Origin: Malassezia furfur
Taxonomy: Eukaryota
Strand: one strand, 5' to 3'
Assembly: GCA_052055015.1 (NCBI GenBank)
Contig: JBQJIT010000002.1
DNA: 64,000 nt
Within the stretch, counting starts at the first letter, position 1; every line of letters begins with the position of its first letter. A model generated the notes under the pieces. That model was not told the DNA's origin, ran no database searches, and worked only from the letters and a program-made list of their open reading frames with translations. This document shows, piece after piece, positions 1 to 64,000 of this stretch. Position numbers and translations under genes: made by a program.

Positions 1-333
1 CTCGACCAGCGCGTGCAGCTGCTGCTGTGCAACGACCTCGCGGCCGTCGTCGCCATCCCGCGCGACGTGCACGCAAGCGACGCACGCCCCGAGGCCCATG
101 CGTCCGCGCCGCCGATCGAGCCTGCAGACGTCGACGCGGTCGACCTGCTGGCGGTAATGAAGCCCTGCGTGCGCACGGGCGGCACGCAGGGCGCCCTTGT
201 CCCGCCCGCGAGCGTCGTCGACGAAGCCCTGTTGCGCGTCGTCGACGCGCGCTACGTCTTCTACTTTGTTGCGAACTCGCACCGCGATGCGGTGCAGTGG
301 GCGCGTGCGATCAACGCACAGCCCGGTGGATAG
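1..333 (+). CDS. 3' end of a gene entering from the left edge; C-terminus looks like the end of a PH domain
   Basis: Open frame to TAG at 331-333; ends ...RYVFYFVANSHRDAVQWARAINAQ, resembling the last strand and Trp-containing helix of PH domains. Partial. Confidence 0.5.
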   Translation, partial: LDQRVQLLLCNDLAAVVAIPRDVHASDARPEAHASAPPIEPADVDAVDLLAVMKPCVRTGGTQGALVPPASVVDEALLRVVDARYVFYFVANSHRDAVQWARAINAQPGG

Positions 334-420
334 AGCGCCCCCGCGCGCCTCGGTAGCCCCCGTTCGGCCGCCTTTGTACTGTAGTCGCACGTGGCCCCTA
401 GGTGGCCGTGCGCCACCACC

Positions 421-1836
421 ATGGCCCTCCACCGGCGCGGAGACTCGTTCGGGGAGTTTGTCGCGGCACACGCCGATGTGCCGCTGCCGCACGCTGCCGA
501 GCCGGCGGGTGCACAGCATGACGACACAACGGCTCAGGCGGTACACGGCGACACCATCCTTGACCTGCGCGACGTCGAGCGCCGCCTCGACGAGCGCCGC
601 CAGGAACAGCAGGACGAGTCGGCGGCAATCGCCGCCGCCGTCGACCCGGCGCTTGCGCTCGCCGCCGAGCCGGTCACCGTGCAGGAGCCTGCACACGATA
701 CAGGTGCCAGCAGCGTACCCCACACGGACGCGCCGCACCACGAGTCCTCCTCGCGTTGGTCCGACACCCTGTGGAGCAAACTGTCCGCCTTGCGCTCCTT
801 TGCTGAAATCGGCGCGCACCACGAGCACACCCCACCACCACGCCGCCGCCCATCTGTGGTGCGCCATGCATCGTCGCTCGACGCACCCGTGTCGGGCGCC
901 CCGGGCTTTGACGCAAACGCTGCGCGCCATTGGAACACGGGGTCATGGTCGCTCAGCGGCGCCGATGAGCGCCGCCGCGAGCAAAAGCCCATACCCGTCA
1001 CGCTCCACGGTCGCCGCGATGATACCGATGCAGTCATCGATGCGTGGCACGCCGCACGGCTCCAGGCGTCTCTGCCGCGCCGCCTACGCCTCGGCCGCGC
1101 CTGGCACCTGCTCTATTCGCTCGACCAGCACGGCACAAGCCTGTCCACGCTCTACGACAAGGTCACACGCGCCATGGACCGGCACTATCAACAGCGCTCG
1201 GCGCTCGGCGGCGAGCAGTGGCTGCGGGGGTCGAGCTCAGCGGCACAGCAAGCGGCGCTGGGACCTGGCGCATCGTCGCGCCACGTCGGCACGGGCGTCT
1301 CGCTCCCACACGCGGGCCTCATCCTCGCGGTCACGGATGCACACGGCAACGTGTTTGGCGCGTTCATCAACGAGGCCCTCAAAGTCGCCTCGCATTACTA
1401 CGGCAGCGGCGAATGTTTCCTGTGGAAGACGGTGCGCCGGCGGTTACCCGCACCTCCGTCCGAGGCGGGCGGGAACAATGAGCCGGGCGAGCCGGATCTG
1501 CACCCAGACCGCGCCATCGAGGTGTTCCCGTGGACGGGGCGCAACGACTACGTCGTCTTGTCCGAGTCCGACTTTCTCTCGGTCGGCGGGGGCGACGGAC
1601 GCTACGGCCTGTGGCTTGACGATACGCTCGACCGCGGCACCTCGGCACGGTGCCCGGCCTTTGACAACGAGGTGCTCTGCAATGACTCCGAGTCCAACGC
1701 GCGGCACGCGACCGACTCGCACGACGTGCCCACGGCCGACCTGCTCGGGGACCTCGGGGCCGATCGGGGCCCGATGCCAGAATACGGCAAATTTCAGGTA
1801 ATGGGCGTAGAAGTGTGGGCCGTAGGCACCGATTAG
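421..1836 (+). CDS. OXR1: Oxidation resistance protein 1 (TLDc domain)
   Basis: TLDc motifs WHLLYSLDQHGTSLSTLY, VFGAF, YYGSGECFLW, LSVGGGDGRYGLWLD, CPAFDNEVL, GVEVWAV; first ATG at 421. Confidence 0.9.
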   Translation: MALHRRGDSFGEFVAAHADVPLPHAAEPAGAQHDDTTAQAVHGDTILDLRDVERRLDERRQEQQDESAAIAAAVDPALALAAEPVTVQEPAHDTGASSVPHTDAPHHESSSRWSDTLWSKLSALRSFAEIGAHHEHTPPPRRRPSVVRHASSLDAPVSGAPGFDANAARHWNTGSWSLSGADERRREQKPIPVTLHGRRDDTDAVIDAWHAARLQASLPRRLRLGRAWHLLYSLDQHGTSLSTLYDKVTRAMDRHYQQRSALGGEQWLRGSSSAAQQAALGPGASSRHVGTGVSLPHAGLILAVTDAHGNVFGAFINEALKVASHYYGSGECFLWKTVRRRLPAPPSEAGGNNEPGEPDLHPDRAIEVFPWTGRNDYVVLSESDFLSVGGGDGRYGLWLDDTLDRGTSARCPAFDNEVLCNDSESNARHATDSHDVPTADLLGDLGADRGPMPEYGKFQVMGVEVWAVGTD

Positions 1837-1868
1837 CCACGTCCATCTCACCGATCCACACCGACCGC

Positions 1869-2381
1869 ATGGCGGGGCCCGCACTCAATTCCCCGCTCTT
1901 CCACCGTGACGTGCTCCGGCGCATCGTCGGCGACACGCTGCACGCGCCGCAATTCCCTCAAGCTTTGCTCGACGATGCATTGCGCTCGGACCGCGACCCC
2001 GAGGCACCCCTGGCCACGCTCACCGACCGCGACCGGTTTGCAATCGAGGAGGCCAACAAGGTGTTAGCGATGTATCGCAGCACCACCGAGCCCAAGGAAC
2101 CCGATGAAGACAAGCTGTACGCCCTACAGCTCCAATATACCCAGGCTGGGTGCACGATCCTGCTACGTGACCTACCGGGAGCGCAGCGCATCCTCGAGAT
2201 GCTTGCTCGCGAACTGCGCCCGCGCCCACAAAGCACCCTTAGCTCCTCGACCGAGGGCATGCAGCTCAACGCGAAGGTGCTCGGCACCTTGCACTGGCTC
2301 AGTGCCTCGCAGGGACACACCCGCAATGCTGAGCGGTACTCGCGGTGGCGCGATGAAGTACACTCGCTTTTACAGAAATAG
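1869..2381 (+). CDS. Hypothetical alpha-helical protein (~170 aa)
   Basis: ATG at 1869; protein-like helical composition, fills the gap between OXR1 and tubulin; no motif recognised. Confidence 0.6.
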   Translation: MAGPALNSPLFHRDVLRRIVGDTLHAPQFPQALLDDALRSDRDPEAPLATLTDRDRFAIEEANKVLAMYRSTTEPKEPDEDKLYALQLQYTQAGCTILLRDLPGAQRILEMLARELRPRPQSTLSSSTEGMQLNAKVLGTLHWLSASQGHTRNAERYSRWRDEVHSLLQK

Positions 2382-2589
2382 TCGCTCCATCGTCGGTTCT
2401 ACGGCTCCGCTGCCGCTGCCGCGCACCCGCTCCCTACCCCAGCCGCCCCCGCGGCGACCGTGCGCGCCGCACGCGGCGCGGCGCGCTGAGTCAGCGACAC
2501 GGGCCACGTGGATGACCCTAGCCAGCGGTCCGAGTGCAACACGCCTTGCTTACTCTGACGCGTGGAGCACTTGCCAACTGCCGATCGCC

Positions 2590-4022
2590 ATGCGTGAACT
2601 GATTACTTTCGCCGTGGGCCAGGCGGGCAACCAGATCGCCAGTGCATTCTGGGACACGATCAGGAAAGAGCACGGGCTCGATGGAGAAGGCGTATGTTGA
2701 CGCGCTCGGCTCACCACAGAATTATGTCGGCAACGACCCCAACCTGGAGCTTTGCAAGATCAACGTGTTCTTCGACGAGTCCAATTCGGAGCGCAAGTAT
2801 GTCCCTCGGTACGTATTCCTACCGCGCTCATCCAAGCTCCATTAACGTCGACCTGGAGCCCGGCACGATCGATCACCTCCGCTCCGGGCCGCTTGGCAAC
2901 ATGTTCCGTCCGGACAACTACGTCCACGGCGAGTCGGGCGCGGGGAACAACTTCTCGAAGGGCTACTACACCGAGGGTGCCGAGCTTCTCGACTCGGTCC
3001 TCGAAGTGGCCCGCAAGGAGGCCGAACGTGCCGAGTACTTCCAGGGCTTCCAGCTTGTGCATTCCCTTGGCGGTGGTACCGGTTCGGGGTTGGGCACCAA
3101 CTTGCTGAGCAAGCTGCGTGAAGAGTACCCCGACCGCATGCTCGCGACCTGGTCGGTGCTGCCGTCGCCCAAGGTGTCCGACACTGTCGTTGAGCCGTAC
3201 AATGCGACGCTCTCGTTCCACCAGCTGGTCGAGAACGCCGACCTGTCGTTCTGCATGGACAACGAGGCCCTGTACGATATCTGCCAGCGCACGCTGCGCA
3301 CCAAGTCGCCCAAGTACGAGGACCTGAACACCCTCATCTCCTATGCGATGTCCGGCAGCTCGACCACGCTGCGTTTCCCGGGGCAGCTCAACTCGGACCT
3401 GCGCAAGCTCGGTGTGAACATGGTTCCCTTCCCGCGCCTGCACTTCTTCACGTGCGGGTATGCACCGCTGGTCGCGTCCTCGTCGCAAGCATACCAGGCA
3501 CTGAATGTGCCAGAGCTTGTGCAGCAGGGCTTCAGTTCGCGGAACAACATGGCCGCCATCGACACACGCGCTGGCAAGTATTTGACCGTCGCCGCGATTT
3601 TCCGCGGCAAGATCTCGAGCCGCGAGGTGGAAGCGGAGATGCACAACGTGCAGGCCAAGTCTGCGTGCGGCTTTGTGGAGTGGATTCCGCAGAATGTGCT
3701 CACGTCGTTGTGCGACGTGCCGCCGCCCAACGTCAAGCTGAGCGCCACGTTCATCGGCAACACGACGGCGATCCAGGAACTGTTCAAGCGGACACACAAC
3801 CAGTTCAGTGTCATGTTCCGCCGCAAGGCCTTCTTGCACTGGTACACCGGCGAAGGCATGGACGAAATGGAGTTCACCGAGGCCGAGTCCAACTTGCTCG
3901 ACCTCATTGCCGAGTACGAGCAGTACGAGGCGGCGACGATCGACGACGACGAAATGCTTGAAGGCGAGTACGAGGAGGAGCAATACGACGAACAGGTGGC
4001 CTACGAGGAGGAGGAATACTAA
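2590..4022 (+). CDS. TUB2: Beta-tubulin, divergent (beta-2 type paralog); two 28-nt introns (2692-2719, 2809-2836)
   Basis: [15 protein letters not shown] start, [13 protein letters not shown] after splicing, LGGGTGSG signature, [33 protein letters not shown], acidic tail. Confidence 0.95.
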
Positions 4023-4077
4023 CGCTGCTATCTCGTCTCGGCTTACCCCGCGTTCTTTTCCGTAGACGGTTCTATGC

Positions 4078-5171
4078 ATGGTTTTCTCCCTGTTGCCCCA
4101 CCGCCCCTATCCGACCTCCACCTGGGCGAAAGTACCCCGCAGTATGGTCAACCCCAAGCAGCTAGAAACGACTCGTACACCTGCGGCGCCCGTGTACCCG
4201 TTGGGTACTGCACCGCTGCATGGCCCGCCGCGCGCAAAACATCTTGTCGTTGTGCTCGGCGTAAGTTGCTCGCGTGACTGACGGTAGGTGGGACCCGGTC
4301 TTGGACTGGCCATAGCACGCGTGTTTGCCGCTCAGGGCTACGCGACGGCCATCTTGTCACGTATCAAGTCACGGCTGGATGGCTATGCTGCAGAGGTATG
4401 CCCTTGCATTAATCCAGCTCGATGCGCTTGCACGCGAACGGCTGCAGCACGACGGCGAGACGAATCAAGGCCCTCTCTCACGCGCATTTGCCTGCGACAT
4501 GCTGCAGCAGGATACCATCCATCAGTCATTCGCGGACATACAAGCTACCTGGCCCGACCGACTCATCGGTACTTGCGCTTACAATGGGAGCATACGGAAA
4601 CATGGCGCATTTCTCCAACTCAACCACCGCCAGCTGAAGGACAGCATCGACGCAAGCGTGTACGCGGCCAATGGCTGAACCACAGCTTCGCATTTTTCAC
4701 ATTTGCCCAGCTTGCGCTCGGCAAGATGGTCGAGCACAACGAGGGCGGCACGCTGCTTGTCACGGGCGCGACCAGCAGCATCCGGGGTCGCGAAAGGTTT
4801 GTGCCATTTACTGCCGCGAGTACGTACGCCGCCGCACTTACAAGCGCCAGAGGGCGCACTACGAAATATGTGCCAGGTACGCTACCTGCACCTTGCTCAC
4901 TCAGTCGCTCGCGCGCGAATTTGGCGAAAAGAACATTCACGTGGCACACATTGTCGTGGACGGCTTGATCGAAAGCAAGACTGCGCCTGCCTTCTTCCAG
5001 CTGCCGACGGACGAACGGTTCGTGGACGGGACTGTGGGTGATCCTTGCACTCTAACACGGCAGGCGCTCGTCCCAGACCAAATGGCTAAGACGTGGCTCT
5101 TCTTGGCACAGCAGCACCCTAGCACCTGGACCGCTGAGCTCGATCTGCGGCCCGCCAAGGAAAAATTCTGA
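4078..5171 (+). CDS. Short-chain dehydrogenase/reductase (atypical, FxxxK), about six micro-introns
   Basis: Spliced reading VVVLG|VGPGLGLAIAR (Rossmann motif), LLVTGATSSIRG, FTAAKGALRNMCQSLAREF, HVAHIVVDG, WTAELDLRP; introns include 4261-4287 and 4396-4417. Start may be 4144. Confidence 0.85.
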
Positions 5172-5450
5172 CAGTGGTTACAACAAGGAATAGAGGTGGG
5201 TGGCCTTGGTAGCCTGAATACGATTCAAGAAGACTGTAAACATGGACCACTAGGGCGTGGTCGCTGCTACAGACGGGCTTGACGCAATCAAGCATTTTCG
5301 GGTTTTGAGGTGGCCACACCTTGAGGGCCGCAACCTTGATGGATGCAATGTAATCGTCCACGGCCAGACCAGGCAGGTCTGCGGTTAGTTGCCCCGTCTT
5401 GGGTAAGGGCATCTACCCTTCGCCGGGAGAATCACATCAGGCCGAGTCGC

Positions 5451-5528
5451 TTACTTGGAGCGAGCACGCATCTTTCTGCGCTTGCGGCGAAGACGGCGCA
5501 TACGCTTCTTCCTCCACTTCGCTCTCAT
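5451..5528 (-). CDS. RPL41: Ribosomal protein eL41 (25 aa), not in the ORF track
   Basis: Reverse strand reads MRAKWRKKRMRRLRRKRRKMRARSK*, the near-invariant eL41 sequence; candidate 5'UTR intron 5574-5534 (GTACGT...CTAAC...GCAG). Confidence 0.95.
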   Translation of the reverse strand: MRAKWRKKRMRRLRRKRRKMRARSK

Positions 5529-5732
5529 GCTTTCTGCAACGTTAGCCCTGCTACACAGGAACACAAGTACGTACAAGAACGATGACGGTAAAGAACAAGC
5601 CCAGGCGCAGCCCGTTGCGTATTTGAGTCTTTGCCCTTCCCATAGAACTAGTCACGTGAGTTGTAGTTCCATGGGGTTACTCATCCTGAGTCATCATGTG
5701 GCATCGGCGCGCACGTCCTTCTTCCACAGACC

Positions 5733-7469
5733 ATGGCGAGTGAAGCCCCCAAGCCCACGAGCGAGGCACCCCCTGCCGAGCAGAAGCCTGCTGCTGCCCC
5801 CGCAAACGGCGAGGGAGCTCCCCAGGAGGAACTGAAGTAGGTAGCGACAGAGTGGCTGACCTCCAGCCCCGATGGCACGCCGTTGTCGGACAAGCAGCGC
5901 CGGAAGCGCGCCGAGAAGGCCGAGAAGGAGCGCATCAAGGCCGAGAAAGCGGCTCGCCTTGCGGCGGAGCAGGCTGCGCGCCAGGCAGCGGACGTCGATT
6001 TTGCGACGGAAAACTACGGTACCCTGCCCATGAATCAGTCGCAGGAGCGCAAGAACGTGCAGCTCTTCTCAATCGCCGACATCAGTCCGGAGAAGGATGG
6101 CGAGCAGGTCACGCTGCATGCGCGTCTGCAGACAAGCCGTGCGCCCTCGGCCAAGCTCGCGTTCTTCACCCTGCGCCAGAACCTCAACTGTGTGCAGGCC
6201 ACGCTGGCACAGGCGCCTGAGAAAGTGTCGCGCCAGATGGTCAAGTGGGCCACGTCGATCACGCCCGAGTCGATCGTCCAGGTGGAAGGCACCATCACCA
6301 AGGTGCCGAAGCCGATTGAGTCCGCCTCGGTCACGGTCAAGGACGCCGAGATCAAGATCTCCAAGATCTTTGTGACGGTCCCTGTCACCTGGGACGGCCA
6401 AGTGCCGTTTTACGTGGACGACGCGACGCGCTCGGACGCGGAGATCGAGGCAAGTCAGGATACCCCGCGCCCGCTACCTCCCATTGCGCTTGACACGCGT
6501 CTCGACAACCGTGTGCTGGATCTGCGCACACCGACCAACCAGGCCATTTTCCGCCTGAGCCACGGTATTTGTCGTCTGTTCCGTGAGTTCTTGGAGAACA
6601 ACGGATTCATTGAAATCCACACCCCCAAGCTGCAGGGTGCTGCGACTGAGAGTGGTGCATCTGTGTTCAAGGTGGACTACTTCAAGGGTAAGGCATTCCT
6701 GGCACAGAGCCCCCAGCTCGGCAAGCAGATGGCCATCTCTGCCGACTTTGGCCGTGTGTTCGAGATCGGCCCCGTGTTCCGTGCGGAGGACAGTAACACG
6801 AACCGCCACATGACCGAGTTTACCGGTCTGGATCTGGAGATGGCGTTCAAGGAGCACTACCACGAAGTGTCGGACCTGCTCAACGAGCTCTTCTTCTTCA
6901 TTTTCACGGAATTGCCCAAGCGCTACGGTGCCGAGATCGCTACGGTGAAGCGCCAGTACCCCTCGGAGGACTTCTTGGTCCCGGAAAAGCCGGTGAACCT
7001 CAACTTCAAGGAGGCAATCCAGATGCTGCGCGACGCGGGCTACGAGGTCGGCGATCTGGACGACCTGAGCACGGAGACGGAGCGTGCGCTCGGCAAGCTT
7101 GTCCGTGACAAGTACCAGACCGACTTCTATATGCTCGACAAGTTCCCGCTGGACATCCGGCCGTTCTACACGATGCCTGACCCGGCGGACAACAAGTACT
7201 CGAACTCGTACGACTTCTTCATGCGCGGACAGGAGATCCTGTCGGGTGCCCAGCGTGTGCATGATGCCAAGTTTTTGGAGGAGCGTCTGGCAGCTGCCAA
7301 CATCCCTGTGTCGGCGATGCAGAGCTATGTGGACGCCTTCCGGCTGGGTGCACCGCCGCACGCGGGCGGTGGTATCGGTCTGGAGCGCGTGCTTATGCTC
7401 TACCTCGGCCTCGGCAACATTCGTCGCGCCAGCATGTTCCCCCGTGACCCCAAGCGTCTTGAGCCGTAG
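5733..7469 (+). CDS. DPS1: Cytoplasmic aspartyl-tRNA synthetase; 30-nt intron 5837-5866
   Basis: OB-fold, RLDNRVLDLR, LAQSPQL, motif 2 FRAEDSNTNRHMTEF, motif 3 PPHAGGGIGLER, FPRDPKRLEP. Confidence 0.97.
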
Positions 7470-7480
7470 AGGGTCGTATC

Positions 7481-8750
7481 CTAGCACAACTGCAAAAACC
7501 ACGAGGCCTGCGTTAGTTCCGTACATACAATTGCCTGGATCACGGCATTGCGCCGTTCAACGTCTTCGACGCTCATTTCGGGCGTGCTCTTGAGCATGGC
7601 TGCGTCAAGAGAATGGCACTTACCATGCTCCACTCCGGGCCAAATGCGCAGCGTTTTGGGTTCGGCATTCAGGCGTGCAAAGAAGGCTTGTGAGCCTTTG
7701 GGGCTCGTCACACGGTCGTGGGATCCATGGTGGATTGCGACAGGGCACCGCACGTGCGCGACGATCTCGTTCACATGGTCGAGACCGGCAACGATGGCAA
7801 GCGCAGTGCCGACGCGCACAAAGCCGTGGTACACTTGCGGATCCAGCGCGGCATAATACTCGACTCTGCGATAAGCCAAGGGGGGCACATACTTGGGGTC
7901 GTCCGAGATTTTGCCCTTGATGGCGCGCAGCAACGGCAGACGGCCGGCCACGGTAGATAGCATGCGTCCCACGAGCTCCATGACCGCACCTGGCCGCGAC
8001 TCGGGTGCAATTTGCAGCATAGGAGCACTCACTGCGACGCCATCGAGCGCAAGGTGACGTCGGTCCGCATGGCTGCCGAGCTTAGCGGCCGTCCTGGGCG
8101 GGTGCAGCGCGGCGTGATAAAGCACAGTGAAGCCGCCCATTGAGCTGCCTTGCGCAAACCGCTTGCGTGCAGCAAGGTTCTCGAGCTTGTTCACCTCATC
8201 CCACATGTAAACGTGGTACAGGACGGCGTCCAGAGCGTTTGTGTTCAAACGCAGATCAGGCACATAGGCATGGAGTCCCGTGGAACGACCAAAGCTCGGC
8301 ATATCCAACGCGATGGTGCGAAACCCTGCCATCATCAGTCCCAACGCCTGCGGTGCTACTTTTCCCTGTGTCAGACGCTAGGCATACCGAATAATCATTG
8401 ATCCCGTGCGCCAGGTAGACGTCTGCATTCATGCGCTGCGTCGCGTTGGGCATCTCCCACACGTAATAATTGACCCATGCATCGATGACTTGCGCACCCC
8501 ATGGGTGCGGCACAGTGGTGATGTGCTCCCCTAGGGACGTATCCAGTACAGGCTTGCCCCCGCTAAGATAGACACGCCGACGCGTGACTTTGACCGCCGC
8601 GTTGTCGTAGATCGCCTCACGCTCCAGGGGGGAGTAGGGAAGCGCGTTACGGCCGTACGTAGGGTCACCATGCCCCCATGTTGTCAAGCCAAAGTAGACC
8701 AAGAGTGGCTCAATGAACACGTAGTACCATTCGCGCAGCCTGTCCCACAT
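7481..8750 (-). CDS. Alpha/beta hydrolase, monoglyceride lipase/lysophospholipase family (Hydrolase_4), several introns
   Basis: LAHGINDY oxyanion motif, DMPSFGRSTG, nucleophile elbow GSSMGG, HGSHDRVT (Asp), GVEH (His). Confidence 0.85.
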
Positions 8751-8840
8751 CTCCGTGGATGGCCGTGGCCAGACGTCGGTTACCGTCACGCACAGACGCT
8801 AATTACGTTAGGTGGAGGCGCGCTTTCTACTATAGGACCG

Positions 8841-10766
8841 CTACAGCTTGCTCTTCGCCCCCATGGCGCGGTCGTGCATGGCACGGATGTCGAGCAGAGC
8901 GCGGTTCAGGTACTCGGTGAAACGCACGGGCTGGTGCTCCTGCTTCAGGCAGACCAGCGTGAACGAGAGCGAGTTCTCCTTGATCGCGTACGCACAACCA
9001 TAACCCTTAGGCGTCACCTCGCCGAAGCCCCAGCCGTCAAACACGTCCGTAGAGATCTGCGATGTGCTGAGGATCCAGGTGCCGCTCTCGGCGTGCATGG
9101 GGTCTTTGAACACATCCGGCATCTCCTCATTGGGCTGCAGCAGCTTCTTGAGGCCAAGCATGTGACGGTCCACACCATGGGCATCCGCGGCCTCCTTGGC
9201 GTACTTGATGTGCTGGGCAGCGGCCGCCTGGAAGAGCTTGAGGCGCTCTTGGTCGGACACGTCCGGGTTGGTCATGGCCTCCACAAACGCCTTGCTTTCC
9301 ACGCTGAGCGTGCGGATGGTCTCGGTACGGCCCAGCTTGAACTTGCGCGTTTGCGCCGCCTCATAGGTGGCCGCAGGGCGGTTGTAGAGGCGGAAGAAGG
9401 CAAGCTGGATGGCCATCTGAGCCCAGGCATCCGGCGAGCACTTGTACTTCTTGATCTGGTTCTTGCCGTAGCCCTGGAAGTCCAGCGAAGACATGGCGTG
9501 CGCGCCCATCAACTCAGCAAAGCTCTTCCGCGACTCGTCCACGTTCTTCTCGGTCGCGGCATCCACCGAAAACTCGAGAAGAGTAGGCTCATCCAAAACG
9601 GCACCCGAGTTGGGGCCCTCGAGGTCAATCTTGCCCTGCTCGAGCGCGCTCAACACAAAGTTGTTCAGGCGCATGGTCTGCGTGCCATCCAGCATGGAGT
9701 GCTCACCCACGAACCCAGACGTGCCATTCGCGGCGACGATGAACTGCTGCTTGTCGTAGAAGCGGTTGATTCCCTCGCCGGTCCAGACAGCCCAGCCACG
9801 CTCCTCGAGCGAAATGGGTTTCACGTCGTCAAGACACAGGACAGCGATCGAGCTCTCGATGCGTTCCAATGCCTTCTCGTTCTGCTCACCATTGGGACCC
9901 GAAATAAGCGCCTTGCGCGCCTCAGCCCACTTGTCACGCTTGTTCGACGTCAGCGCACCAATCGGCGCCTTGGGCGGCTGCTGGCTGCGGGCATCACCGA
10001 CGATGCGATCAAGCTGAATCTCGATTTCCGGCACGCTGAGTTCCTTGTTCGTCGTGGGGTTGACCAACGGCAGCTCGTAGAAATGACCGTTGCGCACAAT
10101 CACCACGTGGTTGTTCTTCGCGGGCTCGAAGGTGACCGTTACATCTTCCTCTGGCTGCGGAATGCGGCACGAGTTAAAGAGGTACTTGAATCCGTGCATG
10201 CACATGTAACCTGTCTTGGTCTTTTCCGGAGCGAGCGTCTCGTTAACCACCATGGTGCGGAAGGCCATCATACCCTTTAGAATGTGCGCGCTACGCGTAA
10301 CGTAGTTGTTCACCTTGGGGTCGGCCCGGTGCAAGTAGAAGTAGCTCACAAAGGGCACCAGCGGGTCGCGCGGCTGCATATAGCCGCCAGAAAGCCACCA
10401 GTCGTAGAGCCAACTCTCACGACCTTCGGCCGTCGCCCGATGGACCAGACGGTCCTGCAGCTTTTTGACCAGGGCACTATCTTTCCCATTGATCGCATCC
10501 TGGACAGCCTTCTCGGTCCGTGCAAGCGACGAGCCATCCTTGTGCAAGGGGATTGTCGTGCGGAAGTACTTTTGCAGTGTCTCCTCAAGCGGCGGCACAG
10601 GAAGCAAAGGCAACGACGCCTGCCCAGAATAGAGCTGCTTCGGCTCTTCGCCCGAAGGCTTCGTCATGGAAAACGAACGCATGGCTTGGGCAGCAAACGA
10701 TGTATGCTTCGGGAATGAACGCACAGATTTGCTTGCGCTGGGTGCTAGTCGATACCCGACGCTCAT
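8841..10766 (-). CDS. CAT2: Carnitine O-acetyltransferase with N-terminal mitochondrial-type presequence and C-terminal PTS1 (SKL)
   Basis: LPLLPVPPLEETL, NRFYDK, catalytic GEHSMLDG, TYEAAQTRKFKLGRTETIR, GVDRHMLGL, LSTSQ; ends GAKSKL*. Confidence 0.93.
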   Translation of the reverse strand: MSVGYRLAPSASKSVRSFPKHTSFAAQAMRSFSMTKPSGEEPKQLYSGQASLPLLPVPPLEETLQKYFRTTIPLHKDGSSLARTEKAVQDAINGKDSALVKKLQDRLVHRATAEGRESWLYDWWLSGGYMQPRDPLVPFVSYFYLHRADPKVNNYVTRSAHILKGMMAFRTMVVNETLAPEKTKTGYMCMHGFKYLFNSCRIPQPEEDVTVTFEPAKNNHVVIVRNGHFYELPLVNPTTNKELSVPEIEIQLDRIVGDARSQQPPKAPIGALTSNKRDKWAEARKALISGPNGEQNEKALERIESSIAVLCLDDVKPISLEERGWAVWTGEGINRFYDKQQFIVAANGTSGFVGEHSMLDGTQTMRLNNFVLSALEQGKIDLEGPNSGAVLDEPTLLEFSVDAATEKNVDESRKSFAELMGAHAMSSLDFQGYGKNQIKKYKCSPDAWAQMAIQLAFFRLYNRPAATYEAAQTRKFKLGRTETIRTLSVESKAFVEAMTNPDVSDQERLKLFQAAAAQHIKYAKEAADAHGVDRHMLGLKKLLQPNEEMPDVFKDPMHAESGTWILSTSQISTDVFDGWGFGEVTPKGYGCAYAIKENSLSFTLVCLKQEHQPVRFTEYLNRALLDIRAMHDRAMGAKSKL

Positions 10767-11061
10767 CCGGACACGTACTGGCGTGCCGTAACGGGGAAGA
10801 AGATTTGTAGGAATCGAGCTTCCAGCAACGTTTTGCACAGTTCGTTCCCCCACCTAAGTCCTCCGCATTGTGCATAATTCCATTGGCCTATCTCCCGGTT
10901 CGTTGGATCCAAGAATATTGCCGGCATGCGCGGTGATATGTCAGAGCACGTGCCTGATAAGAAAAGTTGGCACTGGAGGGCCTGGGCGAGGAACCGCATC
11001 GGGCGGAGTTTTCGACCGTGCGCGGCGTTTGTACGCCGTTGGTCCCTTGAACCCTGACATC

Positions 11062-11690
11062 ATGGAGAACCCTCGCAAAGAAATCGCAGGCGTTGTGAAA
11101 GGTCTCTGCTCTGCCAAGAATGCGGACCAGCAGCGCGATACGCTGCAGCGCTACTTCGTGCCCGATGCGTCCTTTGACCACCCCATGTGTGCGGTGCTGT
11201 CGTACCCGAACGTAAGTCTGCACCTACTCACAGAGACAGTCGCGCGACACGGGTGTTCTCCCCATTTACCAATGGCTGCGTATCATGTTTATGGATACCT
11301 TGATTGAAGTGCACGATGTTGGTATGTCCACAACGTGCTAACATGCAGGTCTCGATACGGAGACGAACGTGCTCTTTCTCAACGTGACTCAAACGCTTCG
11401 CTGCAACCTCTCTTGGATCCGCCGCTTCTGGGCGCCCACGGTCGAGTACGTGCATAATGTGTTCTTACCCCACCAGTCTCGTTGTGAAGCTTGACCTCGT
11501 CAAGGGCAAGGACGACAAGTACTATATCAAACGGCAAGTCGACCTGTACGCGATCCAGGAAGTGTTCGCCATCCTTGTCCCCTATGCCCGACAGATCATT
11601 GGATTGATCAAGATCTTCTTCGGGTTTATGTGTCTACTCTATGCTGTGCTCTTCCAATCGTTGGGCTTTTGGAAGCCGAGCAAGCCGTAA
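11062..11690 (+). CDS. Small NTF2/SnoaL-like fold protein with C-terminal hydrophobic helix; three introns
   Basis: Spliced MENPRKEI...RYFVPDASFDHPMCAV...IYQWLRIM...KYYIKRQVDLY...; matches a conserved uncharacterised fungal NTF2-like family as recalled, not searched. Confidence 0.7.
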
Positions 11691-11999
11691 GGCCATCGTA
11701 CCTCGTTCCGACCCGATTCGCGGGGCGCATAAATTATTGGTCCACACGAGGCTATCGACCCTGGGACCAATGGAGTCAATAGATTCCAAACATCCCCATA
11801 CTGCCCTTTTAGGTCCGTATCGCACGTGCCGGTTTGTCCAAGACATTTTGGCCACCCCCATCCCGTGGGCGCACAGGGCATTGTGCGAGGCGACCTCTCA
11901 ACTGCCTGGTTTGCGGAGGCAGAAGCTTTTGCGTGAGGTGTCACTAAAGTTGGCAGTTTGAAGCACCTAGGTGCTTCTACCGCTGATCGTCTTGTGATC

Positions 12000-14216
12000 A
12001 TGTCCCATCCATCGGACGAGCTACGTCCGGCGCCTGCGCTCACTGAGGCACAGGACCTATACCTCCCATCGCAGCCCGAATCTCTCGCAAGTTCTTTTCA
12101 TTATGATCAATCCATGCAGCATTCTATGGAGGGCTCCCATATCATCGAGGAGCCTGCTGCACGCGCTGAAGGAGCGGACAAACTGGAACCGAGCCCAGAA
12201 TCGACCCCCGTCCAGGCCGAGCATCCAGCCATGGCGACACGGGCCAAAGGTTTTTCGAGCTTCTTCCACCGTTCTACGAACGATGTGCCTACGCCATCGT
12301 CGCAGGACGATGGGGCCAACGGTGCCCAGATGCCAAGACACCCCGCCGTGCGCAAGAAGAGCGAGCACTTTGGTCACCTGAACGACCTGCGCCGCTTCCT
12401 CCAAAATCATATTGGACATTCGACCTCGCGCGAAAAGACTTCTGGAAAAGGAGACAAGGCGAAGAACGAGGGCGGACATCGGGATAAGAAGTCGAACCGA
12501 AATGACTCGTCGAATCGCAGCATCCGGGGCACCGATTCCCCACCCTGGGGGATGAGCCAGGCCGGTATCAGCAAAAAGTATGGCAAGTGGGGCCGTACGT
12601 TGGGTACGGGTGCCGGGGGTACAGTCCGTATCATCCGGCGATCGAAAGATCATGCGCAGTTTGCCGTCAAAGAATTCCGTGAACGGCGCGCGGACGAGCC
12701 GGAGAAAGAGTACATCAAGAAAGTCACCGCCGAGTTCTGTATCGGCAGCACGCTGCACCATGTCAACATTATCAAAACGCTCGACATCATCAGCAACAGT
12801 GGACATTACTACGAGGTGATGGAGTACGCACCCAACGAACTGTTTGCGGTGGTCATGAGCGGAAAAATGGGATTCAACGAGATCAACTGTGTTTTCCGGC
12901 AAATTGTAGACGGTGTCGACTATCTGCACGGTCTAGGCCTAGCCCACCGCGATCTAAAGATTGACAATTGTGTTGTGACCGCGGACGGCATCGTGAAGAT
13001 CATCGACTTCGGCACAGCGACGGTATTCCAGTCACCAGGAAAGAGCAAGGTGCTTGCGAGCGGTATTGTGGGCTCTGATCCATACCTGGCGCCCGAGGTG
13101 CTCTCGTCGCAGACCTATGATGCGCGCTTGACCGATGTGTGGAGTTTGGCTATCGTTTACATGTGCATGATCATGCGGCGCTTCCCATGGAAGCTGCCCG
13201 ACACAGAGCTGGATCCCAACTTCCAGACGTTTGTCAATGCCCACCCCGAACTATGCCAAACGAGCGGTGTGCCGCTCGACGAGGCGCTCCAAACCGAAGC
13301 AGAGGTGGCGCAAGACGAGCACACATTTGATGCCTTGCTGAATCATGTGGAGAGCAGCGACAAATTCCAGTCGATGACGCACGACGACACGCCGCGTATT
13401 CCTACCGCGGCCGAGGCCGGATACCTGGTGGGCGGCACCGACTCGGCACCCCTCACACCCATTACCACCACGGAGCGGCGCACGGCTCGCGACGTACAGC
13501 CACCCGCGGAGGACAGCGGGCACGGCGCCGAGTTTGCTTACCGCAAACCCAACCCGGGACATGGCACACCGCAGCGTGCCATGACCTTCGAGGACCACGA
13601 CTCGGAGCAAGCGACACGCCCATCCTCTCCGGAGCGCCCTCCTGATACGCCAAACAACGAACCTGCTACGGGCGGCGTGCAGGGTACCCGGCCCGAGTCG
13701 CCGACGGAGGATCCGCAGCCGCGCGCGGCTGACAGTGTGTTCCGGCTGATCCCTATTGCGGCGCGCCCGGCGCTCTCGCGGATGCTCAAGCTCGATCCTG
13801 CGTTGCGCGCCACCCTGGGCGATCTTCTCCGGGGCCGAAGCTACGGGAGTGTCGACGGCCCCGTATCGGCGTCCGAGTATGCCAAACAGAAGGACCACGA
13901 CTTGGAGCGAAGCCCCCCGAGTCTGGCGCAGCAACCAACGGGCTATGTGGACTTATACGAGAATGACGAGGACCGCGGCGACGAGTGGCTCAAGTCGATC
14001 AACACCTGCTCACATTGGGTGGATGGTGTGCACAAGGCCCGGCCAACGCCGCAGGTCAAGCTGACGCGCGACGAGAATACGTTTGGTGACATGGGATTCA
14101 AGTCAATCTATGCTGTGGACGAGCGGTATGTGGAGCGCCCGCCATTGAACCACACGCACGTCACCGTGCATACCGACACCAAGCGGCGGCTGTTCCACCG
14201 CAAAGACAGTAGTTAG
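12000..14216 (+). CDS. SAT4: HAL-family Ser/Thr protein kinase (Sat4/Hal4-like)
   Basis: [34 protein letters not shown] (HAL family signature), [20 protein letters not shown]. Confidence 0.85.
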
Positions 14217-14594
14217 TCGAGCTGAGTAAATTTTATATCGCGCACGCGCTCGTCGGTCAGCAGTTGGCATGTGCCTGATGGATCGTGCACGCGGGGCGTG
14301 TTGGTCGCATCGGCCGAGGCAGGGGCGTCGTGCCTCGGTACGTGATTCGTGCTCGGGATTGGCCGAGATCGTGATTGGGCAGGGACCCGAGTGCGTAGGG
14401 GCCTTGCAAGCCAGTAGAGTTTACGCGAGGCTGTGCCATTCGGCTTTCGCTGCGCACGCGTCGACGCGGTTGGCGGGGTTGCGTCCCCTGGCTCTTCTCG
14501 CTGGCATTTTTTCATTAGCGGGCAGGCCCTAGCATCTACGTTTAATCACGCGTCTTAGATCGTAGAGCGCACCGGTTCTTGTTCTCCTGGAGCC

Positions 14595-17435
14595 ATGATG
14601 AGCCGCGCGAATCAGGGACCCTACCTGGACCAGCAACAGGGCGCGTACACGCACCCGTCGCAGGTCCAGCAACAGTACGTGCAGTACGCTGCACACGACG
14701 GCCAGGGCATGTCGCGCTACCAGGACCCCGGCCACTCTAACTACGGCTACGGAGGGTACCAGGGACAGGAGAGCATCCCGATGCATACCTACGCGTCCAA
14801 CCAGCAGCAGGGCAACCCGTATGCGGAATCGAGCTACGCGCTGACTCCTGCGGGCAACGGTGCCTACGCCAACGAGCGCACCACGATGCTTAATCAGAAC
14901 AAGTCTGCTGCCGACCTGAGCCAGCAACTGTCGATTCAAAGCTCGCGCACGAACCTGGCCGGTGGCCCGTCGAACCAGAAGAATGTCGCCGATGCGGGCA
15001 TTCCTGCGGCGAGGCGCTCGGGCAAGAAGCGCCGCTGGTGGCTGTGGCCGCTGCTGGCGATCATTGCCATTTGTATCATCTTGGCAGCCGTGCTGGGCGG
15101 TGTACTGGGAAGCCGCGCGTCGAATGACGACAACAAGACGTCATCGTCGAAAGGTGCGAGCGGCATTGGCGCCCGTTCGCCGCAGAACAACATTACCCCT
15201 GTCTTCCCTCAGGAGCTGATTGACTCGGCGAACAAGGCGGCAGAGAACGGCAAGACCGACAAGCTAGGCTATGCGGGCACCGACCTGTACGCCAACCCCG
15301 TGTTCAACAGCGATGCGAGCACCGCGGCGCCCTCGTCGGGCGGCACGGTGGGTTCGTGCCAGGCGGACCCGTGGAAGGCGTCGAACAACGTCAATAACCC
15401 CCGCCCGGGCCACCCCCGCCTGATTGCGCCGCAGTATCTTTGGGACTGCCTCGAAAGTAAGATCCAGAACGACGCGTACCTCACTGTGTGGAACTACACC
15501 ATCATGCAGAACGCCTCGGCGTATGCCGACCAGGACCCTGTCACGTACGAAATTGACGGTGGGCTGACGCTTTCGGGTATTCTCGACGTCTCGCGTACTG
15601 TGCAGCAGCGTGTCAAGGCGTGGGCGTACGCGTGGCGCATGACGCGCGACACCAAGTGGCGCGACCGCACCATGAAGGAGCTGCAGGTCGCCGCGGGCAA
15701 CACGTCGCAGCCGTTTGGCGACCCGGCGACCCGTTGGGACCCTCAGCACTTTTTGGACACGGCTGAGATGTCGGCGGCGTACGCGTTTGCGTACGACTGG
15801 ATGTACGATGCCTGGAGCGACGAGGAGCGCGCCAACATCATTGACTGGATCGTGACATACGGACTGAACCCTGGCATGCAGCTCTACCAGTCGAACTCGG
15901 CGTGGTGGTCTCAGCCCGCGAGCGGTAATGGCAACTGGAACTGTGTCTCGAACGGCGGCATGATCTTTGCGGCCCTCGCGATCCAGGGTGATGCGCAGGG
16001 CAATGCGTCGGCGGTCGTGAAGCAGGTGTTTGACACGGCGCTCCCCAACGTCAAGGCCAACTGCATGCGCGGTGTCTACGAAGACGGTACGTGGAGCGAG
16101 ACGCCCAACTACTGGTACTTTGGTACCAACGCTCAGGCGCGTCTCCTCTCGGCGCTCGAGACGGCCACCGGCTCCGACCAGGGATTGATGGACCAGAACA
16201 AGAACTGGTACAAGACGGGCGACTTCCACATGTACGTTACTGGCAACGCCGGCATGTTCGCGTACGGCGACAATGGTCCGAACAAGTTTGGCACGACCGC
16301 CAACCAGCTCTTCCTGTATGCGCAAAAGTCGGGCAACCCGCGCTACGCGCTTTTCCAGCGTGACCGCGCGGACGCGTCGTCGGACCCGCTGAGCATGTTC
16401 TGGTACGACCCCTCCACGAAGGGCGCGTTCTGGAACGGCCTCGCGCTGGACCAGTGGTTCAACAACGATCAGGGCAACTGGTTCTCGATGCGCAGCTCGT
16501 GGACGGACATGACGGGCAACTATGTCGCGATGAAGGCCTCCAACGCCACCGGGCACCAGACTCACGGCGACGTCGACGCGGGTGACTTTGTGATCGACGC
16601 GCTCGGCACGCGCTGGGCGGGTGAGTACGGCAGCGACAACTACCTCTCCAAGAACTACTTTACGAGCGAGGATGACAACGCGGACCGTTGGAAGTATTTC
16701 CGCAAGGGTACCCAGGGCCAAAACACGCTCGTGATTGGCGAACAGAACCAGGTATCGAACTGCAAGCCGGCGAACAAGTTTGAGTCGTCTGGCGCCAAGC
16801 AGGACGCCACGCTGGACTACACGCCCGGACAGAGTGATGTGGCCTACTTTGTGTCGGACCTGAGCAGCTGCTACTCGCAAGGCGAGAACCAAGTGAAGCG
16901 CGGCATCCGCTTCCTCAACGGTCGCCGCCAGATCCTGCTTCAGGACGAGATCAAGTCGCAGGCGAACGCGACGCAGTGGCGTGTGCAGACCAACGCCACC
17001 GTCACTCTGTCGGAGGACAAGAAGACGGCCACGATGAAGATCAAGCAGGTCAACGACCCCAACGCCGGCACGGTCGGCACCAAGCAGCTTCCGTCGGAGG
17101 TGACCATGGTTGCGACTATCGTCCAGGGCCCCGACTCGGCGACGTTTGCGGTGCACCCGGCGTACAACAAGAAGGAAAACCCGAACTACCTGTACGGCCG
17201 CAACCAGGTGCCGCAGCAGGACACGTTCCCCGCCGGCGTCATCCAGCAACAGGGTGCGACCATTCCAGCCGAGATCCCCGACCCGGAGGTGAGCGTGCTC
17301 TCCATCGACCTGCCCGCGAACCAGGATATCAACCTGCAGGTGTGGTGGCAGCCGCAGTACTCGGAGCTGAACGACGCCGACAAGGCCACGCCCAAGAGCG
17401 TGCAGCTGGACGACTGGTCTCTGACGAGCCACTAA
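14595..17435 (+). CDS. Type II membrane-anchored heparinase II/III-like polysaccharide lyase
   Basis: Cytoplasmic Q/Y-rich N-terminus, basic KKRR plus one TM helix (~15037-15111), then HPRL, HFLDTAE, NGNWNCV, SETPNYWYFG, GHQTHGDVDAGDFVIDALGTRWA, QNTL motifs typical of (alpha/alpha)-toroid plus Hepar_II_III beta-sandwich lyases. Confidence 0.8.
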   Translation: MMSRANQGPYLDQQQGAYTHPSQVQQQYVQYAAHDGQGMSRYQDPGHSNYGYGGYQGQESIPMHTYASNQQQGNPYAESSYALTPAGNGAYANERTTMLNQNKSAADLSQQLSIQSSRTNLAGGPSNQKNVADAGIPAARRSGKKRRWWLWPLLAIIAICIILAAVLGGVLGSRASNDDNKTSSSKGASGIGARSPQNNITPVFPQELIDSANKAAENGKTDKLGYAGTDLYANPVFNSDASTAAPSSGGTVGSCQADPWKASNNVNNPRPGHPRLIAPQYLWDCLESKIQNDAYLTVWNYTIMQNASAYADQDPVTYEIDGGLTLSGILDVSRTVQQRVKAWAYAWRMTRDTKWRDRTMKELQVAAGNTSQPFGDPATRWDPQHFLDTAEMSAAYAFAYDWMYDAWSDEERANIIDWIVTYGLNPGMQLYQSNSAWWSQPASGNGNWNCVSNGGMIFAALAIQGDAQGNASAVVKQVFDTALPNVKANCMRGVYEDGTWSETPNYWYFGTNAQARLLSALETATGSDQGLMDQNKNWYKTGDFHMYVTGNAGMFAYGDNGPNKFGTTANQLFLYAQKSGNPRYALFQRDRADASSDPLSMFWYDPSTKGAFWNGLALDQWFNNDQGNWFSMRSSWTDMTGNYVAMKASNATGHQTHGDVDAGDFVIDALGTRWAGEYGSDNYLSKNYFTSEDDNADRWKYFRKGTQGQNTLVIGEQNQVSNCKPANKFESSGAKQDATLDYTPGQSDVAYFVSDLSSCYSQGENQVKRGIRFLNGRRQILLQDEIKSQANATQWRVQTNATVTLSEDKKTATMKIKQVNDPNAGTVGTKQLPSEVTMVATIVQGPDSATFAVHPAYNKKENPNYLYGRNQVPQQDTFPAGVIQQQGATIPAEIPDPEVSVLSIDLPANQDINLQVWWQPQYSELNDADKATPKSVQLDDWSLTSH

Positions 17436-17691
17436 ACACAATATAAACTGCTATGCCCCGTGTCTGCTCTCCTTCTCTTCCAGCAAACCTCGTAAGCACG
17501 TGTAGTAGTATAGACACTGTCTCTTACGCCTTTGCGCGTGCGGTGCATTCATTGCACAGCGTCTGGACCCTGGTGCGTCGCCCACGCACCTGCATCGCGG
17601 GGTGCGTACAGGTGCACCATATTATCTAATATCACCCGGCGAGACACCGTGCAAGCCATATCACCTTGTTTGAAACGGCTGGATGCACTCG

Positions 17692-17704
17692 AAAAGGCTT
17701 GGCA
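17692..17704 (-). promoter_or_regulatory. Candidate Rim101/PacC site (TGCCAAG) in the promoter of the NRPS-like gene
   Basis: AAAAGGCTTGGCA; reverse complement contains TGCCAAG; identical 13-mer occurs at 23911-23923 upstream of RIM101. Confidence 0.4.
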
Positions 17705-18039
17705 GAATCCGATTTGCTTTCACAATATGAATTCGCTTGTACACAAGCGGTTTGGCACATCATGGGACCTCCCGAGATACAACTGAACGGTGCAGGTCCG
17801 AGTGAGCACAGTCCAATCAGATGGATCGGGGCGGTGTATTTATAGGGTGTCTCGGCCGAAGTTCAGATTGCGAAGTCCGTAGGGGGTCGCCCCCTTACAG
17901 CGAGCCGCACAGCAGATACGCATAGCCACGAGGGTTTAATCGAGCGCGTCTCGGAAACTTTCTTGAAAGCGACCGGTTACGTTGCCCCTTTCACCAAGAC
18001 GTCCAAGTAGATTGCCGTGCGTCCCAGTCCTCTTGGAGA

Positions 18040-21000
18040 ATGGACTCGCCGCTCTCCTACGTGCTGGACCTCCCACCAGCGCCCCCGAATGGGTCGCTGG
18101 GTGACTATCTTGCCTCGCACGTCACCGAAAATGGTCGCTTCAATACACTGATTGACTGTTTGCCCTCGACAAACAAGCGGGCGCTCATCTCGCCGGACCT
18201 TGCGCGCCCGCCGCTGACGCACCGTATGCTCAAGCAGTTTGTCCAGTCGTTCGTGCTTCCCACCACGGGACGCTCCAAGCCCCTCCGCCCGAACGACCGC
18301 ATCATGATGGCGCTCCCCACCGGCCCAGAGAATGCCCTGGCGCTGCTGTGTGTTGCGTCCTACTATAACTGTGCGCCCGTCAACGCAAGCTGCACGGCCG
18401 AAGAGCTGCGCGATGATGCCCTGCGGCTCGGTGCTCGTGCCGTGATTTCCACGCGGGACGCCGTTGAGCGCCTGGATCTCGAGCAGCTCTACTACCAGCA
18501 CGGTCTCGAGATCTACTTTGTGGATGGCCGTCCGTCGGGCCCCGCGGGTCTGTTTGATATCTCGACGCTGGCCCAGGAGGTGCCGGGCAGCCGCTCGCAG
18601 TCGAACATGGTGCTCAACCAGCTCAACAACCAGTGTCTGGTGCTGCACACGTCGGGTACCTCGGGTACCAAGAAGGTGGTACCTTACACGCTCCGCCACC
18701 TGATTGTCGGTGCCGTCTGCGTTATTCAGAGCTGGAACTTGCACTCCGAACAGGTTGATATGAACATGATGCCTCTTTTCCATGTCGGTGGTATTGTGCG
18801 TAACCTGTGGGCGCCCGTGCTCTCGGGTGGCAGTACCATTCTTTGCAGCGGTTTCGACCCGAATGCGTGGTGGACGCTGGCGATGCAGCTTGGTGCGACG
18901 TGGTACTATGCCGCGCCGACGATGCACCACGCCATTCTGGCATCCAAGCCGGCGGACGTGATCCCCTCGAAGCAGCTCAAGATCTCCATGATCGCGAACG
19001 CTGCTGGTGGTCTACTGCCTTCGCTCGCCGTGGAGCTGCGCGAGACGTTCCAGTGTGTGGTGCTGCCCTCGTACGGTATGACGGAGTGCATGCCCATTGC
19101 GTCGCCACCCGTCGACTACCAGCTCGACCGTCCGGGCTGCTCGGGTGTCGCCTGTGGTCCCTACCTGAGCATCCGCGACCCGCTCAATATTGAACAGGAG
19201 CTTCCTGTTGGCAAGACGGGCAATGTCTGCGTTGCGGGCCTGCCGACGTTTGATGGTTACGAAGTCACGGTCGATGGTGTGAAGAAGATGGACACGTCGG
19301 TGTTTAGCTCTGAGGGCTGGTTTGATACGGGTGACTGTGGTCATATGGACAAGGACGGCTATTTGTACATTACCGGTCGTTCGAAGGAGATTATCAACAA
19401 GGGTGGTGAGGTCGTCTCGCCGTTTGAGGTCGAGGAGGCCATCATGCAGGCGTGCAAGGATCGCGTCAAACAGACGCTGGCGTTCTCGGTGGACCACAAG
19501 GTGCTCCAGGAAACGATTGGTGTGGTGATTGTCTCGCAGCCGAACCAGCCGCGCATTGGTCTGGCCGAGCTGCAAAACTCGCTGCGCAACCACTTGCACC
19601 CGTCCAAATGGCCCTTTGTCATTGTGTACATGGATGACCTGCCGAAGAACCAGGCGGGCAAGCCCCTGCGTATTAAGCTCGGTTCTCGTCTTGGCATCGG
19701 CCCTCTTTCGGACGATGTCCCCGCGCTCGACCGTCACTTTGAGGCGAAGACGCCCAGCAAGGATACGCCCCTCTCGCGCCCGATTCCCTGCTCACGCATC
19801 ACGGTCGACGTGCGTGCCGTGCAGCGTGCCTGCTACCGCATTCCCGGTGTGCTGGACGCCGCGGTGGTACAGCAGCGCGACCGTGCCCCGATGGCGTTTA
19901 TCCAGGTGCAGGAGGACTCCGGGTTTGATGCTGCGGACATTGACCGCGCGCTCGGCCAGATCCTGCATGGCTACGTGGTGCCGAACCCGCTGCACGTCTT
20001 CCGCCAGCCGCTGATCAAGACCAACGGGCAGTATGACTTTGAGGCCATGGAGAGCATTGTGCGCGAGCAGAATGCCGCGTCCATGTCGCAGACCTCGATT
20101 CTGGTGCGCGACATTATTGCCAAGCTGCTCGACCTCGACTCGGGTTCGATCACGGACGAATCCGACTTCTTCCTGCTCGGTGGCAACAGTCTGCTGCTCG
20201 GCCGTCTGATCTTCTTGATCCGTAAGGAGACGGACGTGAACCTGGAAGTCTCTTCGCTCTTTACCAACTCGACCGTGTCCCGCATGGCTGCGCTCATTGA
20301 CAAGCAGCGAGGGGAGCCCGGCGTTGACGACGACGAGGACCAAATGTACCAGATTGACGAAAAGGGCACGGGCCTCATGTCCTCGGTCAACCTCGCACAC
20401 AACTATGCTGTGGACGATGACCCCGCCTTTTCCTCGCACGGCCAAAAGCCGCGCAGCCAGACGCATCCGTTTGTGCTGTTCGTGCAGGCAATTCCCTTTT
20501 TCTTCTTCTACCCGCTCAAGGCGGCGTGGACCTGGACGATCATTCTGCGCGGCCTGGCCTTCTTTGCGTACTACATTGAAGACTCGCCCTGGCAGCGTCT
20601 CGGTGCGCTGCTCTCGTCGATTGTGATTGCGCGATTGAGCAGCCGTATCATTTGTCCCACGGCCGCGATTGCGTTCAAGTGGGTGGTGATTGGCCGCTAC
20701 CGGCCGGGCCGCTACCCCATGTGGAGCAATTACCACCTGCGCTGGTGGATCGTGAACCAGTCGCTCCGTGTCGGAGGGCGTGGTGTGTTTGCCATCACGC
20801 CCTGGCTGGAGAAGATGTACTACCGTCTGCTCGGCATGTCGATCGGCAAGGACGTCAAGATTGACTCGAACGCCAAGATTTACGAATGCGACCTGATCAC
20901 GATCCACGACCGCGCGTCGATCGACGCGTGCCGCATCCGTGGGTTCTGTGTGGAGCGTGACGGCTACTTCCGCTTGGAGCCGATCGTGATTGGACGCGAC

Positions 21001-22743
21001 TGTGTGGTGAACACGTACACCCAAATCTCGCCGGGTGCACGCCTCGCCGACGGCACCGTCTGGGGACCGCAGTCGTCGTCGCACGAGCCACCGGCGCCAG
21101 ACTCGTACGCGGCGTACAACCGCAATGCGACGCCGCAGCCCAACTTCTTTGTCAAGATGTTTGTTGGGTACCCGATCGTGATACTGGTGTGGATCATTTC
21201 CTACGTGCCCTGGTTTGCTGCGCTGATGCTCCTGCTGTTGACGCCGTTCAACTTTGCGAACCAGGACAGTCTGGAGAGTGTGATTGCGTGGTATGCATAC
21301 CCGCATCGTATCGGCTACCACTTCCTTGCGCGCATTGTGCGCAAGACGCTCCCGCCGCTCGTCAACCTGATTGTGGGTATCATTGTCAAGCGTCTGCTCG
21401 GCTTCAACCGCGCCGGTTCGATGCGCAATGCGTCGCAGATTGCGCTGCTCCGCCGCTGGGTCACTTCCCGGCTGCTGAGCCAGCGCAAGCTGAACGATGC
21501 GTTCCAGATCCTCGGCACGCACTACGAGATGGTTTCGGTGGTGTACCGTGCGATGGGCGCGCGCATTGGCAAGCGTGTGTATTGGCCGGGTTCGGGCATC
21601 TACTGCCCCGACCCCGAGCTGCTTGAGGTCGGCGACGATGTTGTGTTTGGCTCGCGTTCCGAGGTGTTTACCTCGGACTCGATCAGCTTCGACCCCGTGC
21701 GCATCGGCCGTGGTGCCATGATTGCGGACCGTGTGGTGCTCTTGCCCGGCACGACCGTCGGCCGGCGGTGTGTGATGGGTTCAGGTGCGCTGTCGCGCCG
21801 CGGCGGCAACTACGAGGAGCGCTCGGTGTGGATGGGCCAGAAGAACGGTGAGGCGGTCAGCTTTGGCAAGTCGCAGGCGCCGGCCGATGACGAAGACATG
21901 AGTGAGGACAGCACGATTACTCCGTTCGGCCGCGCTTACTACAAGCGCGAGGCCAACTTCTTCGTGTTCCCCTACATCATGATTGTTGCCATTCACGTCT
22001 TCTCGCAGGTGATTACCGCCGCGTACTGGGCCGGCGGCTTTGCCGCGACCGTGGTGGCCCTGCACCGCATCTTTGAAGTGTACGACGACCGCTCCGACTG
22101 GCTGTTTATGGACCACTGGTACCGCCCCGCATTTATCTATCTCGCGATTGCCATCTTCTTTGTGGTGATTCTACCGGGACAGGCGCTGATTGCGATCGGC
22201 TGGGTGATTGGCACCAAGTGGGCCATTATCGGGCGCCGTCGCGAGGGCCGCTACAACTGGGACATGAGCAGCTACTGCCAGCGCTGGCAGCTGCACCTGG
22301 TGCTGCAAAAGCCCACGATGCAAGGATTTGGTGGGCATATTATGCAAAACATATCGGGCACGGCGTTTGTGGTGTGGTACCTCCGCGCGCTCGGCGCCCG
22401 CATCGGCAAGGACTGCGCCATCTGGGCGGGCGGCAAACCCTCGTTGCAGCTCACCGAGCCTGACCTGGTCACGATGGGCGACCGCGTCTCGCTCGACGAC
22501 TGCTCGGTCGTGGCGCACATCAACTCGCGTGGTCAATTCAGCCTGAACCGCCTGCGCATTGGCGATGCCTGTGCGATGCGCACAGGCAGTCGTCTCTTGT
22601 CGGGTGCGAGCATGGAGCCGCACTCAATGCTGCTGGAGCACACGCTGGTTGCCTCGGGTGAGATTACCGAGAGCTGGGCCGTGTACGGCGGCTGGCCGGC
22701 ACGCCGCCTGAAGCTGCGCCGCGGCCAAGATGCCAAGGCGTGA
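18040..22743 (+). CDS. NRPS-like membrane enzyme, Pls/poly-amino-acid-synthetase architecture (A - degenerate A-sub - T - TM/beta-helix x3)
   Basis: A-domain motifs LHTSGTSGTKKV, MPLFHVGG, SYGMTE, FDTGD, ITGRSKEIINKGGE, LPKNQAGK; carrier motif DFFLLGGNSL (Ser at 20188-20190); about six TM segments and three RxxGxxIG hexapeptide domains (20821, 21544, 22381). Confidence 0.9.
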   Translation: MDSPLSYVLDLPPAPPNGSLGDYLASHVTENGRFNTLIDCLPSTNKRALISPDLARPPLTHRMLKQFVQSFVLPTTGRSKPLRPNDRIMMALPTGPENALALLCVASYYNCAPVNASCTAEELRDDALRLGARAVISTRDAVERLDLEQLYYQHGLEIYFVDGRPSGPAGLFDISTLAQEVPGSRSQSNMVLNQLNNQCLVLHTSGTSGTKKVVPYTLRHLIVGAVCVIQSWNLHSEQVDMNMMPLFHVGGIVRNLWAPVLSGGSTILCSGFDPNAWWTLAMQLGATWYYAAPTMHHAILASKPADVIPSKQLKISMIANAAGGLLPSLAVELRETFQCVVLPSYGMTECMPIASPPVDYQLDRPGCSGVACGPYLSIRDPLNIEQELPVGKTGNVCVAGLPTFDGYEVTVDGVKKMDTSVFSSEGWFDTGDCGHMDKDGYLYITGRSKEIINKGGEVVSPFEVEEAIMQACKDRVKQTLAFSVDHKVLQETIGVVIVSQPNQPRIGLAELQNSLRNHLHPSKWPFVIVYMDDLPKNQAGKPLRIKLGSRLGIGPLSDDVPALDRHFEAKTPSKDTPLSRPIPCSRITVDVRAVQRACYRIPGVLDAAVVQQRDRAPMAFIQVQEDSGFDAADIDRALGQILHGYVVPNPLHVFRQPLIKTNGQYDFEAMESIVREQNAASMSQTSILVRDIIAKLLDLDSGSITDESDFFLLGGNSLLLGRLIFLIRKETDVNLEVSSLFTNSTVSRMAALIDKQRGEPGVDDDEDQMYQIDEKGTGLMSSVNLAHNYAVDDDPAFSSHGQKPRSQTHPFVLFVQAIPFFFFYPLKAAWTWTIILRGLAFFAYYIEDSPWQRLGALLSSIVIARLSSRIICPTAAIAFKWVVIGRYRPGRYPMWSNYHLRWWIVNQSLRVGGRGVFAITPWLEKMYYRLLGMSIGKDVKIDSNAKIYECDLITIHDRASIDACRIRGFCVERDGYFRLEPIVIGRDCVVNTYTQISPGARLADGTVWGPQSSSHEPPAPDSYAAYNRNATPQPNFFVKMFVGYPIVILVWIISYVPWFAALMLLLLTPFNFANQDSLESVIAWYAYPHRIGYHFLARIVRKTLPPLVNLIVGIIVKRLLGFNRAGSMRNASQIALLRRWVTSRLLSQRKLNDAFQILGTHYEMVSVVYRAMGARIGKRVYWPGSGIYCPDPELLEVGDDVVFGSRSEVFTSDSISFDPVRIGRGAMIADRVVLLPGTTVGRRCVMGSGALSRRGGNYEERSVWMGQKNGEAVSFGKSQAPADDEDMSEDSTITPFGRAYYKREANFFVFPYIMIVAIHVFSQVITAAYWAGGFAATVVALHRIFEVYDDRSDWLFMDHWYRPAFIYLAIAIFFVVILPGQALIAIGWVIGTKWAIIGRRREGRYNWDMSSYCQRWQLHLVLQKPTMQGFGGHIMQNISGTAFVVWYLRALGARIGKDCAIWAGGKPSLQLTEPDLVTMGDRVSLDDCSVVAHINSRGQFSLNRLRIGDACAMRTGSRLLSGASMEPHSMLLEHTLVASGEITESWAVYGGWPARRLKLRRGQDAKA

Positions 22744-22894
22744 GCAAGGTCGGCAGGTGCCTGGACGCGCGGGCGTGCCTCGCATTGTCACATTATTTGA
22801 TAAATAGCTCATGTTTAGTAAAATATGCTGTGGCCTTTTTTTCCCATCACGTGGGCTTCTCGTCGCGCGCTGCCGACCGCCCAGCGCGAGCACC

Positions 22895-23428
22895 ATGGAT
22901 CCGGAGGAAGCGGGTATGAACGACGAGGGGTATGTAGCCAGGAGCCTGTGTACCGCAGGGCAGCATGCTAACTCATGTGCAGCTTTTACGATGATGAGCC
23001 CGACTTCAATGACGTGGACGGCGACGACGTGTTCGATGAGAATGCAGGCGAGGACGACGCCGAGGCTGGCGACGACGCCGTCGTGCACTCGAGTGCGGGC
23101 GGCCCGGTCCCGTCGGGTGGCGACGCTGGTGGACAGCCCAATGCGGAGCGTATCACCACGCCGTACATGACCAAGTACGAAAAGGCACGCATTCTCGGCA
23201 CGCGCGCACTCCAGATCAGGTACGTCCCCCGGCGCCGCGCGCGAACAGCTACTGACACTACTCAGCATGAATGCACCCGTGCTCGTGCCTACCGAGGGCG
23301 AGATTGACCCGCTGGCGATCGCGCAAAAGGAACTGGTCGCGAAGAAAATTCCGTTGCTCGTGCGGCGCTACCTGCCGGACGGCAGCTTTGAGGACTGGAG
23401 CGTCGCCGAGCTGATCACGTCTGACTAG
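22895..23428 (+). CDS. RPB6: RNA polymerase I/II/III shared subunit RPB6 (RPO26); two introns
   Basis: Acidic N-terminus, [31 protein letters not shown]...[19 protein letters not shown]. Confidence 0.97.
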
Positions 23429-23772
23429 CCTTAGTCCGCGTATGTACGTGCATAAATACCCCGTTTCGTCTGCCCATGCGTGTGTCGATGGCGCGTGCGA
23501 CGACGGCGACGACCATGCGTGTGCGCATGAACGCGTGCGTGCGTGCGTGCGCGCGTGCCCACCGCGCCAGCGCGCGTGCGACCCTGGCTGGTCCTTGGGG
23601 CTATCGGGGCACGACCCCGAAAACCCGACCTCGGCTGCATCGCGTGCGAATCAGGTGCGGCGCCCGTGTCACTGGGACACGCACGCGGCTGCAGCGCGAT
23701 AGCTGCGCACACACGTGATTGCACCGTTTGGCGCGTCCGAGATTGGCAGCCGGCCGAGCTGCATCGGGGCCC

Positions 23773-23996
23773 GCCAAGCCTGTTGCCAAGACTGGCTCCG
23801 TTTGCATAGCCCTGTCCGCAGCGTGGTGATCCAGCCTACTAGGTGGATGCCACGTGCGCTTGCCGGGTCCGCGTGCCAACAAGACTGGCAGTTTGTTCCT
23901 CTTCGAATTAAAAAGGCTTGGCACATCCGGCCGGTCGATCCGCGCAACCTCGGGTATTGTTGCGCTGGTGCGTCATGGTACAAGCGAGTAGCCAAG
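23773..23996. promoter_or_regulatory. Cluster of GCCAAG (PacC/Rim101 consensus GCCARG) sites around the RIM101 start
   Basis: GCCAAG at 23773 (+), TGCCAAG at 23784 (+), TGCCAAG at 23917-23923 (-), GCCAAG at 23991 (+, just inside the CDS). Confidence 0.6.
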
Positions 23997-25897
23997 AGGC
24001 ACCGCACACGAAGCCGGAAGCGACGTCGACGCCTTTGGACTCGTCTGCCGTCGCATCGTCCGGCGCAGAGCGTCCATCAGAGATCCGGTGCGAGTGGCGT
24101 GGGTGCGGCGCCGTCTTTGACGGGGCCGAGGTGTTGTACCGGCACCTGTGTGACGAGCATGTGGGTCGGAACAGCAAGAACAACCTGTGCCTTTCATGCC
24201 ACTGGGGCCAGTGCCAGGCGAGCTATGCGAAGCGCGACCATATCACAAGCCATTTGCGGATTCACATCCCGATGAAGCCGTTTGCGTGCAACGTGTGTGG
24301 AAAGAGTTTCAAGCGCTCGCAGGACCTCAAGAAGCATGGGCGTACGCATGCGTCACCTTCGGCAAGCGACGACCGGCATAGCGACGACGGCGTTGCGCCC
24401 GAGCCGAGCGTGCCGCAGATCGTCTCACACGGCACGCCGCCGGCACAGGTGCCGCTGTACCCCAGCCTGCCCGGGCTGCTCTCGCCGCGCTCACGCGAGG
24501 AGGCGCTTGTTGCGACGCCCAGCTATCGCTCGCACTCCTCTCGCGAGTCAGCGTCGCCCGCCTCGTCGTTCTCACCGTCGCAGGACACCTCGCCGCGTCC
24601 CTACTTCCCAATGCCCCCCGATGCGGAGCTACCGCAGATGCGCTACGCTGGCGCCCCCAGCGCACCCGGCGCGCTGTACCCCCCCGTACCCAAGACTGCG
24701 CACGGCATGCCCGACGACGCAAGCTACCCCGACGCGTCGGTGCGCGGCTATGCGCCGCCCCGTGCCGAGCCTGGCTGGAACGCGGGGGTAAAACGGCCAC
24801 GGCGCATGGTTGATGACTTTTGGGACGATGTGCGCCGCAAAAAGGTCGCGCCCGTGTACGACGACGAGATGGCCGACCGCCTGAACCAGCTCTGGAACCC
24901 GAACAGCGCGCAGGACCCTGGCGTGCTCGACCTCTTCCTGGGCGACTCGCTGAGTGCGCTTGGTGCGTATGGTGCACCGGATGCGACGTCCATGCCCGGC
25001 GCACACGGCTCGCCGTACGACGCCACGTATACGCGCGCGCAGCCGGTGTCGCAGCTGCCGCAGCCGCGTGCAGCGACGCCCAACCTCGTCGACGTCAACA
25101 CCTGGCTGCTCCACCTCGGGATGAACATGGCGCGCGCGTCGCCGCCGCCGCCGCCGCAAATGCCCGTCTCGCAGGCCGAGGCGCGCATGCCGCCGATCGA
25201 CTTTGCACAGTCGCTCCATGCGCTCGGCCTCGGGCACATCCCCGGCATCGAGAGTTTGTACACGGACGTGGCGATGGGCGGCGCGCCGGGGGTGCCGCCG
25301 ATGCGCAGCTTCAACGAGTACGTCCCGCCGCAGCTGGCCGTACGCGAGACGGGCAGCCAGCCGACGTACCGCCACGTGGAGCCGCTGACGCGCGCGCCTG
25401 TCGCGACGCCGACGATGCGCCGCCGAGCGCCCTCGTTCTCCAAAGAGGCCATGGACGTCGACGAACCGCCGGCGCGGCCCGTGTATCCCCGCTTGCCCTC
25501 GGATGCGCGTGCGAGCCCGATGGACGAGCGCAGCGGCAGTGCGTCGCCAACGCGGCGCGACGCGCACGTCTCGCGCGAGACGCGCGAGCGCCACCTGAGC
25601 CTGGTGCTCAATGTGCTCCTTGCGCTGAACAAGCGGCAGCGCATCGACCCGGCGTCGGGCCGCGTTGCGCCGATGCATGGCGATGCACGCCCCGCGCCGC
25701 GGCCGTCGCTCATGCCGCCGCCGCCCATGTGGCGCAGCGAGAGCCGCGAGCGTGCGCTGCCCAAGCCCGCGCTGTACGACATGTCGGCGCGGCGCACCTC
25801 GCTGCGTGTGCCCAACAAAGACGAACCGAAGGCGCCTGTGCGCCCTGGCGCTTTGCCAAGCATTGCGCAGCTGTTATCAGACGTGGATATGAACTAG
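23975..25897 (+). CDS. RIM101: pH-response C2H2 transcription factor PacC/Rim101
   Basis: Three zinc fingers CEWRGC...HLCDEHVGR..NNLCLSCHWGQC...KRDHITSHLRIHIPMKPFACNVCGKSFKRSQDLKKH; YPxL motifs at 24458 and 25484. Confidence 0.93.
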   Translation: MVQASSQEAPHTKPEATSTPLDSSAVASSGAERPSEIRCEWRGCGAVFDGAEVLYRHLCDEHVGRNSKNNLCLSCHWGQCQASYAKRDHITSHLRIHIPMKPFACNVCGKSFKRSQDLKKHGRTHASPSASDDRHSDDGVAPEPSVPQIVSHGTPPAQVPLYPSLPGLLSPRSREEALVATPSYRSHSSRESASPASSFSPSQDTSPRPYFPMPPDAELPQMRYAGAPSAPGALYPPVPKTAHGMPDDASYPDASVRGYAPPRAEPGWNAGVKRPRRMVDDFWDDVRRKKVAPVYDDEMADRLNQLWNPNSAQDPGVLDLFLGDSLSALGAYGAPDATSMPGAHGSPYDATYTRAQPVSQLPQPRAATPNLVDVNTWLLHLGMNMARASPPPPPQMPVSQAEARMPPIDFAQSLHALGLGHIPGIESLYTDVAMGGAPGVPPMRSFNEYVPPQLAVRETGSQPTYRHVEPLTRAPVATPTMRRRAPSFSKEAMDVDEPPARPVYPRLPSDARASPMDERSGSASPTRRDAHVSRETRERHLSLVLNVLLALNKRQRIDPASGRVAPMHGDARPAPRPSLMPPPPMWRSESRERALPKPALYDMSARRTSLRVPNKDEPKAPVRPGALPSIAQLLSDVDMN

Positions 25898-28800
25898 ACA
25901 TTGTGTGTTATAGGAGTTTGTGAACCAGACATTGGAACCAGTGACACTGCGTCGGGAAGCGCGGCCCGCGCGTCGCGCGCGCCAAACGCGCTGCGCACGA
26001 GCCGCGCGGCGGTGTGCACCCGCGCCGCGTGTGCGGCGGCGTCATGCGCTGCGCGGCACGCACGGGCGTGCGCCACGGCCGCCTCAACGAGCGGGGCGGG
26101 CAGCCCCGCGAGGCCTGCGACGTACACGCCAAGCGACGCGGGCGCGAGGCCGGCGCGCAGTGTGTGCAGGAACACGACCTCGGTGTGATCGCCGTGCGTG
26201 TCGAGGCGCGTTGCCATGTGCAAGTTGGCGATGCGCCCGGGCAGCTCGTCGGCGAGCGCGCCGAGTGCCGCATAGTGCGTGATAAACAGCACCTTCGGCC
26301 GCGCCTCGGGCGCCAGCAGCGTTCGTAGCACCGCGTACGCCAGCGCCGCGCCGTCAAATGTCGACGTCCCGCGCCCAAACTCGTCCAGCAAAAGCAACGA
26401 GCGCGGCGTCGCCGTGCGCAGCAGGTGCGCCGTCTCCTCGGCCTCCACCAAGAAGGTCGACTTGCCGCGCGCGAGGTGGTCGTGTGCACCCATCCGCGTG
26501 AGGATGGCGTCGTGGCACGGCATCCGTGCCTCGGCGCACGGGACAAATGACCCGATCTGCGCGAGGATGAGCACGAGCGCCAGTGCTCGCACCGTGCTCG
26601 ACTTGCCGCCCATGTTGGCGCCGGTCAGGAGCACGGCACGGGGATGAGCGCCGCCCAACGTCACGTCGTTTGGCACGTACGGCAGTGGGCGCAGTGCCTC
26701 GAGCACGGGATGCCGAAACCCACGCAGCACCACGGCATCCTCGTCCGTGAGCGTCGGGCGCGTATAGCCCGGCAACGACGCGACGTCTGCCAGTGACGTG
26801 AGCGCATCAAGCTCGGCGACCGCCCGCACCACGCGGCGCATCGCACCATAGTCGCGTGCCACGCATTGTACAAAATCGCGCCACGCCTCCCGACCCGCCT
26901 CGGCGAGCTGCTCACGGTGCTGCTCTCGCAGCCGCGCGAGGCGCAGCACCGTCGGCGTGTGGAAACGCACCACAGCTTTGGTGCTGTTTACGCGCACCCA
27001 GTCGGCGGGCGTCTTGCTCGCCTCACTCGCGCGCACTTCGATGAGGTTCTCCAGACCAGAGACACTCGTATACTGCAGTTTGGGGCGCCGTAGCACGACG
27101 CGCAGCTCGTCGAGGTGCGCAGCCAGCTGCGCCTCGTCATCCGCGAGCTGCTGCTTCCAGGCGGCAATTGCGGGGTAGCGGGCTGCATCCGTGAACAGCT
27201 CCGTCTTGGCATTCTTGCGCGCGTCGCTTACGCGGATCGCCGCAAGGTGCGTCGCAACGCACTCGCGCGCCGTTGACAGCGCCGCAAGCGTTGCATCGAG
27301 CTGCACTGCACCCGAGTGTACCTCGCCCGCGTCACGGAACGAAAACTCGCGCGTGATACGGTGCAGGCTGAGCAGCACCGTCGCCAACTCGGTCGGCTCC
27401 ACGAGGCCGTACGCGACTCGCGCCAGGCCCCGCGCCAGGTCGGGCAGACGCGTGAGCATAGCGACGGCCTGGTGCAGCACTGCGAGTCGCCGCTCGCGCA
27501 GCACATCCACGGCGTCCACCCGGCGCGCAATCTGTGCTGCGTCCAGCAGCGGGCGCCGCAGCCATTGCCGCAGCAGGCGCTTGCCCATCGGCGTGCGGCA
27601 ATGGTCCAGATGCCACAGCAAGCTGCCATACACTTGCCCGTCGGTTGCATTGTACATCAGCTCGAGATTGCGCAGCGTGTGTCCACTTAGGAGCATACAG
27701 GTGCGGTCCTGGAACGCGGCATAATTGCCAGCCTCGGCAAACGCCCATGTCAGGCCATACGCGGACAGGTAGCGCACGAGCTGTGCGCACGCACACTGCA
27801 CATGGATATCGAGCGACATGAGCAGGGGAAGCACTTGCGCATCCCATGCAGCGGATGCCGCATCCGCCAGCGCCGTGGCTGCCGCCGAGGTTTCCACCGC
27901 CTCGACCTCTTCAACGCGCGCGGGGCGCTCGCCAGGTAGCTGCGCCGCATACGCGCGTAGCACACGCTCCGTCTGCACACTCGTACCGCGTGCTAGCACC
28001 AACTCTTTGGGAGCCAAGTGTGCAAGCCTCGTTTCCAGCTCCTGTGGTCAGCACCCCACCTACGCTGCGCATCGCATCGTCCACAAACACGTCATACGTC
28101 ACTGACGCTGTCGCAATGTCGACCGCCATCACACCGATTCGCATGCGTGTTGCACCGACGGCAGTCTCGGAGAGCGACACAAGGACCTGCTCGCCGCCCA
28201 GCTCTTCGGGCGACTGCACGGCACCGATGTCGTCGATCCACGTACTCGCCGTATAGAGCGCTGTGAGCGCACGCGTAAACGGTTTGTTGGCATTTTCCGT
28301 CGCCGCCTTCAGTGCGCGCGTTTCTGTCTGACGGCACACGCCCACTTTGTAGCCGGCCGCGACAAGGCGCTTGACGTGCACCGCCAAACGAGGCACCGGA
28401 ATCATGGCCGCCTGTAGGTTCTTTTCGGGAAAGCACGCCTGCGTGAGCATCGCACGTACAATGTTTAGCACCTGGCTCGCAATCTGTGCGTCTTCCTGGT
28501 AAAACTTCATTTTGTAGCCCACTTCGACGAGCAGAAGCACGCCGGGGTTCTCGTTTTTGAGCTGCAGAATCTGCCTCTCGAGCGGCGTGTATTTGACCGG
28601 ACCCGTGCGCACCGTCGGCTGGACAACCTGCGCAAATGAGTGCCGAGCATGGATCGCGTGCGGCGCCGCGTCATTTGGGTCGAAACGGTGCACCGCGAGG
28701 GGGTTGGCGTGCGCCTCGGCGCGTGGAGAGGACGCGGCAGTCGGCGTTGGCGCATCGTGCGTTGCCGGCTCCTCGCTTGACATGGGCACTTCGGCCGCAG

Positions 28801-28909
28801 CACCATCACCATCGCCTTCTTCCGCGCGTTCCCCTTGCTCTGTGCGTGCCCGCTTGGGTGCACGCTCGCCCCCAAAGAAGGCATGCAGCGACACCTGCTT
28901 GGGAGGCAT
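25894..28909 (-). CDS. MSH3: DNA mismatch repair protein MSH3; micro-introns near 28439-28459 and ~28040-28065
   Basis: N-terminal PIP box QVSLHAFF, YTPLERQ, LLVEVGYKMKF (GYK is the Msh3 form), Walker A TGANMGGKS, STFLVE, LLDEFGRGTSTFDG, LFITHY. Confidence 0.93.
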
Positions 28910-28938
28910 CGCGCACGGTCGTCGCCACGTGGGAGTCC

Positions 28939-28971
28939 ACGCGACGCGTCGCGCATGCATCGCTGGACGCG
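28939..28971. promoter_or_regulatory. MCB-like elements in the 87-bp bidirectional MSH3/UNG1 promoter
   Basis: 14-bp palindrome CGCGACGCGTCGCG (28940-28953) centred on ACGCGT, plus ACGCG at 28939 and 28967. Confidence 0.55.
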
Positions 28972-28996
28972 ATCGGCTCTGCGCGGTGTACGAGCG

Positions 28997-30180
28997 ATGT
29001 CCATCACGAGTCCCGTTGCGAAACGTGCGCGCACGATCCATGCCAAGGACGTGGCGCCAAGCACACGCGACGAGTTTGATGAATTTGACGTCCCGGAAGA
29101 GGACCTTCTACGCGCGGTCGAATCCGCCGAGGCGCGTCCAACGGAACGCGACGCGACGCGCCCCGCGTCATCCCCGGCGGACAAGGCGCCCGGCGCTACG
29201 GCACGCATGCCACCAACACCACCATCTAGCTCACCCGCTTCGGGCACGCCACCGGTCGCCGACCGGTCCATTCCGCCCGCTCCCGCCTACGACTTGCCGT
29301 ACGCTGGCACGCCCGACGATCCGCTCGCCCTAGAGCGCACGACGATGAACAAGGAATGGTTTGATCGATTGGAACCGTCAATGCGCCGCGACAGTTTTGC
29401 GAGCCTCAAGCAGTTCCTGGACGGCGAGAAGCGGGCAGGGAAAACCATTTTCCCTCCCCCGCAGCTCATTCACAGCTGGTCGCGCACGACCCCGCTCGAA
29501 AAGGTCAAGGTCGTCATCATTGGCCAGGATCCGTACCACCAGCCCGGCCAGGCATGTGGTCACTCGTTCTCTGTACCGATGGGCAAGGCAGTCCCCGCGA
29601 GTCTGCAGAATATCTACAAGGAGCTCAAGGCTGAGTACCCCGACTTTGTCCCGCCGACACACGGGTAGGTGATCGCAACGCTCACGCAGCTGTCTGAATG
29701 GATGGGCGAACCAGGGTGTATTACTGCTCAATGCGTGTTTGGTACGTTGTGCTACTGACCCAGACCGTCAATGCGGGCAATGCAGGCTCGCACCACAACC
29801 GCGGTTGGGAGCCGTTTACGCGCGACATTCTCAAGGCAATCGCCAAGAACGCCGCAGGAGCAACGGCCAGCAAAGCAGGAGGTCCGCTCGATGCGATGCT
29901 GCAGGGAAAGACGCCGACCAAGGCCGCGGGACAACCCGTCGTCTTCCTCGCTTGGGGGCAGCCGGCAGCACGAACACTTGCCGAGGCAGGCATCACCGAG
30001 GTTCGTGAGCATCTCACGCAGAAATCGCCCAACGTGCTTATTCTACGCTCGCCGCATCCCTCGCCACTGAGTGCTCACCGCGGGTTTCTGGGGAACGGGC
30101 ACTTTGCCAAGGCGAATGCCTGGTTAGAAGACAAGGCTCGGTATGGGCCGGGCGGGGGCATTCGATGGGACGCGTTATAG
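28997..30180 (+). CDS. UNG1: Uracil-DNA glycosylase; micro-introns 29665-29689, 29742-29763 and probably 30001-30021
   Basis: VKVVIIGQDPYH, VPASLQNIYKEL, WANQGVLLLNA, VFLAWG, HPSPLSA motifs. Confidence 0.96.
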
Positions 30181-30193
30181 CACAAAGGATTGT

Positions 30194-30919
30194 CTACGAA
30201 GAAGATGCCTCTTTCTTCTCTTCCAGGGGTGGGGGGTTGACGGTCACATCGAGGTCCAACAGCTGGCTCGTGCCCAGGTTATGGATCCAGCCGTGGATCG
30301 TCACCCGCGGGTTCACCTTGCCGTTCAGCGGCGACACCTTTTGCCGCCAGTTATCTTGCACCACCGGGTGGTCAACAATGTTCTGGATCTGCCGGCGCAC
30401 ACTCGCCTCGGTGACGAGGCGCATCAACCGCTCCTGGAGCTGCGCCTCGTCCATCGTGTGACGCTCGTGCAGCTTGATGTAGAGGTAGCGTGCTAGGTCC
30501 GTCAGAGGCGTGAGGTGGCGCGTAAGCGCAGTGCTCTGCGTAACCTCTGAAATGCTCTCATCCCGCTCGCGCAGCACCTGCTTGACTGCCGCTGCCACAC
30601 CCCCGCAAGACGTGTGACCAACAACGATGATATGCTCGACACCCAGCGCCTGCACGGCAAACGTCAGTGCACTTACGGCACTATCATCGTGTAGATGAAA
30701 CTGGTTCGCAACGTTGCGAAGCACGAACAGCTCGCCTGGCCGCGCATTGCACACGACGCTCTCCGGCACACGAGAGTCGCTGCAGCCGATCCACAGCACC
30801 TTGGGGTGCTGACCCTCGCGCAGCGCCTGTGCAATATCAGGTTGTTGCGATTCAAACGATTTCGACCATGACTGATTCCGGTCAAGAAGCGAGTCGGGGA
30901 CTGCGTTGGTAAATGTCAT
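30194..30919 (-). CDS. NCE103: Beta-class carbonic anhydrase
   Basis: Zn ligands WIGCSDSRVPE and VGHTSCGG; PGELFVLRNVAN; first ATG at 30919. Confidence 0.95.
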   Translation of the reverse strand: MTFTNAVPDSLLDRNQSWSKSFESQQPDIAQALREGQHPKVLWIGCSDSRVPESVVCNARPGELFVLRNVANQFHLHDDSAVSALTFAVQALGVEHIIVVGHTSCGGVAAAVKQVLRERDESISEVTQSTALTRHLTPLTDLARYLYIKLHERHTMDEAQLQERLMRLVTEASVRRQIQNIVDHPVVQDNWRQKVSPLNGKVNPRVTIHGWIHNLGTSQLLDLDVTVNPPPLEEKKEASSS

Positions 30920-31443
30920 CGAGTTCTTGGACGCGTTGGAACAAAAACGCAATGGAACAGTTCGAGATGGAACAGAGCGGCACGGTCCAAGTGGGTCACA
31001 AGACTGGCACCTAAACCGAGAAGTTGGACAGATTAAGCGTGCGCTCAAACGTGGAACGGAAGAGGCGCGTATGGTGATATTGGAAAAAGGCAGGCTAGAT
31101 CACTTTGCCATTCAACCACGCCCCCGGCACGCGCAATAATTTCGGCGGGAAATTATTCAGGCGATTATGTCCGACGCCCAATTTGGCTGACACTCGAGCG
31201 AACCGGACAACAGCGATTTCATGCTCGGTACGCGATCTAAAAAATAGCAGCTCCTTTCGATCCCGCTGACGCCATAGGCAAAACGACAGGGCTGGTGACA
31301 GTACACCTTCCAGTCATAAAGGGGGCAGCACAAACCAAGGCCCCGATAGCGAGACCAATGCAATTCACGTATAGTCATGCCAGAGAATGCTATTTCTCAA
31401 AACACACATCAAAAAGACGGCCTTTGCACCTATCGATTAGCAC

Positions 31444-31831
31444 TTAGAACGGCTTGTCCGAGTCCGGGGTCTTGTCTAACACGTCAGTCACTCATACCCC
31501 GACTTACCCTCGTAGAACCAAGCCACCGGGGTCTTGTCCAACACGTCCTTCTGGAACAGCGGCACACCACTGAGCAGAACCGTCACAAGCACACCAGCCG
31601 ATGCACCCCAGATCGCCAGCGAGGGGACCCACCTGCGGTAAGTTTGCACACAACGAGGGCGCGTACTTCATCATATATTGCGGCGACCTGCACGTGTTAG
31701 TCACAATGCCAAGGGAGCTATACGTACAGCGTGTTGCCAATGTGCGGCTGGAAACGCGGCACATTGTAGGCAGCGCGAGGAGTCGCGCGGAACGCACGGA
31801 ACGCAGCAGACGAGGCACGGAATGCAGACAT
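31444..31831 (-). CDS. QCR10: Cytochrome bc1 complex subunit 10 (four exons), not in the ORF track
   Basis: Manual splicing gives MSAFRASSAAFRAFRATPRAAYNVPRFQPHIGNTLSPQYMMKWVPSLAIWGASAGVLVTVLLSGVPLFQKDVLDKTPVAWFYEDKTPDSDKPF*; the DKTPxSDxPF tail is typical of Qcr10; all three introns are GT-AG. Confidence 0.85.
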
Positions 31832-31967
31832 GGCGATTTAGTCGAGGTTCGTTAGCGCGATCCACACGGGCGGTTGGCTTCTCTCGGCCGAAAACCGGAA
31901 GCCGCCGGCAGGATTGAAAATCGGCGCACCCTAAACGGACTATGGAGGCGCACGGTCCCTATCCTAC

Positions 31968-33174
31968 CTAGTTGAGATCCTGCTTCAAGACGAAACGGTA
32001 GCGAATGTCGCCCTTGGACACACGCTCCACCGCCTTCGAGCATTCCTTCATGTCCACAAGCTCGATCCACGGCTCGATCTTCTTTTCAGCGGCAAGCTGG
32101 AGCATCGAGAGGGCCTCCTTCTTGTTGCCAATGTGGCTGCTGCCCAGGAATGCACCACGCATGGCCAGGTCCTGAACGCGCAGCTTGATCAAATCCTCAG
32201 GCATGCCCACACAAATGCAACGGCCTTCCGTTTTCAGCGCAGAAACCATGCCGGGAAGGTCCACAGCCGCCGACGAAGCAGTGTTGATGATCACATCAAA
32301 CGGTTTGTTGAGGTACTTCTTCGACCACTCCGGGTCCTCCTTGGTGGAAACGAACTCTGAAGCACCCATCTTCAGCGCGTCGTCCTTCTTGTTGGCTGAG
32401 TGCGAAATGGCCACGACTTCAGCGCCCATCGCCTTGGCAAACATCACGGCAAAGTGACCAAGACCACCGATACCCACGACGCCCACGCGCGAGCCAGGAC
32501 CCACCTTGTTGCGGAGCAGCGGGCTGTACACGGTCAGACCGGCACACAGCATAGGAGCCGCGTGTTCCGACTTGAGGCCCTCAGGAATGGGGAACACAAA
32601 CTGTTCAGGAGCACGAATGTTGGTCGAGTAACCACCCTGTGCGATACTGCCATCCGGCCAGGTCGAGTTGTAGGTGTCAACCATGTGACCCTTGCCATCC
32701 CCGATACAGTCTGTCGTGTGAGCAAGTGTCGTGTGACAGATACATACAGTTCTCGTTGTCGTGCGTACAAGGGTAACAGTGCATGCAGCTGCCCACCTGC
32801 GCACCTACACCAACGCGGTCACCGACCTTGATGTCCTTGACATTCTTGCCAACCTCTGTCGTGTGAGTACGTCTAGTTGACGTCATACGCACTGGTAACC
32901 GTGCCGATGATTTCATGACCAGGAATGACCTGAGGCACATTCAGCGGGCCCCTAAAAGTTAGCAACTTGCGCTCCTCTCATGTAACGCACCATCCACCCG
33001 AGATCGTATGCACATCCGAGCCACAGATACCGCAGTGAGTAATCGAGACATCGATGTCATCGTCTTCCGGCGTCTGATCGTTAGCATAGGTTAAAAACAT
33101 ACCTTCAAGTCAAAGTCGATGACCTTGAAGTCGGTCCAGTTCTTCGTGTCACTGATGGCGTATCCCTTGGGCAT
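31968..33174 (-). CDS. NADP-dependent zinc alcohol dehydrogenase (ADH6/7, cinnamyl-ADH family), several introns
   Basis: CGICGSDVH, PGHEIIG, GDRVGVGAQVGSCMHC..C, APMLCAGLTVYSPL, GIGGLGH, IRYRFVL. Confidence 0.92.
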
Positions 33175-33315
33175 GTTCGTGCTAGTTTGAGTCTACGAAT
33201 CTACCCCGTTCTACTCGGCCCGGGCATACCCAACGTGCACATTACTGGTAATCATGCTTACATAATTGATCATTATGTGCACGGACTCATCACGCAATGT
33301 TAAGTAAGTCGCGCC

Positions 33316-34016
33316 CTAGCGGGGACCATACAATGTTCGCGCGCGCTGGGTGAAAGCGTCAATCATTTTTGTGGAGAGCTTTTGGAAGACTTGGCTCGCC
33401 AGTGTTGCGTAAATTTGGTTTGCGAAGGAATAGTGCAATGCAAACTTTACTCGTGTCCGAGGTGACTTGCCTGCCGCCGGCAGAGTATGGAACTGCCAAG
33501 TCGTACTTAGTTCATTAAATAGAGCCGATGGTTTCGCACGGGCCTGGCGTAAGAAGATCGACATACCGTGACAAACTCATTTGGCCGCATGCTCACTTCA
33601 CTGATATAGCTTTCACGGACACTTGCGAATCCGATGGCAAGCTCTGCATCTACCACGGAGGTTGCCTGATCCTTTTTCGTGCGGGGATCTGGGCTCTTTG
33701 TAGGTCCCAAAACACGCGATGCGACACAGAAAGGAACAAATTCAGAGTAAGAGTCGACATCTGACACAACTTTAAAGAGTTCTGCTCTCGAATAAGGAAG
33801 AATCACTGTTTCGTGGAATTCCTCTCCCTGAGGTGATCCACCACCGAGAATGCCATTGAGATTGAGAAAGGAACGTGTTACTACGCGGGGAACAACGTGC
33901 GCGGATGGCTTGACAATGTCGCGACTGGTATGTGTTATTGGATGAAAGAATGCAGAGCATGATCCTCGACCCACACGCGGTTGTAAGCGCATAGTCGGGA
34001 AGCCTCGTACCAACAT
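33316..34016 (-). CDS. COQ10: Coenzyme Q-binding protein COQ10 (START domain), one intron
   Basis: Mitochondrial-type N-terminus, LPYSRAELFKVVSDVDSYSEFVPFC, AELAIGF, LFNELSTTWQF, MIDAFTQRA. Confidence 0.88.
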
Positions 34017-34148
34017 GCTGTTCGGCAGATCACAAGTGTAGTCCAATGGGGGCACTTCTGAATTTTTTTTATGCGGAGGCCCAAGCTCAGATTTTCGGAA
34101 GGCTAGAATTTTTGTATCGACGTGGTCGAACGTGCATAAAGTGAGAGC

Positions 34149-35113
34149 ATGCCGTTGGACACAAACCGATACCTGGCCAACCAAGGTTGGCGTGGCCATG
34201 GATCTCCACTAGATGGTGAACGTGGTAGAGGGCTGAAGAAGCCCCTCATCATCCCACAGAAACGCAATCTTGGCGGTATCGGACAAAACCGTGACAGGGC
34301 AGTTGAATGGTGGGATGATGTCTTTGCAGTATGTTTTGCAAACTGACTCAGGCGGGAGCTAAGGCACTCGCGATTGGTACGGCAAAGAAGAAGGAGTGTG
34401 AAGCGCCCGTGCCTCGTCGATCTCTTTCGTCACTTGCAAAACTCGAGCACGCACGTCGGATGCTCATGAGCGGTTTCGTACGGGGTGAAATTATTGGAGA
34501 TACCACTCTTTTGAATCAGAACCAAGATACTGATCAGAGCTCAAATACGAATTCAAAAAGTGTGTCCTCCGAAACGAAGCCTGAAGCTCTTGAAGTGGAC
34601 AAGACCTTCCAGACGAACCAAAGCAAGGATAATATTGATGAGGAAAAACAATCCAAGATACATGCAAAGAGCAGCAGTAAAAGAAAGAGAACTGATGACG
34701 CTGAGCTGGATGAGAACAGAAACCTGAAGAAAGCGAAGGACAAGGATATTAAAAAGGTCAAGAAGGCCGAGCGGAAGGCCGAGCGGAAGGCCGAGAGGAA
34801 GGGCGAGAAGAAGGGCGAGAAGAAGGGCGAGAAGAAGGGCGAGAAGAAGGGCAAGAAGAAGGGCAAGAAGAAGGACGAGAAGAAAGCCATATCGGAATTA
34901 ACATCCAGTCTCCCAGAAAGCACTGAATCCCACACTCTTAAGACACATTCAGCTGAACAATATGCCAAGAAGAGCAAAAAATCTCACGATACAGAGAAGA
35001 AAAAAAAGAAAGTTAAATCCTCTGCATTCGAGAGATCGCCCAAAGCCGACAAGTCAAAGAAACCGGAGAAGTCAAAGAAATCCAAGTCAAAACGGCCCTT
35101 GGAGGAAGAATAA
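34149..35113 (+). CDS. TMA23: G-patch-like, lysine-rich nucleolar protein (Tma23-like); 23-nt intron 34329-34351
   Basis: YLANQGWRG...GLKKPL...GGIG...EWWDDVF, then FVRGE and a long K/E-rich tail. Confidence 0.7.
34763..34882 (+). repeat. Coding minisatellite, 10 x 12 bp (KAER x3, KGEK x4, KGKK x2, KDEK)
   Basis: Units AAGGCCGAGCGG / AAGGGCGAGAAG / AAGGGCAAGAAG read directly. Confidence 0.9.
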
Positions 35114-35430
35114 GAGCACGAGCCGCGCAGAGATTGACGGAACTTTGCAGGCACTTCCCTGTCATGGTTCTCTCGTGCTCATTGCGCATGCATGACCTTC
35201 TTTGACTATCCTTATGCTTGAAAAAGACCATTGGTTCTCTAGATACCCACAATGAGCGCGCATTTAAAACTAATAGTTGCTCACTTGTTTGTTGCCGAAT
35301 GGCCACTGTAACCACGAGGCAGCAAGACTTGCGTTGCGGACCTCCACCCAGGACCATCAGTTAAGGTTCCCTCCATAAGGAAGGACGGCGTGCACAACTG
35401 CAGTGCATTCCGCCGGCGACTGGGAACCTG

Positions 35431-36342
35431 ATGGAGACCAAAACTCCTGTGAAGGAAGGTCAAAAAGTTCCTGATGCACCGCTGCGATGCGGCAAATCGC
35501 TAATCGACTGTACCCTGACCACTGCTCAAGCTCAAGTCTCCATGGCACAGTCGTTCTTCTACGGGCTAATGCAGAAAGTTATGGTCCGAGCGCTCTCAAT
35601 GGGCCCTCTTCCCCGACACATTGCCTTTATAATGGATGGGAATCGTCGGTGGTCGCGTGCGAATGGAATGCGCGTGTTCGAAGGGCACAAAATGGGATTC
35701 CAAGCGTTGCGACGGGTTCTGGAGCTGTGCATGTCACTCGAGGGGATATACATGGTTACTGTGTATGCATTTGCGATCGATAACTTCAAAAGGAGCCAAG
35801 AGGAGGTCGACGCATTAATGGAACTCGCCAAGTCGCGTCTTTTGGAGCTCTACGATCATGGGGAGGTCGTTTCTCGGTACTCGGTGCGTGTGCGCGTCGT
35901 GGGCCAACGACACCTGCTTCCATCAGGCGTACAAGATGCCGTTAAACGCCTGGAGGAGGCAACAAAGCACAATACGGGGGCCGTACTTAACATCTGTATG
36001 CCCTACTCGGCCCAGGACGAGCTATGCCATGCAGTGTCCGGTTGCGTCGAGCGCGCTTTCTCCATGACGCCGGCGTCGATCGATGAACATCTCATGGTAC
36101 CGACCGACGTGCCTGTGGACCTGCTGGTGCGCACCTCCAGCGTGCACCGGTTGAGCGACTTTATGCTGTGGCAGTGCAACGAAGACACTCAGCTCCACTT
36201 TGTGGATCAGTACTGGCCGCTATTCGGCGCGCGCGAGTTGATTCCCATTCTGCTACAGTACCAGCGTGAGCGGCTATGGGGACGCAGTAAAGCATGTGGG
36301 ACGCACAATGACCTTCCATCACGGCAGAGCTCAGGTCGGTAA
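35431..36342 (+). CDS. RER2: cis-prenyltransferase (dehydrodolichyl diphosphate synthase)
   Basis: PRHIAFIMDGNRRW, VTVYAFAIDNFKR, LNICMPY, DLLVRTS..RLSDFMLWQ; true start may be 35542. Confidence 0.92.
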   Translation: METKTPVKEGQKVPDAPLRCGKSLIDCTLTTAQAQVSMAQSFFYGLMQKVMVRALSMGPLPRHIAFIMDGNRRWSRANGMRVFEGHKMGFQALRRVLELCMSLEGIYMVTVYAFAIDNFKRSQEEVDALMELAKSRLLELYDHGEVVSRYSVRVRVVGQRHLLPSGVQDAVKRLEEATKHNTGAVLNICMPYSAQDELCHAVSGCVERAFSMTPASIDEHLMVPTDVPVDLLVRTSSVHRLSDFMLWQCNEDTQLHFVDQYWPLFGARELIPILLQYQRERLWGRSKACGTHNDLPSRQSSGR

Positions 36343-36527
36343 AGTGAAGGACGCCCAGTTTATTTTGGCCATGCATGAAGATGATGCGCTGTGGAGGCAA
36401 GCAGTGCAACACCGATGAATAGGCCCGCTGACAGTGCTGACAGGTGGTGGTGGATGCACAACGTCGGTCGTGCGCGTCGATCGTGCAAGTGGTATTCTTT
36501 CTGTACAATACGTACCCAGTCGTTTCG

Positions 36528-37865
36528 TTAGTTGGTCGTAGAAGGCAGGGGCAACAGACCGCATTCCACCTCGCGCGAAATGTTCGCCGGGTTGCGCAGC
36601 CGATCGACCACCACCTCACGGAAGGCTGTGAGGGTGCAAAGTTCAGGATGTCCAGGGTAGTGCTTCCCGTCTGCTGCACAACCTGGCAGCTGCAATACTT
36701 CGTCACCGTAGCGGCACCGAACATATGCACGGTCCTCGCTCGTGTGCGTTTTCGATGCGTGCTCATCATCAAACAGCTCGCAACTAATCGCGGCGCTGAA
36801 GTCGGGCCACTTATCGTTGAAACACTCGATGCACTGGAGGATGCCCACCAGCGTCGCGTCATGCGCTAGGTAAACGCTGAGCCGGCGCTCGTCCGCGCCA
36901 ACAATGCGCTGCACAAATTGGCCATATAGCGATGCGAGAAATTCGCCCATGGCCAGGCGGCGATACTGCGCGCGCTCGACAAGGTCTTTGGATTGGTACC
37001 CTGCGAACCACTCGTGCACCACCGCCTTTTCCATCGGCCGCACAATGTTTTCATCCAAGAATGGCCGGGGTATCGGAATCCCATGCGCGAGTGCCGCACG
37101 GGCGGTATCAACGAGCCCACTGAGCCGGGGGTGGCCGTCGATACGCGCGCCTTTGCCAGAGTTGTGCGGCGCAATTTGGTCGTCGAACTTGGCCAACTCG
37201 GGATTATACAGTATGGCAGCCTCATCGGAAAACTTGCGCAAGAGCTGCGCAAGCCGCGGACAGGGGCGCGAGTTGGGTAGCATATCCTCCTGTCCGTTAT
37301 TGCGGATATAGACGAGGGGTACGAGCGCGTCGGGCACATCTGTTGGCGACCCAAGCAGTCCCGTAATAACCTGGTCCATGCTTTGTTTGGTGCGAGGAAT
37401 GTTGGTGCTGCGAAAGTACACGTACGGCGCATCGTCAGCCCGGAGCGTGGTGGGGAGCAGGTGCAACTGGTCGATGTAGATGTGCCGGATGGCTAGGCCA
37501 ATCTTGAGCATCGATTCGCGGCCCAGGTCCGTCAGCTCGCCTAGAAGGCAGTCGCCGGGGGCCCCGGGCTTGGGCGTAGTGCCGAGCTTGGCGATTTCGA
37601 CGCGACGCTGGATCGAGGCGCGTGACGGAATGGTTTTGGAGTCGTCATCGTCGGCATACCTCAGCACAGCCTTATCAAACTCGTGTGAGGTATGACACAG
37701 GTTCCACGGCTCAACGATGGGAGGGGAAGCCGTTTCCAACCGGCTCCGTACCGGCGCGCGCTCGCCGTGACGAAGAATGTAGGTAACTTGGCGTAGCGCG
37801 AAGCCATCAGGGGGTGGGGTCTAGCCTAGGGTATCCGAGGTTCGTCCTCGGTGTTGGGGGAGCAT
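36528..37865 (-). CDS. Histidine acid phosphatase (branch 2), with an in-frame TAG at 37821-37823 just before the catalytic motif; possibly a pseudogene or null allele
   Basis: LRHGERAP catalytic motif, GELTDLG, YFRSTNIPRTKQS, AHDATL, WPDFSA; ATG 37865 is in frame but interrupted by a stop. Confidence 0.8.
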
Positions 37866-38155
37866 ATCAGAAGGGGCACAGCTGGACCTGCGCCAATGGG
37901 CGGGAATAGCGCATTGCCGTGCGGTCGGGAGGCAAGCCTCGGCGGCCAGGCGCCCATGACATAAGCCCGGGGCGTGGATTGGCCCCGCTGGCAATCTGTC
38001 GTCGGCCCCGATCGGGGGAGGGCCCTGGGTTGGGGTCGGCGCCAGCGCCGCCTGTGCGCGTCTGTGCGTGCGCGACGGCCAGGCAGCGACATATGGACGT
38101 ATGCCGCCGGTGCACTGTAGTCGTTTCTTTCTTTGCATACAAGACATTCAAGAGC

Positions 38156-39305
38156 CTATGAGCTGAGCGAGACACTCGACAATGTGCCAGGAAGCGGGAC
38201 CTTGCCTTCATTGTACAGGAGCGCAACGGTGCCCACGGCCGACACAAACAGCAGCGAGACGGTGCCGATAATCAGCAGCGTGAGGTCCGATTTGTCCTGC
38301 TTCTCGCATGCCGAGCCCGTCTGATGTGAGTGGTTGTGTACGTACCCAGTAGAATGTGCGCTGCTTCGTCTTGGTCGGCGTGCACTGGCAACGCCAGCAC
38401 TTCTGCAAACCCTTGCTCGTCTCAATCGGTACACCGTGCCCGCTGCACTTGCCCGTCGCACTTTCGAGACTCTGCGCACTGACGTGGCAAGCACCTGCGT
38501 TCGGGAGCGTCCCGTTCGGGCGGCGCATGGGACCACCGATCCCGATGGCGCGCGTCGTGAACGCAGCAAGATTCGGCTGGCCATCCGTGCTCCGACGTTC
38601 GAGCGTGCGCTCATCTTCAGACGCCGTGTTCACCACCACGAGCGGGAACGCAGCATCCATCTTCTTTTGCACGAACTGCTCTAGGGCCGCACGCAGCTGC
38701 TCCTTGGCCTGCTTGTACACATCGCTTGCCGCACCAAACTCTTTCCGAACCTTTTGGAGCGCATCAAAACGCATCCGGTTGAGCCTGGACAGGGCCAAAA
38801 GCGTCTCATCCGCGGCATACTTCTCCAGTTGGTCGACTTCGGCCCGGAGCCGGTCGAGCGCCTCATTGGATTTAGACGCACAATTATGGACGACGCCATC
38901 GCGGCTTTCTCCATAGAGAGACGCCAGCGAATCAAAGTCCTCGTCCGACCGGTGCGGCACCGTATGCGTCGCCTGCAGACTCTCGCCAAACAGGTCACGT
39001 TCGTCCGCACCGCTGTTGAACGTGAGGACCACAGCACCGCCGGGGCGGAAGAGCGCCGATGCATCGTATTCCGCCGTGTCTGCCGGCAAATGGTGCCAGA
39101 GATCGGGATGGTCGGGCGCCGGCGCGTCGAGGACGCGGTTGTCGACGCCAAGATGGTGCGATAACACATGGTGCGCATCCGGAGCCGAGATTTCCACGGT
39201 CCGTGGCGTCGAAACAAGGCCCGCAGGCAGGTATATCGTCGTCAGCTGGCCCAAGACAGCCACAGGCGCCGCGAGAGCCGCAAGCGCGTACACCACCGAG
39301 CGCAT
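38156..39305 (-). CDS. Type I membrane protein with DUF3844 domain (Vps3844-like), one intron
   Basis: Signal peptide MRSVVYALAALAAPVAVLG; Cys-rich ATGKCSGHG...CWRCQC...YW|TGSACEKQD followed by a TM helix and LPGTL tail. Confidence 0.8.
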
Positions 39306-39390
39306 GGCGGAGGGTTGGAAGGCGGAGGGCCCGCGCCCCTCGGCCGAAGAAACGGTGTAGGTCCTCCACGCCTCCACCACTCCACTGGGC

Positions 39391-40403
39391 ATGGCGGCGG
39401 ACGCGTACGATCCCTCTGGATCCACGCGCCTGAGTCGTGCGTCGAAAGATGTTATGTTTGGCTCCGTCGCAGGGATGATGAGCAAGATCATTGAGCATCC
39501 GTTTGATTTGATCAAGGTTCGCTTGCAAACGCAACCAGAAACGCCGCATTATACAGGTGCATACGACTGCTGCCGTCAGATTCTGCGCACCGAGGGCGTG
39601 CGCGGCCTGTTTCGTGGCGTATCAATGCCGCTCGTGGGTGCCACACTCGAAAATGCTGCGCTATTTCTCACATACAACCAAATTCAGGCGCTTCTTCGAG
39701 CTGCTTATGGGACACCGTCGGATGCCGAGCCGTCGGTGTCACAGCTGGTACTCTCGGGGGCGGGCGCAGGCGCGGTGGCCGCATGTGTACTCACCCCCGT
39801 GGAACTGATAAAATGCAAAATGCAAGTGCAGACGATGGCGAAGCGTCATACCGCGACGCTGCTGCCGGCTCAGGGTGCTCTCAGTTTCATTGCTAAAACC
39901 GTACGCGAGAGCGGCGTGCGTGGGCTCTGGCTCGGATTCTCCGGGACGCTCTTACGTGAGACGGGTGGAAGCATGGCGTGGTTCACGGCGTTTGAGCTGT
40001 CCACCCGAGAGCTGTTGCGCCTGCACGGCAAACATCACCGCGCCGACTTGAGCAGTGTCGAGCTGGCGGCTTGCGGTGCCCTGGCGGGAATCAGTTACAA
40101 TGTGAGCCTTTTCCCTGCCGACAGCGTCAAATCGATGATGCAGACGGAGCGCGAGCTGCAAATGCAGCACGCCACCACGCACAAGCCGACCGGTTTCTTC
40201 CGGACGCTGGACAAAATTTATCGGACTCGTGGGATCCGGGGTCTGTATGCGGGTCTCGGCGTGACATGTCTACGAAGTGCGCCGAGTAGCGGTACGTATG
40301 GAGCGCCACTAATATACAGCACTGGTTTTGTATGTAACACTGCTGCTGACCCAGTTTGGTGTACAACAAGCTCGAGCAGGCTGCCGAGCATTACGGTTGG
40401 TAG
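39391..40403 (+). CDS. Mitochondrial carrier, ornithine/amino-acid transporter-like (Ort1-like); 10-nt micro-exon 40320-40329
   Basis: Three carrier signatures PFDLIKVRLQ, PVELIKCKMQ, PADSVKSMMQ; spliced end RSAPSS|ALVF|LVYNKLEQAAEHYGW*. Confidence 0.88.
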
Positions 40404-40485
40404 AGTCATTTGCGCACAGTCCACCCACGTGGTCGATCGGCCCATCTAGCGCGGCTGACCGGAGGCCCGTGAGTTCTTCCCAACA

Positions 40486-41927
40486 ATGGCAATTTGGCCG
40501 GCTCCGTTGGCCCGTACTGTTGCTCGGACCACGATCGCTTGCTCTTCGCGTGTTGGTTCAAGCCGTAGCTATTCCACAAACATGCCGCAAAGTGGGTTAC
40601 TGCCGCGCGCTGACCCGCAGTCCAAAAGATCAAGGTATCGGGTCCGGTGGTCGAGCTGGATGGTGACGAGATGACGGTATGTCTAAACGGTACTGACGCA
40701 GCGTATCATCTGGGAAAAAATTCGCAACGATGTGCGTGGCCGGAAGACTAACATGCGCAGCTCATTCTTCCGTTCCTGGACATCGACCTGAAGTACTACG
40801 ATCTGAGCATCGAGAACCGCGATAAGACCGACGACCAGGTAACCATTGACGCGGCGGAGGCGATTAAGAAGTACAAGGTCGGCGTGAAGTGTGCTACGAT
40901 CACGCCCGATGAGGCGCGTGTGAAGGAGTTCAACCTGAAGAAGATGTGGCTCTCGCCGAACGGCACGATCCGCAACATTCTTGGGGGCACTGTCTTCCGC
41001 GAACCGATCGTCTTGGAGAAGATCCCGCGCCCAGTGCCCGGCTGGAAGAAGCCGATTTGCATTGGCCGTCATGCGTTTGGTGACCAGTACCGTTGCAAGA
41101 ACTTTGTTGCGCCGGGCGCCGGCAAGCTCACCATCACGTTCACGCCCAAGGACGGCGGTGAGAAGATCGAGCACGAAGTGTACGAATACAACCAGGATGG
41201 CGGCGTGGCGATGGCCATGTACAACACGGTTGACTCGATCACTGGCTTTGCCCATGCGTGTTTCCACGTCGCAATTGACAAGCAGATGCCGCTGTACCTC
41301 TCAACCAAGAACACGATCCTCAAGGCATACGACGGCAAGTTCAAGGATATTTTCCAGGAGCTGTACGACACCACCTACAAGAAGGAGTTTGAGCGGCTCA
41401 ACATCTGGTACGAACACCGCCTGATCGATGACATGGTCGCGCAGGCGATCAAGGGCGAGGGCGGCTTCGTGTGGGCGTGCAAGAACTACGACGGTGACGT
41501 GCAGTCGGACATTGTTGCGCAGGGCTTCGGCTCGCTGGGCATGATGACCTCGGAACTTATCACACCCGAGGGCGACCTGATCGAGAGCGAGGCGGCACAC
41601 GGCACTGTGACGCGCCACTACCGTGAGCACCAAAAGGGCAACGAGACGAGCACCAACTCGGTGGCCTCCATCTATGCCTGGACGCGCGGTCTCATCTTCC
41701 GCGGCCGCCTGGACAAGAACGAGGAGCTCGTGCAGTTTGCGCATTCGCTCGAGGAGGCGTGCGTCGAGGCGATCGACAAGGACAACGTCATGACCAAGGA
41801 CCTGGCCTACTCGATCTACGGCAAGAACATGAAGCGCGAGCACTACGTCAACACGTTCGAGTTCCTCGACCACGTCAAGGACCTGGCGCTGAAGAAGTAC
41901 CAGAGCAAGACCAAGGCGCACTTGTAA
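40486..41927 (+). CDS. IDP1: NADP-dependent isocitrate dehydrogenase; three introns; presequence and C-terminal AHL
   Basis: [72 protein letters not shown]. Confidence 0.96.
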
Positions 41928-41948
41928 CCGTGATTCAACCCACTACTT

Positions 41949-44900
41949 CTACATAGCAATCAATGTGGCTGCCACCCATGCGGTGCCCAGCGCTACCATT
42001 GCCGTCCAGGGGCCAGCGCGGCCCAGCGCGCTCGAGTTCGAGTCGGAGCCCTGGTCGGCGGCGGTGGAGCCCTGCGGGGCGTCGACACTGCCGTCTGAGC
42101 CCGTGACGTTGCCCGCGTAGTAGTCGCGGCGTGCTGAGGCGAGCATCGCAAGGAACGCCAGGCTCTCGGTCGAAGTTGGCCCGGGGCTGGCGGTGGACAG
42201 CTCGTTGACCGTCAGGATGTTGTTGGTGTAGGAGCCGTAGGGATCGAGCGACTTTTGCAGCGTCTGGTAGGTCTTTTCCGCCATGGACACGTGGTCGCGC
42301 TTCGAGGGCACCATGCTCCCGTAGCGGAACACGGCGTAGGCCATCAGTGCCGAGCCGCTGCCGTCCAAAAAGGTGCGTGTGTCATTCACGACATTGTGGA
42401 AAAGGCCCGTATTTTGGTCAATAAAAGTGTAAGCCGTGTCAAAGATGCTGTCCACCATCGACCCAAGCGCTTGGCCGCGTTGCTTTATGCTGTTGTCGCT
42501 GCTGTGCATCGACGCTGCCATCACACGCAACAGGCCCGCCGCGGCCCAACCATTACCGGTGAGCCAGGCACGCTCGTCGATCCAACGTGGAGCCGAGGGG
42601 TTGCTGTAGTCCACAATGTGGCCCCACAGCCCCTTGCCTGCACCGTCGCGGAGAAGCAGGCCGTTGTGCACGCCCTCGAGCTGGTCAAAGGACATGTTAA
42701 AAAGCGTATTGTTGTTGGTGATCAGGGCGTAGTGTGCCAAAAAAGGCGGACCCATGTACGTCTGGTCCGACCACAGCTGTATGACGTTACGCGCGGCGCG
42801 CTGGCTAATCACACCGTTCGTGCTGCGCGACACGTTGTGCAGCAGGTAGTTGAGCTGGCGCTGCGCCGCACCGCCCCAGAATCCGTTGGGGTCCGGCTGG
42901 TTATTGACAAATCCCTCGATGATCCACGCGCCGAGCAAGACACCTTCGCCGCAGCTCGCCGAATCCTGTGCGGCGCCCTGCGAGGTGGATTCATCGCCGG
43001 TCACCACCGTCGCCAGGCGCCCGTTGCGGTCTTGCGCAGCGATGCTGTGGTACGCGAGCGAGAGCAGCTGGCTGGGGATAGGCGTACTGGAGCTCTCCTT
43101 CTTGGGATAGAGGTCGCCGCTGGTCTTGTGGAAGACGGACCACTCGGGGTAGTAGGTCTCAAGGATCGCCGACTGCGTCACGCCCTGCTCCCACGACGCG
43201 CGCTGCGCCGTGAGCAGACTGTTGAGCGCCATGTTGTACATGGTCGAGTTCGACGACGCCGCCGCCGTCGACGCTTGCGTCGTGTTGATCGTCGCGCGGC
43301 GCTCGAGGGCATGCGGCATCCGCGCACGCGACACGTGCGCCAAACGCTCCATCGACAAAGGGTGCGTGCCGCTGAGCGTGTCGACGGCGGTCACCACAGG
43401 CGCGGCACACAGTGCGAGCATCGCGAGCGCCACAGGTGCGACAGCCATGCGCGACGCCGTGGTGCGCGCGCTCTTCACGGTGCGGCGCGGCTGCGACGCA
43501 CGCAGCTCCGGCAGCGGATCACCGCTGGGGTCCAGCGTAAAGTCGGGCGCGACGCCGGCCTGCTCGGCGTCGTGCGTGGCAATGATCACGAGCGTGCCGT
43601 TTGTACGGAAGGTGCCCACGTCGCCCGTCGCGAACCAGCCCGAGAGCGTCGAGTCGCGCGCAATGTCCTCGGTCGTGGCGTGCGCCAGTGCATAGCCGCG
43701 CACATATACCTCGCCGACAGGGTCGTTGCGCGTGCCGGCCTCGTCAAGCGCGAGGTGCGCGAGTGCCGCGGCGTGTTTCTGCACCGCCGGCGTGTTTTGT
43801 ACCAGCTTGACCTCCATCGTGACCGCGGGCGGCCCGACGTGCGGCGCGAGACGGCGCGTCGACGCGCCGTCGACGAGCTGCGGCGCAAACGCCTGCAGGT
43901 CGTACATGTTGGAGGCGGCGACAGGAGCCGTGACCACGGCGGCCGTAGGGCCGTCCGAAAGGCGGTGCGGCACATAGGCGTGCATCACCGGACCAGCCAG
44001 GTACAGGCGCAGCTGGTCGAGCGTCGTTTGGTCGATTTCGGCGCCGCTCGACAGTACATACGTCGCGCGCACCGTGTCAAAGCCGAGCGCGCGACGTAGG
44101 GGCGCAGCGACCCATTTGTCCAGCCACTGGTTGCGCATGAAGCGGCCGTTTCGCAGAGCAAACGTGTTCACCCGGTACGCCAAACCATGCAGCAGCGCGC
44201 CCGTCGACGGGAGCCACAGCGAGAACTCCACGTGGAACGCCGCGTGCGCACTGAGATAGAGCAGCGTCGGCTTGAGCACACGCGCAAGACTCAGCACCTC
44301 GGTCGACGGCTCGCTCGCAAACGCCGCGCCAGTGTACAGCGCGGTGAGTGCCAGCGAGATGTATGCCGGCGCCGACAGCTCCCCGGCCAGGAACGCATCC
44401 GTAAGCAGAGTGTCATGCATCCCAGGGATCTTCTCGGGGGGGTACTCACTCAGCCACGCCGTCACACCACTCGTCATGGCCGTGTGCGTCGCACGGACCC
44501 ACATATCCGCGTCAGGATCGTAAAACGTCGCAAACGTGCGCGCGCCGACGGCATCGAGCTCACTACTGCGCAGCGTGCTGTGGTCGCACACTGCAGGCGT
44601 GTCCTGGGTCGTCTGGCCGAGCACGTCGTCAAAGTGCAGCGTACGCGTCGCGGACAGGACGCCGGGCATGGATTCCTCCGCGCTCGCCACGACGCTCAAC
44701 GTGCACAACGCAAGTGCGGGCGGTACCGGCTCAGTCGCATCGACGCGCACCAGCACCGCACGCTCAAAGTCGACGTTGTCGGGCAGCTGCGTCGCCTGCG
44801 CACCGTCAGGGACGACGTACGTCGTGATCGGCAAGCCAGACACGGTGCCGGCCAGCAGCGCAATGAGTGAGCGCGCACTGGTCAGGCGGCCGTACACAGC

Positions 44901-45299
44901 AATGATGGGCATCGCGCCTTGAAGCGCATTTTGGAGGCCGTAGGCAAACGCCGTCGCCTGGCGCCGTAGTTCGAGATTGGTGAGTGACATGTCGAGTACA
45001 CGGCGCGCATGCTCGCCCTCGGCGCCCGTCACACCGAGCGCAAGCAGCGACGCAACGTCGGGCGCAAAACGTTGAGGACGCATAGCAAGGTCAAATCCTA
45101 GCGGCGCGTTGATATTGCGGTAGATGGCCGACTCTTGGGGCGCGTGCACCTGCGAAGTTTCGGCTTGACGCGCGAGAATGAGCGGATGCAGTAGCGGCTG
45201 ATCCCAGTACTGCTGGTACTTGACGAGCGCAAGCACCAAGAGGATGCCAACGAGCAGGCAGATGCTCAACTGGTCCACCTCAAATACGTCCACAGCCAT
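41949..45299 (-). CDS. In-frame fusion ORF: TM + degenerate AMP-binding/acyl-CoA-synthetase-like domain, then signal-like segment + GH105/GH88-like six-hairpin glycoside hydrolase + GPI-type tail
   Basis: N-half: QPLLHPLILARQ..ESAIYRN, HVGPP, GEVYVRG, WFATGD. C-half from Met at 43448: hydrophobic MAVAPVALAMLALCAAPVVTA, LERR site, SWEQG, QLWSDQTYMGPPFLA, GLWGH, WLTGNGWAAAG, DGSGSALMAY; S-rich spacer and hydrophobic C-terminus. Confidence 0.8.
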   Translation of the reverse strand: MAVDVFEVDQLSICLLVGILLVLALVKYQQYWDQPLLHPLILARQAETSQVHAPQESAIYRNINAPLGFDLAMRPQRFAPDVASLLALGVTGAEGEHARRVLDMSLTNLELRRQATAFAYGLQNALQGAMPIIAVYGRLTSARSLIALLAGTVSGLPITTYVVPDGAQATQLPDNVDFERAVLVRVDATEPVPPALALCTLSVVASAEESMPGVLSATRTLHFDDVLGQTTQDTPAVCDHSTLRSSELDAVGARTFATFYDPDADMWVRATHTAMTSGVTAWLSEYPPEKIPGMHDTLLTDAFLAGELSAPAYISLALTALYTGAAFASEPSTEVLSLARVLKPTLLYLSAHAAFHVEFSLWLPSTGALLHGLAYRVNTFALRNGRFMRNQWLDKWVAAPLRRALGFDTVRATYVLSSGAEIDQTTLDQLRLYLAGPVMHAYVPHRLSDGPTAAVVTAPVAASNMYDLQAFAPQLVDGASTRRLAPHVGPPAVTMEVKLVQNTPAVQKHAAALAHLALDEAGTRNDPVGEVYVRGYALAHATTEDIARDSTLSGWFATGDVGTFRTNGTLVIIATHDAEQAGVAPDFTLDPSGDPLPELRASQPRRTVKSARTTASRMAVAPVALAMLALCAAPVVTAVDTLSGTHPLSMERLAHVSRARMPHALERRATINTTQASTAAASSNSTMYNMALNSLLTAQRASWEQGVTQSAILETYYPEWSVFHKTSGDLYPKKESSSTPIPSQLLSLAYHSIAAQDRNGRLATVVTGDESTSQGAAQDSASCGEGVLLGAWIIEGFVNNQPDPNGFWGGAAQRQLNYLLHNVSRSTNGVISQRAARNVIQLWSDQTYMGPPFLAHYALITNNNTLFNMSFDQLEGVHNGLLLRDGAGKGLWGHIVDYSNPSAPRWIDERAWLTGNGWAAAGLLRVMAASMHSSDNSIKQRGQALGSMVDSIFDTAYTFIDQNTGLFHNVVNDTRTFLDGSGSALMAYAVFRYGSMVPSKRDHVSMAEKTYQTLQKSLDPYGSYTNNILTVNELSTASPGPTSTESLAFLAMLASARRDYYAGNVTGSDGSVDAPQGSTAADQGSDSNSSALGRAGPWTAMVALGTAWVAATLIAM

Positions 45300-45448
45300 C
45301 CCGTTCCTGGTGAAGAGGGAAATCCCCAGGACATGCACGTCCGCCTTTGTACGAAATTGCGCCGCGGCCCAATGACGCGCCTCCTGCAGGGGTGACGGCT
45401 GCTGCAGCCCAAAATCGGAAAAATCGGGCAGGTACGCCTCGCCGCCCG

Positions 45449-46929
45449 ATGCAGGCGGAGCGCGAGGTGCTCAAGGCGCTCCGCCGCGAGAACAAAGACC
45501 TATGGAGCCGACTATGGAGCATTGAACAGGTGCGTAAACACTTTGTCTCACACAAAGGATTCCAAGTTTGTCAATGATGTGTGCGACGCCTATTATCCTT
45601 TGCCGCTCATCGGTACGCATACGACCTACTCACTCAGCCAACATGCGCTGCGGCGCGTGGTACACACCGCAGGACCGCGTTGCGGCCAAATCCTATTTTA
45701 AGTCGACGGATGGACACATGCACCAGTGGGAGTTTTCACTGAAACGCACAAATCTTCACCTTGTCGACATCCTCCAGTCGCCTGTGTCCGCCGACGGCGA
45801 GCGCAGCGCCTTGACGGGCTGCATCCTCGTCGATTCCACCCGCCGCGGGAAACGATACCCAGATGCACTGGCAAAAACTGTGCCAATATGGTGCGCCGTG
45901 CTGAACCGCGCGTCAGCCGCGCGCTACCACACTCCGACTGCCGAGGAACCCCTGGCCGTACCGGCCGAGGCGGTGTCCGACAGCGAGCGAGCCCAGATCG
46001 AGGCGCGCCTCGCCCACTGGACAGAGGCATTCCTCGCATCGGACTACACCGTACCCCGGCTAAACAAGCCGCTCTGCCCTCTCTTTGCGCACCCGGGCAC
46101 CGTGCTGGCGATTCCGTCTGCGAGGGCCGAGCAGGTACATCATATTGTCCTCGCGAGTGTATCATCTGTTGATGAGGTTGCAGGCGCCTACGGCGCAACC
46201 TACGTACAGGGCGCAGGCGATGATCATGAGAGCTGGGCGCTCGGGTTGACGCCTGATGTGTTCTGGCGAAACCGCTCCAAGCTGCTGGACCCGCATCTGG
46301 AGCGCACGGACCGCGAAATGCTCGTTCGCACGCTGGTCGCGCAGCGCGCAAACGAGACCCATGGCAACGTGTCGTGGTTGCCGCAGGACGTCGACGACGT
46401 AATCCGCATCGGGACCACGCGTCTGGTCGCTGCTCAGCGCTCGGTTGATCATGTGTTTGGCACCGACGAACGTAATGCGTATGCCCTCATTGTGCACTGC
46501 TCAAAGACCGCTACTGAGGGTGAGGACACAGATCCCTGCGTGCTGTGCCTTGGTATCCCCGAGGGGAAGCGCGGGCTGAACGACTTTGCACATGCGCTTC
46601 CGCACGTCGTCGAAGCTGTGACCCAGGCTTTGGTGGAGTCCGACACGGGCGACCGCCGCGAGGTGCTGGTATGTGGTGCCGATGGATACCACGTGTGTGG
46701 TGCGCTGCTTGTTGCCGTGCTGGCTGCAAGCTTTGATGAGCGGCGAGCTCTGATTCCGTCTCTCGTGGAGCGGCATGTGCACCGGCGTAGCTTGTCCAAG
46801 GACGAGACGCGCCGCCGTTTGCAGTGGGTCGTGGGCGCCTCGGAGCAAATTTCCCCCAGCCGCACCCACCTCCAGCGTGTCAATGCAGCGCTGATTGGAC
46901 CCCACGCGACCATAGCCACCGGACAATAA
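45449..46929 (+). CDS. RIT1: Initiator tRNA A64 2'-O-ribosylphosphate transferase; two introns
   Basis: RLWSI, ANMRCGAWY, YFKSTDGH, LVDSTRRGKRYPDALAKTVPIWCAVLN, YVQGAGDDHESWA. Confidence 0.93.
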
Positions 46930-46971
46930 CGAAGGTACACACACATACGGATCTATTTAACGCATCTTCTA

Positions 46972-48831
46972 TCACAAGTCAATCACCTCCTTGAGCAGCT
47001 TCTTAAAGTGGGGGGTACCGAAGCCCGTGACCGGGTCCCAGCCCTCGGCGGCCTCAAAGCCCTTGTAGTCTCCACAGCCACGAGCACTGCCGAGCGTTAC
47101 GTCATTGAACGCAGTGGTGTTGCCCAGGCGCTTGTAGATCAAAGGGTTGAGGAAACCGAGCGTGGCCTTGTTTTGCGCAATCCGGGCATCGTTGAGCAGT
47201 GTCACCACCGAGGCAAACAGCGGCGTCGAAGCACTCGTGCCCGAGATCAGCTCAAACTCACCGCCCACGGAAATGACAAAGCGCGAGCCTTGCGCCGAGA
47301 CATCCGGGAAGCCGCGGCCACGCGGGTTGTACAGGCCGTGGTAGCGCGTGCCTTGGTACATGGTGAGATAGTTAACCACCGCGTCGTCCTGGTAGGAAGG
47401 TCGCGAGAAGTAGTTGGAGAAGCCACCACCAGACACAATGTACGAGAACTTCTTGGTGGTGACGCGCTCCGGATCAAAGTCCTTCACGGCACCCACCGAA
47501 GTGACATACGGGCACGTCGAGGGGAACTCGGGCAGGAACGTGGTCTTGTTCTGACCGTCGTTCGTCACACACTGCGACTCGTTGTAGCCACCCACGCCCT
47601 CGTCACCGGACGAGTCAAAGACACTCACACCACGCAGACCCAGCGCGGCAAACAGCGTGCACACACGGCGGGCGTACCGTTCCGGGACCGTCTGCTCATC
47701 ATCACCGTACGAAATGGTCAGCACATCGGGCAGCTCGTGGTCCTCCAGCTGCAGCAGATACTCCAACAGCTGCAGGTACGGCTCGTTGGTATCGGTAGGG
47801 GTGAACGCGTCCTTCTTGAACGGCGGCGAGCCACCGACCGAGTAGAAGGAGGTACGCACCGGCCACGTCACACCGACGACCGTCTGCACATCGAGCGCCG
47901 CCTCACCGGTGGATGCGGCAAGGCTCTGGTTGTTCGTCGCACCGTTCAGTGTGACATAGTCGAACGTCGCTTTGCCGCGGTACGCGTCAGGACGTTGATA
48001 CTTGAGGAACTTGTTCAAGTCCTCGTAGTTGGCGACCTCGCCCAGGAACCCAGCAATACCAATGTGGGTCTTGGTGGGCGCCTGAGGCTTGTAGTCCACC
48101 GTGCCATACAGCTCACGAAGGCACATCGACGTGACTTGGGTCGCGTTGCACGACGAAGGCACACGCGAATCTTTCGCCTTGGAGTGCACGGTCTTCACCT
48201 TGCTCACGCGTCCATGGTCCTGGATCGGCGAAATTTGCACGTTCTTCTGGACCGTCTTACCGGGCGTACGCATTGTATGAATGGTCGAGAAGTAGGTCGT
48301 GCCGCCGATGAAGTCGATGTGGTCAGCGACGTTGCGGGGCAGACGGTACTCGGTAGTGCGCACGACCATTTCGCGGGTGCTGCGGTGCTCAAACACGGAA
48401 AAGTCGGTGTTGAGCATGCGCTTCGCCTTATGGACGGGCACCTTAACCACGATTGAATGCCCGTTCGACTCCTCGATCATCGAAGAAACATTGTGCTCAT
48501 CCAGCCAGTTGCGGACGACTTGGGCAGAACGGCTCGAAGGCTTCAGCATATTCAGGACCTCTTCACGCGACAAGTGGTGAAGGTACTGAGGACTGTCAGG
48601 ATCGCTGGTCTGATCGAGTTTTTTCTCGATGCTGCCAGGCGACTCCTGCTTGAGAGCGATGCGGAGAGGAATGAGTTCGCTCTCATTCGCGACGGCGCGA
48701 CGCGTCCAGCCGTGCGGCACTTGGACCTGTTCTTTGACGACGTCAGGAATAAAAGAAGGTGTAGCGCTGGTGGTCGCGGCAAAAGCCACGAGCACCGAGG
48801 CCAAAAGCGCAGTCCAAGTGTGCGCAAGCAT
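46972..48831 (-). CDS. Secreted sedolisin / tripeptidyl-peptidase I (peptidase S53) with prodomain
   Basis: Signal peptide, prodomain SDPDSPQY, catalytic GEAALD (E,D), SSGDEG (oxyanion D), GTSASTP (S), GWDPVTGFGTP. Confidence 0.93.
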   Translation of the reverse strand: MLAHTWTALLASVLVAFAATTSATPSFIPDVVKEQVQVPHGWTRRAVANESELIPLRIALKQESPGSIEKKLDQTSDPDSPQYLHHLSREEVLNMLKPSSRSAQVVRNWLDEHNVSSMIEESNGHSIVVKVPVHKAKRMLNTDFSVFEHRSTREMVVRTTEYRLPRNVADHIDFIGGTTYFSTIHTMRTPGKTVQKNVQISPIQDHGRVSKVKTVHSKAKDSRVPSSCNATQVTSMCLRELYGTVDYKPQAPTKTHIGIAGFLGEVANYEDLNKFLKYQRPDAYRGKATFDYVTLNGATNNQSLAASTGEAALDVQTVVGVTWPVRTSFYSVGGSPPFKKDAFTPTDTNEPYLQLLEYLLQLEDHELPDVLTISYGDDEQTVPERYARRVCTLFAALGLRGVSVFDSSGDEGVGGYNESQCVTNDGQNKTTFLPEFPSTCPYVTSVGAVKDFDPERVTTKKFSYIVSGGGFSNYFSRPSYQDDAVVNYLTMYQGTRYHGLYNPRGRGFPDVSAQGSRFVISVGGEFELISGTSASTPLFASVVTLLNDARIAQNKATLGFLNPLIYKRLGNTTAFNDVTLGSARGCGDYKGFEAAEGWDPVTGFGTPHFKKLLKEVIDL

Positions 48832-49158
48832 GAGCGAATAACCTGGGTCAGACACGTACGAGAAGGAAAGGAATGAAAGGACTGGTCGGAACCCGGGCAG
48901 TCGGTGCCAAGATTGGAGAGAGGGACGAAAGGTTGGGAAAAGGCCGAAAACTGCGCCAGTGTCATACCCTTATATTCTCTGAAGCTTATCGTGCCACCGA
49001 ACGCAGGGGTGTAGATAGCCGCTCAACCTCGTACATGCCACATCGCTGCGCACAGACACCCTGCAGAACTTCTACACGCTTCTGACACATGCTTAGTCAG
49101 AGACCGTGCGCGCGGCTTTGCGTGAGTCGGGCACATTGCGATCGCTTCGTTCGCAACG

Positions 49159-49727
49159 ATGACCTGGGAAGTTCGCTTCAGCAACACGCGCCAGCTGCCG
49201 TACTTTTACAACGCCGACACGCAGGTGTCGATGTGGGAGTTGCCGGATGGCATGACGGAGGAGCAGGCACGCAACCTCCCGGGTGGTTCGCTGCTGGGCG
49301 AGGCGCAGCCGGACCAGCCAGCGCCGGCGCAGGCCGGCGGTGCGCCGTACGCGAAGGACACCATTCGCGCGAGCCACATTCTTATCAAGCATAAGGACAG
49401 CCGCCGTCCTAGCAGCCACCGCCAGTCGGTGATTACCCGGACGAAGGAGGAGGCGATCCAGACGCTACACCACCTCAAGGAGAAGCTAGGTGGAAAGCCG
49501 ACGCCCGAGCAGTTCAGCCAGGCTGCACAAGAGTACAGGTATGTCTTGCAATCTACTAACCGTCTAGTGACTGCTCGTCCGCGCAGCGTGGTGGTGACCT
49601 TGGTCAGTTTGGCCGCGGCCAGATGCAGCCTGCGTTTGAGAAGGCGGCGTACGACCTGCCAGTGGGTGAGACCAGCGATGTGATCCATACCGACAGCGGT
49701 GTCCATATTATCCAGCGCACTGCGTAA
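49159..49727 (+). CDS. ESS1: Peptidyl-prolyl isomerase Ess1/Pin1 (WW + parvulin), one intron
   Basis: WW domain [16 protein letters not shown]...[45 protein letters not shown]. Confidence 0.95.
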
Positions 49728-49984
49728 CGTAGATAGTTTTTGTTCCTTGTTCTACGATCTCGATGCGATGCACGAGCGCCGGTCGTCGCGTGCGCCGCGC
49801 ACGGTCGTTCGAGGCCCGGCCAGCGGTATGTCCACGTGGCTGCAACCCGCCGCGGCCCCGGCGCGCTATCACGTGACATTGTGCGTGCCGATGCACCTCC
49901 CTGCGCGTTGTGGCTGGGCCCGCTAGATTTTCGTTGCACCAGCGCGAAGGACACGGCGCGTCTTTGCCTCCACGCTCGTACACC

Positions 49985-51544
49985 ATGTCGGCGCGAACGA
50001 AAGCCGCGGCTTCCACGCTGCGTCGCGACGGGAACGCGACAGTGACGACTGGATACAGCGCAGTGAACTTTGTGCCGACGGACAAAATCCAGACGTCGGT
50101 CAGCTACATGGATGGCTACCTGGTGATTGATACTCTCATTCCACCGAGTCGGTACCTCCCGCCGACGCTCGATGTGACGCAACTTGCGGCAGAGATGCAG
50201 ACTGACCTGCTGAACGAGATTCGGCGCCTGGGTCTTGGCAAGGGCTCGCCGGTCGGCGCCATTGCGCCGCCATGGAGCCCAGAGGTCGAGGCGGAGCAGT
50301 TTGTGCGCATGCCCAACGGTGAGCTGATCGACCCGGCGCTTGCCCCGACCGGGCACCCGGATGACTCGCGGCGGGCACGTCTCGGGATCCGCAGTTTGCG
50401 TGGCGAACCGCTCCTGACCTACTTCCCGACACCTGACGCGGCCGAAATGACGTCGGTGAATGGCAAAGTGACTACCTGCCCGTGTGTGTGCTGCCGCTCG
50501 CACTGCAGCGGTGCGGACCCGCGGACCAAGCGGCTGCCTGTGATTGAGTCGGCGCTCGCACACGACGAGGCGGGCCGCATCCTTCTCGACGCCCACACGC
50601 CGCTGGTGCCGCCTCCAAGCACTTCAGCGATGGCGCCGCGCGAGGCGGCCGTGCGCGTTGCACCGCCGACAACGGTACCGCTGGCGGAGCCGAGCGTGCC
50701 CCGGCCCGTGCCGACGACATCGCTTGGCGCGCCCTTCACCGAAAGCCCCAACGGGCGCTCTGTGGTGCGTCTGGTCAACGGCAAGCGCGAGACACGCAGC
50801 GTGGCACCGCACAAGTCGCTCAACGACCTGCGTACCACCGCGTCGCTGCAGCCGCCGGCGGTGACCGAGCGGCGGCACCTCACGCCGCCGCGCAAGGTCG
50901 AGACCTGGGAGGACACGACGCGCCCCATTGCGCGCATCACCGTGCGTCCCTCTGGCGCACTGTCAACTACAAGTCCGATGCCGCCCGCTGCGGCTGCGGA
51001 GCCGACCACCGCGATTGCCTCGCGCGCGCACAAGGGCGCAAGTGTGTTTGCGCCGCTGCAGCTCAGCGACGAGCTCTCGTCGCAGCTCGTGCTCCACGAC
51101 GAGGTGACGCCGCCCCGCCATGTGCATGCGATGACGCCGCCACTGTCCAGTCCTTCGTCGTTCACCTCATCGCGCAGCCAGCGTGAAACGGACTCGTCGC
51201 CGGGCAGCACCTACTCGGTCGATCCGAGCACGACACCGATCGCAGCGCGGTACAGCCGCTCGACGAGCAACCTGCGCCAAAAGGCGCGCGAGCGCGAGCT
51301 GCCACCCATGCCGCCGATGCCGACCACGATCCCGCAGCCGATCCAGCCCGTGCAGCAGCCCGTGTTTGTGCGACCAGCCGCGCCCGCGGCTGGCCCCGTG
51401 ACGCCGGCCAAGCAGCTGGCGATGGACGAGTACGATCTCCGCGCGCTGCCGCCACGCGCTACGACACCGGGCGGTACGCGTGTGCGCATTGTCGCGGGCA
51501 ACTCGCCGCTGACGCGTGCGCCGTATGCGCATGACCGTGCATAG
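49985..51544 (+). CDS. Hypothetical protein with a Pro/Ser/Thr-rich disordered C-terminal half
   Basis: Long ORF, ATG at 49985 in CACC context; small Cys cluster CPCVCCRSHC; no family recognised. Confidence 0.65.
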   Translation: MSARTKAAASTLRRDGNATVTTGYSAVNFVPTDKIQTSVSYMDGYLVIDTLIPPSRYLPPTLDVTQLAAEMQTDLLNEIRRLGLGKGSPVGAIAPPWSPEVEAEQFVRMPNGELIDPALAPTGHPDDSRRARLGIRSLRGEPLLTYFPTPDAAEMTSVNGKVTTCPCVCCRSHCSGADPRTKRLPVIESALAHDEAGRILLDAHTPLVPPPSTSAMAPREAAVRVAPPTTVPLAEPSVPRPVPTTSLGAPFTESPNGRSVVRLVNGKRETRSVAPHKSLNDLRTTASLQPPAVTERRHLTPPRKVETWEDTTRPIARITVRPSGALSTTSPMPPAAAAEPTTAIASRAHKGASVFAPLQLSDELSSQLVLHDEVTPPRHVHAMTPPLSSPSSFTSSRSQRETDSSPGSTYSVDPSTTPIAARYSRSTSNLRQKARERELPPMPPMPTTIPQPIQPVQQPVFVRPAAPAAGPVTPAKQLAMDEYDLRALPPRATTPGGTRVRIVAGNSPLTRAPYAHDRA

Positions 51545-51593
51545 GACCCCAACGATCTGTAGTGATGTATTCAATACCTAGTCTGTGCTCTGT

Positions 51594-53345
51594 CTAGTAC
51601 ACACTCGAGTACGTCTTGCCCCGGTTCGGGCGCGGGAGCAGGTTGCCGTGCGACTCGACGCCCTCGACGCGGTGCGTCGCGTTCAGGTTCTTGGTCACAG
51701 TGATCTGGAACACGCTCGAGCCACCCTCGCGCGCGATCAGGATCGAGCTCGCGAGGAAAAAGAGCCAGATGCGCCACAGACGCTCGCCGTACTTGGCCTT
51801 GACCTTGTCTTCGTTCTTCCGCCAGTTCTTCAGCCAGCGGTCAATCGTCGCCGAGTAGTGCACACCGGCAACGTCGCACGAGCGCACCTCAAACCCGGCA
51901 TTCTCCAGCTTGTTGATCACCCAGTTCAGCGGGCACGACGCGTCTGCACCGGGGAAGATGTACTTGTTCATAAACAAGCCCCAGATTAGGTCCCAATATT
52001 GCCAGCGCGGGCGCAGACCGGCCACCTGGAACACAAACACGCCGTCGTCGTCCAACAGGTCGTACACATTGCTCAAAAACTTGGAATAGTGGCGGATGCC
52101 GACGTGCTCGGCCATCTCGAGCGACACAATCTTGTTGTAGTAGCCCGGCCGGACGGGGATGTCGCGGTAGTCCAGACACAGGATCCGCGCCTGGTCGCTC
52201 GTCAGCCCGTTGGCCGCAATACGCGCATTACCAAACTCGGCCTGGTTACGCGCGAGCGTCACACCCGTCACGTCCGCACCGTAGTTCTTCGCCGCAAACG
52301 CCGCCAGCGTACCCCAGCCGCACCCAATGTCCAGCACACGGTCGCCCGGCTTCAGCGCCAGCTTGGAGCACACCAGGTTCAGCTTGTTGTCCTGGAGCTC
52401 CTCAAGTGTCTCCTCGCGGTGGATGTCGGAAATGATGCCCGATGTATACACCATCTGAGGGCCCAGGAACCACTCGTGGAAGTCATTGCCCCGGTCGTAG
52501 TTGTCGCGGATCTGCTCCTCATCCTGACGCGAAGAGTGCATCAGCACGTCGGGCAGCATCTGGAACAACACATACTTGAACAGGTTCGGCGTAAAGTACA
52601 TCGCCGCCCAATCCCAGCGATACTCGAGCACGTCCAGAATGTCACCCTTAATGTCAATCTTTCGGTCAAAGTAGGCCTCGTAGAAGATCTCCATCGGGAT
52701 CTTGTTGTGCCCGTGGTACTTCTTCTTCAGCGCGGGGTCCTTGATGTCCAGGTAGTACTCGATCGGGCGGTTGGGCAGCGTCACCTTCTCGTTAATGCGC
52801 GGGCCAAAGCGGCTCATCACCGTCCAGTACGCAATGGCAAACGGTACGCCGAGCAGCGCAACAAGGAACAGGTACGAAGGCCACCCGAACCACTGCGGCT
52901 TCACAAACGGAATCAGACGCAGGAGCACGGCAGGACCAAAGAAGATAAGCAGTGCGAGATGCACGTTGCTGAACGAGCCGTTGCCCTCCACGGGAAGCAC
53001 GGCGTTCTTGATCGCGGGGTAGTTGGTCAGACGGACCTTGCCGCCTGGCGCCATGGGTGCCGATGCATTCGACGCTGATGCCGACGCCGCAGCCGCCGTG
53101 CTGTTCTGCGATGCACCGCCTTGTACCACCTCATCAACGCGCGCCGCGAGTTTGGCGCGCGACGCCTCGTCGTCGAGCGTCGCGGCTTCGGGCCGCGCGG
53201 AAGCGGTCCCGGTGCTCACCGTCGATGCGGCGACGTCAGACGGGGGCGCTTGCGCCGTCGCGTTCAACGACGCGGCAGCCTGGGCCACCTTGTCGATTTC
53301 GGCCGTAGACACTTGGGGCACGCCCGTGTTCTCGGTTCCGGCCAT
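51594..53345 (-). CDS. Sphingolipid C9-methyltransferase (cyclopropane-fatty-acid synthase family)
   Basis: Two N-terminal TM helices, YDRGNDF..WFLGPQMVYTSG, LDIGCGWG, LEMAEHVG, FMNKYIFPGADAS. Confidence 0.9.
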   Translation of the reverse strand: MAGTENTGVPQVSTAEIDKVAQAAASLNATAQAPPSDVAASTVSTGTASARPEAATLDDEASRAKLAARVDEVVQGGASQNSTAAAASASASNASAPMAPGGKVRLTNYPAIKNAVLPVEGNGSFSNVHLALLIFFGPAVLLRLIPFVKPQWFGWPSYLFLVALLGVPFAIAYWTVMSRFGPRINEKVTLPNRPIEYYLDIKDPALKKKYHGHNKIPMEIFYEAYFDRKIDIKGDILDVLEYRWDWAAMYFTPNLFKYVLFQMLPDVLMHSSRQDEEQIRDNYDRGNDFHEWFLGPQMVYTSGIISDIHREETLEELQDNKLNLVCSKLALKPGDRVLDIGCGWGTLAAFAAKNYGADVTGVTLARNQAEFGNARIAANGLTSDQARILCLDYRDIPVRPGYYNKIVSLEMAEHVGIRHYSKFLSNVYDLLDDDGVFVFQVAGLRPRWQYWDLIWGLFMNKYIFPGADASCPLNWVINKLENAGFEVRSCDVAGVHYSATIDRWLKNWRKNEDKVKAKYGERLWRIWLFFLASSILIAREGGSSVFQITVTKNLNATHRVEGVESHGNLLPRPNRGKTYSSVY

Positions 53346-53394
53346 GGTTGGGTGAGAAGAAACCCCGCAGCACCGCCGGCCGAAGGTCTCCACT

Positions 53395-54213
53395 ATGGCC
53401 CCGCGGCCTTTTCGGTGCGTGGTGCACGGGCCGGTCGCGACGCTGCTGTTTGGCTCGGCGAGCACTCAGCACGCCGCATTGAGTCGCCTCGAATGCTTTT
53501 ATGAGTCGGAGAAACACGCCGACGTCTATCTTACGCGCGAGAAAGCGGCGCGCGAGCGGATCTGCAAGGGATACGAAGCCTTCAACCTGCCGCTGGACGT
53601 TGTTCCGCGTTGGCTCCATGCGATGCACGACGCCGAGAGGCCCGGACCAAGCGACGAGCAGCCCTGGTGGCACGCGTATTGCACACCAGAAGAGGTGGCC
53701 GTGCTAGAAGCGCTGGACGAGCTCGATACCAAACCGACCTACCTCGTCTCGGCATTGGCTCAAAACGCCGACGTTGCGCTGGCGCACGAGCGGCTCCATG
53801 CATTATACCACCTGTCTGCACCCTACCGAGCGATGCTTGCCTCGCTTTGGGATGACATGCCTCGGAACGTGCAGAGCGCCGTGCAGTACGATCTCCAAAT
53901 GCGCGGCTACCGCGAAGCCGTCTGGCAGGACGAACTAGGAGCCTATTTGGGGATCCGTGTTGCGCCAACCTCGCGCCGCGATGATCCCAGCTTGGAGTTC
54001 GGGAACAAATGTGCAGAGGTGTGCCGAGAAATTCGGCGCACGCTCCTCCAGAACATCCCGGCCTTCTGGCGCGTGGATGCAGGGGTCGACGAAGCGGCCC
54101 TGGAACTGGACGCAGCGGTACTGGACGAGGCACGGACGGCGCTTGCACCGCCCAAGCCTGCACCGAAAGCCAAGACAGGGGGAAAGGGTCACACCAAGAA
54201 ATCCCGAAAATAG
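53395..54213 (+). CDS. Hypothetical protein with HExxH zincin-like motif
   Basis: ALAHERLHALYH followed ~40 aa later by WQDELGAY; basic C-terminal tail. Confidence 0.65.
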   Translation: MAPRPFRCVVHGPVATLLFGSASTQHAALSRLECFYESEKHADVYLTREKAARERICKGYEAFNLPLDVVPRWLHAMHDAERPGPSDEQPWWHAYCTPEEVAVLEALDELDTKPTYLVSALAQNADVALAHERLHALYHLSAPYRAMLASLWDDMPRNVQSAVQYDLQMRGYREAVWQDELGAYLGIRVAPTSRRDDPSLEFGNKCAEVCREIRRTLLQNIPAFWRVDAGVDEAALELDAAVLDEARTALAPPKPAPKAKTGGKGHTKKSRK

Positions 54214-54295
54214 GTGCACTGAGAACATAGTTCGCCATCTTTTGCGCTCACTGACCTATGGAGTACATTGTTGCCCTCACGGCTCGTGCCGCAGG

Positions 54296-57226
54296 CTACG
54301 CGTCGTTCTGGGTTGGCGCGGACGTCGTGGTCGAGGCAGACGATAAGGCAGGCGCATTTTCGGGCATCCCAGAGGCGGCCGGCGCGACCGCGAGGGCCGC
54401 CGCCACGGCCGATGCTGTCGCCGATGCCTCGGCTGGTGCCACGGGCGTAGCAGGCGCCGTGGGCTGCTGAGACACATGGGGTGTTGCATCCAATGTCTGC
54501 GTGGACGATAGTACCTCCGCCGATGACCGTGGACCTGTGGGCGTTGCCGGGCTCGACACCGTGTCGGGCTTGACGACATCGGCTTGTGCATGCGGTGTAG
54601 GCATCGGAAGCGTCTCACTAGGCGCTGGCGACGGTACCTCGAGAACCGCCAAGGCGGTAGGATCGAGTTTACGCGGCGGCGGCGGCGGCGGCACGCGAGG
54701 AATCGCCGGAGCACTGGCCTCTGGCGTGCGCTCCAGCTTGGGGGTCGTCGACACCAGCGGCCGTGCGGCGGCGCCCTTTTTATTCTCGGCACGCTTCGCG
54801 TTCCAATTGTTCCAGCTGCGCTTGAACGCATCTTTGGCATCGCGTGCCATGATCTGGCGCCCGTCACGGTCCATGGTGTCCTGAAGCGTGCGTGCAAGGG
54901 TGTTGATGCGCGACTTCTTGGGCGCTGCCGAAGGAATCTCGCCGTACTCGTCGTACGTGACGCTCCTTGTCGGCGGCGCCGGCAACGCGCGTGCCGTCTC
55001 GTCGGCCCGATTGTTCTCGGAGTGCATCGGCACGTCGGGTGGGACACGCGCCGGCGGCGCGGTCTCGACGTGTTCGGCGGCACTCTCGGCCGTGCTGCTG
55101 CTTTCCATCGACAGGGTCGAGTCCGAGGCGCGCAGACCTTCTTCGCTGTAGGCGATCGAGGCGGTGTCGGTATCTTGGGCCTCAGTGCGCGCAGGGTCAA
55201 CGTTCTGTTGTGCGTCGTTCTCCTGCGTCATATTCGAGTCCGATGGACGGCGTGGGAGGGTGTGCGGCGCTGGTCCCAAATCTGTATTGCTCCGTACGAG
55301 TGGGTTGGTGCCGCTGGACGAGGCACCGCCGACCTTATTCGAGAGCCAGGCGCGGTATTTGTCGCGCCGCCGACCGCCTGGACGGTCGGACGTCGAGTCC
55401 GACGAAAGCGAGGCGCTGCTGTGATTCGACAGGAGGGTCGACAGCCCCCGCATTGCCGAAGATGCCTCGCTGCTGGAGCTTTGAATGCTCGATGGTGAGG
55501 CCAACGCGGCAGCTGCTACGGCCTCATCCTCGGGCGACGTGACCAGTGCTGGCACTGCGGTCTCAGAGAGCGAGATGGGCGCCTCCGAGGCCGTTGGCGT
55601 CGGCGCCGACGCCGAACGTTTTACCGCTGGCTCGGCGGGATGCGCTGCCATTTCGTTCCACAAGCCGCCGCGGCGCGACTCGTGCTGCGTGCTGAAGAAT
55701 GCGAGCGAATTCATGTGCGGTACCACGAGGTTGTCCGCGACGCTCTGGCGCGCCTTGCTCTCAAGCAGGCCAGTGATCAGCGACCAGCGCACCTTCCGCG
55801 CCGAGATGACCGGCTCCACGCCAATATCCATTTTGGGCATGGCGGTAAAGCCGTACCACACGCGGTTGCTCGGCGGCGGCTTGATATGCAGCAGAAGAGT
55901 GCCCTCGAGCGAGCGCAGCACCACGGCCACCACCACCGACACGTTATAGGACTTGAAACGCTGACCTAGCGGGATGCTAAACGTCGCCGAGAGCACGATG
56001 CGCATGTTGCCGCGGTAGTGCGTCGACACCTCCATGCTCGCGGTGCCATCCGGGGTGAGCTGCTTGAGCACGGGCCGCCCAAACGTCGGCGCAGTGCTGC
56101 CCATGTCAATACTCACGAGGCGTACGTCGGAGATGAAGCGCGGCAGGTGCAGGCGCTCGAGGCGCCGCGTGAGCCGCGAAAACACGGCGGCCTCCATCGC
56201 GGCGGTGTGCGCCACGGCGGCAAAAATGCGGCCAAGCAGCGCGTTGAGCCAGCGCAGCGGCACCTCGTCTGTACGGTCATCGAGATGCTGTACGAGCGAC
56301 GCCATGGCATCGCCATTGAACACTTTGTCAATGGTGCTCGACCGCGCATGCCGCGGACGCGACGCGTCGAGCAACGCGAAGTACCAATCCTCGAGCTGTG
56401 ACGCACGAGGCGTCATGATGTACCAGTGCTCACCGCGCCGCGCCGCGGGCGTCGCCACATGAATGGCGCTCCGCTTGGTAAAAAGCGAGCTCTCGCTGCA
56501 CACGGGCCGCTCGCCGTCCGTTTTGAGGTCGCCTTCGACGTCGCCCACCTCGCGCACCCACAGGCTGATGCGCTTGTGTGTGAGGTTGACGGTCGCGACA
56601 CACTCGGTCCCGGGCCTGGTCATGTCGTCGTTGTTGTAGATGTACAACATGGGTGGTTTGAGGATTGCGTAGTACACGCCGCGCTCGTCTTGGACCTGGC
56701 CCGAGTCTGCACCGGGCATGGGCATAGGCGTCGCTTCATCGCCCTTGGCCGCAGGCGAGTCGCCACCAAGTCCCCCGCGCACAGCACGGTAGGCATAGCT
56801 CATATAACTGCGTTGCGTACGTGCCCCATCTGTCTCGGGCGCCTCGTCGTCGTCCTCGTCGTGCCCGACGGCGTCGCGCTTGGACGGCGCGCGACGGCTT
56901 CCGTCCCGGTGGAAGCACACGTCGCTCTTGCGCGGCAGCGTGCGAGACGAATTTTTGACTATTACCCACGATGCTAGCACCTTGGTGTCGTCGCGACTTC
57001 CACTGCTCGTCGCCTTGCGTTCGGCCTCGCGTGCCTGCTGCTGGGTAAGCAGCGTTTGGGCCGCTTTCTGCGCGTGCGGCGTGAGCGGAGGCTGCGACGC
57101 TGGCACTGTACCATCCGGCCCCTCCCCAGGCTCACCTTCCGGCTGCTCATACACCAGGAACACGAGCACGCACAGCGGGAGGAACGTTACGCCGCCCAGC
57201 AGGTACAGGAACAGGTCGCGGAGCAT
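54296..57226 (-). CDS. NVJ2: Membrane-contact-site lipid transfer protein, TM-PH-like-SMP (Nvj2/TEX2-like)
   Basis: N-terminal YLLGGVTFLPL anchor, PH-like region ending EDWYFAL, SMP domain WLNALLGR...IKPPPSNRVWYGF...LVVPHM. Confidence 0.85.
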   Translation of the reverse strand: MLRDLFLYLLGGVTFLPLCVLVFLVYEQPEGEPGEGPDGTVPASQPPLTPHAQKAAQTLLTQQQAREAERKATSSGSRDDTKVLASWVIVKNSSRTLPRKSDVCFHRDGSRRAPSKRDAVGHDEDDDEAPETDGARTQRSYMSYAYRAVRGGLGGDSPAAKGDEATPMPMPGADSGQVQDERGVYYAILKPPMLYIYNNDDMTRPGTECVATVNLTHKRISLWVREVGDVEGDLKTDGERPVCSESSLFTKRSAIHVATPAARRGEHWYIMTPRASQLEDWYFALLDASRPRHARSSTIDKVFNGDAMASLVQHLDDRTDEVPLRWLNALLGRIFAAVAHTAAMEAAVFSRLTRRLERLHLPRFISDVRLVSIDMGSTAPTFGRPVLKQLTPDGTASMEVSTHYRGNMRIVLSATFSIPLGQRFKSYNVSVVVAVVLRSLEGTLLLHIKPPPSNRVWYGFTAMPKMDIGVEPVISARKVRWSLITGLLESKARQSVADNLVVPHMNSLAFFSTQHESRRGGLWNEMAAHPAEPAVKRSASAPTPTASEAPISLSETAVPALVTSPEDEAVAAAALASPSSIQSSSSEASSAMRGLSTLLSNHSSASLSSDSTSDRPGGRRRDKYRAWLSNKVGGASSSGTNPLVRSNTDLGPAPHTLPRRPSDSNMTQENDAQQNVDPARTEAQDTDTASIAYSEEGLRASDSTLSMESSSTAESAAEHVETAPPARVPPDVPMHSENNRADETARALPAPPTRSVTYDEYGEIPSAAPKKSRINTLARTLQDTMDRDGRQIMARDAKDAFKRSWNNWNAKRAENKKGAAARPLVSTTPKLERTPEASAPAIPRVPPPPPPRKLDPTALAVLEVPSPAPSETLPMPTPHAQADVVKPDTVSSPATPTGPRSSAEVLSSTQTLDATPHVSQQPTAPATPVAPAEASATASAVAAALAVAPAASGMPENAPALSSASTTTSAPTQNDA

Positions 57227-57282
57227 CGTGGTCCTGAGCGGCCCATGCGCAACGTGTGCGTAATTCCCCACCAGCGACCACG

Positions 57283-58463
57283 ATGAAACGCAAGGTACGT
57301 GGATAGGAGCCCGGCTCACCTAGATCTTGCTCATGGGCAAGTCGGGATCGGGCAAGACCTCGATGCGGTCCTTCATCTTCTCTTCGTACCGCTCCGAGGA
57401 TACTAAGCGCCTAGGCAGCACAATCGAGGTCGAGCATTCGCATGTGCGCTTTCCAGGCTCCCTCGTGCTCAACCTGTGGGACTGTGGCGGCCAAAAATCA
57501 TATATGGAAAGCTACATGGACACGCAACGCAGCCAGGTGTTTAGCGCTGTTGGTGTACTGATCTACGTCGTGGATCTGGTCAACACCGACGATGACGGCG
57601 GCGATCCGCACGAGTGGGAGGCGGATCTGCGATATTTTGGCGATTGCTTATCAGCGCTGCAAAGCAACTCGCCGGGCGCCGAGGTGTTCTGCTTGCTACA
57701 CAAAATGGACCTCATCGAGCCGTCGCGTCGCTGCGACATTTACAGGAGCCGCGTCGCAGACCTGCGCCGCAAGACGCGTGAAGTGCTTGCCGAGCACGCG
57801 TCGTCCCCCAACGTGCCGGACCGCGTCCACTTGAGGTGTTTTGCGACGAGCATCTGGGACGCGACATTGTACCGCGTACGTTGGCACACTGACCCGCAGG
57901 CATGGTCCAGTATCATCCACACCATCGTCCCCGACGTCGAGCGCCTCGAAAAGCATCTCGCTTTGTTTGCCGATACCTGCTCCGCGGCGGAGGTCGTGCT
58001 GTTTGAAAAGGCCACATTCCTGGTGATGTCTTACTACACGCGCATGCGCGCCGCCGAGTCAAAACCGCACTCGCCAGTGGGTGCCGACGAAGTGACGCTG
58101 CAGGACAACGACACAGACGCGGTGCTGATGCAGGGGCTCTCTGAATCGATGCTGCCCGATGCGCGGCGCCGGCCCAATGTGCAATCCGACGACCGCTACG
58201 AGCGGATCAGCGAGATGGTGAAACACTTCAAGATTTCGTGCCTCGACTCGCACCACCAAATCCAGGGGCTAGAGCTGCGCACACAGACATTTGCGGCCTA
58301 CTTGGATGTACTTACATCGAGCACCTACATCTTGGTCATCGTGACCGACCCAGCAATCCGTACGTGCCCCACTCACCCCACAGAACTCAGCGCCGTGAAA
58401 CGCAATGTGGAGTTAAGCCGCGGCCACTTTGAGCGGCTCCAGGCGAGCCACGCGGCCTCGTAG
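57283..58463 (+). CDS. GTR1: Rag GTPase Gtr1 (RagA); three micro-introns
   Basis: MKRK|ILLMGKSGSGKTSMRS, LGSTIEVEHSH, LWDCGGQ, HKMDL, TSIWD, EVVLFEKATFLV. Confidence 0.95.
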
Positions 58464-58517
58464 TCCGTGCGCGTATACCCATAGCCTGCACGCCGTCGCT
58501 TTTGATCACGTGCTGCT

Positions 58518-59248
58518 ATGATGACGGCGCGGAGCGTGTCGATGCTGCGACCCCTGGGCCGGGTACGCGCGCCGCTCGTGTCCATCGCACGTATGCCGCT
58601 GGTCCTTCCATGGAGCGCTCGTGCGGTGCCACTGGCGTGTGCGCCCATGCTTGGCGCTACACCGTTCGGCGTGCGCGGCGTGCACTTTGATACCAACGCC
58701 TTTGTGCAACGTCTCGAGCAGGCCGGGATCAAGCGCGAGCAAGCTGACGTCCTGGTCACTGCACTCATCGATGTCATCAACGAGAGCATTGACAACTTAT
58801 CGCGTGGCCTGGTGCGCCGCGACGAGGCTGACCGGCTCACGTACACCCAAAAGGTCGACTTCGCCAAGCTCAAGTCCGAGATCCAGCTCCTGGAGCGCAG
58901 CGACTTTGTTCTGATGAAGTCGGAGAATGAGAGGCTGATGGCAGATGTCGAGAAGCTCAAGCAGCGCCTGCGCGAGGAGATTACTCGCACCACGGCCGGT
59001 GTCCGGCTCGACTTGAATCTCGAAAAAGGCCGTATCCGCGACGAGTCGTCGGTGCACGCGCTCAAGATCAAGGAAATCGACACGCGTATCGAGTCCGAGA
59101 TTGCGGGTGTGCGCACAAGCATCCAGAGCGCCAAGTTCAATGTGCTGCAGGTACGTGACGGCGTGTGGGAAACTGACAATAGTACCTGGTGGGTGTTGCA
59201 ACCGGTGCCGGTGCGCTGCTCCTGGCCTATCTGCGCATGTTCCGTTGA
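58518..59248 (+). CDS. Mitochondrial DUF1640 / CCDC90-MCUR1 family coiled-coil protein, one intron
   Basis: Presequence, HFDTNAFVQRLE, QKVDFAKLKSE, AGVRLDLNLEKGRIR, spliced TM end YLVGVATGAGALLLAYLRMFR*. Confidence 0.88.
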
Positions 59249-59377
59249 TTGTAGCCGCGTAGGTAGATGGGAGGCCCTTGTACAGCTCATCGAGGGGTGC
59301 GTGCGCCGCATGCGCCGCGCGGCGTCCCGACGGATCCTCCACGCCCAGGCAGTGCTCCACGTTCCCGAATTGCCGCC

Positions 59378-60160
59378 ATGCTGCTCTCCACCGGGGGCAT
59401 GGAGATCACGTCGCACCAACAGTACATTACCGATGGGATGGAAGAGTCCGAGCTCGAGCCCACGCCCATGGCCATGTTTTCCAAGTGGTTCCAGCAGGCC
59501 GTCGCCACGGGTGTGCCGGAGCCAGAGGCGATGACGCTGTCAACCGTCGCAATGCCGTCGGCGCCCGCGCCCGCTTCACGCTCGTCCACCCACGACAAGC
59601 AGGCCTGGAGCATGACTGTGCCGCGTCCCAGTGCCCGCATTGTGCTGCTGAAGCGCGCTGACGAGTCGGGCTTCCAATTCTTCTCGAACTATGAGTCGCG
59701 CAAAGGTGAGGAGCTCGACGCGAACCCGTGGTGCTCGCTCACCTTCTTCTGGCCCAAGATGCACCGCTCTGTGCGTGTGTGCGGTCGCGTCGTGCGCTTG
59801 AGTGAGGCCGAGTCGAAGGCGTACTACGACACCCGGCCGCTTGGCAGCCGCATCGGCGCCTGGGCGAGTCCTCAGAGCCAGGTGATCGAGTCGCGCGAGG
59901 CGCTCACGCAGCGTGTCGCCGACTATGAGAAGAAGTTTGATGTGCCGCCTACTGCAGTCGTCGACCCCGTGGCGCCGTTCAATAAGACCATCCCCCTCCC
60001 GCCGTACTGGGGCGGTTATCGCGTGATCCCTGATGAGGTGGAGTTCTGGGTCGGCCGTGCGAGCCGCCTGCACGACCGGTTCCGGTACGCGCGGGACCCG
60101 CACACGGACGCGAAGGTATCAGATGCGTCCTCGTGGACCGTGGAACGTTTGGCACCCTAA
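59378..60160 (+). CDS. PDX3: Pyridoxamine 5'-phosphate oxidase
   Basis: EPEAMTLST, PSARIVLLK, FFSNYESRKG, SRIGAWASPQS, WGGYRV, EFWVGRASRLHDRF, ERLAP. An upstream in-frame ATG exists at 59267. Confidence 0.94.
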   Translation: MLLSTGGMEITSHQQYITDGMEESELEPTPMAMFSKWFQQAVATGVPEPEAMTLSTVAMPSAPAPASRSSTHDKQAWSMTVPRPSARIVLLKRADESGFQFFSNYESRKGEELDANPWCSLTFFWPKMHRSVRVCGRVVRLSEAESKAYYDTRPLGSRIGAWASPQSQVIESREALTQRVADYEKKFDVPPTAVVDPVAPFNKTIPLPPYWGGYRVIPDEVEFWVGRASRLHDRFRYARDPHTDAKVSDASSWTVERLAP

Positions 60161-60163
60161 GCC

Positions 60164-61352
60164 CTATGGGAAATGCAGCGCACGGCATACCGCCTGGCGT
60201 CCGACCTCACCCGAGGTCGTCTCGACGGCGTGCCAGAAGAGGTAGCTATGCCGCAACGCAACGAGGTGCAGCAGTGCGGCGAGTAGCACACATGTGTGGA
60301 ACAGCTGGTGCGATGCGCCGATGTAGTCAAAGCGCCCGGGCGCGAACCGCTCCGGGACGTGCGCCACGTAGAGGAGCGTGCCGAAGATGTACAGCGCACC
60401 ACTCCACGCAATGTACTTGTACCCCAGCGTCTCAAACACAAACGCACTCCAGTTGCTCAGGTAGCTCCCGTGCAAGATGGGCAACACGCCGCTGAGCCCG
60501 AGCGCGACAAACACTCCCGCGCGCACGGGCCTCAGGCGTGGCGTGGCGTACGCGGGTTGTATCACGACATAGAGCGCAAGTGCGCCCCAAAACAAGATGA
60601 GTGCAAGGTACACATGGTGCACTAGCGGATGGCAGTACAGTCCGTACCGCAGCGCAGGGATGTTGCTTCCGACGATCAGCACGACGATGCCGATGTAGTC
60701 AAGACGATTGATGCTCTTGGCCACCATTTCTGAGTGGCAAGCAAGGGTGTGGAAGGTCGCACTGCACCCCAAGCACACGATCGCCGACAGCAGGAATATG
60801 GCCAGCACAACCTGGTCGAGCGTGTCGGGCGGCAGGACCTGTTGGCTCGTGCGCATCGCAACGCCCCGCACGTCGTCCAGCGCAAAATAATCCGGCCGGT
60901 TCGGGAAGGAGTACAGCGAGAAGTGCCCGAGATGAATCACGCCCGCCAGGTCAGCCAGCTGCAGCAAGAGCACAACAATGGCTACGATGGCACCGATTAG
61001 ATGCGTGTGGATGTTGACTGCGTCAGCAAGAGAGGCGAGCGCGAACGTACCCGTTTCATTGTGCCAGTAGTCCCACACGCTCCGCCAGCATTGATAATAG
61101 GTATCGTGACGGTACGTGGGCTCGTTGTGCGTCTCTGGCGCCGCTGCGGGTCTGCGGCGTCGGAGCGACGACGCGCCTAGCACTGTATCCTTCTCTGGTA
61201 CCGGCGGCGCTTTTTCCGGGACGCGCGGCGGTGCATCACCCGGTCGACGGTAGCCGTGGCGTAGAAACGCGTTGTCCTTGGCTGCGTGAGCTGCGTGCCG
61301 ACATACCCCAAGCGGGCAGTTCTTCGAAGTCCACCAAGTACGGGTTGCCCAT
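60164..61352 (-). CDS. PAQR / haemolysin-III family membrane protein (Izh-like); introns
   Basis: ELPAW|AKDNAFLRHGYR, HNET..NIHTH, SATFHTLACHS, RLDYIGI, PERFAPGRFDYIGASHQLFH. Confidence 0.9.
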
Positions 61353-61389
61353 GATCGGCGGGGCGTGCGTATTCGCACGTGGCACAACG

Positions 61390-62091
61390 ATGCGGTGGGG
61401 GACGCACCCCGCGCTTGCGCTTGCCCTGGCGTTCGCGCTCTGCGCCGTCGCGGCTGAGTACACCGCCAGCGCGGGTGTGCATGATGAGCTTGCGTGGCAC
61501 AAGCACCAACTTGTGCGCGATGCCGCCCATCCCTGGCGGCCTCAGCAACCCTACATTCCCCATGCTGGTGTGAGCGCCCAGCCTACAGCAGTGCCGCCTC
61601 GTGCCGTTCCACCCGAAGCTTCAGCTACCGCGGCTACACCGGCTACGAAGCGTTCGCTCGTGTGGGCCGTGGTGCAAGGCGCATTGGCACTATTCGGCTG
61701 GGGCATCGGCATCCTTACCTACGTCGTGCTCGCGGTGCCCAAGGCGCTCCTGGATACGGCTCTCCTGGCCTATGCCTTTACAGTTAACATGGTCGCGCTC
61801 ATTACACGGCATCCGCTCCAGCTTTTACTCAGTGTAGCACACACGGTGTACGTGTATGTGTACGAGCTGTGTGCGCCGCTGCGGTACGTCGGGTCCGCAC
61901 TGTACTTGGTGTTTGTCGCGTGGCCGATGGCCGCGCTGTCATCCGTGATGTATGTGGCCTACCAGTTCTATGTCATCGCCGGTGTCGCGGTGCTTCTGGG
62001 AGTCTTGCTGGGCCTCGTCGGCGGCGCGTTCCTCGCGCTGGAGAACCGGTTGTATGTATTCCGCCGCGGTAGTTCTTCCTCCACTCGGTAG
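61390..62091 (+). CDS. Hypothetical membrane protein with signal peptide and several hydrophobic segments
   Basis: MRWGTHPALALALAFALCAVAA signal, P/A-rich linker, long hydrophobic C-terminal half. Confidence 0.65.
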   Translation: MRWGTHPALALALAFALCAVAAEYTASAGVHDELAWHKHQLVRDAAHPWRPQQPYIPHAGVSAQPTAVPPRAVPPEASATAATPATKRSLVWAVVQGALALFGWGIGILTYVVLAVPKALLDTALLAYAFTVNMVALITRHPLQLLLSVAHTVYVYVYELCAPLRYVGSALYLVFVAWPMAALSSVMYVAYQFYVIAGVAVLLGVLLGLVGGAFLALENRLYVFRRGSSSSTR

Positions 62092-62115
62092 CGCGCCTCC
62101 ACGACGCGTCGGACC

Positions 62116-63223
62116 ATGTCTTCGAGCGCGGCCAAGGGCTACCAGTTGCCCTGGTACGTAGCGCTGCATGTGTGCCGCTGACCACAGGGTGGAAAAGTAC
62201 CGACCGCGGCGTCTGGAGGATGTCGTGGGCAATGCGCCGACGATCGAGCGGTTGCGTGTGATCGAAGAAAACGGCAACTGCCCGCACCTGCTAGTGTCGG
62301 TGCGTGTCGCAGACTCACGCAGGGCCTGCCCGGTATCGGCAAGACGACGAGTGTACATTGCCTTGCGCGTGCCCTGCTGGGTGATGCATACAAGGAGGCG
62401 GTGTTGGAGCTGAACGCGTCCGACGACCGGTAGGTATCATGGGCTGACGTGCAGCGGCATCGATGTGGTGCGCAACAAGATCAAGGTGTTTGCCCAGAAA
62501 AAAGTGTCGCTGCCCCCCGGGCGGCACAAGATCATCATTTTGGATGAGGCAGACAGGTGGGTGGCACGGCGCTGACGCAGCATGACGCCCGGTGCGCAGC
62601 AGGCGCTGCGCCGAACGATGGAGATTTATGCCAACACGACGCGGTTCTGCTTCGCGTGCAATCAGTCAAACAAGATCATTGAGCCGATCCAGAGTCGCTG
62701 TGCCATTTTGCGGTTTGGGCGTGTCTCGGACGAGGAGTTGCTGCGCCGGCTGGTGGAGATCTGCAAGGCGGAGCACGTCGAGTACGCCGACGAGGGCCTC
62801 GCCGCGATCGTGTTTACGGCCGAGGGCGACATGCGCCAAGCGATCAACAACCTGCAGTCGACGTGGACAGGCCAAGGGTTCGTCAGCGCAGACAACGTGT
62901 TCAAGGTGTGCGACCAGCCGCACCCGATGCTGCTGCACGAGCTGCTGACCGCGTGCCACCGCGGCGAGATCGATGCAGCGCTCGACAAGCTCGATGAGGT
63001 GTGGACGCTTGGGTACTCGGCACTGGATATTGTCACGACCCTGTTCCGCGTGGTGAAGACCATGGACGAGCTGCCGGAGCCGGTCAAGCTCGAGTACATC
63101 CGCGAGATCGGCTGGACGCACATGCGCGTGCTCGAGGGCGTCGGCACGCTGCTGCAGCTGAGCGGCCTGGTGGCGCGCCTCGCGAATCAGGCTATGGACC
63201 CACAGCGTTTCGTGATTGCATAA
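62116..63223 (+). CDS. RFC4: Replication factor C small subunit (yeast Rfc4 / human RFC2); four micro-introns
   Basis: [66 protein letters not shown]-like ACGCGT at 62104-62109. Confidence 0.95.
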
Positions 63224-63272
63224 TGCGTAGCGAGTCCTGCGTTCCATGCACAAAGAGAGCGTGTCTATGTAC

Positions 63273-64000
63273 CTATGCGTCGCCCGCGCGATACGCGCGC
63301 CCGGCCGACAACCCCCGCGTGGTGTCGTCGGCGTAGCCTGTCGCCGACGACGCGCGGCCCAGCCCCGCGCGCAGCTCTGCATTATCCTGGCGCAATTTGA
63401 GATGCTCGTCCTTGAGCCGGCGGAGCATGTTTTCCGTATTTCGCACAAATTGGACCGCGGTCAGATAGTCGTTCTCGAGCTGCGTCGTGCGTTCCTGGTG
63501 CGCGGCGGTGGCCTCTTCGAGGCGCGTCTCGGCCTCGAGCGCGCGTGCGCGCAGCGACTCAAGCTCGGCACGCGATGCGGAGGCCTCGCGTGCGCGCGCG
63601 TCGCGCTGCTGGCGCTCGAGGTCGAGATGCATCTGCTGCAGCTGGTCGCGCGCCAGCTCCAAGTCGCGCGTGGCGCGCTCGGCGATGCCGCGGCACTCGT
63701 CGAGCTCGCGCTGGAGCTGGGCAGTCTGCCGGTCATGCAGGTAGTCGGGGCGCTTGAGCGTCTCCTCGTCGGGGATCTCGACGTGGTTCTCGGCGAGGAG
63801 GCGGCGCAGCGCCAAGTTCTTGACGTGCGCCTCCTCGAGCTCGCGCGCGTGCGCCTCGGTAGAGCTGCGCGAGGTCTGCGACTGGTCGCGCACCTGCGCA
63901 AGCTCGTGGAGCGCCTGTGCGAGCTGCTTGCGCTGCGCGGTAACCTCACCGAACAGTTTGTTGTTGGTGCGCTGCAGCTGGTTGCTGCGCTCGGTCGCCT
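63273..64000 (-). CDS. C-terminal coiled coil of a gene running off the right edge, probably Tea1/Kel1-like kelch polarity protein
   Basis: Heptad-rich; LENDYLTAVQFVRNTENMLRRLKDE resembles the LExDYxxAVxYVKGTEKMxRR block of fungal Tea1/TeaA homologues (from memory). Confidence 0.6.
   Translation of the reverse strand, partial: ATERSNQLQRTNNKLFGEVTAQRKQLAQALHELAQVRDQSQTSRSSTEAHARELEEAHVKNLALRRLLAENHVEIPDEETLKRPDYLHDRQTAQLQRELDECRGIAERATRDLELARDQLQQMHLDLERQQRDARAREASASRAELESLRARALEAETRLEEATAAHQERTTQLENDYLTAVQFVRNTENMLRRLKDEHLKLRQDNAELRAGLGRASSATGYADDTTRGLSAGRAYRAGDA

Follow-up and report, generated by a model that had tools for sequence, protein, structure and literature searches.

The protein encoded at 18040..22743 in the window analysed here (64,000 nucleotides of contig JBQJIT010000002.1 of Malassezia furfur) is best explained as the ortholog of a fungal enzyme of the polymalate-synthetase type, that is, a single-chain, membrane-embedded, NRPS-like polyester synthetase. 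An earlier note on this DNA had put it forward as a candidate new polymer or acylation system with a product class that it could not name. This proposal was not upheld, since the family is found throughout the fungi and its Aureobasidium member fits the published polymalate synthetase (PMAS); the Malassezia gene is thus an ortholog of a published enzyme type and not a new system, and the polyester, one of the options raised at the time, has a published precedent.

Domain organization and gene context

The gene is a single uninterrupted ORF with an ATG start, and both the ORF and every motif named in the earlier note were present at their places: MPLFHVGG (18769) and DFFLLGGNSL (20164) in the adenylation and carrier parts, and KWVVIGRYRPGRYPMWS (20677), YRLLGMSIG (20821), YRAMGARIG (21544), KWAIIGRR (22216) and LRALGARIG (22381) in the C-terminal part. 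Its product is colinear, at 100% coverage, with a 1567-residue protein of M. brasiliensis (96% identity) and with other Malassezia proteins (77–89% identity). The flanking genes are housekeeping genes, and no biosynthetic cluster surrounds the locus. Antisense ORFs of 576, 317 and 241 aa within the gene, and the ORF at 22624-23268 on the minus strand match no Pfam family, and were read as chance ORFs in GC-rich DNA. The Crz1-type motifs GNGGCKCA and CAGCCAC, described for the promoter of Aureobasidium PMAS, were not found in 17436-18039, upstream of the Malassezia gene; across the whole window they match 55 and 15 times, respectively, which does not exceed the counts in shuffled sequences.

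Table 1. Features of the Malassezia furfur gene and of the region upstream (residue numbers in brackets; all positions refer to the window).
Feature	Position	Strand	Basis and remarks
Upstream intergenic region (promoter)	17436..18039	+	No ORF with a family match; TATA-like 'tatttatagg' near 17840
Whole gene	18040..22743	+	Single ORF, intronless, 1567 codons and stop
Adenylation core, acyl-CoA-ligase type (82-407)	18283..19260	+	Pfam AMP-binding, E 2.5e-36
First adenylation C-terminal subdomain (463-541)	19426..19662	+	Pfam AMP-binding_C; catalytic Lys541 in LPKNQAGKP
Predicted second, degenerate adenylation C-terminal subdomain (587-678)	19798..20073	+	Structure comparison; A10 position without Lys (TNGQYD)
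Carrier (thiolation) domain (689-753)	20104..20298	+	Pfam PP-binding, E 1.7e-12; Ser717 in DFFLLGGNSL
Membrane helix pair 1 (810-845, 850-883)	20467..20688	+	Hydropathy; AF2 helices H11-46, H51-84 of the 800-1567 model
C1 (885-1030)	20692..21129	+	Juxtamembrane GRYRPGRYPMW, then YYRLLGMSIG; left-handed beta-helix
Membrane helix pair 2 (1036-1065, 1088-1120)	21145..21399	+	Hydropathy; AF2 helices H237-266, H289-321
C2 (1121-1300)	21400..21939	+	YRAMGARIGKR; beta-helix with Pfam Hexapep 1220-1250, E 4.9e-12
Membrane helix pair 3 (1312-1348, 1362-1397)	21973..22230	+	Hydropathy; AF2 helices H513-549, H563-598
C3 (1398-1567)	22231..22740	+	GRRREGRYNWD, LRALGARIGKD, TEPDL; beta-helix with His1493 in VVAHINSRG

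Hydropathy analysis revealed six hydrophobic stretches in three pairs, and the AlphaFold2 (AF2) model of residues 800-1567 (pLDDT 93.1, pTM 0.92) contains six long helices, likewise paired, with a beta-strand-rich domain after each pair. Each module is homologous to the other two (1 versus 3, E 5e-15; 1 versus 2, E 2e-5; 2 versus 3, E 1e-5). Pfam domains, hydropathy, model and triple repeat all agree with the A-T-6TM-C1C2C3 layout that had been proposed, and resolve it into adenylation and carrier domains followed by three repeats of two membrane helices and a left-handed beta-helix domain. No condensation or thioesterase family was among the Pfam matches of the protein.

The C-terminal half and its bacterial relatives

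This layout is that of the bacterial Pls/PosA enzymes (homopoly(amino acid) synthetases that make epsilon-poly-L-lysine or delta-poly-L-ornithine), which are also single chains made of A and T domains and a terminal domain of about 730 residues, with six paired helices and three tandem soluble domains, and which equally lack condensation and thioesterase domains. A published AlphaFold model of PosA displays six bent helices and three beta-helices in approximate three-fold symmetry (PMC10522769), and has the same order of secondary structures as our model of residues 800-1567. Indeed, the C-terminal half of the Malassezia protein aligns to bacterial Pls/PosA genes over approximately 90% of its length at 23–25% identity (best E 1e-34); Pls/PosA alignments were present in 61 plasmid records, of which 30 cover at least 80%. 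All three modules have motifs that recur in both groups: KW..GR...G.YP.W, RALGA.[IV]G and TE.DL, as well as the C3 His.

The relationship to Pls suggested earlier was therefore confirmed, with a clear distance. Profile searches for the families that the earlier note had named found AMP-binding and PP-binding domains, and matched the NCBIfam family for the Pls/PosA terminal domain, TIGR02353, in four stretches (E 7.8e-55; 186.5 bits with the full-length protein, 189.4 bits when residues 800-1567 were scanned alone), a score that lies below the curated cut-off of 423.1 bits and thus outside the equivalog. Two annotated bacterial Pls/PosA proteins, scanned alongside, reached 772.6 and 799.6 bits, and also exceeded the cut-off of TIGR01733, the amino-acid adenylation family (349 and 419 bits versus 317.4). 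For the Malassezia protein, TIGR01733 did not appear in the top 25 NCBIfam families, a list that ends at 91.9 bits. The genomic settings differ as well: the Malassezia gene is eukaryotic and lies among housekeeping genes, whereas an M1 peptidase gene adjoins pls in Kitasatospora and a PPTase gene adjoins the Pls/PosA gene in a Sphingomonas record.

Each of the three C domains recalls left-handed beta-helix acetyltransferases. The best TIGR02353 stretch (816-1013) falls on C1, which also gave weak PDB sequence matches to the beta-helices of GlmU and chloramphenicol acetyltransferase; C2 matched galactoside and maltose O-acetyltransferases in sequence and 3srt, 1ocx and 3nz2 in Foldseek, and the best PDB sequence match of C3 was the hexapeptide transferase 3ixc (7.8e-5). 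With the whole 768-residue model, all 11 Foldseek matches at E ≤ 1e-3 were beta-helix O-acetyltransferases, and neither this search nor the PDB sequence search returned a solved structure of a Pls-type terminal domain. C1, C2 and C3 thus have the fold of maltose, galactoside and serine O-acetyltransferases, but the likeness is weak (target-normalised TM-scores of at most 0.55, sequence E values of at least 7.8e-5). Unlike in these enzymes, the three beta-helices of the Malassezia protein differ from one another and belong to a single chain, which six membrane helices anchor, and its acyl donor is predicted to be a carrier-bound thioester rather than acetyl-CoA. In Pls-type enzymes the three beta-helices are described as packed like the trimers of O-acyltransferases (PMC10522769). 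His1493 (codon 22516-22518) and Glu1473 are invariant in 19 fungal sequences and align with a His and a Glu of the two bacterial Pls/PosA proteins. We also considered more basic C domains as a sign of an anionic product, but their net charges overlap (+11 to +36 in fungi, +6 and +22 in bacteria) and this argument was dropped.

Adenylation, the acid pocket and the carrier domain

The main difference from Pls/PosA resides in the A domain, which is of the amino-acid type in the bacterial enzymes and of the acyl-CoA-ligase type in the Malassezia protein, as had been proposed. The best sequence relatives of residues 56-545 are plant AAE3, Lathyrus OCS (6qjz), yeast Pcs60 (8aff) and MatB, and the nearest solved ones are enzymes that activate small dicarboxylates: oxalyl-CoA synthetases come first (6qjz, 4.9e-50; 5ie0, 8.2e-45; 8aff, 2.5e-41), malonyl-CoA synthetases rank next at about 1e-29, and the first chain named as an NRPS appears only at 4e-17. 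The oxalyl- and malonyl-CoA synthetases share the ANL core motifs, the gating His248 and the catalytic Lys541 with the Malassezia protein, whose core carries a P-loop, TSGTSGTKK (204-212), as well as H248-V249-G250-G251, N320-A321-A322 and Y345-G346-M347-T348-E349-C350-M351-P352. However, they are free-standing, soluble enzymes with CoA as the acceptor, whereas in the Malassezia protein the acceptor is a fused carrier domain.

In AtAAE3, Ser289 and His319 are described as contacting oxalate, as conferring specificity for it and as conserved only among oxalyl-CoA synthetases (PMC8905533). The Malassezia protein has neither: in alignments to 6qjz and 5ie0 they correspond to Ala322 and Pro352, while His216 and Ala313 of the oxalyl-CoA synthetases correspond to Gly250 and Gly346, and these replacements make for a roomier pocket. 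Arg254, which is invariant in the fungal family, is Ala or Gly in oxalyl-CoA synthetases. When 19 fungal sequences including Aureobasidium were compared, H248, G250, G251, A321, G346, P352, K541 and S717 were unchanged in all of them, and position 322 was Ala in 15, Gly in three and Ser in one. Of the seven acyl-pocket positions mapped, six are thus invariant and the seventh, 322, is Ala in both Malassezia and Aureobasidium, which suggests one shared substrate.

The same comparison modifies one detail of the earlier reading, which had taken the A4 region as an 'FH' type lacking the Asp responsible for alpha-amino binding. At position 247 the family has no fixed Phe (F in seven sequences, N in six, Y in five and H in one), and the invariant core is instead H248-(V/I)-G250-G251. 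From ANL structure alignments, the 'FD' pair of NRPSs presumably corresponds to H248-V249 and not to F247-H248; neither H248 nor V249 is Asp, so that the point about the missing residue stands. Given this absence and the acyl-CoA-ligase character of the domain, the conclusion that the substrate is something other than an alpha-amino acid is sound.

Between the first A C-terminal subdomain and the carrier domain lies a region in which the AF2 model (550-770; pLDDT 93.6) points to a second, degenerate A C-terminal subdomain, a feature that is new here and is not seen in Pls/PosA. In VIA-align, residues 587-678 match the C-terminal subdomain of 5n9w with Z 12.8 (rmsd 2.0 over 87) and that of 5ie3 with Z 12.7 (rmsd 2.2 over 89), and also superpose on those of 4eat and 3dlp. 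The identification stems from structure comparison and not from sequence: the sole Pfam match in residues 550-690 is AMP-binding_C at a sub-threshold E of 0.0075, and hhalign of the second against the first subdomain gave a probability of 36% over 33 columns only. A chytrid homolog carries two AMP-binding_C stretches in Pfam. The vestigial subdomain suggests a possible route by which the enzyme arose, in which a complete acid-CoA ligase may have come to stand before a Pls-type synthetase whose own adenylation domain was lost except for its tail. If this origin is true, the family would represent a natural case of a swapped activation domain in the Pls-type class.

In the model, the carrier domain (residues 682-759) overlays the PCP of 4mrt_C with a Z of 14.6 (rmsd 0.8 over 73 residues), and its GGxS motif contains the predicted phosphopantetheine-attachment residue Ser717 (codon 20188-20190), which is invariant in 63 of 63 aligned sequences as well as in the set of 19.

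A fungal family and its likely products

The family is represented in all fungal phyla that were sampled (Basidiomycota, Ascomycota, Chytridiomycota and Mucoromycota), under public labels such as 'acetyl-CoA synthetase-like', 'NRPS-like', 'oxalate--CoA ligase' and 'peroxisomal-coenzyme A synthetase', and identity between Malassezia and Agaricomycetes (mushrooms) amounts to 54–59%. Among the best 150 representatives, 47 have at least 1300 residues; the strict motifs H[VI]GG and YGxTEC[ML]P are kept in 33 and 34 of these, respectively, and 19 miss one or both. Pfam scans of ten of the latter detected AMP-binding and/or AMP-binding_C in nine, PP-binding in all ten and Hexapep in eight (E ≤ 1e-5), and we read these members as divergent or mis-modelled rather than as another type.

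The Aureobasidium member, P0372 (1690 aa), and the Malassezia protein align colinearly (39% identity over 1610 columns) and agree in their Pfam domains and acyl-pocket residues. With about 120 residues fewer, the Malassezia protein lacks both the longer N-terminal extension and a Ser/Thr-rich insert that P0372 carries between C2 and helix pair 3. In a tree of the C-terminal parts of 63 fungal and 2 bacterial proteins, a Basidiomycota clade (support 1.0) is sister to an Ascomycota-dominated clade that includes Aureobasidium (0.999), with a support of 0.958 at their junction, a placement that follows the Dikarya phylogeny. On full-length homology and this tree, the Malassezia protein is an ortholog of the P0372-type enzyme.

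Aureobasidium PMAS (QHD40385.1), published in 2020 (Wang et al., Int J Biol Macromol 156:1053), makes a polyester of L-malate (PMC11286673, PMC9210645, PMC11905612, PMC9909216), and is described as an NRPS of ~1682 aa, encoded by a 5049-bp gene, in which A-like, T and C-like domains are combined with six membrane helices and a thioesterase is lacking. The Malassezia protein fits this description, with a length in the range of ~1700 aa expected for the family. We infer that P0372 is PMAS itself from its length (1685–1690 versus ~1682 aa), the domain description and the antiSMASH class; QHD40385.1 was not among the 15 of 126 members listed of the Aureobasidium cluster. The assignment in Aureobasidium rests on gene deletion as given in reviews, according to which loss of PMAS lowered polymalate (PMA). 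A second paper reports an independent deletion in A. pullulans BL06, the product of which was termed PMA-free. According to one of the reviews, complementation brought back only a third of PMA, and deletion left growth unaffected (PMC9210645). Penicillium cyclopium, Physarum and Aureobasidium are named as polymalate producers (PMC11905612). Our literature search found no paper tying the family to polymalate outside Aureobasidium, and no report of polymalate from Malassezia.

We propose, with somewhat better than even confidence, that the Malassezia enzyme activates L-malate, loads it on Ser717 and polymerises it into an ester-linked chain at the membrane. The N-terminal acyl-CoA-ligase-like domain would adenylate a small hydroxy dicarboxylate (L-malate is the likeliest, with the beta-carboxyl as the activated group) and pass it on as a thioester to the phosphopantetheine arm of Ser717. 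The C1–C3 beta-helix domains, on their six membrane helices, would then catalyse attack on the enzyme-bound malyl thioester by a hydroxyl, either that of a free malate or that of the chain being extended; His1493 of C3 is a candidate for the base. No thioesterase would be needed for the release or export of poly(beta-L-malate), or of a short oligomer, at the membrane. The predicted product would thus be an ester-bonded polyanion, as opposed to the polycations of Pls/PosA.

Several observations count against this proposal: the partial complementation and the unaffected growth reported for Aureobasidium, the variation at pocket position 322, and the lack of the Crz1 motifs upstream of the Malassezia gene. 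Other outcomes of this machinery must also be weighed against polymalate. An ordinary cationic poly-amino-acid synthetase, making epsilon-poly-lysine or a relative as do Pls/PosA or fungal Epls, would account for the common A-T-6TM-C1C2C3 layout and the detectable TIGR02353 homology, but the low score in that family, the weak standing of TIGR01733 and the lack of the alpha-amino-binding Asp at both H248 and V249 make it hardly credible. Oxalate is nearly as improbable, although the best solved relatives are oxalyl-CoA synthetases and some homologs bear the annotation 'Oxalate--CoA ligase' or 'peroxisomal-coenzyme A synthetase'. In such a case a Pcs60/AAE3-type ligase would load oxalyl units on the carrier for transfer or detoxification; however, the oxalate-contacting residues are replaced by Ala322 and Pro352, and His216 by Gly250 (Pro352 and Gly250 being invariant in the family), and oxalate, with neither a hydroxyl nor an amino group, could not be polymerised by the proposed chemistry.

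A more serious competitor, which we nevertheless rate clearly below polymalate synthesis, is that the same machinery employs another acid (malonate, tartronate, succinate, a fumarate-derived or other hydroxy acid) or transfers its acid to a membrane or wall acceptor, Aureobasidium being a special case. The family is far more widely spread than reported polymalate production, its conservation between Malassezia and Agaricomycetes is high, its neighbours in Malassezia are housekeeping genes, as for a core function, and in the sources cited the evidence on the Aureobasidium substrate consists of gene deletions. Against it stand the near-invariant pocket, which Malassezia shares with Aureobasidium, the two independent deletions reported to affect PMA, and the free homopolymers that Pls-type relatives are described to make (PMC10522769).

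The degree of identity between Malassezia and mushrooms may itself indicate a more basic role than polymer secretion. We regard it as rather doubtful, though conceivable, that the conserved role is not to secrete free polymalate but to make an ester-linked product not yet described, located at the membrane or wall (for example an oligo-acid anchor, or an acceptor that becomes acylated). Polymalate overproduction in Aureobasidium would in that case be secondary, and Malassezia would display the product on human skin. Returning to polymalate, orthology and the largely invariant acid pocket suggest that fungi may have possessed polyester synthesis of this type for a long time and in many lineages, among them a yeast that lives on human skin. 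Poly-L-malate is cited in the reference list of PMC9210645 as an inhibitor of proteases and of DNA polymerase alpha, and a skin commensal that produced it would therefore be worth a look.

Gene, closest relatives and genomic surroundings

The synthetase gene is a single unbroken ORF of 1567 codons that contains no intron, and every motif that an earlier note had read from the DNA was found in its place. In a protein search with its product (7999 matches scored, 826 at E≤0.001, best 120 of these 826 considered), the top match was a 'putative NRPS-like protein' of Malassezia brasiliensis (1567 aa, 96% identity, 100% coverage); among the matches listed, identity was 77–89% for other Malassezia, ~70% for other Ustilaginomycotina and 54–59% for Agaricomycetes. 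These matches mark the window as fungal DNA of a Malassezia species. One match, the 1395-aa P0025, bears the name of the fern Adiantum nelumboides; its identity to the Malassezia protein is 69%, and it most likely stems from fungal DNA inside a plant assembly. In many Agaricales homologs, the third terminal module, C3, is followed by an added C3HC4 RING finger (zf-C3HC4_2 in Pfam, residues 1559–1597 of the Mycena sp. protein P0053, E 9.9e-10), and precomputed family lists include RING entries for many Mycena homologs; the Malassezia protein has no such finger.

Among the flanking genes examined in the window, no biosynthetic cluster surrounds the synthetase gene (see table), antisense ORFs inside it gave no family match, and the Crz1 motifs reported for the Aureobasidium promoter were not found in 17436–18039. 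The heparinase II/III-type domain encoded upstream is of the polysaccharide-lyase type, an unusual neighbour for a polymer synthetase. The RPB6 gene has GT...AG-like introns near 22931–22982 and 23221–23266, and its last exon (23267–23428) matches 3h0g_F with E 1.2e-21. Domains III–V of the MutS homolog lie in 25894–28017 and domain I in 27911–29041, consistent with an intron or a frame change between the two ORFs.

Features of the window (nucleotides) and of the 1567-aa synthetase (residues)
Feature	Position	Strand	Remark
Protein kinase	11958–14216		upstream
946-aa protein, heparinase II/III-like C-terminal domain	14595–17435	+	upstream; sole Pfam match, E 1.9e-8
Synthetase gene	18040–22743	+	
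RNA polymerase subunit RPB6 (RPABC2)	22896–23428	+	directly downstream; small, intron-containing
C2H2 zinc-finger protein	23918–25897		downstream
MutS-family mismatch-repair gene	25894–29041	-	downstream; two ORFs
AMP-binding	residues 82–407		Pfam
AMP-binding_C	residues 463–541		Pfam
PP-binding	residues 689–753		Pfam
Hexapep	residues 1220–1250		Pfam
Long helices	residues 810–845, 850–883, 1036–1065, 1088–1120, 1312–1348, 1362–1397		AlphaFold2 model

The terminal half and its distance from bacterial Pls

Hydropathy analysis of the protein revealed six hydrophobic stretches arranged as three pairs. The AlphaFold2 model of residues 800–1567, calculated from an input alignment of 63 sequences (pLDDT 93.1, pTM 0.92), places a beta-rich domain after each helix pair, and the resulting modules are homologous to one another (module 1 versus 3, E 5e-15, 32% over 167 residues; 1 versus 2, E 2e-5; 2 versus 3, E 1e-5). 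Foldseek gave 11 PDB matches of this model at E≤1e-3, every one of them a maltose, galactoside or serine O-acetyltransferase with a left-handed beta-helix, or a protein designed from such an enzyme; no solved Pls-type terminal domain was found in the PDB by sequence or by Foldseek.

The likeness of the C-terminal part to Pls, claimed in the earlier note, held: the NCBIfam model of the Pls/PosA terminal domain, TIGR02353, is recognized with E 7.8e-55, but its score of 186.5 bits lies under the curated cut-off of 423.1. A tblastn search of plasmid records with residues 800–1567 matched 61 records, in 30 of which one place covers at least 80% of the query, all at 23–25% identity (best E 1e-34), and the annotated matches are named 'Pls/PosA family non-ribosomal peptide synthetase'; in the Kitasatospora record (L002), an M1 peptidase gene adjoins the Pls/PosA gene. 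The proteins of the Sphingomonas (L001) and Kitasatospora records score 773 and 800 bits with TIGR02353, and 419 and 349 bits with the amino-acid adenylation model TIGR01733, whereas the Malassezia protein and its Aureobasidium relative reach 186–199 bits with the former, and acyl-CoA-ligase models match their A domains best. When the terminal domains of six fungal proteins were aligned with those of the two bacterial ones, motifs common to all three modules were apparent, and Glu1473 and His1493 in C3 have Glu and His counterparts in the two bacterial proteins. Thus, scores, identities and common residues point to a real though distant homology; the Malassezia protein lacks two of the three features by which the curated Pls/PosA family is defined.

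An acid-type adenylation domain followed by a second subdomain

The closest PDB relatives of the A domain are the oxalyl-CoA synthetases 6qjz (4.9e-50) and 5ie0 (8.2e-45) and yeast Pcs60 (8aff, 2.5e-41), followed by malonyl-CoA synthetases at ~1e-29, the first NRPS-named chain appearing at 4e-17; this bears out the acyl-CoA-ligase type proposed earlier. From ANL structure alignments, we take His248-Val249 to hold the position of the NRPS 'FD' pair, a stretch whose MAFFT alignment with the two bacterial proteins is not clean. In amino-acid A domains the alpha-amino group is bound by Asp, according to the part of PMC10522769 consulted; neither His248 nor Val249 is this residue, so the absence of Asp read in the earlier note stands.

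The oxalate pocket of AtAAE3, as described in the consulted part of PMC8905533, consists of Val215-His216, Cys288-Ser289, Ala313-Met314, His319 and Lys500, with conservation of Ser289 and His319 confined to oxalyl-CoA synthetases. HMMER alignments gave Val249-Gly250, Ala321-Ala322, Gly346-Met347, Pro352 and Lys541 as the counterparts, Ser289 and His319 thus being replaced by Ala322 and Pro352. The pocket would be wider at three positions, two with Gly (in place of His and of Ala) and one with Ala (in place of Ser). Across 19 sequences from four phyla, the P-loop, H248, G250, G251, R254, N320, A321, Y345-G346, T348-E349-C350, P352, K541 and the carrier Ser717 are invariant; position 322 varies (15 Ala, three Gly, one Ser). 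Since the pocket is so constant, it argues for one substrate throughout the fungal family. We note that the invariant Arg254 (codon 18799–18801, in HVGGIVRN) is Ala or Gly in oxalyl-CoA synthetases, and is a candidate ligand of the substrate's distal carboxylate.

Approximately 140 residues separate the A domain from the carrier, a stretch that goes unmentioned in the consulted portions of published descriptions of the Aureobasidium polymalate (PMA) synthetase, PMAS. The sole Pfam match in residues 550–690 is AMP-binding_C, under threshold (E 0.0075); a chytrid homolog has two AMP-binding_C stretches, and hhalign against the first subdomain was weak (36% probability). Foldseek aligned the AlphaFold2 model of residues 550–770 (pLDDT 93.6) with the A-PCP portions of NRPS structures, over 170–215 columns. 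By VIA-align, residues 587–678 superpose on C-terminal subdomains of adenylate-forming enzymes (5n9w, Z 12.8, rmsd 2.0 over 87; 4eat, Z 12.8; 3dlp, Z 12.7; 5ie3, Z 12.7, rmsd 2.2 over 89), and residues 682–759 on carrier proteins (4mrt_C, Z 14.6, rmsd 0.8 over 73). The A10 lysine is missing from this second subdomain (TNGQYD), as it is in both other fungal sequences aligned. We infer that it is a remnant of the original A domain of a Pls-type ancestor, and that a complete acid-CoA ligase was set ahead of that domain.

A fungus-wide family and its probable product

A search of 1.84 billion representatives with residues 800–1567 gave 2526 matches at E≤1e-3, of which 342 reach E≤1e-30. Ten full-length representatives were considered, eight with a cluster name (one a JGI descriptive label alone) and two without; all seven that name a species are fungi, namely the Ascomycota Zopfia, Hortaea, Erysiphe, Geopyxis and Ophiocordyceps, together with Polychytrium (Chytridiomycota) and Halteromyces (Mucoromycota). 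A FastTree LG+gamma tree was built from 768 terminal-domain columns of 63 fungal sequences, all rows kept, with the two bacterial proteins as root. In it, 17 Basidiomycota tips form a clade (support 1.0) whose sister comprises 27 mostly Ascomycota tips that include Aureobasidium (0.999); the two are united at 0.958, and Mucoromycota, one chytrid and unnamed sequences lie outside. This pattern is that of one orthologous gene and not of separate paralogs. The chytrid proteins P0377 (Geranomyces) and P0381 (Thoreauomyces) fall within the Ascomycota clade beside the lichen fungus Bathelium (0.924), and Polychytrium with the early-diverging group; contamination, an ancient paralog or horizontal transfer would explain the placement of the former two.

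The Aureobasidium pullulans protein P0372 (1690 aa), found by searching with the Hortaea member, shares 39% identity with the Malassezia protein over 1610 columns (1101 bits). The 90% cluster of P0372 comprises 126 proteins; all 15 that were listed come from Aureobasidium, A. melanogenum proteins of 1688 aa among them, and PMAS itself (QHD40385.1; Wang et al. 2020) is not among these 15. In the portions consulted (PMC11286673, PMC9210645, PMC11905612, PMC9909216), PMAS is an NRPS with A-like, T and C-like domains, six membrane helices and no thioesterase. The consulted texts also give a gene length of 5049 bp and a proposed route in which malate is adenylated, attached to the T domain and then joined through ester bonds by the C-like domain; reviews call PMAS the key enzyme of malic acid polymerisation. 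One review states that no more than about one third of PMA formation returned when the gene was restored (PMC9210645). PMAS was also deleted in A. pullulans BL06, whose product is described as free of PMA. In A. pullulans NRRL 62031, the ortholog is placed in an antiSMASH 'NRPS-like' region separate from a 'NAPAA' region; members of the present family bear an 'NRPS-like' label in funannotate-style names. We conclude that P0372 is, by inference, the PMAS protein. The new system envisaged in the earlier note is therefore a member of a fungus-wide family that includes this protein.

The analysis shows the order and folds of the domains, including the six helices that bear three beta-helix domains; it also shows that the P-loop is intact, that Lys541 and Ser717 are present, and that His1493 and Glu1473 are conserved and common with Pls. 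The mechanism that we favour, at somewhat over even odds, goes further. The beta-carboxyl group of L-malate would be adenylated and the acid passed to Ser717. In the terminal domain, a hydroxyl group, either that of a free malate or that at the end of the chain, would then attack the thioester, much as an amine does in Pls, and the polyanionic ester chain would exit at the membrane. Identical machinery working on a different acid or acceptor is the main rival, possible though clearly less probable, against which the constancy of the pocket argues. Oxalate activation would suit the nearest structural relatives of the A domain, but it is improbable because the AtAAE3 pocket residues are replaced, Ser289 and His319 among them. 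A poly-amino-acid product is less credible still, given the low TIGR02353 score, the acyl-CoA-ligase models and the lack of Asp at 248–249.

In the open-access papers and bioRxiv texts searched, polymalate synthetase is discussed for Aureobasidium only, and no title or abstract listed for Malassezia NRPS-like genes or for hexapeptide-bearing fungal NRPS-like enzymes deals with this family. Three points go beyond the literature consulted: orthology throughout the fungus-wide family, a largely invariant pocket and a putative vestigial A subdomain.
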